Below are positions 1 through 32,000 of a stretch of DNA of 32,000 bases, piece after piece. Within the stretch, counting starts at the first letter, position 1, and every line of letters starts with the position of its first letter. The stretch covers positions 630,001 through 662,000 of the forward strand of contig CALSTM010000003.1 of NCBI GenBank assembly GCA_943789275.1, written 5' to 3'. The position numbers were made by a program, and so were the translations under genes. Below the pieces are notes generated by a model. The model had not been told where the DNA came from. It made no database searches and was given only the letters and a program-made list of their open reading frames with translations. The stretch is from Candidatus Poseidoniaceae archaeon. Its GTDB lineage: Archaea; Thermoplasmatota; Poseidoniia; Poseidoniales; Poseidoniaceae.

Positions 1-322
1 AACGTAGAAGGTAGTTGACGTAATAATCGGTACAAGTGGAACTGCTCTCGGCATCGCCACATTCGTATTCTTGCGTCTCAATTTCAAGTTGTACAACTCT
101 GGCATCGACGGTCTCCCACGATTGAGCTTCCAATTCATCGGTAAAATCACCGAGAACAATGAACGGCCAAATACATCCAAGAAGAAATACGACGATTCCG
201 GCGACAAGAAGAGCACCTGGTGAGGACTGATTGGGGCCGCTGAGTTGTACTTCCATGAACATCAATCCTTGCCGTACTACTTTACCGTAGTCCCGATATC
301 CTTCAAAGGACGCATCTTCCAT
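1..322 (-). CDS. Membrane protein, possibly DUF3592-like; 3' part runs off the window
   Basis: My own translation of the minus strand from the ATG at 322-320, directly abutting the TAG stop (325-323) of the upstream gene: MEDASFEGYRDYGKVVRQGLMFMEVQLSGPNQSSPGALLVAGIVVFLLGCIWPFIVLGDF...SWETVDARVVQLEIETQEY.... It has one clear TM helix followed by a W-x-T-x-x-A-x-V segment reminiscent of DUF3592. The frame is open to position 1. It is not in the ORF track because it is truncated. Confidence 0.45.
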   Translation of the reverse strand, partial: MEDASFEGYRDYGKVVRQGLMFMEVQLSGPNQSSPGALLVAGIVVFLLGCIWPFIVLGDFTDELEAQSWETVDARVVQLEIETQEYECGDAESSSTCTDYYVNYLLR

Positions 323-958
323 CTACCGCCGGGTGAGGACAAACACCGAAAGGCTGCAACGGCTAAGGTCACGTTGTTCTTCTTCTAAGAGGTCGCTCCA
401 TTGAACCCGCTGTACGTGAAAATGTTCTGAAAACAAAGTTTCGACTTCTGAATCAGGCAACGCAAAGGGTGGGCCTTGCATCTCTGATTGTGGATAATCA
501 AACGTCACCATGAGGCCCTTACTGCCTTTGGAAGTGAGGTTACACAGTTGTTCAACATAGGCTTGACGCATGGACGAGGGGAGGGCAACGAGTGCTGCTC
601 GGTCGTACCAAGCATCAAACGGTGCTTCATCCGGTTGGACTTCAAAGAAGTCAGCATGGTAAAGGTGAATGTTTTCTGTTGAGTATTTTGTGCCGGTTGG
701 CTTCTGGTCAACACTTGCAGTCGTTGAGGCATCTTCAAAAAAATGCTTGACCGCTTTCTCGACCAGTTCAATCCCGACAACGGCGTGACCTTGTTCATGC
801 AACCAATGCATGTCAAGGGATTTACCGCATAATGGAACGAGCACTTTTGCGCCGTTGGCAAGATCAAGTGAAGACCAATGATCTTCTAAGGTCGGGTTCG
901 CTTCAAGCCGATGAAAACCAATGCGGTTCTCATCCCATCGCTGGTGCCATATGGACAT
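323..958 (-). CDS. tpm: Thiopurine S-methyltransferase family (SAM-dependent) methyltransferase
   Basis: The N-terminus WHQRWDENRIGFHRLEANPTLEDHW...GAKVLVPLCGKSLDMHWLHEQGHAVVGIELVEKAVKHFFED matches the highly conserved TPMT signature (W..RW....GFH, VLVPLCGKS.DM.WL, VVG.EL). Length is 211 aa. Confidence 0.85.
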   Translation of the reverse strand: MSIWHQRWDENRIGFHRLEANPTLEDHWSSLDLANGAKVLVPLCGKSLDMHWLHEQGHAVVGIELVEKAVKHFFEDASTTASVDQKPTGTKYSTENIHLYHADFFEVQPDEAPFDAWYDRAALVALPSSMRQAYVEQLCNLTSKGSKGLMVTFDYPQSEMQGPPFALPDSEVETLFSEHFHVQRVQWSDLLEEEQRDLSRCSLSVFVLTRR

Positions 959-962
959 TCAA

Positions 963-1829
963 TCACTGGCCAGTGAAGTTGGCAACACGCTTTTCGACGT
1001 AGGCAGCAATTCCTTCTTTGGCGTCAGTACTGTTGAACAAAGACGCTTGCAACTCACGCTCGAGAGCCAAGTGGTATTCGAATGGAATCTCTGGGCCGGT
1101 TTGGCATGAACGCTTGATGTTTCCAACAGCCTTGACTGCCTTGTTTGGTAGAGTGAATTGACTGCACCAGTCGAGAATGTCTCGACGGAAATCTTCTGCA
1201 GAGCCTTCCCAAATGTGGTTGATGAGGTTGCAGCCGTGTGCGTCCTCAAACGACATGAGTTCGCCGGTGACCATCATTTCAAGAGCCATTGCCTTACCGA
1301 TGAGGCGAGTCAAACGAGCAGTTCCACCGGTTCCAGCAAGAACACCAAGGTTAATTTCTGGAAGTCCGACTTTGCCTGCGTTCTTTCGAGCGATTCGAAT
1401 GTCTGCAGCCATAGCGATTTCAAGACCGCCACCTACAGCGTGACCGTTGATAGCACAAACGACGAGCTTCGAAGTTTGCTCAAGTCGAGAAAGAGTTTCA
1501 TTGGCGTGAAGACAGAAGTTGTACTTGAAACCTGGAGTGACGCTGTTCAACATTTGAATGGATGCGCCGGCAGAAAAGAAGGATGCGCCGTTGCCGGTCA
1601 AGACAATGCAAGTGACATCGTCATCGAACCGAGCCTTGACAATTGCCGTGTCAATATCGCACATCATGGCGTGGGTGTAGGTGTTTGGAGAGCGGTCGTT
1701 TGCTCCTTCTAAAGGAGCACCTGCTGAGTCCGAGGTGAGTTCAATTACCGCAATTCCGTTGGTGGTAACACCGTAGTTGACAAGACGGTTAGGCATAGGT
1801 TCGAGTTTGAGTCCATAGAGGTCGCTCAT
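963..1829 (-). CDS. Enoyl-CoA hydratase/isomerase (crotonase) family protein
   Basis: Crotonase oxyanion-hole motifs: FFSAGASI and INGHAVGGGLEIAMAADIRIA, then LPEINLGVLAGTGGTARL. I placed the start at ATG 1829 (MSDLYGL...). ATG 1853 or TTG 1862 are alternatives. Confidence 0.8.
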   Translation of the reverse strand: MSDLYGLKLEPMPNRLVNYGVTTNGIAVIELTSDSAGAPLEGANDRSPNTYTHAMMCDIDTAIVKARFDDDVTCIVLTGNGASFFSAGASIQMLNSVTPGFKYNFCLHANETLSRLEQTSKLVVCAINGHAVGGGLEIAMAADIRIARKNAGKVGLPEINLGVLAGTGGTARLTRLIGKAMALEMMVTGELMSFEDAHGCNLINHIWEGSAEDFRRDILDWCSQFTLPNKAVKAVGNIKRSCQTGPEIPFEYHLALERELQASLFNSTDAKEGIAAYVEKRVANFTGQ

Positions 1830-1873
1830 ACATCGACCCACAAGGATTCGCATTAAGAACAAATCGCTTTGAA

Positions 1874-3136
1874 TTACTGCGCATCGGTATCGGTTTCAGT
1901 ATCTTTGGAAAACGAGAGTTTCGCCCCTTGTTTACGAACTTCAGTCCACTGCTCACCAATGGCAAGTGCTTCAGGTGATTGCTCCCAGACATCTCGTTTG
2001 AGGGCTTTACGGAACGGCATTCGACGAACTCCTCGACCGTGAGCCTTGGCGTCTTTTTCGAGCATGAACGGATTGACGATTCGATAGAGAAGAGATTTGA
2101 GCAGCGTTGGGCGGAACAGTTTTCCAATCCAAACTAAGCCGTCCCCACGCTTCTTCTGGTCTTTCATCCATGCTTTGCACATTCGCTTGAACATACGGTC
2201 ACCAACACGATTCATCAACCATCGGTTGGCTACACTGGTACGTACATACGGCATGAGGTGCTCTCTGACATCCGCTTCATAGTCGCCTTTACCGAGAATG
2301 TCATTCGCGGCTAGAACGCCCGACCAGACTGCCATTCTCATGCCGAAGCCCCACATGAAATCCTGTAGGCCGCCTGATTCACCAACGTAGTATCGACCGT
2401 CTTGCTTGTAATTCCTGTTGATGGTGAAGTCACCTTTACCACCAACTCGCTTGATGGGTTTACGGTTCAAGTTTGGATAATGTGCTTCGTACCAGGCAAT
2501 CGTTTCGTTGAGGAACCGTTCACTTTTCTTCTGTTTGCGCCACAAGCACGTACAGATCAAGCCAACGCCATCGATGATGATGAGGTAGGAATAGGAACCA
2601 GGTGCCAATTTGTCGTTGAGTTGGAAGCCAATATGGTTTGGATGGTCGGTATGAAAGATTTCCCCATAGGCAACTGCAGAGGTGCCCTTTGGCCCACAAG
2701 CGATAATGGTGCAGTCTTCTTCTTTGACCCTTGACTTGTAATGGATTTGAACACCGGCAGCCAAGGCTTGTCGCTTGAAACCTTGGTCGATGGTATGGTC
2801 GGATGTTCCTCGTTCAATGATTCGATAAGCAGTTCCTGGGGTGGTGGCTTGTGTAATGACATCGTCAGGGTGAATAAGGTCGACCACATCAAATTCTGTT
2901 GCTTTGAATTCCGATAAGTCGAAGCCCCATTCTTTCAACTGCTCAAAGAAATCAACGCCCATACTCCAGTTTTCCAAGGCTTGGAAATCGCCGTCAAAGC
3001 GAGCACCAGAATCGGAGCGAATGTCGTGGACATGGACTTCCTTACCGCCCTTGGCCAACACCGTGGCAGCAGCAAGACCCGAGAGTCCTGCGCCCATGAT
3101 GTGGATGGCCTCTTCGCTGCCCATGACACCTCCCAT
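1874..3136 (-). CDS. FAD/NAD(P)-binding oxidoreductase (geranylgeranyl-reductase-like fold) with basic C-terminal extension
   Basis: N-terminal Rossmann dinucleotide motif IHIMGAGLSGLAAATVLAKGGKEVHVHD. C-terminal flavoprotein motif VGESGGLQDFMWGFGMRMAVWSGVLAA. ATG 3124 is preceded by GGGAGGTG and may be the true start. The specific substrate cannot be read from the sequence. Confidence 0.7.
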   Translation of the reverse strand: MGGVMGSEEAIHIMGAGLSGLAAATVLAKGGKEVHVHDIRSDSGARFDGDFQALENWSMGVDFFEQLKEWGFDLSEFKATEFDVVDLIHPDDVITQATTPGTAYRIIERGTSDHTIDQGFKRQALAAGVQIHYKSRVKEEDCTIIACGPKGTSAVAYGEIFHTDHPNHIGFQLNDKLAPGSYSYLIIIDGVGLICTCLWRKQKKSERFLNETIAWYEAHYPNLNRKPIKRVGGKGDFTINRNYKQDGRYYVGESGGLQDFMWGFGMRMAVWSGVLAANDILGKGDYEADVREHLMPYVRTSVANRWLMNRVGDRMFKRMCKAWMKDQKKRGDGLVWIGKLFRPTLLKSLLYRIVNPFMLEKDAKAHGRGVRRMPFRKALKRDVWEQSPEALAIGEQWTEVRKQGAKLSFSKDTETDTDAQ

Positions 3137-3153
3137 ACAGGCGTGAGGTTTGA

Positions 3154-3603
3154 ATGATGCGTTCCACTCGTGCGTCCATGCCGGGGTTCATTCTCATCGA
3201 AGAAGCGCTTGAATCGCTCGATGAAAATGCACTCAAAGCCAAGTTGCCAACCGAAGGTTGTGGAGCAATCGTCTCTTTTTTGGGAATTACCCGAGGAAAG
3301 GAGGGTGATGCGGATGTCTTGCGTCTCGAATTTGACGCATGGCAAAACCAGTTGTCGCCCGTTTTACACGGATTAGCCGAACAAGCCATCGAAAACTTCG
3401 GAGTTTTGGCTGTGGCAATGGCTCACAGGGTTGGCTCGGTTGGACCGTCTGACTCCATCGTATCGATTCATGTTGGCAGCCCGCATCGGAAAGAAGCATT
3501 CCAAGCGTGTGAATGGCTCATCGACGAACTCAAGAAGCAGGCGCCTCTGTGGAAGAAAGAGGTCACCAGTGATGGTGAGTCTTGGAAGGCCGGTCTCGGT
3601 TAG
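3154..3603 (+). CDS. moaE: Molybdopterin synthase catalytic subunit MoaE
   Basis: GAIVSFLGITRG...LEFDAW...VAMAHRVGSVGPSDSIVSIHVGSPHRKEAFQACEWLIDELKKQAPLWKKE fits the MoaE pattern (HR.G.L..GE, HR..AF.A....ID.LK...P.WKKE). The SD-like GTGAGGT lies 6 nt upstream. Confidence 0.85.
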   Translation: MMRSTRASMPGFILIEEALESLDENALKAKLPTEGCGAIVSFLGITRGKEGDADVLRLEFDAWQNQLSPVLHGLAEQAIENFGVLAVAMAHRVGSVGPSDSIVSIHVGSPHRKEAFQACEWLIDELKKQAPLWKKEVTSDGESWKAGLG

Positions 3604-3614
3604 GAGTTGACACC

Positions 3615-4064
3615 ATGGAAAGAGAAATCGAAGGAATTGTAGAAATCGGTGCGAAAGCCGTTGTTGAACGCCGTGCCTCGGCAACAGGCCTCCTCAAACT
3701 AAGTGCTGAATCGGCACAAGCGATTCAAACAAAATCAGTCAAGAAAGGCGATGTTTTGGAAGCCTCCACCATTGCTGCAATCCAAGCGGTGAAAGACACG
3801 CCACGCATTGTTCCGCATTGTCACCCAATCCCTCTGGAAGGATGTAAGGTCCAATGGGCGTGGGAAGGGAACGCACTGCGTTGTACCGTTCATGTCTCAG
3901 CCCATTACAAGACTGGCATCGAAATGGAGGCGCTTACAGGAGTAAGTGCAGGCCTCTTGTGTGCGCTGGACATGGTCAAATCCATTGAGAAAGACGAGAA
4001 CGGTCAGTATCCCGGAACTTCCATTTCAGACATCGTTGTCCTTGAGAAGTTCAAAGGTCAGTAA
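3615..4064 (+). CDS. moaC: Cyclic pyranopterin monophosphate synthase accessory protein MoaC
   Basis: KKGDVLEASTIAAIQAVKDTPRIVPHCHPIPL...TGIEMEALTGVSAGLLCALDMVK matches conserved MoaC blocks. I chose ATG 3615, 12 nt after the moaE stop. The ORF-track start at 3582 would overlap moaE. Confidence 0.85.
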   Translation: MEREIEGIVEIGAKAVVERRASATGLLKLSAESAQAIQTKSVKKGDVLEASTIAAIQAVKDTPRIVPHCHPIPLEGCKVQWAWEGNALRCTVHVSAHYKTGIEMEALTGVSAGLLCALDMVKSIEKDENGQYPGTSISDIVVLEKFKGQ

Positions 4065-5761
4065 TTCTCAGAAAGAACTTCTTTCGCGCACTGCAGTATG
4101 CGTTCGTTTTCTTTTTGTGAACGAATGGCGAATCGAACGGCCTTATTGGTGAGGGATACACCCATGTTTTGAGCATCCCGAATGAACACACCTTTGCCTT
4201 TACACGCTTCGATAAACGAGGCTGAAGTATGGTGTGTATGCTCGGGTAAGAACGTCAAGATGAAATTAGCAACACCGGGTAGAACGGTAAACTTCTCTTC
4301 GTTCAACAAGCGGCTGAGCTCTTCCCTTTGCTGGTGAATGATGTTGTATTGCTGTCGGTAATATTCAGGGTTACGCAGTGCTGCAACCGCTGCGAGTTGT
4401 CCCGGTAGGCTAACGGCCCATGGCGGAATGAACCGCCGTAGTTCGTTCATCTTTTGACCGACCGCATAGGCTACACGCAGTCCTGACAGCGCGTAGCATT
4501 TGCTCATGCTTTTGCAGACGATGAGGCTTGGCGTGGTCGCAACCATCGATTCTAGCGATTGTGCTTCCGGTATGTAGTCGATGTAGGTCTCATCAACCCA
4601 AATCATCTTGCAACGGGTAGGGGATTCACTTTCATCTTGGATTCGGCGTACAATCTCACTCATTTCTTCGCTGTAAACGCCCGTCGGACTGTTGGGATTG
4701 ACAAAAATCACGGCATCGTGGAGGCGCGATTGTTCGACCAAATCATCAGCATTGATCTGAAAACCGTCTTCTTGGTGAAGAACAAAGTTCGTCATATGGC
4801 AACCAATGACATGGGTGAGGATGTGACTGTATTCACCGTACATCGGCGAGAGTACCATCACGTTCGAATCTTGATTGAGCAATTGCGGCAGGAACGAGAA
4901 CATCAACGAGGAGGAACCCGATGATACGGCAACATGCTTGGCGTTCACGCCACGGACATCAGCAACCGTTTCAATCAGTTCTTCACATTGCGTCGGAGGA
5001 GATTCTTGGCAACATCGTTCAAGTTGTTCCCGCAAAACATCGAGTGCTTCGGGACAAGGTGGGAACGGGCTATCGAGCACGTCGGCAACCACCAAGGAAT
5101 CACGAATTTCAAAATCGAACTTCGAAGTATCCCATGACTTGCCGCCGTGGTAGCAAACATCATCATCATCTTCTAAATTGATGTCAGCATCGATGCGTAG
5201 GGCGTGTTCCTTCATCACTTTTATGGGGTTTAGGTACATTGGATAATACAACGTTTGACCGTGCAGAACTCCGTGTTCATCAAAGACAGTCATGCCGTTT
5301 TTCCGGTACAACTCTGCAACTTCGGAATGTCCCATAGCGACGATATCTGTGCCGTCTCTTTCCAGGATAAATTCGAGCGCATACCGCATCAATCGGAATG
5401 AAATGTTCTGTCCTCGGAAAGCCGGATTTACGGTGAGAGCTCGAACTTCAAAGGTCGTGTTAAGTCGATGTTCGCATTCAGCATAGACCGTTTGTTCAAG
5501 AGTTTCTTTTGAGAAATAAGTGGTTATTCGGAACGGTTTTTCTTGAGGTGGATTGAGGCTGATGTATCCTGCGAGGACTCCGTTTTCCACGCAAGCGATA
5601 AAGTGACGTCCAGGGTCTTCGATTTTTTGTTCGGAATTGGCATCGTATTGTTGCAATTCGTTGGCATACACTTCATGACGAAGTCGAGAGATGCCGTTCC
5701 AAATCTGTACAACTTCTTTGTCATCGGGGAGCGGGTAATCAAAGTGCAAGAAATCTGCCAT
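4058..5761 (-). CDS. Fusion protein: N-terminal GNAT/N-acyl-synthase-like acyltransferase domain plus C-terminal class I/II (HisC/CobD-like) PLP aminotransferase domain
   Basis: Residues 1-190 (LRHEVYANELQQY..., VRALTVNPAFRGQNISFRLMRYALEFI) look like the acyl-CoA N-acyltransferase fold. Residues about 215-567 carry aminotransferase motifs VNPNSPTG, VDETYIDY and the PLP-lysine block CKSMSKCYALSGLRVAYA. It is a single uninterrupted 567-aa ORF. Confidence 0.75.
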   Translation of the reverse strand: MADFLHFDYPLPDDKEVVQIWNGISRLRHEVYANELQQYDANSEQKIEDPGRHFIACVENGVLAGYISLNPPQEKPFRITTYFSKETLEQTVYAECEHRLNTTFEVRALTVNPAFRGQNISFRLMRYALEFILERDGTDIVAMGHSEVAELYRKNGMTVFDEHGVLHGQTLYYPMYLNPIKVMKEHALRIDADINLEDDDDVCYHGGKSWDTSKFDFEIRDSLVVADVLDSPFPPCPEALDVLREQLERCCQESPPTQCEELIETVADVRGVNAKHVAVSSGSSSLMFSFLPQLLNQDSNVMVLSPMYGEYSHILTHVIGCHMTNFVLHQEDGFQINADDLVEQSRLHDAVIFVNPNSPTGVYSEEMSEIVRRIQDESESPTRCKMIWVDETYIDYIPEAQSLESMVATTPSLIVCKSMSKCYALSGLRVAYAVGQKMNELRRFIPPWAVSLPGQLAAVAALRNPEYYRQQYNIIHQQREELSRLLNEEKFTVLPGVANFILTFLPEHTHHTSASFIEACKGKGVFIRDAQNMGVSLTNKAVRFAIRSQKENERILQCAKEVLSENY

Positions 5762-5857
5762 GGGGGGGTTATTGCTTCGGATGTCTTCAAGAGTTTGCCG
5801 GACATTTGCAAAATTTTGAATCGTAAAGTCATTATTGGTTGGCAGGCAGGGACAACC

Positions 5858-7426
5858 ATGCGAGCAAAGGCTATGATGTTGGTTCTCCTTGTTTCGACGA
5901 TGTCGATGGCAGGCTGCTTTGGTGCCGAAGATTCCGTTGTGGAAGTTGAAATGGAACCTGAAATGGACAAGAGGGTTTTCGTTACCGACGGCACAGGTAT
6001 GGCCGTTAATGAGATGCCTCTTGAGATGGATTTCGTGTTCAGCGATGTTGGGGAAACCGGTAAGGAACCGAGCATTGGCATCACTTCAAGCGGATGTATG
6101 TTCTTTATCGCCATGGAAAAACCAATGCGCTCTTGCGACCATGGAGAGAGTTGGGAAAACACAGCCGACATTACACAAGCTCCGTTCACCAGCGACCCGT
6201 ATGGATGGGTCGACCCGGTAACTGACCGGATTTTCAACATCCACATGATGGGGCTTGCAACGACTTGGATTGGCTGGTCCGATGACGATGGAGAATCCTG
6301 GTTGGGTAACCCATACGACAGCGGTCCAGTGCCTCTCAACGATCACATCAAATTAGGTTCCGGGCCATGGACCGATTCGGGTTACGGCGGATTAGGACAA
6401 CTGAGTCCGCTTTACTCTGAAGCGGTGTATTTCTGTTACAACAAGTTGGCTGGGATTTTCTGCTACACCAGTTACGATGGAGGTGCCACTTTCCCAACTG
6501 GAGGCCAGATTTACGGACTTGCAACCAGTAATGGAGGTCTGCATGGAGCCATTACCACCGCTCCTGATGGAACGGTCTATGTGACTCCAAGAGTTGCAAC
6601 TCCAACCATCATTTACTCGAAGGATAACGGTCTTACTTGGGATACTCGAGAAATGGGACAGGACGCATCGACTCCAAACCCGCGTAAAAATTCCGAAGTT
6701 GCAACCGACTCTGAATCCAACGCATATCACGTGTGGACAGGAGGCGACCAAGGGATTTACATGGCTCGAAGTACCGATTCAGGGGATACTTGGGATTCAG
6801 AAAGTATTCGCATCAGTCCAGCAGGCGTCATCTCGACAACGTTCCCTCAAACAGATGCTGGTGACCCAGGAAGAATTGCGATAACATACCTTGGAAGTGA
6901 AAACGTTTCCTTGCTCAATACAACGGACATTGACGGAAATAATTGGAACGGAAACGGTCATTACGCACCGAGCGGGGTGCACTACCATCTTTACGTCACG
7001 TACAGTCTCAATGCACTGGATGAAAACCCAACATTCCACACCTATCGAGTTTCTGACGACCCCGTTCAAATTGGAAGTATGTGCCTAAACAGTGGCGATT
7101 GCCGTACCGATGAGGGGGGCTCAAACCGAAACTTGCTCGACTTCAACGACCTCACCATCGATCTTGAAGGAAGAGTCTACATTGCTTTCGCAGACGGTTG
7201 CATCGATGCTTGCGCTACTGGAAACAATTCGCAACCTCAAGATTCCCGTGCTGGTCGTGGCTCAGTCTACTTCATGGCCAACGGGCCAAGCCTCTATGTA
7301 GCCAACGGTGAGCTGACTTCTCCAGTTCAATCAGCAGAGATGCTTAACACCTCAACGCTCCCTCAGCTCTGTGAAGCAGAGCAGTGTCGCTACGAAGACC
7401 AAGAAGTGGTCATGAGCGACGAATAA
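5858..7426 (+). CDS. Secreted/lipid-anchored Asp-box (BNR) repeat beta-propeller protein, sialidase-like fold
   Basis: Start ATG 5858 gives MRAKAMMLVLLVSTMSMAGCFG, a signal peptide with a lipobox-like MAGC. There are five Asp-boxes (S-x-D-x-G-x-T/S-W/F): SCDHGESW, SDDDGESW, SYDGGATF, SKDNGLTW, STDSGDTW. The ORF-track start at 5543 overlaps the oppositely oriented gene and was trimmed. Confidence 0.75.
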   Translation: MRAKAMMLVLLVSTMSMAGCFGAEDSVVEVEMEPEMDKRVFVTDGTGMAVNEMPLEMDFVFSDVGETGKEPSIGITSSGCMFFIAMEKPMRSCDHGESWENTADITQAPFTSDPYGWVDPVTDRIFNIHMMGLATTWIGWSDDDGESWLGNPYDSGPVPLNDHIKLGSGPWTDSGYGGLGQLSPLYSEAVYFCYNKLAGIFCYTSYDGGATFPTGGQIYGLATSNGGLHGAITTAPDGTVYVTPRVATPTIIYSKDNGLTWDTREMGQDASTPNPRKNSEVATDSESNAYHVWTGGDQGIYMARSTDSGDTWDSESIRISPAGVISTTFPQTDAGDPGRIAITYLGSENVSLLNTTDIDGNNWNGNGHYAPSGVHYHLYVTYSLNALDENPTFHTYRVSDDPVQIGSMCLNSGDCRTDEGGSNRNLLDFNDLTIDLEGRVYIAFADGCIDACATGNNSQPQDSRAGRGSVYFMANGPSLYVANGELTSPVQSAEMLNTSTLPQLCEAEQCRYEDQEVVMSDE

Positions 7427-7476
7427 CCAACCTTAATGTCATCAACGACTAATAACTTCTCAGTCAAGGGCACATT

Positions 7477-8121
7477 ATGTTCAGCCAGTTTCATTTGACG
7501 AAACCTACCCAGTGGCATCTCGCACTTTCACACGATGATTCCACCGTTCTTGAGCGGGCCATCGGCATTTTCTTCTTTGCTGGATTAACTGCATTATGTG
7601 CTCAACTCGCCCTCCCTACCAGTTGGACGCCGGTGCCTTACACGTTCCAGACGTTTTCCATTATGGCAGCAGGTGTTTACCTGCGAAGGAACGACGCATT
7701 CCTCTCCGGTGCTGTTTACCTCATTGCTGGGGCTGTTGGTGCTCCAGTGTTCGCCGGTGGAGCCAGTGGTTTGTTTTCCGGTTCACAACTCATTGCTTCG
7801 GGAGGATATCTCCTTGCCTTCCCAGTTGCTTCTGCCTTGATTGCAGAAGGTTTAGATCGTTCACGAAAAGCAGGAGTTGCAGACATCAAGGCGCAAATTC
7901 TCTGCTGGACTCTTGCTATGATTCCGGTCTACATCTTCGGAACTTTGTGGTTAGCCGAAGCGTATGGTGTGGACATGGCCCAAGCCTTTGTCTGGGGCAC
8001 TGAACCGTTCCTGCTTTGGGATTTTGGCAAGATTGTTCTTCTTGCCTTCGTGACGACCAAGGTATGGTCTTACGAATCTTTTGAAGAAGCTTCAGATGAT
8101 GAAGTTGGCTCGATTGAGTGA
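7477..8121 (+). CDS. bioY: Biotin transporter BioY (ECF S-component family)
   Basis: Polytopic membrane protein with BioY-like blocks: TPVPYTFQTFSIMAAGVYL, YLIAGAVGAPVFAGGASG, GGYLLAFPVASALIAEGL. Confidence 0.8.
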   Translation: MFSQFHLTKPTQWHLALSHDDSTVLERAIGIFFFAGLTALCAQLALPTSWTPVPYTFQTFSIMAAGVYLRRNDAFLSGAVYLIAGAVGAPVFAGGASGLFSGSQLIASGGYLLAFPVASALIAEGLDRSRKAGVADIKAQILCWTLAMIPVYIFGTLWLAEAYGVDMAQAFVWGTEPFLLWDFGKIVLLAFVTTKVWSYESFEEASDDEVGSIE

Positions 8122-8181
8122 ACAGATGACCCGTCAATTCAAACCGTTTCATTCATGGATGGGGCGCGCCCGTCGTGATTC

Positions 8182-9135
8182 ATGGGCAGTGTAGGCGACC
8201 TTTACCACCACTTCTTAGAAGCCGTAGACCAAGCGGCAATTTCCAGTGCAGCATGGCGCGGTCTTGGTGAAAAAGAAAAGGCTGATGAAGCCGCTGTTGA
8301 AGCCATGCGCCGTACCTTTGACCGCGTACCTTTTGACGGACGCGTCGCCATTGGTGAAGGCGAACGGGACGAAGCGCCCATGCTCTACATTGGGGAAGAA
8401 ATCGGCAGCATGGTTGGCGTTGCTGGCGCTCCTCAGATTGACATCGCCGTTGATCCGCTTGAATGCACCAACAACTGTGCTTCCAATTCTCCGAACTCGA
8501 TTGCAGTACTTGCTGCAGCACCTCGTGGAACGCTTCTTCACGCCCCTGATTGTTACATGGACAAGATTGCCGGTGGCCCGGAACTCGTCGGTCACATCAG
8601 CCTTGACGGTGGGGTTGCTTACAATCTTGAACAAACTGCTGCGGCTTTGGACAAAGCAGTCTCCGATGTTCGAGTTGTTGCACTTGACCGTGAGCGTCAT
8701 TCGCAATTGTTCAAAGAAATCCGTGCCAGCGGTGCTCAATTGGAACTGATGGGAGATGGAGATGTCTCTGGCGCAATTTGGGCGGCTCGCTCAGACGGTC
8801 CATTCGATTTACTCATGGGGATTGGTGCTGCGCCAGAGGGCGTCATATCAGCCGCCGCCATTCGTGGCTTGGGGGGCGTCTTTGAAGGGCGTCTTGTTTT
8901 CCGCTCCGATGAAGAAGAAGCCCGTGCCGGAAACATGGTTGGTGACGATTTGACACGGCTATGGGAAGCGCACGACTTGTGCAAGAGTGAAAACGCCATC
9001 TTTGCCGCATCCGGTGTATGCGATGGATATCTACCGGCTGCAATACTTGGCAAGACTCACACGACAACTTTTGGTGAAGTCATCGATGTCGAGTCTGGAA
9101 CTGTTCGACGAATCGAGACCACTCGTAAAGTGTGA
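8182..9135 (+). CDS. glpX: Class II fructose-1,6-bisphosphatase (GlpX family)
   Basis: AAWRGLGEKEKADEAAVEAMRRTFDRVPFDGRVAIGEGERDEAPMLYIGEEIG and DPLECTNN, GDGDVSGAI, GIGAAPEGVISAAAIR are hallmark GlpX blocks. Length is 317 aa. Confidence 0.9.
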   Translation: MGSVGDLYHHFLEAVDQAAISSAAWRGLGEKEKADEAAVEAMRRTFDRVPFDGRVAIGEGERDEAPMLYIGEEIGSMVGVAGAPQIDIAVDPLECTNNCASNSPNSIAVLAAAPRGTLLHAPDCYMDKIAGGPELVGHISLDGGVAYNLEQTAAALDKAVSDVRVVALDRERHSQLFKEIRASGAQLELMGDGDVSGAIWAARSDGPFDLLMGIGAAPEGVISAAAIRGLGGVFEGRLVFRSDEEEARAGNMVGDDLTRLWEAHDLCKSENAIFAASGVCDGYLPAAILGKTHTTTFGEVIDVESGTVRRIETTRKV

Positions 9136-9160
9136 TTCAGTTCTTCTCAACTGCGTTCAA

Positions 9161-9178
9161 CTTGCCTGTCCCGGCAAG
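9161..9178 (+). terminator. Inverted repeat (CTTGCC-N6-GGCAAG) 26 nt after the glpX stop; candidate transcript-end hairpin
   Basis: Seen directly: cttgcc tgtccc ggcaag. No oligo-T tract follows, so a terminator function is uncertain. Confidence 0.25.
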
Positions 9179-9209
9179 GAATGTTAAGCGTATACCACTC
9201 CGCTACACT

Positions 9210-9347
9210 ATGCAGCATCTCATGACCTCTCGCGATGGACGAAATTTAGACGTTCTGCTTGGAGGTAATCCAAACGCTTCAATGGCTCTTGTTTGCCACC
9301 ACGGCACCCCCAGCGTAAGAGTTCAGGTGCAACCGTTCTATTTCTGA
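9210..9347 (+). pseudogene. Possible remnant of the N-terminus of an alpha/beta-fold hydrolase
   Basis: MQHLMTSRDGRNLDVLLGGNPNASMALVCHHGTPS resembles the start of alpha/beta hydrolases (substrate-less strand, then HG.P oxyanion motif). The frame stops about 10 codons later, with no nucleophile-elbow or catalytic-triad region. Confidence 0.3.
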
Positions 9348-9577
9348 GGCACAGCATTCGGGTTTGCTTCAACGTTGTTGATCGGGGTGTCAACAGATTG
9401 GAGGTTGTAGAGTACCAATCCGAGTATGCCGCAAACTACCGGAGCAAAGAGCAACGGAACAAGGGCGGTCAATGCTTGGGTAACGGCAATCAGAGAGATG
9501 CCCAGTAATCCCAAGATGTATCCTACGATGTTGGTCGCAGAAAATAGTTTTCGTGTGTCTGACATAATTTTGTCCAT
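9338..9577 (-). CDS. Small two-TM membrane protein, unknown function
   Basis: From ATG 9577: MDKIMSDTRKLFSATNIVGYILGLLGISLIAVTQALTALVPLLFAPVVCGILGLVLYNL.... It has two hydrophobic helices and 79 aa. The upstream part of the 144-aa track ORF is not protein-like. Confidence 0.45.
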   Translation of the reverse strand: MDKIMSDTRKLFSATNIVGYILGLLGISLIAVTQALTALVPLLFAPVVCGILGLVLYNLQSVDTPINNVEANPNAVPQK

Positions 9578-9796
9578 GCATTGTACATCGTAAAGGGGGT
9601 ATATGAGGTCCTGTATTTTGAACGTGCCAAAATTGGAAGGTCTTTGAGCTTGGTTTATATTCGGTTTATTCCAGTCCAGTGCGGCGTTTTTGATGGTTTT
9701 GTACGTGCCTTCACTGCAACGGTTTACCACCAAACCATTACGATTCATTGGTTTTTGTTTCGTGAACTTCAAGTGCGTGGCTCCCTACAACCCATC

Positions 9797-10423
9797 ATGG
9801 CGGTTCAGCAAGTTCGCATCGAAGTTCGGTTGCCGGAAGGCCATTGGGCGGGGGATGTAACGCGCAGCCACCCTTCAGCAGTCTTGCGAATCGAGGAACA
9901 CATGCCCTTGCAGAAGGGAAGAGGGACGGCTCGTGCTTCATGCAGTGAGGAGATTACTGCTACGGTATCGGAACATTCTGGTATCGAAGAAGTCCGCAGT
10001 TTTGGGAAACAGAGTTTTGTGGTGGACATTATTGCAGGAGGTGGAGGTTTTCTCAAACCACTTCTCAAAGTCGGCGTAATCCCACATACACCGTTCGAGG
10101 TTCGGGACGGTTGGGTCGAATGGACCATTTCATGCGCTCGTGAAAAAGTGCGAGATTTGCTTTCTGGCTTTGATGATGAAGACATTCCCTACCAACTGGT
10201 TTCGACGCGTGGAGTCACCAATCGATTGCTCACACCTCGTCAACGCTATGTGTTTGATACGGCCATGAAGGAAGGGTACTACGATGTGCCACGACGTATC
10301 ACATTGACCGAGTTAGCCGTTGTCCTTGACGTTGCGAAATCCACTTTGTCTGCACAACTCCATCTCATCGAATCAACGGTACATCACGCCTTTGCTGATG
10401 ATATCCGTCGGCGTAGCCCCTAA
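9797..10423 (+). CDS. HTH_10 (bacterio-opsin-activator-type HTH) transcriptional regulator
   Basis: The C-terminus LTPRQRYVFDTAMKEGYYDVPRRITLTELAVVLDVAKSTLSAQLHLIESTV is the classic archaeal HTH_10 block (LT.RQ...L..A...GY...PR). The start ATG 9797 (MAVQQVRIEVRLPEGHW...) gives about 208 aa, typical for the family. Confidence 0.8.
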   Translation: MAVQQVRIEVRLPEGHWAGDVTRSHPSAVLRIEEHMPLQKGRGTARASCSEEITATVSEHSGIEEVRSFGKQSFVVDIIAGGGGFLKPLLKVGVIPHTPFEVRDGWVEWTISCAREKVRDLLSGFDDEDIPYQLVSTRGVTNRLLTPRQRYVFDTAMKEGYYDVPRRITLTELAVVLDVAKSTLSAQLHLIESTVHHAFADDIRRRSP

Positions 10424-10443
10424 CATGTTCGTACGAACATGTT
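10422..10443. promoter_or_regulatory. Perfect 22-bp palindrome AACATGTTCGTACGAACATGTT; candidate operator/activator site
   Basis: Read directly and verified self-complementary over all 22 nt. It overlaps the regulator stop codon (TAA 10421-10423), sits about 10 bp upstream of an AATAA TATA-like element (10453-10457) and ends 39 bp upstream of the ATG at 10482. Confidence 0.5.
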
Positions 10444-10481
10444 CGCAAAGGCAATAAGGTGGACCCACCCATCCTCTCACC

Positions 10482-11642
10482 ATGGACAACCTACCGAATA
10501 CATGGGAAGACTGGATTTCAAACTTTACCGAATGGCAAGACCGCGTCGGATTTGACCGCGATTGGATGGGTGACTTTGACCTCTCCATTCAGTTCGACTG
10601 GGACCGTGCTGGTGACCTCATCGAATACGGCGACTATGCAGGACGCCCAAAGTGGGAACGTTCGCTCCAAGTTCCTCAGCAAAGCATGCGCGACGCTCTT
10701 GTCAGTATGATTACCGTTCAGGGCGACACAGAATTCGCTTCCGTTGAACAACAACGTCACCTTCTCGCCTCCGCACCAACGGACTACGACCGCTATGCAG
10801 CTGCCAGGATCATGGCCGAAGAACAACGCCATGGATGGCAAATGGCTTACCTTTTGATGACCTACTTTGGACAACAAGGACGTCGCGAGGCACAAAAACT
10901 CCTCGAGCGCAACGCCCAAGACGGCGATCGATTGCTTGGTGCTTTCAACCGCCCAATGCCACACTGGCTCGATTTCTTCTGCTACACCATGTTTGTTGAC
11001 CGTGACGGTAAGTTCCAACTTGGCATGCTCTCAACATCCGCTTTCAAGCCTCTGGCTGCGTCCATGGGACCAATGCTCAAGGAAGAGTCGTTCCACCTTG
11101 GAACCGGCTCCAACGGATTGCGCCGAGTCATCAAGGCCGGTATTATCCCGCTCGACATGCTTCAGAAATTCTTCAACAAGTGGGTTTCAACCGCACATGA
11201 CTTGTTTGGTGTCGACGCATCATCTTCGGCTCACTGGTCGTATGTCTGGGGTGTTAAAGGACGCTGGGACGAGCGCAAGAAACTCGAAGCTGGTATTGAA
11301 GTGGACAAGGAAGTTCTCAATGAAGAAGCCCGAGGCCACTACCACGCAGAGATTGTTGCTGAAGTTGCTAAACTCAATGGATACCTTCCAGAAGGCAGCA
11401 CTCCGCTGATCGTTCCTCACGAAAACTTCAACCGTGACATTGGTGCATTCAAGCGTCAACGCTTCACCATCGAAGGTACGCCGTTCGAAGGCAGCGATGA
11501 AGAGTGGGACGCCTACATGGATTCGGCTCTTCCAAACGCATCGGACGAAGCACAACTCAAAGAATTTTTCAAGCAAGAATGGGTCGCTAACAAGCCGATG
11601 TCTGCTCGTCAAATCGCATCCGGTATCGGTGCCAAAGTTTGA
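10482..11642 (+). CDS. Class I diiron-carboxylate oxygenase, BoxB-like (benzoyl-CoA 2,3-epoxidase subunit B family) / PaaA-related
   Basis: Two E-x-x-H motifs (MAEEQRHG, LKEESFHLG) plus upstream carboxylates (QGDTEFASVEQQRHL, FVDRDGKFQL), spaced as in four-helix-bundle diiron proteins. The blocks QGDTE.ASVEQQRHL and DRDGKFQL match my recollection of BoxB. At 386 aa it is shorter than canonical BoxB (about 470 aa). Confidence 0.7.
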   Translation: MDNLPNTWEDWISNFTEWQDRVGFDRDWMGDFDLSIQFDWDRAGDLIEYGDYAGRPKWERSLQVPQQSMRDALVSMITVQGDTEFASVEQQRHLLASAPTDYDRYAAARIMAEEQRHGWQMAYLLMTYFGQQGRREAQKLLERNAQDGDRLLGAFNRPMPHWLDFFCYTMFVDRDGKFQLGMLSTSAFKPLAASMGPMLKEESFHLGTGSNGLRRVIKAGIIPLDMLQKFFNKWVSTAHDLFGVDASSSAHWSYVWGVKGRWDERKKLEAGIEVDKEVLNEEARGHYHAEIVAEVAKLNGYLPEGSTPLIVPHENFNRDIGAFKRQRFTIEGTPFEGSDEEWDAYMDSALPNASDEAQLKEFFKQEWVANKPMSARQIASGIGAKV

Positions 11643-11667
11643 GACCCGTACGCTCTGGAGGGTAACT

Positions 11668-12204
11668 ATGATTCCAGTCTCATTGTACGGTATCGACGTC
11701 GAAAAGTGCGAAGCGTTCTACGCAGCACTGCCCGGACTTGTGGCGGACACGGTCGACGATGAAAAGTACGCGAACGCTCTGTTTTCCATTGAAAGTGAAG
11801 CATCCCTTGAACACATCCGTGTCGCTGACCAATGGTCAGACAACGACCCTTTCGTTTGGCCTGAAGACATCTCGAACGAAGTAGAAATGACGCTTCGTAC
11901 CGTGAACTATCCTGACGTGTCCCTGCTGGAACACCTCTTAACCCTCGACAATGTGGACGCTGCTCGTGTTTCAACATGGATGCACTTCTCGACCAACTTG
12001 TTTCCTCTGTACACAGAGGCTGCTTGTGCCACTCTGACTCGAATGGGTGTTCCGACGCCCTATGACCCAACCGACATTGCCAGTTATGGGCTCTATGTTT
12101 CTCGCATTGAAGGCTTGAAACTTTACGCACCTGCGGCTGGTCTGCCTGAAATCGGCTTACCCCGTTCACGCATGCTCCAACTCGGATTGGAGCGGTTTTC
12201 ATGA
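11668..12204 (+). CDS. Acidic hypothetical protein (178 aa), co-operonic with the diiron oxygenase
   Basis: ATG 11668 is preceded by GGAGGG 8 nt upstream. Its stop overlaps the next gene's start (ATGA at 12201-12204). I recognise no motif. The ORF-track start at 11434 lies inside the upstream gene. Confidence 0.55.
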   Translation: MIPVSLYGIDVEKCEAFYAALPGLVADTVDDEKYANALFSIESEASLEHIRVADQWSDNDPFVWPEDISNEVEMTLRTVNYPDVSLLEHLLTLDNVDAARVSTWMHFSTNLFPLYTEAACATLTRMGVPTPYDPTDIASYGLYVSRIEGLKLYAPAAGLPEIGLPRSRMLQLGLERFS

Positions 12205-13121
12205 AGAACCTCTTGGTTCACATGAAATTAATATTTGTCGTCATCGTTTGGGGTTTTGGCTGGCCTGCTGGTCGTGTGATTGCACAAGACATTGCCCCGT
12301 TTGCAGCCTCATGGATTCGTTACGTCGTCGCTGTCGCTTTGTTTGTGATTTACCTCAAACTCTCCAGTCAGTGGATGATTCCTACTCGAGGTGAATGGAA
12401 AAGAATTGCTTGGATCGGTTTTTTTGCAACCTGTCTGTATCAGGCCTTCTTCATGGTTGGAATGAAATACACCGCAGCCGGCGACGCATCTTTGATGATT
12501 ACCTTCAATCCCTTTTTCACTGCCGTTCTTGCCATTTTCTTCCTCAATGAAGCGATGCACTGGCGACTCGGTGCGGGTATTGCTCTGGGTCTAGCAGGTG
12601 TAACCGTTCTCTTTCTCTACTCACCAAACGTCGACATTCCGTTCTATGAACGGGCACTTGGTGATGTTCTCATCGCAGGTGCTGCCTTTGCGTGGGCTTG
12701 CAACTCCATCCAAATGAAAATTGCAATGACAGAACCGGCCGTAGATTCGGACCGTTGTCTCTCTCCGTTGCAGCTCACCGTCTGGTCCTCTGTGATTGGC
12801 CTGGTGATGTTGACTCCAATCGCAGCAGTTGAAACTGCAGTTATGGGGATTCCTGAACCGTCGTTTGATGGTTGGGTTGCCATTCTATTCCTTGCCATCT
12901 TCTCGACCGTTGTTTCGTACGTTTGGTTTGCTGACGGTATACTTACCATCGGGGCAGGTAAAAGTGCCTTGTACGTCTATCTTGTACCCATCTTCGGCAT
13001 TTACAGCGGCTATTTACTGCTTGACGAGAAACTCGGTGCTTCGCTTCTGGTTGCCTTCGTGTTGATTGTCGGCGGTGTTGCGCTTGCCCAAAGCAAGCAA
13101 CACGCTGTCAAGGAAGCATGA
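12201..13121 (+). CDS. EamA/DMT-superfamily transporter (10 TM)
   Basis: Two EamA-like repeats in a 306-aa polytopic protein with a typical VIWGFGWPAGRV start. It is translationally coupled to the upstream ORF. Confidence 0.85.
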   Translation: MKNLLVHMKLIFVVIVWGFGWPAGRVIAQDIAPFAASWIRYVVAVALFVIYLKLSSQWMIPTRGEWKRIAWIGFFATCLYQAFFMVGMKYTAAGDASLMITFNPFFTAVLAIFFLNEAMHWRLGAGIALGLAGVTVLFLYSPNVDIPFYERALGDVLIAGAAFAWACNSIQMKIAMTEPAVDSDRCLSPLQLTVWSSVIGLVMLTPIAAVETAVMGIPEPSFDGWVAILFLAIFSTVVSYVWFADGILTIGAGKSALYVYLVPIFGIYSGYLLLDEKLGASLLVAFVLIVGGVALAQSKQHAVKEA

Positions 13122-13146
13122 TGAAGTCCGGCCTGTTGGGTCACGC

Positions 13147-14034
13147 ATGGAGATTCGTTGCGTAGCGGTTATCGGCGCAGGAACAATGGGTGCTGGAATT
13201 GCACAAGTTTGTGCTCAAAGCGGTTGGAAAACGAACCTGTTTGACGCCTTTCCGGAAGGGTTGGAGCGAGGTATGGCTCGAATTGATGCATTTTGGGACA
13301 AGGGAATCGCTCGAGGTAAGACGACTCTTGAGCAAAAGGAGTCGTGGAGTGCGAACCTCCACGCTGTATCGAACATGGCTGAGGCAGTAGCGCAGGCAGA
13401 CATGATCATCGAAGCAGTTCCAGAAATACCGGACTTGAAACACTCCATTTTTGCCGAATTGGACAAACTTGCTCAACCTCATGCCATACTTGGTACAAAC
13501 ACTTCATCGCTCTCCATTGCAGATATTGCGGCAGCGACTTCTCGCCCTGAAAGCGTCATTGGTATGCATTTCTTTAATCCAGTTCCAATCATGAAGTTGC
13601 TCGAACTCGTTCGACATGATTCGACCAGTGAACATACAGTTGCAGTTGCTCAAGCAGCCGGTGCTGCAATGGGTAAAACGACAATTCTTGTCAAAGACAT
13701 CCCAGGGTTTGCGACCAGTCGACTTGGCGTTGTTCTTGGAAACGAAGCCATCCGTATGCTGGCCGATGGTGTTGCGAGTGCCAAAGACATTGACACTGCA
13801 ATGGTACTCGGCTACAAACATCCAATGGGACCGTTGGCCCTAACCGATTTGGTTGGTCTTGATGTGCGCCGTGATATTCTCAAGAATTTACAAACCTCGT
13901 TCAACGATGATGCCTATGCACCCCATCCGATGTTGGAAAAACTCGTCGCCTCAGGCCGTTTGGGTAAGAAATCCGGTAAGGGGATCTACGATTGGTCCAC
14001 CGGCGAGGCAGTTGAGACTGAGCTACCTGAATGA
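13147..14034 (+). CDS. 3-hydroxyacyl-CoA (3-hydroxybutyryl-CoA) dehydrogenase
   Basis: VAVIGAGTMGAGIAQV Rossmann motif, TNTSSLSI, IGMHFFNPVPIMKLLELV, and C-terminal GRLGKKSGKGIYDW. I chose start ATG 13147 (MEIRCVAVIGAG). Confidence 0.9.
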   Translation: MEIRCVAVIGAGTMGAGIAQVCAQSGWKTNLFDAFPEGLERGMARIDAFWDKGIARGKTTLEQKESWSANLHAVSNMAEAVAQADMIIEAVPEIPDLKHSIFAELDKLAQPHAILGTNTSSLSIADIAAATSRPESVIGMHFFNPVPIMKLLELVRHDSTSEHTVAVAQAAGAAMGKTTILVKDIPGFATSRLGVVLGNEAIRMLADGVASAKDIDTAMVLGYKHPMGPLALTDLVGLDVRRDILKNLQTSFNDDAYAPHPMLEKLVASGRLGKKSGKGIYDWSTGEAVETELPE

Positions 14035-14855
14035 TTCAGTTCATAGCCGCAGTGTTTGCAATGTTTTGCGTTTGAGTCGTGGCCTTCTTTGGAACACTGC
14101 ATGCAAGCACGAGTGCTGAAATCTCCAGCCTTGATGAGTTCGGTTGAGATAATTCCTGTCGGGACGATGATGAGGCTGTATCCCATGATCATAATGAATA
14201 TCGCCAGCACTTTGCCAACTGGAGTCAACGGGACGGTATCTCCGTATCCGGTACTCGTCAAGGTTACAATCGCCCAATAGACGCTTTGGGGAATGGAAGT
14301 GAATCCGTTTTCAGGCCCTTCAAACAGGTACATGCCGGCACCGGTAATAAAACTGAGAATGGTGACCGTGGTCAAGAAGACAATAATTCTTGAACGTGAT
14401 TCGAGAATTGCAGCACCGAGTATCGATGCTTCGCCGACGTATCGGGTGAGTTTGAACACTCGAAAAACTCGGAGCAGACGCAGTGCACGGATGATGAGAA
14501 GGCTTTGAGCTCCGGGGATGAAAAAGCTCAGGTAGGTTGGAAGAATTGCCAAAAGGTCCACTATTCCGAAGAACGAGGTTGCGTACTCTATCGAATGGCG
14601 AGTGATGTAGAGGCGCGTGAAGTATTCAATGGTGAACAAGATGGTGAAAAACCATTCAGCAAAAACCAATTCTGTGTGGTACTGTGAATTGATGCTGTCC
14701 ACACTTTCAAGCGAGACCGCGATAATCGAGCCAATAATGGATACGAGTAATGCTGCATCAAAGTAGGTGCCGTACTTGGTATCGGCTTCAAATATGATTT
14801 CGTGCATTTTTTCCCGAAACGATTTTTCTTCTACCGTTTCAGACACGAACTTCAC
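13986..14855 (-). CDS. Voltage-gated K+ channel (6TM, KvAP-like) with C-terminal zinc-ribbon tail
   Basis: S4 voltage sensor IIRALRLLRVFRVFKLTRYV, K+ selectivity filter TLTSTGYGD, and C-terminal CMQCSKEGHDSNAKHCKHCGYEL (C-x2-C...C-x2-C). GTG start 14855 overlaps the upstream stop (GTGA). ATG at codon 17 is an alternative. Confidence 0.85.
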   Translation of the reverse strand: MKFVSETVEEKSFREKMHEIIFEADTKYGTYFDAALLVSIIGSIIAVSLESVDSINSQYHTELVFAEWFFTILFTIEYFTRLYITRHSIEYATSFFGIVDLLAILPTYLSFFIPGAQSLLIIRALRLLRVFRVFKLTRYVGEASILGAAILESRSRIIVFLTTVTILSFITGAGMYLFEGPENGFTSIPQSVYWAIVTLTSTGYGDTVPLTPVGKVLAIFIMIMGYSLIIVPTGIISTELIKAGDFSTRACMQCSKEGHDSNAKHCKHCGYELNHSGSSVSTASPVDQS

Positions 14856-15640
14856 TCCTTGTGAAACACTGGCTTACGCTTGTCAAGAAAGGCAGTCACG
14901 CCTTCTTTGAACGCTTCAGTCGTTCCTGCTGCCTCGATGAGGGTGCGTTCATGGTTGAGGTGGGATTCGAAATCCTGTGACGATTGGACATGAAGTAAAT
15001 GCTTGGTTGCTTCTTTGGTGTGTTCGCCCCATTGACTCCATCGAGCAGCCATAGAACACGCTGCGTCAACGAGTCTGTCTGCATCAACAAGAGCATCTGC
15101 TGCACCAACGGCTACGCATTGCTCTGCATTCCAAATTTCGTTTTCCAAAAAGAACCGTCGTGAGACCTGTTCGCCGACCAGCCGAGGAAGGAGCCATGTT
15201 GTCCCACCATCCGGTGAAAGTCCCATGCCAGCATAGGATGCAGCCATTTTCGCTTGAGGCGAGGCGATACGAGCGTCACACGCTAGAGCCAGTCCAAGGC
15301 CACCACCTGCACTTGCACCGTTGAGGGCTGCAATGGTGATGGTTGGTGATTGCCGCATTCGTATCAGCAGTGGGTGAAGGATTCCTGTAAGGTCACGAAT
15401 CAACTGAGGCGCTTCTTTGTCTTCAATCGATTGAGCGAAGGCATTGATGTCAGCACCTGCAGAGAAGAACTTCCCTTCTCCAGTAAGGACCAACGCTCGG
15501 ACGTTTGGGTGAGTGAGTCCAGCATCGATGGCTTGGACGATGTGCGGTAAGAATTCACGAGAAAACGACTGCGTTGCCGATGGACCAGAGAATTGAATGA
15601 GACGAATGCCGTTTTCCAAATCGGTAGATTCTATTGCCAT
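14852..15640 (-). CDS. Enoyl-CoA hydratase/isomerase (crotonase) family protein
   Basis: FFSAGADINAF and LNGASAGGGLGLALACDARIA motifs. Length is 262 aa. It starts 9 nt after the aldehyde dehydrogenase stop. Confidence 0.85.
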   Translation of the reverse strand: MAIESTDLENGIRLIQFSGPSATQSFSREFLPHIVQAIDAGLTHPNVRALVLTGEGKFFSAGADINAFAQSIEDKEAPQLIRDLTGILHPLLIRMRQSPTITIAALNGASAGGGLGLALACDARIASPQAKMAASYAGMGLSPDGGTTWLLPRLVGEQVSRRFFLENEIWNAEQCVAVGAADALVDADRLVDAACSMAARWSQWGEHTKEATKHLLHVQSSQDFESHLNHERTLIEAAGTTEAFKEGVTAFLDKRKPVFHKE

Positions 15641-15649
15641 TGTGATCCC

Positions 15650-17086
15650 TCAAAGTTTGACGTTGACGTTCTTCACCTTGGTGTAGAATCGCAATGCATC
15701 TTTGCTTTGCTCTATCCCGATGCCGGATTGTTTCCAACCGGTAAATGCAGTTTGTGGGAAGGTAATTGGGTACTCGTTAATGGAGACCATGCCGCTTTCC
15801 AAATCACGAGCCATCGAATGAGCACGGCTCAAGTTCTGCGTCCAGATGCCGTTGAGAAGGCCAAACGGTGAGTCGTTCGCAAGGGCGAGTGCTTCAGCAT
15901 CATCGCTGAATGAAGTGACGGAGAGAACTGGGCCAAACAATTCCTCATTGAACAGAAGATTGGAACTGTCAACACCGGTGATAACGGTTGCTTCCATGAA
16001 AGCGCCTTCACCTTCGATGATGTTTCCACCGCATACCACTTCTCCACCCATGGCGAGTCCTGCTTGTAATTTTTCCATGACTTCAGCACGGTGATTTTCG
16101 TGAACCAAACTGCCAATTCGTACGCCTTCAGACATACCAGGGCCGACTTTCCACTTGGCGACTTCAGCCACGACTGCTTCGACCAACTGGTCATGAACAT
16201 CTTCGTGAACAATGAGTCGAGAACCAGCCCAGCACATTTGTCCAGCGTTCATGAATATGCCAAAGCAGATGGCTTTAGCAGCGTAGCGAAGGTTGGCGTC
16301 AGCAAACACGAGGTTTGCTCCTTTTCCACCGAGTTCAAGAGTCACTGGAGTGAGGTTTTCACTGGCCTTGGCCATGACCGTTTGACCGGTTGGTACACCG
16401 CCCGTAAGGACGATTCCGTCCACACCCTTGTGGCCTGCTAAAGCGTCTCCAATCAGTCCACCGGAGCCGGTGATCACTTGGAGAACGCCGGTTGGAAGGC
16501 CGACTTCTGCTTCTTCCATGGCCTTGGCCCATGCCAAGAGTGACAGCGGAGTCCACGATGCGGGTTTGGCAATCACGGTGCATCCTGCTGCCAGTGCAGG
16601 TGCAATGGAACGGATGGCCAGTTGAAGTGGAAAGTTCCACGGAACGATGTGAACGGTAACGCCGAGCGGTTGTCGCAGGGTGTAGTTGAGACGGTTACCC
16701 GGAACAGGAATGGTACTGCCTTCGATTTTATCAGATAGACCTGCAAAGTATTCCAGTGTCCATGCACCGTAGCGAATTTCAGATAGGGCTTCACGGAACG
16801 TCTTACCGTTGTTGTTGGATTCTATGGCTGCCAGTTCCTTGGCTTTCGCATAGGTGGCTTGTGCCATTTTATTGAGGATTCGTCCACGCTGAGCAGGGTC
16901 CATTGCTTTCCATGATGGGTCTTCGAACGCTGCACGAGATGCGTCAACGCAACGGTTGACGTCGGCGAGAGTTGCTTTGGGTGTTGTCGCCATAACTTCG
17001 CCCGTAGCAGGGTTCAGAATATCGGCCGTCGTTCCATCTTCAGCATCACACCATACTCCAGCAATTGACATCTGTTCTGCGCTCAT
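15650..17086 (-). CDS. NAD(P)+-dependent aldehyde dehydrogenase
   Basis: ILNPATGEV, WNFPL, the ELGGKG glutamate motif and the catalytic Cys block FMNAGQMCWAGSRL. I chose start ATG 17086 (MSAEQMSIAGVW). The ORF-track start at 17152 is a TTG. Confidence 0.9.
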   Translation of the reverse strand: MSAEQMSIAGVWCDAEDGTTADILNPATGEVMATTPKATLADVNRCVDASRAAFEDPSWKAMDPAQRGRILNKMAQATYAKAKELAAIESNNNGKTFREALSEIRYGAWTLEYFAGLSDKIEGSTIPVPGNRLNYTLRQPLGVTVHIVPWNFPLQLAIRSIAPALAAGCTVIAKPASWTPLSLLAWAKAMEEAEVGLPTGVLQVITGSGGLIGDALAGHKGVDGIVLTGGVPTGQTVMAKASENLTPVTLELGGKGANLVFADANLRYAAKAICFGIFMNAGQMCWAGSRLIVHEDVHDQLVEAVVAEVAKWKVGPGMSEGVRIGSLVHENHRAEVMEKLQAGLAMGGEVVCGGNIIEGEGAFMEATVITGVDSSNLLFNEELFGPVLSVTSFSDDAEALALANDSPFGLLNGIWTQNLSRAHSMARDLESGMVSINEYPITFPQTAFTGWKQSGIGIEQSKDALRFYTKVKNVNVKL

Positions 17087-17204
17087 GAACTGCCCAAGTG
17101 CTGTCCCCTCAAAGGCATTCGCTTTGGCAAGACAAGCACAAAGGATGCTCAAGCAACGGTAAAGGGCGAAAAGACTCTTGAAGCAGATTCATTGTGCTTT
17201 GTCC

Positions 17205-17870
17205 ATGGCTCGAAATGTAAGTTTGGCTGATGCTGCTGCTCGAACCATTGCTGACCGAGCACCGAGATTGTTGGTTGTGGCAGGAGCAACCGGAACAGGG
17301 AAATCCACTGCCTCGGTTCAATTGGCGGCTGAGAACAACTTCGCACGGCTTCTTTCAACCGATGCAATACGAGAAATTATGCGTTCTTGCGATGAAGAGC
17401 GCAGCCAGTCAGCCCTCCACCGTTCATCCTTTTCACGTGGTGATTCAGGTGAGCCTGTCCTTGATTGGATGGAAACATGCAAAGCTGTGGAAACTGGAAT
17501 CATCGCTACGATTGATCGAGCTCGTCGTGAAGGCATCGACTTGATTATCGAAGGCGTACATATCAATCCAAGTGAACGCTTACTGCGCAGTTGGCGCGAG
17601 GCCGGTGGAATTGCAATTGGCCTTGTTATGGCCGTCGGTGAGGAAGACCGTCATCGTTCGATGATTCGTTCCCGAGAAGCCCATTCGTTTCGACGTGCAG
17701 ACCGTTACTTGGCAGCCTTCCCTCGAATTCGCGCCATACAAGACGGGTTAATCGAGCGAGCTAAAATTGCATCTTGGCCAATCGTTGATTTATCCCGCGT
17801 CAGTAAAGATACTGAACGCATCAAGCACCTCATGGACCTTGCTTGGAACGAACACACGCAGCGTCGTTAG
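17205..17870 (+). CDS. 2-phosphoglycerate-kinase-like P-loop kinase
   Basis: LLVVAGATGTGKSTASVQLA, STDAIREIMR and DLIIEGVHINP match the archaeal 2PGK family pattern (GxxGxGKST ... TD.IRE.MR ... IIEGVH). There is no ATP-cone domain. I chose ATG 17205; the track start at 17178 is a TTG. Confidence 0.65.
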   Translation: MARNVSLADAAARTIADRAPRLLVVAGATGTGKSTASVQLAAENNFARLLSTDAIREIMRSCDEERSQSALHRSSFSRGDSGEPVLDWMETCKAVETGIIATIDRARREGIDLIIEGVHINPSERLLRSWREAGGIAIGLVMAVGEEDRHRSMIRSREAHSFRRADRYLAAFPRIRAIQDGLIERAKIASWPIVDLSRVSKDTERIKHLMDLAWNEHTQRR

Positions 17871-18316
17871 GCGTGCGTGATGTCAAACGCCAACTGTACA
17901 GTCATCATTACTGAACCGTCAGATATGCCGAGTTCCGCTTCAAAGTGAAGTGTGCTCGCTGAAGTTTCGTTGACCTGCATTCCGATGAGTTTGATTTCAA
18001 TACCCCTCAACTCGCCATGATAGAGCATGTCGTTGTGGACGCTTTGGAATGCCGTTTCTCCGGCTTCAAGCGGTTCCAGACCACCGTCAATCCACAACTG
18101 TGTTCGTGCTTCAGTAAGTTCCGGAACGGCATCGGCCACTTCCAGCGAGGTCACCAGCACTCCGTCGGAAGCCGTGTCATGGGGCATGGTAAGCCCAGCA
18201 ACTTTGACGCCAAAGATGGCCATCGACAGCAGCGACATCAGCAAGACCACACCGGTTGCCAGCAGCATTTGTGCAGCATCTCTGTCTTCTGTTGAGCGAT
18301 CATGGAGCGTGCGCAT
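17867..18316 (-). CDS. Pilin-like protein candidate (class III signal-peptide-like N-terminus)
   Basis: MRTLHDRSTEDRDAAQMLLATGVVLLMSLLSMAIFGV has a charged head followed by a hydrophobic helix of about 22 aa. GGAGGTG lies 9 nt upstream. The start shares one base with the upstream stop (TGATG). It is the last gene of the filament operon. Confidence 0.5.
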   Translation of the reverse strand: MRTLHDRSTEDRDAAQMLLATGVVLLMSLLSMAIFGVKVAGLTMPHDTASDGVLVTSLEVADAVPELTEARTQLWIDGGLEPLEAGETAFQSVHNDMLYHGELRGIEIKLIGMQVNETSASTLHFEAELGISDGSVMMTVQLAFDITHA

Positions 18317-18756
18317 CAGGCACCACCTCCACGGTTCCAGACGTCAAGCGTAACCGTCCATGCGTGTTCATCGATGGACAGCAAGTGGTGAACAGTTACC
18401 GTTTCACCGGCGGGTGTCCCCGTATTCCCGTACGGAGCAGAAGTGCCGCTGTTCTGTGCTAACCAGCAGTTGGATTCTTTTCCTGCGACGATGTAATCCT
18501 GGAGCAGTTGGCACGCTTCGTCCAATTCTCCGTTTTCGAGTAATTCACTCAAGCGATTCTCACCCGAGATTTCTGCTTCAAGTCCAATACCGTATCGAAA
18601 GGCATCATCTCCAGCGATTTCCAGCGCTGCATCATGAGCGACCGAGGGTGCATCCGGCACTTGAATTCGAATCAAGAAGGTTGCCGACATGAAAAACAGC
18701 CAAAACAGCGTCAACATCTCGAGGATGTGGATTTGCGCTTCTTCGTTTTGACGCAT
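18316..18756 (-). CDS. Pilin-like protein candidate (class III signal-peptide-like N-terminus)
   Basis: From ATG 18756: MRQNEEAQIHILEMLTLFWLFFMSATFLIRIQVP.... The polar head, a Q, then a hydrophobic helix resemble the ..RGQAHTLE.. N-termini I recall from haloarchaeal pil-locus proteins. GGGTGA lies upstream. The track start TTG 18762 is possible. Confidence 0.5.
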   Translation of the reverse strand: MRQNEEAQIHILEMLTLFWLFFMSATFLIRIQVPDAPSVAHDAALEIAGDDAFRYGIGLEAEISGENRLSELLENGELDEACQLLQDYIVAGKESNCWLAQNSGTSAPYGNTGTPAGETVTVHHLLSIDEHAWTVTLDVWNRGGGA

Positions 18757-18762
18757 TCTCAA

Positions 18763-20352
18763 TCACCCGAAGAACAGCGGCGAAGGAACGAACGTACCCG
18801 TAGACGGATTGAGACCTGGCACTTCGGTGATACCGATAAGGTTCGGTGTGAACGCTAAGAAGTTGAACACGACAATGGACACGAGAATCATCATTCCCGA
18901 GTGCTTGAATCCAGTTGAGAATCGACCGGTTGACATGAGGCCCGCCATTGTACCGTTACCGACCGCCTGCATGGTGACACCGTAATAGAACACCGTCAGG
19001 AAAAACAACGGGTCAATGTTACGAATCGTCATGTTACCGATGGTTTGACCTCCACTGTCACCACCGTCTTCACCGCTGGAGTTCGAACCGGCAATGGCAG
19101 GAATAAAGACCACAGCAAGTGTAACAATAACCCCGAGGAAAACGAAGTATGATGTCCAAATAACCGCAATATACGAACCGATTGCACGCTTTCGTTCTCC
19201 TTCTAAGAACTTCAATTCTCGAGAGTCGTTTGCCGCAGTGACAAGGATATCCGAAATCTTACCACCTGCGCGGTCTGCTTCAGCAATAAGAGCAATCGCA
19301 CGTTGAACCAGAGGCGTTCCTACACGGTCAGCAAATTGTTTGATGACATCACTGAACTTGATACCCCAACTGAGTTGGTCGGACATTTTCTTGACTTCGT
19401 CATTTAACGCTCCGTATTCGGAGGTCGCCAGCGTTTGAATTGCAACGGTCATCGAAAGACCACCCTTCCAGTATTCTGCCAAGTCACGAAGGAAATCGGG
19501 GAACTTTTCTTCGACTTCGTTCTTTGCGTTCTCGACCCGTTCCCAGTAGTAGGACGCAGGATACAAGAGGAAAAAGAACGTCATCCCGAAGAAGTTGAGG
19601 AAAATGAACGGCCGTATGGATTTGGGCCCGAGATTGACTTCAGGGCCAAGCCAGTACGATTTGTTGTTCATGTTCGATGGAATGCCATCGTAGTAGTGGA
19701 CAGTGACATCAAACGTCATTTCTGATATTCGCTTCCCTTCTTCTTGGGAAAAGGCAACAAGTTCGTATCGTTTTTCCGCAGGAATATGATCAAGGGTGAT
19801 GCCACAACCGTCGTTATCGGGATTGTTATCGGTATCTGTAGTGCCTTGGTGGGTTGCAAGGACTTCACCGCTTTGGGAGCGAATAGCGATGATGTAGTCG
19901 GTTGGTGTATCTGCATCAACGCTGCAATTGAGCCAAAGAGGCTGGAGTACGACGATACCGGCAATCTGGTCCGAGTTTACGCCAGGGACGTCGAAGTTCT
20001 TGCCTTGTTTGGAAAATGTTCTCCATTCTTCGTTTGCCCATACCACACGGTCAGGTTCATCCTGAAGAATCGAACACGATTGATTTGCGGAGTAATCCGG
20101 TTTAATGTTCGTGTTGAACTTATCTCCCATTGAATTGCCTTGAGAATCTTCAGCGGTCATACCACAGTACAGGTTGGTGAACATTGGCTCACCGTTTGCA
20201 GTTGGAATGAATCCCGAATTGGTGGCCCAAACAGCTCCAGTGACCAAGCCTAAGAAGATGGAAACGAAAAGAATGGCATACAGTTTTGTGAGGGTGGAGT
20301 CGTCCTTCGGTAGGTCAAGTTTGACGATAATTTTATTCTTCTTTTTTGCCAA
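18763..20352 (-). CDS. Type IV filament platform protein (single T2SS-F/TadC/FlaJ-like domain) with N-terminal signal anchor and ~205-aa extracytoplasmic domain
   Basis: The C-terminal half (FPDFLRDLAEYWKGGLSMTVAIQTLA...VQRAIALIAEADRAGGKISDILVTAANDSRE...) is a T2SS-F domain followed by TM helices. Three starts are possible. TTG 20352 has a strong GGAGGTGA 4 nt upstream and is the one I chose. GTG 20370 gives a GTGA overlap with the upstream stop. TTG 20397 is the ORF-track start and gives a 31-nt overlap. Confidence 0.75.
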   Translation of the reverse strand: MAKKKNKIIVKLDLPKDDSTLTKLYAILFVSIFLGLVTGAVWATNSGFIPTANGEPMFTNLYCGMTAEDSQGNSMGDKFNTNIKPDYSANQSCSILQDEPDRVVWANEEWRTFSKQGKNFDVPGVNSDQIAGIVVLQPLWLNCSVDADTPTDYIIAIRSQSGEVLATHQGTTDTDNNPDNDGCGITLDHIPAEKRYELVAFSQEEGKRISEMTFDVTVHYYDGIPSNMNNKSYWLGPEVNLGPKSIRPFIFLNFFGMTFFFLLYPASYYWERVENAKNEVEEKFPDFLRDLAEYWKGGLSMTVAIQTLATSEYGALNDEVKKMSDQLSWGIKFSDVIKQFADRVGTPLVQRAIALIAEADRAGGKISDILVTAANDSRELKFLEGERKRAIGSYIAVIWTSYFVFLGVIVTLAVVFIPAIAGSNSSGEDGGDSGGQTIGNMTIRNIDPLFFLTVFYYGVTMQAVGNGTMAGLMSTGRFSTGFKHSGMMILVSIVVFNFLAFTPNLIGITEVPGLNPSTGTFVPSPLFFG

Positions 20353-20366
20353 CTTCTCACCTCCTC

Positions 20367-21386
20367 TCACATTTCTTGTTCTTTGCTGCTTGTCCAAACC
20401 AATATGGCGTAAGCAATGTGAATCATTGGTACAAACCCGAGGACAATACCATAGAGCATACCTTCAGACATTTGAGCACCGCTACCGGAGACCCAGAACA
20501 TGATGACCAGCATGACAATCAGGAACAGCGGCATAGCCACAGCGACGACAATGTACGATTCTGCCAGAAGCGCAATCGATTCAAGGAACATCTGAAGGCG
20601 TGTTCGGTTTTCACGCATGTAGTGCTCTGCACGGTTAAGGAAATACAATTTCAGTTGACCACCAGCAGTCAATGTACCAACCATGCCTTGGAAGAACTCC
20701 GTTAACCAAACGGATGCGGCTCGATCGACGCTCATTTTCATGGCCGTGATGAGGTCATAGCCAAGCAAGGTAACATCTCTGTACACCATGGCAGCGTCGT
20801 CTGCGACGTCACCGTAGATGTCTTTGTTCATGGCAAGAGAGCGGAAAATCTTGGAAGGTGTTGCGTTTGCCGCAGACATTGCAGCGGTATAGGATGCAGC
20901 GTAAGGAAGGTACTTCTCAATCATAGCACCTCGTCGTGCAGCCTCTCGGGCTGCTCCACCCTTGTTGTACTTGAAAGCGCCATAGGGAATAATCAATCCA
21001 CCAAGAGCAATGATGAGTGTTTTGAGGATTGGTGGGAAGACTTGGTATGCAAATCCATCGCAACCGTTTCCTGGTTTGTTCGGGTCAACCAAATCTTGAT
21101 TCCAGTACTCCCACTCGAAACAGTAGTCGATGGTCGCAGGGTCTTGGATGCTCTCCCAATAGGCAATGACGCCGATATCTGGGATGAAAAACAGCGAGAC
21201 GAACCCCCATGAAACCAGCGTAATGGCAATGGTTGTCATGATTGCAGTAGCAAGATAGACTTCTGGCATAATCGGCATAGCGCCTTTGACCAGGCTCTTT
21301 GCGAGCTCTTTGTCGCCACGAGCACGCTTACGCAAGAATCGACCGAGAAAACGGTTGCAAATCCTTTGCCACGTGGTTAAGTCCAT
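20367..21386 (-). CDS. Type IV filament platform protein (single T2SS-F/TadB/FlaJ-like domain)
   Basis: 339-aa polytopic protein with T2SS-F-like core EKYLPYAASYTAAMSAANATPSKIFRSLA...GYDLITAMKMSVDRAASVWLTEFFQGMVGTLTAGGQL. The SD GGAGTGA lies 5-6 nt upstream of ATG 21386. Confidence 0.75.
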   Translation of the reverse strand: MDLTTWQRICNRFLGRFLRKRARGDKELAKSLVKGAMPIMPEVYLATAIMTTIAITLVSWGFVSLFFIPDIGVIAYWESIQDPATIDYCFEWEYWNQDLVDPNKPGNGCDGFAYQVFPPILKTLIIALGGLIIPYGAFKYNKGGAAREAARRGAMIEKYLPYAASYTAAMSAANATPSKIFRSLAMNKDIYGDVADDAAMVYRDVTLLGYDLITAMKMSVDRAASVWLTEFFQGMVGTLTAGGQLKLYFLNRAEHYMRENRTRLQMFLESIALLAESYIVVAVAMPLFLIVMLVIMFWVSGSGAQMSEGMLYGIVLGFVPMIHIAYAILVWTSSKEQEM

Positions 21387-21405
21387 CGAATCACTCCACT
21401 TTTGT

Positions 21406-22932
21406 TCAACGAAGGCCGTCGACCCGCTCTAAGATTTCAGTTGGCCGGACATAATACTCGGTGACGATTTGCGACACTTGGTCTGCCTTACGAATATCGT
21501 TCAAAACCATCCATTCAAGGATACGCTTTCGAGTACGCAATTCTCGTCGCATATCATCTTGTGAATAATTGAGTTTCACCATGATTTTCTCAAGAACATA
21601 GGATTTACCGCTAAAGATGAAATCATCACTGGTGACGTCCCAACGGAACACTTCGTTGGTGATGATTTCCAGAGAGTTCGGGTCGATACCGACAATCTCA
21701 ACCAGTTGCTTCGTACGTCGAACACGCTTTCCATTGATACGGGTTTGAATCTGAATGCAACACGCTTCCAAAGCAGGCAGAAGAACACGCGGGATGTCAA
21801 TCGGTTTGTTCTCTAACCGGTGGACAAGGGACGGTACGGAGTCGGCGTGGACCGTTGAATATGCGCAGTGACCCGTCGCCATGGCTTGGAACAGAACGTA
21901 GGCTTCAGCACCACGAATCTCCCCGACAATGATGTATTCTGGCCGCTCACGAAGAGCCGCTTTGAGCAACTCGAACTCCCCAATGACACCGTCGGTCGAT
22001 TCTCCACCGAAACCTTGCCGAGTAAGACCTGGCACCCAGTTTGGTTGAGGGATATTGACTTCACGGGTTGATTCGATTGAGACGATTTTCATTTGCCAAG
22101 GAATGAAAATACACATGGCGTTGAGCGTCGTTGTCTTCCCGGAAGCAGTACCGCCGACAAACAGCATTGGAACTTCATTTTGGAATCCGATCCAAAGATA
22201 AGCGACCATTAACGACGACATGGTTCTGAACGCCACGATATCAGCAGGTGAGAACGGGTCGTCTTTGAATCGTCGAATACAGAAGGCTGAACCACGGGTT
22301 GAGATTTCGTGCCCAAGTTTCATGACAATTCGAGAACCATCCATCAGCGTAGCATCCAGCAATGGGTCGGCAACTGAAATGTGCTTGCCACAACGTTGGG
22401 CGAGTTTGATAACATAGGATTCCAATTCGTGGTCTGTGTTCCAAACGCAGGTTGTTTCAACCGATTCGAATTTCCGATGGTAGGCAAAGATCGGAACTCC
22501 AGTGCCGTCCATAGAAATATCTTCGACGTTAATGTCATTCATGAGGACATCCATTTGCCCGTAACCAATCAGGTCTCGGCGCAAATAATAGAAAATCTTG
22601 GATTTCGACTTTTTATTTATTTTCATGCTATAGGCTTTGATGACTTTATCCATAGCCGTTCGAATGTAGGCTTCCGGATTTGCATCGATTTCTTCGATGT
22701 TGGCCGTAAGGGAGCGAATGAAGATGTCGAGGATTTCATCTCGGTATTCTTGTTCTCTTTTGGTCATCGGTGGCTCGATGATTTGGTAGATGATGTTGAG
22801 CGTTTGCTTGTCACGAACGATGCGCGCAAAGGCGTGCGGTGGCATGACTGGGTACTTGTCGAGCTCGTCGTATTGGGCGCGTTGTTTGGCTCGCTGACGC
22901 TTGCCACCACCTTTGTTTTGTTTTCTTGCCAT
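21406..22932 (-). CDS. Archaeal type IV filament/secretion ATPase (FlaI/PilB/TadA, VirB11-like superfamily)
   Basis: Walker A VGGTASGKTTTLNA, Walker B/Asp box RPEYIIVGEIRGAEA, His box ATGHCAYSTVHADS, and an N-terminal Y.IIEPP.. domain typical of FlaI-type ATPases. Length is 508 aa. Confidence 0.9.
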   Translation of the reverse strand: MARKQNKGGGKRQRAKQRAQYDELDKYPVMPPHAFARIVRDKQTLNIIYQIIEPPMTKREQEYRDEILDIFIRSLTANIEEIDANPEAYIRTAMDKVIKAYSMKINKKSKSKIFYYLRRDLIGYGQMDVLMNDINVEDISMDGTGVPIFAYHRKFESVETTCVWNTDHELESYVIKLAQRCGKHISVADPLLDATLMDGSRIVMKLGHEISTRGSAFCIRRFKDDPFSPADIVAFRTMSSLMVAYLWIGFQNEVPMLFVGGTASGKTTTLNAMCIFIPWQMKIVSIESTREVNIPQPNWVPGLTRQGFGGESTDGVIGEFELLKAALRERPEYIIVGEIRGAEAYVLFQAMATGHCAYSTVHADSVPSLVHRLENKPIDIPRVLLPALEACCIQIQTRINGKRVRRTKQLVEIVGIDPNSLEIITNEVFRWDVTSDDFIFSGKSYVLEKIMVKLNYSQDDMRRELRTRKRILEWMVLNDIRKADQVSQIVTEYYVRPTEILERVDGLR

Positions 22933-23062
22933 ACGCGCACCCTCTGCCGAAGCATTTTGTCACACGCTATGGCCGACTATAACTCTTGGGTGAAAACAAC
23001 CCCAAAAACCGTTACCTGCGAGCAGAATATTTTCTCCACAATCTCCGTTTTGACGGCAGAGT

Positions 23063-23647
23063 TTATTCCTCGTTTTCAAACGCAGAAAGCCACTGTTCAC
23101 AGGCGGCTTGAAACTGGTCGAGTTCAACGTTGTTATCAATCAAATAATTTGATTCAGCAATGATTTGTTCAAGGCCCCATCCACGCTCTCGTGCATCACG
23201 AATCTCAAACGATTCTCGGTCACCGTCTTCCGAACGACCTCGGTTCTGAATCCGAGTAAATCGTGTATCGGGTGAAGCATCAACAGCCAAGGAAGAGAAG
23301 TTATTCCCCCAGCGTTGTTCAAAAACGATGCGTTCGGCCGTTCCTCGCATGCCCTCGATAAGGACAATTGAGTGGTTCTTCAAGTGTGCATCAACAGCGT
23401 CTGCCAGTCGCACTGCGAGTACATCTTCACCGTGTTCGGCACGTAACTGTGCTGCGATTTCACCAAAAATTCCTGGAGATTCTTCCAATTCTAACCGTCG
23501 AACTTCAGCACGAACCATGTCACCCATCGACAACACTGGGATGCCGTGTGAATGCAGTACATTGGCGAACTCACCTTTGCCTGAGCCCGGCATACCGCAC
23601 ACTGCAACGACTCGGGCCATGCTTGAACGGCGCAGCCGAATGCTCAT
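23063..23647 (-). CDS. UPF0200-family archaeal P-loop nucleotide kinase-like protein
   Basis: VAVCGMPGSGKGEF, IPVLSMGDMVRAE, LIEGMRG, RIQNRGRSEDGD and RDARERGWGLEQIIAESNYLIDNN fit the UPF0200 / dephospho-CoA-kinase-like pattern. ATG 23647 has AGGAGGT 6 nt upstream. Confidence 0.75.
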   Translation of the reverse strand: MSIRLRRSSMARVVAVCGMPGSGKGEFANVLHSHGIPVLSMGDMVRAEVRRLELEESPGIFGEIAAQLRAEHGEDVLAVRLADAVDAHLKNHSIVLIEGMRGTAERIVFEQRWGNNFSSLAVDASPDTRFTRIQNRGRSEDGDRESFEIRDARERGWGLEQIIAESNYLIDNNVELDQFQAACEQWLSAFENEE

Positions 23648-23682
23648 CAAGATACCTCCTTTCAGTAGCCAAAGTTTGCGTT

Positions 23683-25383
23683 TCAGTTTGAGAACTCCGC
23701 CTTGCCCCAACGTCGGTCCATCAACTTCCAAAGCAGTGCAGAGGCAAGAATCAAACCAACCGAGATAGCAATCATGCCTTTGTAACCTTGCTCAACCATG
23801 CTCTGGTCGTACATGGAAGCAGTCGCAGCCAGACCGTCTTGCGATGCTCGCTCCCACCAGTTCCCGTACAGTGACACGTCGCCTTGAGTGAACGACAGCA
23901 GGAACAACAGCAACAGCGGGACAACGGTTCCAATCCAAAACCAAATCATAATCGATGCATCAAAAATGGCCTTGTTCGGACGTAAACCCATCAAGAAAGC
24001 CGTCAGAGCAACGATGTAAACGGAGTTCGCAAACATGACGATGATGCTGGTTGGAAGCGCACCCCATTCGTCCAATCGCCACGCCATGAGGACAATGAAA
24101 ATCAGTGAGATCCATGATGTTGCAAGGAAGTAAACCACCACTTTTGCTCGAATCAGTTGCGGGACACGGAGAGGGAGTCCGTTCATGAATTCCGGTGAGT
24201 CAAGTATGGTCAGCCATGAGTAGAAGTTGAATCCAAAGAAGCCGAGGAAAGGGGCATACGAAAGTAAATTGATTGGTATTGGGGCTTCTGCAAAGTCAAC
24301 CAGCCACGCCATTCCAAGCAGAACAAGCAACGGAATGGCGTATGAAACGGTCATTTTCTTGAGCGACCCCGAACGGAACAGGTCAACGAATTCTTTCGCC
24401 ACGATGAGTCGAATCTCACCGCGCCCAAGGAAGCCCAATCGATTGTAAATCGGGAGAAACAATTCTTTTCGCTCGACAACTGATACGTCGAAGTCATCGA
24501 TGATGAGGGTGGATGAAAGCCAACCCAATCCGACACTCCCGGCCAAGGCCAGTAAAGCAGTGAAAGGGTTCTGTGAATTCTGTACGCCGAGTCCCCAGAG
24601 CATCGAACCAATGTCGAATTTACCTAAGCCAATCGCGATTCCAAGTACAACGATAAGTGCAGGTCCGACGATGGTGTACGGTCGTCCTCGCATCCACAGT
24701 GCTGAGGCAAAAAAGGCGATGGCAAGGCCTTGTGCAAGGGTGATAATCATCGCTAACCAAGTCCATGGCAGGCTTGACCATTCCAGTGGAGTCTTGATGT
24801 TCGCCGCCGATTCAAGCAGTATGCCAAGTGCCATTCCGGTGACCACAGGAGTGAGGATGAGCATGACATAGAAGCACAAGTCTTTGACAAAATAAGCAAA
24901 GTGAGCAACCGAATTCGGCAAGGGCTGCAGCGCTGGAGCTGCAAGGAGGTAATTCTTGGTTCCTGCCCGGTGAACGATGGCGTCATGACCCATGAAAGCG
25001 AACGTACCCATTCCAAGACTGAACATCAACAAGGGGAGGTGGAGCGCAAATCGGAGTTCATCCCAAGTGAACGTTTTCGATTCCAAGTCGCTCACTTGGG
25101 CGGTCGAATCCCCAACTAAAAACTGCAAACCAATGGTCGTCACAGCGGTAACCAACGTCAGTAGAAGCGGAAACAACACGATTTGTCGTTTTTTAGCGAA
25201 CTCAATGCTTTTTCGTCCTTCCTCTTTGAACATCACTCGAAAGGTGGCAGAAAAGGCGTTCCAACCTCGCAACGGCTCGTGCAAGTGTTGCTGATGTGAA
25301 CTGGTGCCAAGCGGCTCTTGCAGCGAATGTCCATCGCCAACCACTTCTTCCCAATCACGTGAGACAACGCTTACTCCTGGCAC
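23683..25383 (-). CDS. Large polytopic ABC-transporter permease (unclassified, 566 aa)
   Basis: It has at least 12 hydrophobic segments and starts 3 nt after the ABC ATPase stop. I recognise no conserved motif. The assignment rests on adjacency and topology. Confidence 0.65.
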   Translation of the reverse strand: MPGVSVVSRDWEEVVGDGHSLQEPLGTSSHQQHLHEPLRGWNAFSATFRVMFKEEGRKSIEFAKKRQIVLFPLLLTLVTAVTTIGLQFLVGDSTAQVSDLESKTFTWDELRFALHLPLLMFSLGMGTFAFMGHDAIVHRAGTKNYLLAAPALQPLPNSVAHFAYFVKDLCFYVMLILTPVVTGMALGILLESAANIKTPLEWSSLPWTWLAMIITLAQGLAIAFFASALWMRGRPYTIVGPALIVVLGIAIGLGKFDIGSMLWGLGVQNSQNPFTALLALAGSVGLGWLSSTLIIDDFDVSVVERKELFLPIYNRLGFLGRGEIRLIVAKEFVDLFRSGSLKKMTVSYAIPLLVLLGMAWLVDFAEAPIPINLLSYAPFLGFFGFNFYSWLTILDSPEFMNGLPLRVPQLIRAKVVVYFLATSWISLIFIVLMAWRLDEWGALPTSIIVMFANSVYIVALTAFLMGLRPNKAIFDASIMIWFWIGTVVPLLLLFLLSFTQGDVSLYGNWWERASQDGLAATASMYDQSMVEQGYKGMIAISVGLILASALLWKLMDRRWGKAEFSN

Positions 25384-25385
25384 GG

Positions 25386-26177
25386 TTACTCCTCCTCAGT
25401 TTCTCCGTCCTTGACACCTTCGTTACTCAGCCGCTCAACATCTTCGATTGAGCGTCCAACCAAGCGGATGAAGACATCTTCCAACGTCTCTTCATCCGAT
25501 GTTTTGAGTCCTTTAACGGTGCCAGCGGCGAGGACTTTGCCGTTGTTGATAATCGCCATTCGGTTGCACATGCGCTCCGCCATTTCCAGAACGTGTGAAC
25601 AGAGAAAAATCGTTCCACCGTTTTTCACATGTTCAAGGAGCCATTGGCGGCATTTTCGCTGATAAATTGGGTCAAGGTTGGCAAACGGTTCATCGAGGAA
25701 CAGGAGTTTCGGTTTGTGAATAAACGCAGCAGCAAGCATGACTTTTTGACGTTGACCTTTGGACAAATCTTTGCACATTGTGTCTCGCTTCTCATCCAGT
25801 CCAAACCAGTCAATCCAGTGCTCAACATTGTCATCGATACGGTCAACACTGCGGAGTTTTGCCACGAACTCAAGGAATTCTACAGGGGTAAGGAAGGACG
25901 GTGGTGATTCTGATTCAGGGACAATTCCGATGTTGGCTTTGACCTTCTGGGGGTCGGACACTGCATTGACTCCCAAAACTTCGATTCGACCTTTACTGGG
26001 TCGTAATTGGCCGGTGAGGAGTTTGATGAAGGTGGATTTCCCGGCACCGTTGGGGCCAAAAACACCGAAGAATTCACCGGCGTGAACTTCGACGTTCAGC
26101 GGATGAAGAGCAATGAAGTCACCGTATTTTTTGGCCATGTCTATTGCCTTAACGAGCGGTGCGGTCGATTCAACCAT
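25386..26177 (-). CDS. ABC transporter ATP-binding protein (ABC-2/DrrA-like)
   Basis: Walker A GPNGAGKST, signature LSKGQRQKV, Walker B LLFLDEPFANLD, H-loop CSHVLE. I chose start ATG 26177 (MVESTAPLVKAIDMAKKYG). ATG 26225 is an alternative. Confidence 0.9.
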   Translation of the reverse strand: MVESTAPLVKAIDMAKKYGDFIALHPLNVEVHAGEFFGVFGPNGAGKSTFIKLLTGQLRPSKGRIEVLGVNAVSDPQKVKANIGIVPESESPPSFLTPVEFLEFVAKLRSVDRIDDNVEHWIDWFGLDEKRDTMCKDLSKGQRQKVMLAAAFIHKPKLLFLDEPFANLDPIYQRKCRQWLLEHVKNGGTIFLCSHVLEMAERMCNRMAIINNGKVLAAGTVKGLKTSDEETLEDVFIRLVGRSIEDVERLSNEGVKDGETEEE

Positions 26178-26264
26178 ACACTGTGTAAACGGTCGTGGTC
26201 TTTGAGTTCTTGGTTGACAGTTCATGAACGGTGAAATGATGAACTGAAACCGTTTGGCACAACC

Positions 26265-27107
26265 ATGAGCGCACCACAGTCGGATGTATTGTCCATCGAA
26301 ATCCTTCCAGTAAACGACGAAGCAGACCTCGGTTCAATTGCTTGGGTCACCATTAATCGACCCGATAAACTCAATGCACTCAACGCAGATGTCATGTCGA
26401 GCATCAAAGCAATGGTTGCGTGGGTGGAAGCAACAGATTCGGTTCGTGTCGTCGTACTCACTGGCGCTCAACCGAACGAACCTGCGGAAGGAAAGCGGGC
26501 CAAACCGAATGCATTTGTTGCCGGTGCCGACATCACCGAATTCGTTGGTAAGAAGAGCGATGATATCCGAGTAATGTTCACTGACAATGCTGTCGAAGCA
26601 CTTTGGAATCTCAGTAAACCAACCATAGCCATGGTCGATGGGTTTGCATTGGGCGGTGGCTGTGAAGTTGCTTGCTCGTGTGATGTTCGTATTGCCAGCG
26701 ACCGTTCACGGTTCGGGACCCCTGAAATCAACCTTGGACTGATTCCAGGCTACGGTGCTACGCAGCGTTTGGTCGGATTGGTTGGCTACGGTAAAACCAT
26801 GGAAATGATCATGACCGGAGAGATGGTTCATGCTGAGGAAGCACACAGAATTGGCTTAGCCAACCACGTATGCACTCCTGAAGAACTCCATGCGTTCACC
26901 CTCAAGATGGCCCAAACCATCGGTAGCAAATCCTCCAACACACTCCGGGTTGGAAAGGCAACCATTCGAGCAGCGCTCGATGTTGGTTTGACTGAGGGAG
27001 TTGCCATCGAGGCTGAAGCTTTCGCCAGCCTTTTTGATTCGAAGGACAAAGAGATTGGCGTGAACGCCTTTCTCAATCGGACAACCCCCGAATGGGAACA
27101 TCAGTGA
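26265..27107 (+). CDS. Enoyl-CoA hydratase (crotonase family)
   Basis: WVTINRPDKLNALN, FVAGADITEF, VDGFALGGGCEVACSCDVRIA and FGTPEINLGLIPGYGATQRL. Length is 280 aa. Confidence 0.9.
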   Translation: MSAPQSDVLSIEILPVNDEADLGSIAWVTINRPDKLNALNADVMSSIKAMVAWVEATDSVRVVVLTGAQPNEPAEGKRAKPNAFVAGADITEFVGKKSDDIRVMFTDNAVEALWNLSKPTIAMVDGFALGGGCEVACSCDVRIASDRSRFGTPEINLGLIPGYGATQRLVGLVGYGKTMEMIMTGEMVHAEEAHRIGLANHVCTPEELHAFTLKMAQTIGSKSSNTLRVGKATIRAALDVGLTEGVAIEAEAFASLFDSKDKEIGVNAFLNRTTPEWEHQ

Positions 27108-27128
27108 GCGTAGGTCGCTACCCTTGAC

Positions 27129-27144
27129 GGTGGCTTTCGCCACC
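27129..27144. terminator. Inverted repeat GGTGGC-TTTC-GCCACC between convergent genes; candidate bidirectional hairpin
   Basis: Seen directly in the 42-bp gap between the crotonase stop (27107) and the minus-strand stop (27150), flanked on both sides by ACCCTT. Confidence 0.3.
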
Positions 27145-27149
27145 CTTAC

Positions 27150-27557
27150 CTACCGGCTTCTGTAACCGTTTTCACGAGCAAACTCGCGGAAGTGCGGCAT
27201 GTGTGCAGCATTCTTGTTCACGAAGGCGCGAGGCATGACACCGTCCCAGCGGCCAAACGTTTCGTTCCAAACGCGGTTGCAGACAGTGGATTGCAGTTCG
27301 CGAAGCAGGCGAAGGTTCGTTGCGTTCTTGGCAGCCTCGTTTGCACAGCAAGGACCCTTTGCAAGAGCAGCAGCGGCAGCAGCTGACTTTTGCTCTCGCT
27401 CGAGTAGCTTTGCAGCAACCCATGCCAGGCGAATTTCTTCTGCGCGATCGCTGTTAGCTGTCGCTGGACCCTTGTTGTTCCTTCGTGCGGTGGACTTACG
27501 GCCAGTTCGACGGTTCTTACCGTTGTGGTGGGGCTTAATCTTTCGGTTCGTTCTCAT
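27150..27557 (-). CDS. Highly basic orphan protein (135 aa), possibly nucleic-acid binding
   Basis: MRTNRKIKPHHNGKNRRTGRKSTARRNNKG... is a Lys/Arg-rich tail, followed by an Ala-rich helix and a W/F/H-rich C-terminus (FGRWDGVMPRAFVNKNAAHMPHFREFARENGY). GGAGAG lies 9 nt upstream of the ATG. Four other ORFs of 64 aa or more overlap here on both strands, so the frame choice is by plausibility only. Confidence 0.5.
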   Translation of the reverse strand: MRTNRKIKPHHNGKNRRTGRKSTARRNNKGPATANSDRAEEIRLAWVAAKLLEREQKSAAAAAALAKGPCCANEAAKNATNLRLLRELQSTVCNRVWNETFGRWDGVMPRAFVNKNAAHMPHFREFARENGYRSR

Positions 27558-27758
27558 GTATATATCTCTCCAATTTGCTTATGGCTTTGCCATGGCTTAG
27601 CCACGACATTGCGATTTCAGCGTTTTGGAGATTATTCGTTCATGTTTTCACCAGAAAGTAAGGCTGAGTATTACCCTGCCGTTCCTACAACTTAGAGTTG
27701 TGTCCACACTTTATCAATGAGTTGCGGGATGTCCCGTTTTTGAGCGTTTTAGGCGGAT

Positions 27759-28481
27759 TTAGAAGCCTATGACAATTTCCCAAGCGATAGCGAAAATCGC
27801 TACATCAGCACACGCATGAGCGATCCATGCAACCCAAATGCTACGGTATTCAAGGTACAGCCATGAAAAAATTGAACCTCCAATGAATACCCCCAAGGAT
27901 GCAAGCAAAGCACCTACAGGGTCGAGGAAGACAAACAATGCAATCGAGTGGTGAAGGGTAAATATTGCTGATGAAATGAACGTTGAACGCCATTTCCCAT
28001 CAACGAATTGTTCGACTTTGGAGGTGATAAACCATCGGAATACATATTCTTCAAGAACGGAATTAATGAACACCCAGAACACGATTGCTGCAGCCAACTT
28101 CCAAGGCGTGGTGAGTCCAACAGGATCGAGTATGGAGATCAGAACCTCAGGTTGCAACATCTGTTCTCCGAGCAGAAAATAAGCCAACCACACGACGATC
28201 ATCATACCAGCGCCGAGCAACAGGGACATGCCCCAACCACCTTTTTTTGCTGGTGACCAAGAGAACGCTTGCTTTTCGATTTTCAAATGCCAAAATCCAG
28301 GAAGTCCGAACATCCAGAGTTTTGTGAAGATAAAAACGAACACAGAGAGAATTCCTGCCTTGAATACATATCCGGTTGTGACTGAAATGCTTGGGGCTAT
28401 GCTTACGAGAATTAATCCAAGTAAAGCCGTATTACGAGCACTTTTACCCGCATTTTCCGGCAATGTGGTTTCACTCAACAT
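27759..28481 (-). CDS. CPBP-family intramembrane glutamic endopeptidase (CAAX protease/Abi family)
   Basis: The three CPBP motifs are present in order: EEYVFRW (EExxxR), FTLHH (FxxxH), AHACAD (HxxxN/D). It is a polytopic 240-aa protein. Confidence 0.8.
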   Translation of the reverse strand: MLSETTLPENAGKSARNTALLGLILVSIAPSISVTTGYVFKAGILSVFVFIFTKLWMFGLPGFWHLKIEKQAFSWSPAKKGGWGMSLLLGAGMMIVVWLAYFLLGEQMLQPEVLISILDPVGLTTPWKLAAAIVFWVFINSVLEEYVFRWFITSKVEQFVDGKWRSTFISSAIFTLHHSIALFVFLDPVGALLASLGVFIGGSIFSWLYLEYRSIWVAWIAHACADVAIFAIAWEIVIGF

Positions 28482-28539
28482 GACGCTTCAAACTGCTACA
28501 TGACTCAAAGTCACTTCAATGTTGACCCGTACAAGCGGC

Positions 28540-29490
28540 TCAATCATCCATCTCTTTCTTCAACTGAGCCAGTGCACTGCTTGCATCGGGCAGAGGAAGG
28601 GCGGGAAGAGGGAGTGCTGCACCATCCGAACCAATCAATGCGGGCAGAGGCAGTCCATCCGGTCCGAGCAGAGGCGGTAGGGTTGGTTCTTCCTTTTTCT
28701 TGACCTGTTGGAATCCATCGTCCAACGGTGTACGAAGTTTGAGAATACGACCTTCATCGATACGAACAAACGTGGCACCGTAAATGTGCCCTGGCGTTGG
28801 ATGTTCGGGTGAATCGAGAACAGAATGTCCGTGGCCCGGCGTTTGCAAGAGTTTGACGAGGTCTTCACCCGCAGTTTGCTCTTCCCACATGCGTGCTGTT
28901 GATGCACGAATGTCTGCCAATTGGCCTCTGCGTCGCATTTCAATCTTCTTTCGAATCTCGTCATGCTTGATTTTGCGTTGTGAAATAGCCATTTCGATAT
29001 CAGCGTTTTCAACCGATTCGGGACTGACTTCGACGACGAATTCGTCTGCAACGTGGACGTCTTCCATTTCCAACGTTACTTCGACCAAATTTTCTTCGGA
29101 AGTATCGGCTTGAGCGACCAGAGTTGCCGCGATCAATTCTTCTTGCTTGGATTGAGCGGATTGAATTTTAGCCATTTTTCGTTCACGTAATGTGGCCCCG
29201 TCAAGTTCCTTTTCGGTAACGGGCTCAGGAATATCTGAATCGATTTCTTGCTCTTCAACTGATGGCTCAGGTTCTGAAGAGTTCGATGGAGCGGCTTTTC
29301 GAGCAGGTCGAGCAGCCTGTTTGGGTGCTCCCATCGTAATCCATGAAAAGGTGAGAATGAGGATTGCTGCAATGCACATCCACTTGAAATTCGAAGTGAG
29401 TGAGCCAGCAAAAAGAAGGTAGAAGGCAGCGATACTGAGGGCTGCAAGGCCAGTGACAGTACGTCCGAATCCCATGTCCCTCACTTCCAT
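28540..29490 (-). CDS. Membrane-anchored orphan protein: two N-terminal TM helices, acidic linker, charged helical region, Pro/Leu-rich C-terminus
   Basis: TM helices TVTGLAALSIAAFYLLFAG and WMCIAAILILTFSWITMG. Then SEPEPSVEEQEIDSDIPEPVTEKE, then KIKHDEIRKKIEMRRRGQL, then PTLPPLLGPDGLPLPALIGSDGAALPLPALPLP. I recognise no family. Confidence 0.55.
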   Translation of the reverse strand: MEVRDMGFGRTVTGLAALSIAAFYLLFAGSLTSNFKWMCIAAILILTFSWITMGAPKQAARPARKAAPSNSSEPEPSVEEQEIDSDIPEPVTEKELDGATLRERKMAKIQSAQSKQEELIAATLVAQADTSEENLVEVTLEMEDVHVADEFVVEVSPESVENADIEMAISQRKIKHDEIRKKIEMRRRGQLADIRASTARMWEEQTAGEDLVKLLQTPGHGHSVLDSPEHPTPGHIYGATFVRIDEGRILKLRTPLDDGFQQVKKKEEPTLPPLLGPDGLPLPALIGSDGAALPLPALPLPDASSALAQLKKEMDD

Positions 29491-29508
29491 CCAATTGGTT
29501 TTAACTTA

Positions 29509-30174
29509 TCATGCTGATGGCAATTGCCGCAGTAAGTCATTCAATGCCTTTGTTCGGTGACTGAAGACTTGTTTCTCATTCAACGGAATGGCTCCAAAGG
29601 TCTTTCCATGGGTACTTTTTTCTCCATAGTTCCCCGGTTGGAGAGGTTCTCCCAGAGCATCAAGGTCATACGGCGTGAAGATGGGGTCAAATCCGAATCC
29701 TTCACCTTCACTGCTTTCAAGTGCAATCCACCCCGGGCAACTTCCGTTGCCGTATAGGATTTCACCGTTGTTCCACAGTGCGGCAACCGCTTGGAATTCA
29801 GCGGAGCGTAACTGTGCCGATTGCACCGTGTCTTCACTGTTCAAGTGTTCAAGCAATTTCAGGATTCCAGAGCATCCAATGGTCTTCAATGCGTAGGCCG
29901 AAATGACGCCGGGAAAACCGTTCAGTGCATCAACAAACAATCCCGCATCTTCGACCATGAGTAAATCCTTAGAATCCTTACCGCCCGGAAGATGCGCAAG
30001 AGCTTGCGATATTTTCGACTTGGCCACTTCTTCGAGGGTGTCTGCTTGGGGTTCAATAATTGAGACTCCTTCCACGATAAGTTGCTTGACCGTATATCCC
30101 AACGGTTCCAAATGGTTGGTTGCTTCCATGATTTTGCCTGCGTTCCCAGTGAGGAACCACACAGTCCGAGCCAT
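29509..30174 (-). CDS. Non-canonical purine NTP pyrophosphatase (ITPase, HAM1/RdgB family)
   Basis: FLTGNAGKIMEA, EDAGLFVDALNGFPGVISA, GFGFDPIF and FSHRTKAL match HAM1 family blocks. I chose start ATG 30174 (MARTVWFLTGN). The track ORF has a 37-aa non-homologous extension. Confidence 0.85.
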   Translation of the reverse strand: MARTVWFLTGNAGKIMEATNHLEPLGYTVKQLIVEGVSIIEPQADTLEEVAKSKISQALAHLPGGKDSKDLLMVEDAGLFVDALNGFPGVISAYALKTIGCSGILKLLEHLNSEDTVQSAQLRSAEFQAVAALWNNGEILYGNGSCPGWIALESSEGEGFGFDPIFTPYDLDALGEPLQPGNYGEKSTHGKTFGAIPLNEKQVFSHRTKALNDLLRQLPSA

Positions 30175-30276
30175 GGGTCTGCTACGGCTTGTGCATATTG
30201 AGGTATAGGTTCGAAACGATTGCTGATACCGATGCAAGAAGCGAGGCTTCAAGTCCCCTCTTGCTAAGCGCAAGTC

Positions 30277-30648
30277 ATGTTGCAACAGATTGGGTTGGTG
30301 GCGCTCGGCGGAGCATTTGGAGCTGCATTACGCTATGCAGTCAGCGAGTTCTTTTCTTCTGATTCTTTCCCATACGCAACCCTTTCTGTGAATCTTGTTG
30401 GTTCTTTTTTGCTCGGTATCTTAGCGGTCGGGCTTGCCCAAAACCTCCTTTCGAACAACATGGCCTTGCTGCTCGGAACGGGTGTTCTGGGTGCGTTCAC
30501 GACCATGTCGACCTTTTCAGTGGAAACCATCCAGATGTTTGATCAAGGTGAAAGCACTTCTGCCATGGTCTATGTACTCATGACGATGATGTTAAGTCCA
30601 GTTTTGGCGCTCTTGGGCTGGAAACTTGCAGAATCAGTATTTTCTTGA
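30277..30648 (+). CDS. crcB: Fluoride ion channel CrcB/FluC
   Basis: 123 aa with 4 TM helices. GGAFGAALRY and GVLGAFTTMSTFS are the conserved CrcB motifs. Confidence 0.85.
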   Translation: MLQQIGLVALGGAFGAALRYAVSEFFSSDSFPYATLSVNLVGSFLLGILAVGLAQNLLSNNMALLLGTGVLGAFTTMSTFSVETIQMFDQGESTSAMVYVLMTMMLSPVLALLGWKLAESVFS

Positions 30649-30733
30649 TGAAATGACTTTATGTAGGACTGCGTATTGTTCATATCACGGAAAGCGAAGC
30701 CCAACAATTTCGTTGACCCTAAGAGTTGGAACC

Positions 30734-31153
30734 ATGCCCGAACATAATCTCATTGAAACGCTGAACGAAGCCCTTGGATGGGAACTACGAGCTGCAAACA
30801 TGTACGCTCACTATGCTGCAAACATTCGCGGAATTCACCGTCTACAACTTTCTCCCATGTTCACCACCGAAGCGACTGAATCCACAATGCACGCTGACAT
30901 TGTACGTAAGGCCATAGTCAAACTTGGTGGAATACCCGTCACGGAACGTAACACTCACCCAATCATCCACACCACGTTGTTCGACGAAATGTTGGTTCAT
31001 TCCTTGGAAACCGAAACCAAAGCAGCAGCAGTTTATGCCGCCATTATGATTGAAATTGATTCGATAGGCGACCAAGAAATGTACGATGCCATTGAACAAA
31101 TCTATCTTGCCGAGTTGCGTAGTTTGGAAGAACTGCGTCTTCTCATGGAATAA
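30734..31153 (+). CDS. Ferritin-like/bacterioferritin-like four-helix-bundle protein
   Basis: From ATG 30734: LIETLNEALGWELRAANMYAHYAANIRG...EATESTMHADIVRKAIVKLGGIP has the LN..L..EL.A...Y and E..H pattern of the ferritin-like superfamily. The second-half metal ligands are not clearly complete. Confidence 0.65.
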   Translation: MPEHNLIETLNEALGWELRAANMYAHYAANIRGIHRLQLSPMFTTEATESTMHADIVRKAIVKLGGIPVTERNTHPIIHTTLFDEMLVHSLETETKAAAVYAAIMIEIDSIGDQEMYDAIEQIYLAELRSLEELRLLME

Positions 31154-31837
31154 TCATCCGTGATAACGAACTCTTGAACGTACATCGTCAAGGCGCTTCA
31201 AGACTTCCCCAGCAGTTGGTACTGCTCCACCTGATTGCTCCGGAGGAACGCCGAGTAAGGCTTCTTCCGCCGCATATCCTTCGAGCAGTGTGTCGATGGC
31301 ACCTTCGTGTTCCGGGTGCGAAGCACCGAGAATTTCATCGATGACGTGGAGGTCAATTCCGAACCGTTCAACCTCGTAGTCTATGGCAGCCAAACCAAAG
31401 TCGATCAACGAAGCAGTTCCATCTTCATCGACAAGGATGTTGTTGGTCGAAAGGTCGCCGTGCGTAATTGCTTCACGGTGCAATCGGCGGATTAAGGCAC
31501 CCGTGTTGTGCAGGACAGTCGAGATGAACTTGGTTGAAAGCGTTGCATCTCTCAGCACTTCAATGAGCGGAAGACCCGGCATTCGTTCGAGGACCATACG
31601 ACCGTTTTCAGGGTCGAGGTCCAAGACTGCAGGTACACGAACACCGCAGCGTTTGAGTCGGAGAAGTAACCGAGATTCACTCATCATTCTTCGATGTCCA
31701 AGACGATGGTCAAGGTCTGGATGTCGCCATTTTCTCGGACGGCGTAGTTTACGCACGGCATCTTGACCCATCCATGTCCCAGCCCATACTTCTGCTTCCG
31801 CACCGAGGTGCAACCGCTCAGTCGGTACAAAGGCCAT
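31154..31837 (-). CDS. bud32: Bud32/PRPK atypical kinase (KEOPS complex subunit)
   Basis: The Gly-loop-equivalent GAEAEVW, VRKLRRPRKWRHPDLDHRL, catalytic HGDLSTNNILV and LIDFGLA fit archaeal Bud32. Length is 227 aa. Confidence 0.85.
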   Translation of the reverse strand: MAFVPTERLHLGAEAEVWAGTWMGQDAVRKLRRPRKWRHPDLDHRLGHRRMMSESRLLLRLKRCGVRVPAVLDLDPENGRMVLERMPGLPLIEVLRDATLSTKFISTVLHNTGALIRRLHREAITHGDLSTNNILVDEDGTASLIDFGLAAIDYEVERFGIDLHVIDEILGASHPEHEGAIDTLLEGYAAEEALLGVPPEQSGGAVPTAGEVLKRLDDVRSRVRYHG

Positions 31838-32000
31838 ACATGGCGCTCTGGGTCCCCATTTATCAACGCTTCAGCAATGGTTTGATTCAATAAGGGCGAC
31901 TTCGTGCCTTTCATGAAGCGCATGACCGTATCACTGCCAATGTGTTCCGTGGATTTCATGGACACATCACTTTCGCCTGAAGAACAAGCGATTGCCGACC

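Follow-up and report, generated by a model that had tools for sequence, protein, structure and literature searches.

A short BoxB-like diiron oxygenase with conserved CoA-pathway neighbours in Poseidoniales and bacteria, possibly part of a compact Box-like route

The operon and its regulation

What does a diiron oxygenase resembling BoxB, the benzoyl-CoA 2,3-epoxidase, do in an archaeal operon that lacks a BoxA-like reductase? The question was raised by a 32,000-nucleotide stretch of a Candidatus Poseidoniaceae genome (the window), in which a sequence-only reading had singled out four co-directional genes at 10482-14034. Their packing was found exactly as claimed: the oxygenase and acidic-protein genes lie 25 nt apart (11643-11667), an ATGA overlap (12201-12204) couples the EamA gene translationally to that of the acidic protein, and another 25 nt (13122-13146) precede the 3-hydroxyacyl-CoA dehydrogenase (HADH) gene. 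The gene identities proposed in that reading were confirmed by Pfam and NCBIfam (Table 1). Proteins nearly identical to those encoded here carry source names that indicate a Poseidoniaceae (Marine Group II, MGII) archaeon.

Table 1. Features of the oxygenase locus and its surroundings
Feature	Position	Strand	Basis or remark
Crotonase partner, enoyl-CoA hydratase (ECH) type	963-1862	-	Orthologue beside oxygenase in most related loci
FAD protein, 420 aa	1874-3136	-	Pfam NAD_binding_8 only
HTH_10 (halobacterial-type) transcription regulator	9797-10423	+	Pfam HTH_10, E 1e-13
Candidate operator, 22-bp perfect palindrome AACATGTTCGTACGAACATGTT	10422-10445	.	Sequence and core conservation
Short BoxB-like diiron oxygenase, 386 aa	10482-11642	+	Pfam/NCBIfam: PaaA_PaaC/BoxB-like
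Acidic protein, 178 aa, pI 4.3	11668-12204	+	No family match in Pfam/NCBIfam
EamA/DMT-family transporter, 306 aa	12201-13121	+	Pfam EamA, E 1e-39
HADH, 295 aa	13147-14034	+	Pfam 3HCDH_N 207 bits, 3HCDH 110 bits
K+ channel	13986-14855		Convergent to operon
PaaG-like crotonase-fold isomerase, 262 aa	14852-15640	-	NCBIfam/PDB neighbours
NAD(P)-dependent aldehyde dehydrogenase (ALDH), 500 aa	15650-17152	-	Pfam Aldedh, 530 bits

MGIIa and MGIIb share the gene order oxygenase-acidic protein-(transporter)-HADH, with protein identities of 58-89% and overlapping or very short junctions; in MGIIb the full order is flavoprotein-crotonase-oxygenase-acidic protein-HADH. HADH genes also follow the oxygenase in Gemmatimonadota and Acidoferrales, and 24 loci have one downstream in the same orientation, the operon HADH being 44-51% identical to those of the bacterial clusters; its NCBIfam matches are generic (PaaH 245 bits, cut-off 669). 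This conservation argues against the reading that the four genes are adjacent but functionally unrelated, the oxygenase acting alone or serving outside catabolism, for instance in detoxification or O2 scavenging. The EamA gene, present in MGIIa operons only (MGIIb has instead a 97-aa PQ-loop/SWEET-like protein after HADH), and the K+ channel insertion and split from the crotonase, signs of a rearranged region, would suit such a reading, which we nevertheless hold to be highly improbable.

The acidic protein always directly follows the oxygenase in MGII, and tblastn matches to it were obtained in MGII loci only; every source-named member of its 192 homologues is from Poseidoniaceae, Thermoplasmatota or Euryarchaeota. 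It has 49 invariant positions and is predicted to be all-helical (AF2 model, pLDDT 82); no match was found in a PDB fold search or in Pfam, nor any similarity to BoxB. Upstream of the operon, the HTH_10 reading frame is open from 9581, and comparison with 204-aa orthologues, which directly precede the oxygenase in loci L081-L083, places the likely start at 9797. Between this regulator, seen in the MGIIa arrangement only, and the oxygenase lies the candidate operator, whose 12-bp core palindrome CGAACATGTTCG (10434-10445) is followed by the BRE/TATA-like AAAGGCAATAAGG. This core recurs at an identical place in L001, L002, L003 and L081-L083 but not in MGIIb; the palindrome has two good matches in the whole window, both at this site.

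A sister subfamily of BoxB

The motifs GDTE, EEQRH, DRDGK and EESFH are all found in the oxygenase, and the class I diiron layout recognised from them holds: the six metal ligands (E84, E114, H117, D173, E202 and H205) align with BoxB E120, E150, H153, D211, E240 and H243, none being lost, and all 9 MGII and all 58 bacterial short forms share them without variation. The residues assigned to the thioester and ring pocket are Q80, T83, S87, F155, F165, Y168 and V172. Five of the seven residues that position the benzoyl group in BoxB (Q116, T119, S123, F193 and F203) are kept in all 67 short forms, while the F206 position is Y or F and the T210 position V, I or M (BoxB ligands and residue roles from PMC5489048).

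Profile and structure searches gave BoxB, and not another ferritin-like family, as the top match. The protein scores 59 bits against Pfam PF05138 (PaaA_PaaC; cut-off 28.5), 222 bits against NCBIfam BoxB TIGR03225 and 37.5 bits against the PaaA model (cut-off 280); the best solved structure is BoxB 3PER (E 2e-52, residues 44-266), PaaA following at E ~1e-5. A resemblance to BoxB, with PaaA more distant, had been expected from the sequence and is what these searches returned. The BoxB model, however, has a cut-off of 499 bits and canonical BoxB proteins reach 672-908, and since the oxygenase falls below this curated equivalog threshold, it is a BoxB relative from a sister subfamily and not a BoxB orthologue: the proposed "BoxB-like" identity stands as a family likeness. 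In a neighbour-joining tree the short forms make up a clade of their own, apart from canonical BoxB.

The length difference from BoxB, estimated at about 85 aa by the sequence-only reading, is 87-89 aa (canonical proteins have 473-475 aa) and arises through about five deletions; the missing portions include a 19-residue insertion that follows the last ligand helix of BoxB, and stretches at either end of the protein. With some 88 residues absent, the geometry of the substrate channel may differ. Members of the short subfamily, of about 350-390 aa, were found in Poseidoniales (MGIIa and MGIIb), Acidobacteriota, Gemmatimonadota and Eremiobacterota, most species-level matches coming from the three bacterial phyla. 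The gene carries the database labels 'boxB' or 'PaaI', and some orthologues are entered at NCBI under Paa names. The idea of a CoA-thioester oxygenase variant in archaea is supported by the linkage to CoA-pathway genes, with the corrections that the subfamily is not confined to archaea and that the gene has already been given a name. A study of Red Sea MGII noted high in situ expression of the gene without analysing it (PMC5069720).

The conserved crotonase and the bacterial clusters

The convergent genes include, as noticed earlier, an ALDH and a short crotonase (14852-15640), but the conserved partner of the oxygenase is another crotonase, that at 963-1862. Across Archaea and at least four bacterial phyla, 65 of 83 oxygenase loci contain an orthologue of the latter (at least 50% identity), in 55 cases no more than 3 kb away and in 56 upstream in the same orientation. 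The 963-1862 crotonase shares 64-80% identity with the ECH that directly precedes the oxygenase in MGIIb and 55-66% with the oxygenase-adjacent ECH of bacteria; in this MGIIa genome it has been displaced, lying 8.6 kb upstream on the opposite strand. As read from the sequence, both catalytic glutamates are present (GGGLE...LPEINLG), and BoxC (2W3P) aligns with the N-terminal half of the protein (E 4e-17). In canonical clusters boxC precedes boxB, and boxC-boxB-boxA are contiguous; BoxC co-purifies with BoxB and relieves its product inhibition (PMC4498308).

The FAD protein gene precedes the crotonase partner by 11 nt, and its MGIIb counterpart stands directly upstream of crotonase-oxygenase. 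Among the best 120 of its 723 homologues (E <= 0.001) all source names are Poseidoniaceae or Thermoplasmatota. Its AF2 model (pLDDT 77) gave Bmp2, squalene epoxidase, VioD, KMO, GGR and FixC as top Foldseek matches (TM 0.5-0.58), and the predicted fold is that of p-hydroxybenzoate hydroxylase (PHBH), geranylgeranyl reductase and halogenases.

The convergent PaaG-like crotonase is conserved within MGII only (45% identity to MGIIb copies, about 30% to bacterial ECHs). Its first catalytic Glu is missing (GGGLG), and its second motif carries an Asp; its best NCBIfam match is 'oxepin-CoA hydrolase, alternative type' (176 bits, cut-off 300), PaaG reaching 152 bits, and its PDB neighbours include the PaaG structures 6SLB, 3HRX and 4FZW_C. 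The ALDH is 38-42% identical to oxygenase-adjacent ALDHs in bacterial clusters and matches betaine-aldehyde and phenylacetaldehyde dehydrogenase best, all below cut-off; it is a candidate for the semialdehyde dehydrogenase of the pathway.

The bacterial clusters add aromatic-specific genes. In 21 acidobacterial loci, genes for 4-hydroxybenzoyl-CoA reductase (4-HBCR), the product of which is benzoyl-CoA, lie downstream of the oxygenase on the same strand; of seven alpha subunits tested, six reach 996-1042 bits (cut-off 994.55) and the other 983. Acidobacterial clusters also hold CoA-transferase and Amidohydro_2 genes, the latter a Pfam family that includes aromatic decarboxylases and hydratases. 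A PaaX-type regulator adjoins oxygenase-ECH in Eremiobacterota, and Gemmatimonadota loci comprise ALDH, a 3-oxoadipyl-CoA-thiolase-like (pcaF-like) gene (578 bits, cut-off 605), ECH, oxygenase and HADH; locus L028 has a PaaF-like ECH in addition, which would make up a full Box-type lower pathway there. The 4-HBCR, PaaX and pcaF-like neighbours are all bacterial, none being present in MGII loci. Linkage to CoA-pathway genes, suggested originally for this operon, is kept in two domains of life.

Which substrate?

No BoxA-like protein was found in the window by tblastn or a Cys-motif scan, as the sequence-only reading had it, and two-domain BoxC was absent from the window as well; none of the 83 related loci yielded a BoxA, a two-domain BoxC or a benzoate-CoA ligase; aryl-CoA ligase, BoxA, PaaE and thiolase were found neither in the window nor within 10 kb in MGII loci. 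Were the oxygenase an archaeal BoxB orthologue, with exactly the Azoarcus mode of action and with boxA, boxC and boxD elsewhere in the genome, its database name, its best NCBIfam and PDB matches and its ligands and pocket would be explained. The bit score, the separate clade and the consistent linkage of a different, single-domain crotonase, against the contiguous boxC-boxB-boxA of canonical clusters, make this quite improbable.

Likewise rather improbable is a PaaA-type phenylacetyl-CoA 1,2-epoxidase in a reduced Paa pathway for Phe-derived phenylacetate. Such a route would suit the protein-degrading lifestyle of MGII, and the Pfam family, the Paa names of some orthologues, the PaaG- or oxepin-CoA-hydrolase-like convergent crotonase, the strong if sub-threshold similarity of the ALDH to phenylacetaldehyde dehydrogenase and the eremiobacterial PaaX-like regulator agree with it. 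Yet the PaaA scores are far below those for BoxB, the pocket residues match BoxB, and PaaB, PaaC, PaaD, PaaE, PaaK and PaaZ were not found linked to the oxygenase; moreover, BoxB and PaaA do not cross-react with each other's substrates (PMC4498308).

A third reading has the oxygenase hydroxylating, desaturating or epoxidising a non-aromatic (fatty, branched or alicyclic) acyl-CoA, as an accessory to MGII beta-oxidation. The ECH, HADH and ALDH linked in MGII belong to generic beta-oxidation types that abound in MGII genomes (the window alone has three ECH genes); aromatic-specific genes are not linked in the window, the V/I/M at T210 renders the pocket more hydrophobic, and the partner ECH keeps both glutamates, like ordinary enoyl-CoA hydratases. 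We consider this unlikely, as the bacterial orthologues are linked to 4-HBCR, PaaX, the pcaF-like thiolase and Amidohydro_2, and the aromatic-stacking F155 and F165, with Y/F168, are conserved. Arene epoxidases are, to our knowledge, the only characterised members of the diiron protein branch to which the oxygenase belongs.

Taken together, these results somewhat favour a compact Box-like pathway in which the oxygenase epoxidises an aromatic, benzoyl-CoA-like acyl-CoA. As a soluble diiron enzyme of the BoxB/PaaA class, which acts on CoA thioesters, the oxygenase most likely binds benzoyl-CoA or a close ring-substituted analogue; Gln80 would hold the thioester, and O2 activated at the Fe2 site would epoxidise the ring. 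The 963-1862 crotonase, whose relatives have the position of boxC before boxB, may then open the epoxide/oxepin ring hydrolytically and so relieve product inhibition. The ALDH would oxidise the semialdehyde and the PaaG-like isomerase move the 3,4-double bond; conversion of the C6 dicarboxyl-CoA to the 3-oxo compound could fall to a hydratase and the operon HADH, with final cleavage by a thiolase presumably encoded elsewhere. Electrons probably come from a non-dedicated ferredoxin/reductase, given that no BoxA/PaaE equivalent is linked in any lineage. The transporter, acidic protein and PHBH-fold flavoprotein would be MGII-specific additions, and the regulator with its palindromic site an MGIIa-specific one. 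The conserved neighbours point to an uncharacterised, stripped-down route of aromatic-acid breakdown common to MGII, soil Acidobacteriota and other bacteria.

Comparison with known systems

The closest known system is BoxB of Azoarcus evansii (PDB 3PER/3PM5), with which the oxygenase shares the class I diiron four-helix-bundle core (about 40-43% core identity), identical ligands (E, EXXH, D, EXXH), the thioester-hydrogen-bonding Gln and most of the benzoyl pocket. The clusters are also alike: a crotonase-family gene stands immediately upstream in most oxygenase relatives, as boxC does, and ALDH and beta-oxidation genes are linked. In contrast to BoxB, the oxygenase is about 88 aa shorter, with five deletions, reaches less than half the family cut-off, groups in a separate clade, has V/I/M for T210 and, in many short forms, Tyr for F206, and occurs in archaea; its loci lack the BoxA Fe-S flavoprotein reductase and a linked benzoate-CoA ligase, and a single-domain crotonase of 270-300 aa replaces the two-domain, 556-aa BoxC.

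PaaA (of PaaABCE; PDB 3PW1, TIGR02156, PF05138) belongs to the same Pfam family, has the same ligand set including the Asp and acts on a CoA thioester, and related oxygenase clusters contain PaaG-, PaaH- and PaaF-like enzymes as well as a PaaX-like regulator; the sequence similarity is, however, very weak (37 bits), and there is no PaaB, PaaC, PaaD or PaaE subunit. BoxB-type enzymes work as monomers and do without a structural subunit. The second-best solved relative, PDB 4MUD (E 2e-19, query residues 60-216), is another short relative of the branch, at 235 aa much shorter than the oxygenase and comprising the core bundle only; its title, 'ring oxydation complex/phenylacetic acid degradation related protein', is a deposition label.

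Among ring-opening enzymes, the 963-1862 partner shares with BoxC the crotonase fold (its orthologues being 38-41% identical to BoxC residues 53-152) and the gene position relative to the oxygenase, and the convergent ECH resembles both PaaG and the alternative oxepin-CoA hydrolase, all scores in these comparisons lying under the curated cut-offs. Unlike BoxC, this putative ring-opening enzyme has a single domain and retains the two hydratase glutamates.

Organization of the operon and its surroundings

The window comes from an MGIIa archaeon (Marine Group II, MGII; Poseidoniaceae), the name that sources give to near-identical proteins. The four-gene operon was re-found with the same genes, coordinates and families that the sequence-only reading had given it, and with the same junctions, two 25-nt gaps with an ATGA overlap between them. 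The crotonase and the aldehyde dehydrogenase (ALDH) that had been placed in a neighboring convergent operon are both present. A K+ channel gene between the operon and this crotonase overlaps the 3' end of the operon's 3-hydroxyacyl-CoA dehydrogenase (HADH) gene by 49 nt; in three other MGIIa loci (L081-L083) this gene is absent, and HADH and crotonase converge there with a 4-nt overlap. Base composition is even throughout the window, which also holds an archaeal pilus-type locus on the far side of the convergent operon.

Features of the window discussed in the text
Feature	Position	Strand	Annotation source or remark
Thiopurine/thiol S-methyltransferase-family gene	323-958	-	after the flavoprotein-crotonase pair, 4-nt gap
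Partner crotonase (ECH)	963-1862	-	
Flavoprotein	1874-3136	-	
Fusion protein, 567 aa	4058-5761	-	N-terminal GNAT / FeeM-like N-acyl-amino-acid-synthase domain and class I/II aminotransferase domain
Perfect 22-bp palindrome	10422-10443		
12-bp palindrome	10434-10445		
Oxygenase, PaaA_PaaC/BoxB-like, 386 aa	10482-11642	+	Pfam, NCBIfam
Acidic protein, 178 aa, pI 4.3	11668-12204	+	no family in Pfam/NCBIfam
EamA transporter, 306 aa	12201-13121	+	Pfam, NCBIfam
HADH, 295 aa	13147-14034	+	Pfam, NCBIfam
Voltage-gated-type K+ channel (Ion_trans + Ion_trans_2)	13986-14855	-	between HADH and PaaG-like crotonase
PaaG-like crotonase, 262 aa	14852-15640	-	convergent with the operon
ALDH	15650-17152	-	convergent with the operon
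Archaeal type IV pilus/archaellum-like locus	17867-22932	-	two T2SSF/FlaJ-like membrane proteins, FlaI-like ATPase, two small unknowns
Third enoyl-CoA hydratase	26265-27107	+	56-60% identical to ECH near the MGIIb operon

Directly upstream of the operon lies an HTH_10 regulator gene. Between its stop codon and a BRE/TATA-like AAAGGCAATAAGG, about 25 bp further on (region 10422-10459), there is a 12-bp palindrome, CGAACATGTTCG, which is duplicated as the perfect 22-bp palindrome. The two copies are the only good matches in the window. Six further MGIIa loci (L001, L002, L003 and L081-L083) carry the 12-bp core in the same position, and it is absent from MGIIb, which are also without the HTH_10 regulator; the palindrome is a plausible candidate operator for the HTH_10 protein.

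Family, metal site and pocket of the oxygenase

BoxB carries out the NADPH- and O2-dependent 2,3-epoxidation of benzoyl-CoA. The window oxygenase scored 222.3 bits against the NCBIfam BoxB model TIGR03225 (cut-off 499.1) and 37.5 bits against the PaaA equivalog TIGR02156 (cut-off 280), below the cut-off in both cases; Pfam PF05138 (PaaA_PaaC) matched residues 66-304 with 59.1 bits, above its gathering threshold of 28.5. Among solved structures it matched BoxB (3PER, E 2e-52), a 235-aa uncharacterized 'ring oxidation complex-related' protein (4MUD, E 2e-19) and PaaA chains (~1e-5). These scores clearly point to BoxB as the nearest family, and they bear out the relation, with PaaA more distant, that had been read from the sequence. 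By the curated criterion, the TIGR03225 cut-off, the protein is not a BoxB orthologue: canonical BoxB scored 672-908 bits and the short forms, including the window oxygenase, 101-234 bits, so that the distribution is cleanly bimodal. Even with the 3PER match, this gap leaves very little chance that we are dealing with a plain BoxB orthologue whose partners are encoded elsewhere. A PaaA-like phenylacetyl-CoA epoxidase, a reading that the PF05138 match would allow, is also quite improbable; no PaaB, PaaC, PaaD or PaaE was detected with Pfam/NCBIfam among ORFs of at least 120 aa across most of the window or among the called genes of L081-L083.

The iron ligands of BoxB are Glu120, Glu150, His153, Asp211, Glu240 and His243 (PMC5489048), with which E84, E114, H117, D173, E202 and H205 of the window oxygenase align. 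All six were invariant in 67 of 67 short forms (9 MGII, 58 bacterial), and the class I diiron layout proposed from the sequence stands. A 367-aa short-form relative from the profile search, P0308, is without most of these ligands (E84->H, E114->N, H117->S, D173->N, E202->H), a loss that recalls the non-catalytic subunit PaaC.

In BoxB the ring and thioester are oriented by Gln116, Thr119, Ser123, Phe193, Phe203, Phe206 and Thr210 (PMC5489048). Counterparts of Gln116, Thr119, Ser123, Phe193 and Phe203 (Q80, T83, S87, F155 and F165) are kept throughout the short forms; the Phe206 position is Tyr168 in the window oxygenase and Phe in MGIIb, and the Thr210 position is Val172 in the window oxygenase and V/I/M in the whole subfamily. 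The alignment puts the protein at 87-89 residues shorter than BoxB, close to the earlier estimate of about 85, through about five deletions: at the N-terminus, of ~25 residues ahead of the first ligand helix, of a 19-residue insertion that follows the last ligand helix, of ~30 residues past the core, and at the C-terminus. By its aligned residues the oxygenase belongs to the BoxB branch of diiron proteins; its metal site is intact, and its aromatic/thioester pocket appears largely BoxB-like.

In a neighbor-joining tree the short forms were separate from canonical BoxB; among them, the MGII sequences made up one clade next to those from bacteria. We define the short BoxB-like subfamily by a length of 350-395 aa, BoxB-type ligands, a hydrophobic residue at T210 and a linked orthologous single-domain crotonase; the window oxygenase has all of these features, its crotonase being displaced to 963-1862.

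Distribution of the short forms

A profile run exhaustively against 1.8 billion cluster representatives matched only 848 clusters at E<=1e-3, which makes this a small family. Among the 600 pattern matches listed in a scan of species-representative genomes, the gene appears widespread in both MGII families, with identities of 84-89% in MGIIa and 58-61% in MGIIb / Thalassarchaeaceae, and it was found at 53% in other Thermoplasmatota. The bacterial short forms among the listed matches (47-54%) came from many Acidobacteriota (Terriglobia, Acidoferrales, Sulfotelmatobacter), Gemmatimonadota and Eremiobacterota, and from one MAG each of Binatia, Eisenbacteria and the deltaproteobacteria. It follows that the subfamily is not archaea-specific. 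The sequence-only reading had suggested an undescribed archaeal variant; the variant is indeed absent from the literature searched, but it is not limited to archaea, as several bacterial phyla carry the short form.

The partner crotonase and conserved gene order

ORFs called for the window and for 80 loci were grouped by BLAST, and the outcome was checked by tblastn on 83 related loci. The most constant neighbor of the oxygenase was a crotonase, whose window orthologue lies on the opposite strand, 8.6 kb upstream; it is this gene, and not the PaaG-like crotonase of the convergent operon singled out earlier, that the neighborhood and tblastn comparison identified as the conserved partner. Its product is 64-80% identical to the crotonase encoded immediately upstream of the oxygenase in MGIIb and 55-66% identical to the oxygenase-adjacent crotonase of Acidobacteriota and Eremiobacterota, a conservation exceeding that of the oxygenase (about 50%). 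An orthologue with at least 50% identity was detected by tblastn in 65 of the 83 loci, in 55 of them within 3 kb of the oxygenase and in 56 upstream on the same strand; in about half of the other 18, the locus sequence ends just upstream of the oxygenase. Synteny with CoA-pathway genes extends to relatives: in two domains of life a specific crotonase is found in linkage with the oxygenase, often together with HADH and ALDH.

The gene order in MGIIb is flavoprotein-crotonase-oxygenase-acidic protein-HADH. In MGIIa the flavoprotein-crotonase pair, its genes 11 nt apart, is inverted away from the oxygenase, and the HTH_10 regulator and the EamA transporter are additions. That the genes are adjacent by chance, an explanation for which this inversion might be cited, is hardly credible, as the order of oxygenase, acidic protein and HADH is shared by MGIIa and MGIIb. 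The segment parting crotonase and oxygenase in the window includes the 567-aa fusion gene, which is absent from L002 and L081-L083. What follows the flavoprotein-crotonase pair in other MGIIa genomes (L081, 3230-7394) is a gene for a DeoC-family aldolase and one for a 348-aa Rieske/Ring_hydroxyl_A oxygenase alpha subunit, the latter a further hint that some MGIIa genomes may encode aromatic metabolism.

The partner crotonase carries both hydratase glutamates, and its N-terminal half matches BoxC (E 4e-17). Its orthologues are single-domain ECH proteins of 270-300 aa, 38-41% identical to BoxC residues 53-152; this was the sole BoxC match, and a partial one, and a two-domain BoxC (about 556 aa) was not found as partner by tblastn in the window or the 83 related loci. 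BoxC co-purifies with BoxB and relieves its product inhibition, and small amounts of BoxA suffice (PMC4498308).

Electron supply, the flavoprotein and the acidic protein

The dedicated reductase of BoxB is BoxA, which contains 2x[4Fe-4S] and FAD. With queries from the canonical cluster, tblastn gave no match to BoxA at E<=1e-3, and none to benzoate-CoA ligase, in the window or the 83 related loci; a Cys-motif scan of the window likewise revealed no BoxA-like protein, so that the reported absence of a BoxA-like Cys-rich reductase holds for the window. Across the MGII loci, ferredoxin Cys motifs yielded nothing beyond one small ORF in one MGIIb genome. Directly upstream of flavoprotein-crotonase-oxygenase in an MGIIb locus (L005, 5617-7229) there are an 86-aa ORF for a 2x[4Fe-4S]-type ferredoxin and a gene for an amine-oxidase-like flavoprotein of 445 aa, which could constitute an electron-supply pair; such a pair was not seen in other MGII loci.

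The MGII-specific flavoprotein that accompanies the crotonase was considered as the missing reductase, a role that seems less likely. Its model (pLDDT 77) has a p-hydroxybenzoate-hydroxylase (PHBH) / geranylgeranyl-reductase / flavin-halogenase fold (TM 0.5-0.58, 13-16% identity) and not one of the FNR, BoxA or PaaE type; a second substrate-acting enzyme is more likely than an electron donor. Among the best 120 of its 723 homologues, all source names were Poseidoniaceae or Thermoplasmatota.

The acidic protein has 192 homologues, every source name among them MGII-type, with 49 invariant positions. Its model is all-helical (pLDDT 82), and no PDB fold match, Pfam match or BoxB similarity was found. 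The idea that it replaces those BoxB segments which the short form has lost was rejected: profile-profile comparison gave nothing, and bacterial short forms occur without it. It is possibly an electron-transfer or assembly factor in MGII.

Bacterial clusters and the likely substrate

About 20 acidobacterial loci share with L058 (5491-18119) a conserved cluster around the short oxygenase, in the order DapA/HpaI-like aldolase, TetR, crotonase, ALDH, oxygenase, CoA-transferase B, crotonase, CoA-transferase A, rhodanese, 4-hydroxybenzoyl-CoA reductase gamma/alpha/beta and Amidohydro_2. ALDH is thus directly upstream of the oxygenase, and the acidobacterial clusters also hold the TetR regulator, another crotonase, subunits of a class I CoA-transferase and the Amidohydro_2 protein. 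In 21 acidobacterial loci, three molybdenum hydroxylase genes lie downstream of the oxygenase on the same strand. Against the 4-hydroxybenzoyl-CoA reductase alpha equivalog (cut-off 994.55), the large subunit scored 996-1042 bits in six of the seven cases that were tested, the remaining one reaching 983, and for the beta and gamma subunits this reductase was the best or second-best match. The product of 4-hydroxybenzoyl-CoA reductase, regarded as an 'anaerobic' enzyme, is benzoyl-CoA. The linkage suggests a widespread soil 4-hydroxybenzoate route that would combine this enzyme with an O2-dependent step, and it lends indirect support to the predicted 2,3-epoxidation of benzoyl-CoA by the short oxygenase.

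In Eremiobacterota a PaaX-family regulator with all three PaaX Pfam domains (TIGR02277 231 bits, cut-off 265) is divergent from oxygenase-crotonase. The order in Gemmatimonadota is ALDH, a 3-oxoadipyl-CoA-thiolase-like gene (578 bits, cut-off 605), crotonase, oxygenase and HADH, followed in L028 by a PaaF-like crotonase, with which the predicted functions cover the entire lower part of a Box-type pathway. In Acidoferrales the gene immediately upstream of the oxygenase encodes a PaaG-like crotonase. The bacterial linkage is shown to be with enzymes predicted to make or sense aromatic CoA esters and to end at 3-oxoadipyl-CoA; taken together, the cluster contents place the bacterial members of the subfamily within aromatic acyl-CoA catabolism. 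Alongside these clusters, a non-aromatic acyl-CoA as the substrate appears unlikely, even though the MGII-linked enzymes are generic.

Proposed pathway and comparison with the Box system

We lean slightly towards an aromatic acyl-CoA epoxidase working in a compact Box-like pathway with housekeeping ferredoxin as the electron source, and we infer the substrate to be benzoyl-CoA or a close analogue. The oxygenase, receiving electrons from the housekeeping ferredoxin system, would epoxidize the aromatic ring of the acyl-CoA, and the partner crotonase would open the ring. The resulting semialdehyde would be oxidized by the ALDH, the double bond repositioned and hydrated by the PaaG-like isomerase and a hydratase, and the operon HADH would then form a 3-oxoacyl-CoA for thiolysis.

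Among surface-ocean heterotrophs, the uncultured archaea of Marine Group II are some of the most abundant. The comparative-genomic and transcriptomic MGII texts searched (PMC6336850, PMC9723583) give no account of aromatic catabolism. Existing database labels of the MGII gene read 'benzoyl-CoA oxygenase component B' or a Paa protein; MGII boxB is listed among highly expressed genes in a Red Sea metatranscriptome (PMC5069720), the supplements of which hold no 'boxB' entry. The full-text literature search returned no description of a short BoxB subfamily, its crotonase partner or the 4-hydroxybenzoyl-CoA reductase linkage. If functional, an aromatic-CoA epoxidase pathway would extend the MGII diet by a class of dissolved organic carbon, and the proposal is testable and ecologically relevant.

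The canonical comparison cluster consists of benzoate-CoA ligase, a regulator and boxC-boxB-boxA, so the crotonase-then-oxygenase order is common to both systems. More tentatively, a two-protein core that pairs a compact diiron arene epoxidase with a ring-opening crotonase of a single domain, and that needs neither BoxA nor BoxC, may represent a third, undescribed aerobic 'hybrid' aromatic-CoA pathway common to MGII and soil Acidobacteriota, Gemmatimonadota and Eremiobacterota, to which MGII would have recruited two lineage-specific partners, the acidic helical protein and the PHBH-fold flavoprotein. Benzoate-type aromatics, for example from phytoplankton exudates or aromatic amino-acid breakdown, would in that case be mineralized by the archaea that are most abundant in the surface ocean. 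Which portions of BoxB, BoxA and BoxC can be dispensed with, what the electron donor is and how the diiron site gets reduced are questions raised by a subfamily that gives enzymology a minimal BoxB, ~20% smaller, with no dedicated reductase and with a simple crotonase as its partner.

Follow-up and report, generated by a model that had tools for sequence, protein, structure and literature searches.

Loci with two tadC-like genes were described for many Clade 2 systems of Euryarchaeota, for Clade 1 (Epd) and for the Thermoproteales 4B loci (Makarova et al. 2016, PMC4858521). Clade 2 machines combine an ATPase of arCOG01817 with TadC proteins of arCOG01808, and include those of Aciduliprofundum boonei, the Archaeoglobus loci encoding AfGspE (PDB 2OAP, assigned to Clade 2 and arCOG01817; Makarova et al. 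2016, PMC4858521) and the Haloferax PilB3-C3 and PilB4-C4 pairs. The A. boonei operon encodes an arCOG01817 ATPase followed by two arCOG01808 TadC proteins of 332 and 290 aa (Makarova et al. 2016, Table S4, PMC4858521). The genes for the major PilA pilins of related haloarchaeal systems lie in trans (Makarova et al. 2016, PMC4858521).

The Epd system of Methanococcus maripaludis ('Clade 1' or 'Epd-like') includes the ATPase EpdL, the platform proteins EpdJ and EpdK, and the peptidase EppA, which was reported from Clade 1 organisms only. Its genes are ordered platform, platform, ATPase and FlaH-like ATPase (Denise et al. 2019, PMC6668835). The TadB and TadC proteins of bacteria were derived from an archaeal fission; TadB aligns with the C-terminal half and TadC with the N-terminal half of the platform (Denise et al. 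2019, PMC6668835). Genomes of Marine Group II a (MGIIa) were found to include 'additional flaJ, flaI and tadC genes' besides archaellum loci that are separate from these (Orellana et al.).

A conserved five-gene operon in Ca. Poseidoniaceae

The operon studied here belongs to Ca. Poseidoniaceae (Marine Group II a), abundant archaea of the ocean, in agreement with a preliminary description of the sequence, which had guessed a planktonic marine archaeon as host. It was found in a 32-kb stretch of DNA (the window), where five co-directional genes occupy positions 17867-22932 of the minus strand in the order FlaI/PilB-family ATPase, TadC-like 1, TadC-like 2, P4 and P5. All five genes proposed in the preliminary description were recovered as ORFs, and independent gene calls on public contigs yielded the same five products. 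The junctions measure 19, 14, 6 (or 0 with a TTG start) and -1 nt in the window; the 0-4 nt previously given for them holds for the last two only.

Synteny of the five genes and of their flanks extends to 80 of 80 species-level genomes, wherever the contig is long enough, and the arrangement is also kept in two much more divergent loci. Exactly two prepilin-like genes, P4 and P5, are present in the operon every time, both in the 80-genome set and in the divergent loci. Compared with the nearest species, dN/dS is 0.006 for the ATPase, 0.036 for TadC-like 1, 0.033 for TadC-like 2, 0.020 for P4 and 0.052 for P5; purifying selection acts on all five genes. The identity of the ATPase is 90–99% over the 80 genome-scan loci, and its dN/dS is 0.006–0.04 in eight of eleven comparisons, those with unsaturated dS. 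Because gene order is conserved in 80 genomes and dN/dS is low, the five ORFs are real genes and not chance reading frames. The operon is a chromosomal, core-genome locus of Ca. Poseidoniaceae.

Upstream of the operon and on the same strand, an ABC ATPase gene and a gene for a 566-aa membrane protein are found in invariant synteny. These ABC genes have their own spacing and are located upstream of the promoter-like element of the operon. The P-loop genes that flank the operon encode AAA_17/18 (adenylate-kinase-like) and AAA_33 proteins, neither KaiC nor MinD, and no secondary FlaH/TadZ/MinD-like ATPase was found in the locus when these flanking genes were checked.

The promoter-like element, CACCCAAGAGTTATAGTCGG (22973..22992, minus strand; BRE/TATA-like with a TTATAG core), lies ~48 nt upstream of the ATPase ATG. 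In an upstream alignment of 16 diverged species its GTTATAGTC core is near-invariant, while the intergenic DNA around the core is not conserved, and from its sequence the element probably acts as a promoter. A purine-rich, SD-like stretch, GGCAGAGGGTG (22938..22948, minus strand), lies in the short leader 5' of the ATPase gene, and its GG(G/A)GGT block is conserved in the same alignment. For the whole operon there is just one conserved TATA-like element, and its genes follow each other closely.

The ATPase and the split platform

The first gene (21406..22932, minus strand) encodes a FlaI/PilB-family secretion ATPase of 508 aa (Pfam T2SSE, E = 1.2e-24). As previously noted, it carries the Walker A motif GGTASGKTTT (residues 260-269), and it also includes IIVGEIRG at 334 and YSTVHAD at 358. 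[quoted passage not shown] Its closest PDB relative is AfGspE (2OAP, 392.5 bits); Sulfolobus acidocaldarius FlaI (4II7) scores 265.5 bits and CpaF 124. Pfam matches to PilB3_C and PilB3_N are weak, TIGR03819 gives 127 bits, and the NCBIfam FlaI equivalog NF058587 gives 391.7 bits, under its cut-off of 550.

The platform is encoded by two genes, each with one PF00482 domain (45.7 and 49.3 bits, gathering score 25.2), as expected from the two separate single-domain T2SS-F proteins of the preliminary description. TadC-like 1 (20367..21386, minus strand; 339 aa; Pfam T2SSF E = 7.6e-12, residues 166-292) corresponds to the N-terminal half of the platform and aligns with the N-half of the FlaJ (46-224 of 555) and UpsF (84-220 of 484) models. 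It is predicted to have about four TM segments and an outside loop, residues 72-115, that carries the invariant Cys89 and Cys109. TadC-like 2 (18763..20352, minus strand; 529 aa; Pfam T2SSF E = 6.2e-13) corresponds to the C-terminal half (FlaJ 312-543 of 555; UpsF 300-395 of 484). Its true start is the TTG at 20352, which is preceded by the SD GAGGAGGTG at 20353-20366; the mechanical ORF of 544 aa is overlong, and the protein was called as 529 aa on public contigs. FlaJ models score 26–59 bits on the platform proteins, against cut-offs of 400–570.

Hydropathy predicts an extracytoplasmic insert of ~205 aa between TM1 and TM2 of TadC-like 2 (residues 43-248; 19609..20226, minus strand). The insert includes four cysteines and three N-x-S/T sequons; Cys63 and Cys93 are invariant, and Cys143 and Cys183 are present in 84% of the species. 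It is the least conserved region of TadC-like 2, with no sequence match in Pfam or PDB, and it persists in the most divergent loci, which encode TadC-like 2 proteins of 516–518 aa. Extracytoplasmic Cys pairs are thus conserved in TadC-like 1, TadC-like 2 and also P4.

P4 and P5 have prepilin-like N-termini

The two small proteins, P4 (18316..18756, minus strand; 146 aa) and P5 (17867..18316, minus strand; 149 aa), are bitopic and prepilin-like, and the earlier account of two ~147-aa proteins with class III-like N-termini is borne out by their conservation. Both start with a leader that varies, whereas the [A/G]|Gln boundary at its end and a hydrophobic stretch of 22 residues are invariant in 74–76 orthologs and in the two divergent loci. 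In P4, whose N-terminus is conserved across species, the leader MRQNEEA is followed by a predicted cleavage site before Gln8, then by QIHILEMLTLFWLFFMSATFLI and by an alpha+beta domain with the invariant Cys82 and Cys97. P5 has a 15-residue leader, a predicted cleavage site before Gln16, then QMLLATGVVLLMSLLSMAIFGV and an alpha+beta domain. The P5 leader varies in length and sequence among orthologs and the boundary [KRTAGQ][AG]|QMLLATG is invariant, with KAQ, RAQ or RGQ in many of them. By their sequence, both N-termini are prepilin-like and of the class III type of TFF substrates (short leader, Gly or Ala at -1, about 20 hydrophobic residues beyond the cut), with predicted cleavage. The FlaFind rule would nevertheless reject P4 (His at +3) and P5 (Ala at -2) as they are encoded in the window.

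P4 and P5 are below every Pfam threshold. Sub-threshold matches to DUF7262 were found in 4 of 13 P4 homologs (best 22.1 bits, gathering 27, E = 2.2e-4; residues 21-140 against profile positions 18-131 of 132), and to DUF7261 in 7 of 14 P5 orthologs (best 20.1 bits, gathering 27, E = 8e-4). Alignment of P5 with DUF7261 by hhalign gave E = 2.2e-4 and a probability of 45% over 59 columns, the similarity being mostly confined to the N-terminal third.

The AF2 models of P4 (pLDDT 79.5) and P5 (pLDDT 74) combine alpha and beta structure and show a break behind the TM helix; they do not resemble the Ig-like beta folds with which typical archaeal pilins have been described. A Foldseek search with these models returned no pilin among the PDB matches, the best E being about 0.02.

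Comparison with described filament systems

The operon most resembles Clade 2 loci. Among PDB proteins its ATPase is nearest to AfGspE, the order ATPase, TadC, TadC is that of the A. boonei operon, and Clade 2 loci likewise include one or two TadC-like genes beside the ATPase (here two adjacent T2SSF genes) and prepilin-like genes in cis. The suggestion that this layout may match no named archaeal class is not supported, given the A. boonei precedent (Makarova et al. 2016, PMC4858521). Nor is a split platform a bacterial Tad peculiarity, as had been suggested, since two tadC genes are documented for archaea (Makarova et al. 2016, PMC4858521) and the fission itself was traced to archaea (Denise et al. 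2019, PMC6668835).

Haloarchaeal PilB/PilC loci, whose platforms are fused (about 675 aa in the loci examined) rather than split, carry downstream a five-gene 'predicted pilin' cassette, DUF7287-DUF7288-DUF7261-DUF7266-DUF7289. The N-termini of P4 and P5 are in register with cassette proteins that have DR[AG]|[QTV] N-termini. Member 2 begins with RAQAHTLEGL and member 3 with RAQMFLIGG; P4, with EAQIHILEML, and P5, with RAQMLLATG in its orthologs, follow one another in the same order, and the P4 N-terminus is in register with the DUF7288 'RAQAHTLEGL'. P4 resembles DUF7288 and also DUF7262, which was not seen in the haloarchaeal cassettes here, and P5 resembles DUF7261. HMMs built from Poseidoniaceae orthologs gave no significant score on the haloarchaeal proteins.

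The locus differs from the described Clade 2 systems in having two pilin-like genes instead of five to six, in the predicted alpha+beta domains of P4 and P5, and in the ~205-aa ectodomain of the second TadC. Family scans of the operon proteins and of ORFs of at least 120 aa identified no arCOG02911-type or PilA/Pilin_N gene in the window. The 32-kb window includes neither a prepilin peptidase nor a Pilin_N/PilA-type pilin, and none was found within +/-10 kb either.

Like Epd, the operon has two single-domain platform genes, and the predicted [A/G]|Gln boundary of P4 and P5 matches the M. maripaludis pilin processing sites RAQI, KGQV and KGQL. However, the ATPase gene comes first here and its product is nearer to the Clade 2 AfGspE. 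In Epd pilins, of which the major ones measure 67–76 aa, Glu is found at +5, whereas P4 has Glu at +6 and P5 has none. The mature P4 and P5 would be ~140 aa, in contrast to the short Epd/Flp major pilins of about 60–75 aa, although Gln at +1 is present in both. As in bacterial Tad (Flp; TadA/CpaF, TadB, TadC), the platform is split and the ATPase belongs to the same broad branch, but the operon lacks a Flp pilin, TadZ, a secretin and TadV, and its host is archaeal. The usual Tad gene order is tadA-tadB-tadC. Unlike in Tad, the platform halves are colinear with FlaJ here, N-half then C-half.

The archaellum (FlaI/FlaJ/FlaB) uses the same ATPase and platform superfamilies, and FlaI and FlaJ are the best-named NCBIfam matches. 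Nevertheless, scores are below the equivalog cut-offs and the platform is split rather than a single FlaJ. The window includes no archaellin (PF01917), FlaF/G/H, KaiC or peptidase A24 gene, which, together with the sub-cut-off FlaI score, upholds the earlier opinion that this is not an archaellum operon. Separate MGIIa loci include flaB, flaH, flaI and flaJ. Nor is the operon a member of the Bas system (Sulfolobus bindosome), as the BasE model gives 192.8 bits, with a cut-off of 1000, and BasF 18–29 bits, with a cut-off of 1300.

Proposed function of the operon

Taken together, the operon probably encodes the assembly core of a euryarchaeal 'Clade 2'-kind archaeal type IV filament, with an AfGspE / PilB3-PilB4-like ATPase (arCOG01817) and TadC (arCOG01808), in which P4 and P5 are more likely minor or priming subunits. 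Pilus-like assembly machines of this kind have been described before, and the operon adds a member to a known class, not a new machine type. Distinctive are the reduced, two-gene pilin set, its predicted alpha+beta domains and the ~205-aa Cys-containing ectodomain of TadC-like 2.

All five genes would be driven from the one conserved promoter. The ATPase, presumably a hexamer, would dock on a membrane platform of two polypeptides, colinear with the N-terminal and the C-terminal half of a protein of the FlaJ/PilC type. P4 and P5 would be inserted into the membrane by their N-terminal hydrophobic helix and cut between [Ala/Gly] and the invariant Gln by a class III (prepilin) signal peptidase encoded elsewhere. 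An A24-family prepilin peptidase is expected in the genome because MGIIa genomes encode archaellins. The ATPase/platform motor would then lift P4 and P5 from the membrane into a surface filament, where they would polymerise as part of its base or body. Because they most resemble positions 2 and 3 of the haloarchaeal 'predicted pilin' cassette, P4 and P5 may, by analogy, be minor or priming subunits more readily than bulk pilin, the major pilin possibly being supplied in trans. The likely role of the filament is surface or particle adhesion.

Another possibility, which we hold only tentatively, is that the machine is a complete minimal pilus, in which P4 and/or P5 are the sole and major subunits and five genes plus a shared peptidase suffice for an adhesion pilus, in line with the minimal adhesion-pilus machine of the preliminary description. 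The self-contained operon with its own promoter-like element and always exactly two prepilin-like genes is consistent with this, N-termini that are hydrophobic and invariant would fit well in the core of a filament, and three components approximate the Sulfolobales systems, whose operons include pilins (PMC4858521). Yet the nearest analogues of P4 and P5 (DUF7288/DUF7262 and DUF7261) are classed as accessory 'predicted pilins' and belong to an accessory cassette; PilA/Pilin_N proteins, from genes nearby or in trans, are the predicted major pilins of those systems. Moreover, P4 and P5 are slow-evolving by the standard of exposed major pilins, and Foldseek recovered no pilin fold. It is unlikely that P4 and P5 build a filament of MGIIa not seen before, with alpha+beta, Gln-1 pilins unlike the Ig-like archaeal pilins solved so far, assembled on a platform with a large Cys-stabilised ectodomain. 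If so, this filament, rather than the archaellum, would be the particle-attachment organelle or magrovirus receptor in the planktonic archaea that are most abundant in the surface ocean. Quite unlikely, in our judgement, are uncleaved bitopic accessory proteins of the FlaF/FlaG or PilN/PilO/GspM kind, which would anchor or align the motor while the filament subunits are encoded elsewhere. A predicted TM helix, a flexible linker and a compact alpha+beta domain without detectable pilin fold would fit such anchors, and conservation of the TM helix could equally mean platform contacts. They would give no reason, though, for a freely varying leader that ends at an invariant [A/G]-Gln boundary, for the canonical K/R-[A/G]-Q site in many orthologs, or for the register of both N-termini with the haloarchaeal DR[AG]|[QTV] cassette proteins.

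An archaellum-type operon, as the KEGG- and NCBIfam-style best names FlaI and FlaJ and the description of these genes by Orellana et al. would have it, is hardly credible. It is largely refuted by the FlaI equivalog score (391.7 against 550), FlaJ scores far under their cut-offs, the missing archaellin and FlaF/G/H nearby and the separate MGIIa flaB/flaH/flaI/flaJ loci, and a split platform is not typical of archaella. Very unlikely as well is a bindosome-like structure or pseudopilus, short and membrane-proximal, that displays or secretes proteins with class III signal peptides (substrate-binding proteins, hydrolases) and forms no long pilus. An ATPase and platform with few small pilin-like proteins do parallel the Sulfolobus Bas system, BasE and BasF models match weakly, and the operon lies in invariant synteny just downstream of the ABC ATPase and 566-aa membrane protein genes. 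On the other hand, the Bas scores are not those of a member, the ATPase is much nearer to AfGspE, and the separate spacing of the ABC genes and their position upstream of the promoter-like element set them apart from the operon. The bindosome-like reading describes the host as a peptide- and lipid-degrading heterotroph.

A type IV pilus-like operon in Poseidoniaceae

Five consecutive genes on the minus strand, 17867-22932, form a separate type IV pilus-like module, a machinery probably of the Clade 2 euryarchaeal kind (in the clades of Makarova et al. 2016) with a fissioned platform. The type of machine is already known; its distinctive features are a pilin-like set of only two genes, a predicted extracytoplasmic domain in the second platform protein, a very strongly conserved ATPase and a fixed core-genome synteny. 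The names carried by homologs of its two small proteins and the titles of matching GTDB species genomes place the host in Candidatus Poseidoniaceae / Poseidonia (Marine Group II a).

Gene bounds were obtained by checking the window DNA against gene calls made independently for public contigs whose ATPase is identical. The first gene (21406-22932, minus strand), defined by its open reading frame, by reading of the DNA and by the public-contig gene calls, encodes an ATPase of 508 amino acids. It is followed on the same strand by two single-domain platform membrane proteins, TadC1 (20367-21386, 339 amino acids) and TadC2 (18763-20352, 529 amino acids), and by two small bitopic prepilin-like proteins, P4 (18316-18756, 146 amino acids) and P5 (17867-18316, 149 amino acids). 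TadC2 begins with a TTG codon preceded by GAGGAGGTG, and the mechanical reading frame of 544 amino acids therefore overshoots. The open reading frames and the independent calls agree with the preliminary description in giving five consecutive co-directional genes. The junctions measure 19, 14, 6 (or 0) and -1 nucleotides; the spacing of 0-4 nucleotides first proposed holds for the last two and fails for the first two. Neither Rfam families nor tRNA genes were detected in the window.

Conservation of the operon

One genome per species was scanned, and 257 encoded a relative of the ATPase. When the window proteins were compared by tblastn with the best 80 of the 257 loci, from Poseidoniaceae species genomes, the five-gene order was identical in every locus of sufficient length. 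Identity to the window proteins in these 80 loci was 90-99% for the ATPase, 65-96% for TadC1, 60-93% for TadC2, 52-96% for P4 and 48-92% for P5, and housekeeping neighbours were less conserved than the ATPase. Two far more divergent loci retain the five genes and their flanks, with an ATPase 82% identical, P4 39-46% and P5 34-42%. Nei-Gojobori dN/dS values against the closest species were 0.006 (ATPase), 0.036 (TadC1), 0.033 (TadC2), 0.020 (P4) and 0.052 (P5). Such low ratios indicate that all five genes, including the family-less P4 and P5, are expressed proteins under purifying selection.

Alignment of the 150 nucleotides upstream of the ATPase from 16 species revealed a near-invariant block, CACCCAAGnGTTATAGTCGG, at 22973-22992 (minus strand), about 48 nucleotides before the ATPase ATG, within otherwise unconserved intergenic DNA. 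The block is probably the BRE/TATA element of a single predicted operon promoter, and it could serve as a query for co-regulated genes elsewhere in the genome.

The ATPase and the split platform

The ATPase belongs to the Pfam family T2SSE (E = 1.2e-24) and carries the Walker A motif GGTASGKTTT at residues 260-269, which confirms its initial reading as a FlaI/PilB-type enzyme. It scored 391.7 bits against the NCBIfam FlaI equivalog, under the cut-off of 550, and far lower against the BasE, TadA and VirB11 models. The best match among solved structures was Archaeoglobus fulgidus GspE (2OAP; 392.5 bits, residues 25-501); Sulfolobus acidocaldarius FlaI and CpaF gave 265.5 and 124 bits. AfGspE is labelled “Clade 2, arCOG01817” by Makarova et al. 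2016 (PMC4858521, Figure S4), and weak matches to the Pfam families PilB3_N and PilB3_C agree with the Clade 2 placement. Bacterial-style Tad, also considered as a class, was rejected.

TadC1 and TadC2 each contain one Pfam T2SSF domain (E = 7.6e-12 and 6.2e-13), as expected of the two separate T2SS-F membrane proteins noted at the outset. TadC1 aligns to residues 46-224 of the 555-residue FlaJ model and 84-220 of the 484-residue UpsF model, and TadC2 to residues 312-543 and 300-395 of the same models. Since they match opposite halves of two-domain models, the platform is split colinearly into an N-terminal and a C-terminal half. BLASTP found no significant similarity between TadC1 and TadC2, and their kinship is visible only through the T2SSF profile. 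Weak “Pizza” matches to TadC1 contained no passing stretch and look spurious.

The split had been thought unusual in archaea and the layout possibly foreign to any named class. Neither view stands, as archaeal precedents for loci with two TadC genes place the layout in a described class. Clade 1 loci (Methanococcus Epd) have “two TadC components”, and many euryarchaeal Clade 2 loci likewise carry a pair of TadC-type genes; the number is one or two in Sulfolobales and two in the 4B loci of Thermoproteales (Makarova et al. 2016, PMC4858521). In Aciduliprofundum boonei, an arCOG01817 ATPase is followed by two arCOG01808 TadC proteins of 332 and 290 amino acids (PMC4858521, Table S4), the same ATPase-TadC-TadC order as in Poseidoniaceae. 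Epd-like and Tad platforms were shown to stem from fission of a two-domain archaeal gene, with Tad derived from archaea (Denise et al. 2019, PMC6668835).

Residues 43-248 of TadC2 (19609-20226, minus strand) form a predicted extracytoplasmic domain of about 205 amino acids, with four cysteines, two of them invariant, and three N-glycosylation sequons. The domain had no match in Pfam or the PDB, and it is retained in all Poseidoniales loci seen, including the most divergent. Candidate roles are contact with the S-layer and the gating or recognition of subunits. In TadC1, a smaller external loop contains two invariant cysteines.

P4 and P5 carry prepilin-like N-termini

A class III (prepilin) signal peptide consists of a variable leader, Gly or Ala at position -1 and hydrophobic residues thereafter. 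Both P4 and P5 have a single N-terminal transmembrane segment. Cross-species comparison showed that P4 has a short, freely varying leader followed by the invariant boundary [E/D/N/S/G][A/G]↓Q[I/V]HILEMLTLFWLFFM (arrow, putative cleavage site). In P5 a leader of about 9-20 residues without conserved sequence precedes [K/R/T/A/G/Q][A/G]↓QMLLATGVVL(L/M)MSLLSMA; the site is a canonical KAQ, RAQ or RGQ in many lineages, and the AAQ of the window is a derived variant. With variable leaders, Gly or Ala at -1 and an invariant hydrophobic stretch of about 22 residues, both N-termini fit a predicted class III signal, in keeping with what had been proposed for two proteins of about 147 amino acids. The [A/G]↓Gln boundary matches the processing sites RAQI, KGQV and KGQL of Methanococcus maripaludis Epd pilins, in which the EppA peptidase requires Gln at +1 (PMC4371748 Table 1; PMC3875500), and the acidic -2 residue of P4 is also found in Haloferax PilA1-3 (DAVS; PMC4371748 Table 1). 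Epd pilins have Glu at +5, whereas in P4 it lies at +6 and in P5 it is absent; both proteins are also double the size of Epd/Flp major pilins.

In one sub-clade (L044, L048, L053, L057, L058 and L072) the P4 leader and [A/G]↓QIHILEM are in frame, and ATG, GTG and TTG are absent between the TadC2 stop and the leader; translation of P4 may therefore begin at a non-canonical codon (CTG?) or by coupled re-initiation.

Neither window protein was assigned to a Pfam or NCBIfam family, their profiles found nothing among PDB sequences, and P4 and P5 show no detectable relation to each other. An exhaustive phmmer search with P4 against 1.84 billion representatives returned 58 clusters. Most were fragments or full-length proteins similar to P4 in length, and three were proteins of >1,300 amino acids near the E-value limit. 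Those clusters whose source or genomic context was checked came from Poseidoniales or lay within the same operon. One distant P4 homolog (P0254, on an ENA contig of 682 bp) has an N-terminus matching Glu/Gln tRNA synthetase (PF00749, E = 8.7e-12), which probably reflects chimeric assembly or an erroneous gene call.

AlphaFold2 models (pLDDT 79.5 for P4, 74.0 for P5) each show a transmembrane helix joined by a low-confidence linker to an alpha+beta domain, predicted to have three helices and four strands in P4 and two helices and three strands in P5. P4 has two invariant cysteines. Typical archaeal pilins are all-beta and Ig-like (Makarova et al. 2016, PMC4858521), which makes P4 and P5 atypical in their predicted fold. 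Foldseek searches of the PDB gave nothing significant and no pilin. The top matches, Tctex and uS3 for P4 (E = 0.018) and the NTF2-like N-terminal domain of PBP2a for P5 (E = 0.02), had TM-scores of 0.27-0.37; they were considered generic alpha+beta similarities and not taken as function.

Resemblance to a haloarchaeal cassette of predicted pilins

A tblastn search of plasmids with the ATPase found homologs of about 42% identity on haloarchaeal megaplasmids. In Halobaculum halophilum and on Haloferax mediterranei pHM500, five small genes, belonging to Pfam DUF7287, DUF7288, DUF7261, DUF7266 and DUF7289, form a cassette downstream of the genes for a PilB-like ATPase and a fused T2SSF protein. 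The cassette also occurs on metagenomic contigs, in some cases in duplicate and with fusions to PKD or GH115_C domains. Two haloarchaeal metagenome contigs (L088 and L089) carry it twice in tandem, with the DUF7261 and DUF7266 proteins of the second copy fused to PKD and GH115_C-like domains; these fusions suggest that the “predicted pilins” of the cassette can bear surface-exposed functional modules. Archaeoglobus Clade 2 loci contain a comparable series of “predicted pilin family proteins” (arCOG06117, 04652, 07777/06552, 03926 and 02911). The role of Haloferax PilB4-PilC4 is said to “remain to be established”, and no characterisation of the cassette DUFs was found in the literature searched.

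Each of the five cassette proteins opens with DR[A/G]↓[Q/T/V] and a hydrophobic segment. The second member (DUF7288) starts RAQAHTLEGL or RAQTFTLESV, compared with EAQIHILEML in P4, and the third (DUF7261) starts RAQMFLIGG or RAQLLLVGA, compared with RAQMLLATG in P5 orthologs; the order of the two is that of P4 and P5. DUF7261 was the best family of 7 of 14 diverse P5 orthologs (top score 20.1 bits, E = 8e-4, below the gathering score of 27). Profile-profile comparison (hhalign) of P5 with 30 DUF7261-family proteins gave E = 2.2e-4 and a probability of 45%; the alignment spans 59 N-terminal columns and keeps the putative cleavage sites in register. DUF7262 was matched by 4 of 13 P4 homologs (top score 22.1 bits, E = 2.2e-4, below the curated threshold), the top match joining residues 21-140 to profile positions 18-131 of 132. 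HMMs built from Poseidoniaceae P4 and P5 orthologs gave no significant scores against the haloarchaeal cassette proteins, so that homology is argued from the sub-threshold Pfam and hhalign results. These results agree with one another and share one direction, but all lie below curated thresholds; we therefore describe P4 as “DUF7262/DUF7288-like” and P5 as “DUF7261-like” and do not claim family membership.

Putative function and significance

In its best-supported reading, the operon encodes an archaeal type IV filament module of the Clade 2 type. In such a module, the ATPase would power the two-piece platform of TadC1 and TadC2, which would draw P4 and P5, once processed by a peptidase, out of the membrane and into a structure on the cell surface. 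The window contains no prepilin peptidase gene, as first described, and a literature search for an MGII prepilin peptidase or flaK gave nothing useful; since archaellins are present in MGIIa, we infer that a class III signal peptidase is encoded somewhere in these genomes. By analogy with the pili of Haloferax, Halobacterium, Sulfolobus and Methanococcus, adhesion would be the default function.

Within this filament module we favour P4 and P5 as putative minor or priming subunits rather than bulk pilin, because their closest analogues are accessory cassette proteins and because haloarchaeal-type systems frequently have their major PilA pilins encoded in trans (Makarova et al. 2016, PMC4858521). 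A minimal pilus with P4 and P5 as its sole major pilins is a less likely alternative; no other pilin-like genes belong to the operon. It seems unlikely that they are uncleaved accessory anchors, since their leaders vary freely up to an invariant [A/G]-Gln boundary. A bindosome-like pseudopilus is quite improbable, and Bas membership was rejected because the BasE model scored 192.8 bits against a cut-off of 1000 and BasF 18-28.6 bits against 1300. That the operon is an archaellum auxiliary is hardly credible: despite the FlaI resemblance of its motor, archaellum membership was rejected on the sub-cut-off equivalog score, the split platform and the absence of archaellin and FlaF/G/H genes from the window, which upholds the preliminary view that this is not an archaellum operon.

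The uncultured Poseidoniales rank among the most numerous archaea of surface seawater. To date, their inferred ability to attach has been attributed to genes for the archaellum, flotillin and thrombospondin-like proteins (Rinke et al.; Tully et al.), and both studies treat only the archaellum operon, defined by FlaHIJ and archaellins. The words “pilus”, “pili” and “pilin” are absent from the main text of Tully et al., and “pili” appears in Rinke et al. only in the title of a cited review. The sole mention in the literature searched is of “additional flagella components” (Orellana et al.), which very likely refers to this operon; its genes have thus been seen before, but were not recognised as a separate pilus-type module. 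Recognising it corrects “flagella gene” counts based on KEGG flaI/flaJ orthologues and offers a specific candidate for an adhesion structure or a viral receptor. The module is also a small relative, with two subunits, of the DUF7287-7289 cassette, whose proteins are poorly understood and whose minimal function it could help to delimit. The overall view of archaeal type IV filaments is unchanged; the features are lineage-specific and their significance is mostly ecological.

Genomic neighbourhood

The flanks of the operon are constant across the best 80 of the 257 loci, with genes for an ABC ATPase, a 566-amino-acid membrane protein and an adenylate-kinase-like protein upstream; downstream there is a convergent AAA_33 gene together with one for aldehyde dehydrogenase. 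In the window the upstream genes lie directly adjacent at 23063-26225 (minus strand) and encode an ABC ATPase of 279 amino acids, a polytopic 566-amino-acid protein without Pfam family and an AAA_17/18 adenylate-kinase-like protein; their synteny with the operon is invariant in 80 species. The convergent gene (17178-17870, plus strand) encodes an AAA_33 / zeta-toxin-like P-loop kinase and overlaps the P5 stop by 4 nucleotides. It is missing from one divergent locus (L090), where the aldehyde dehydrogenase gene follows directly. Elsewhere in the window, 4058-5761 (minus strand) encodes a GNAT-aminotransferase fusion of 567 amino acids and 5543-7426 (plus strand) a protein of 627 amino acids with weak BNR/sortilin-type repeats; these mechanical reading frames overlap by about 220 nucleotides, and one start is therefore probably wrong. 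One contig labelled Verrucomicrobiales bacterium isolate ARS100 (L031, NZEQ01000077.1) carries the archaeal operon with Poseidoniaceae flanks and an ATPase 93% identical to that of the window, and was almost certainly mis-binned in a bacterial MAG.
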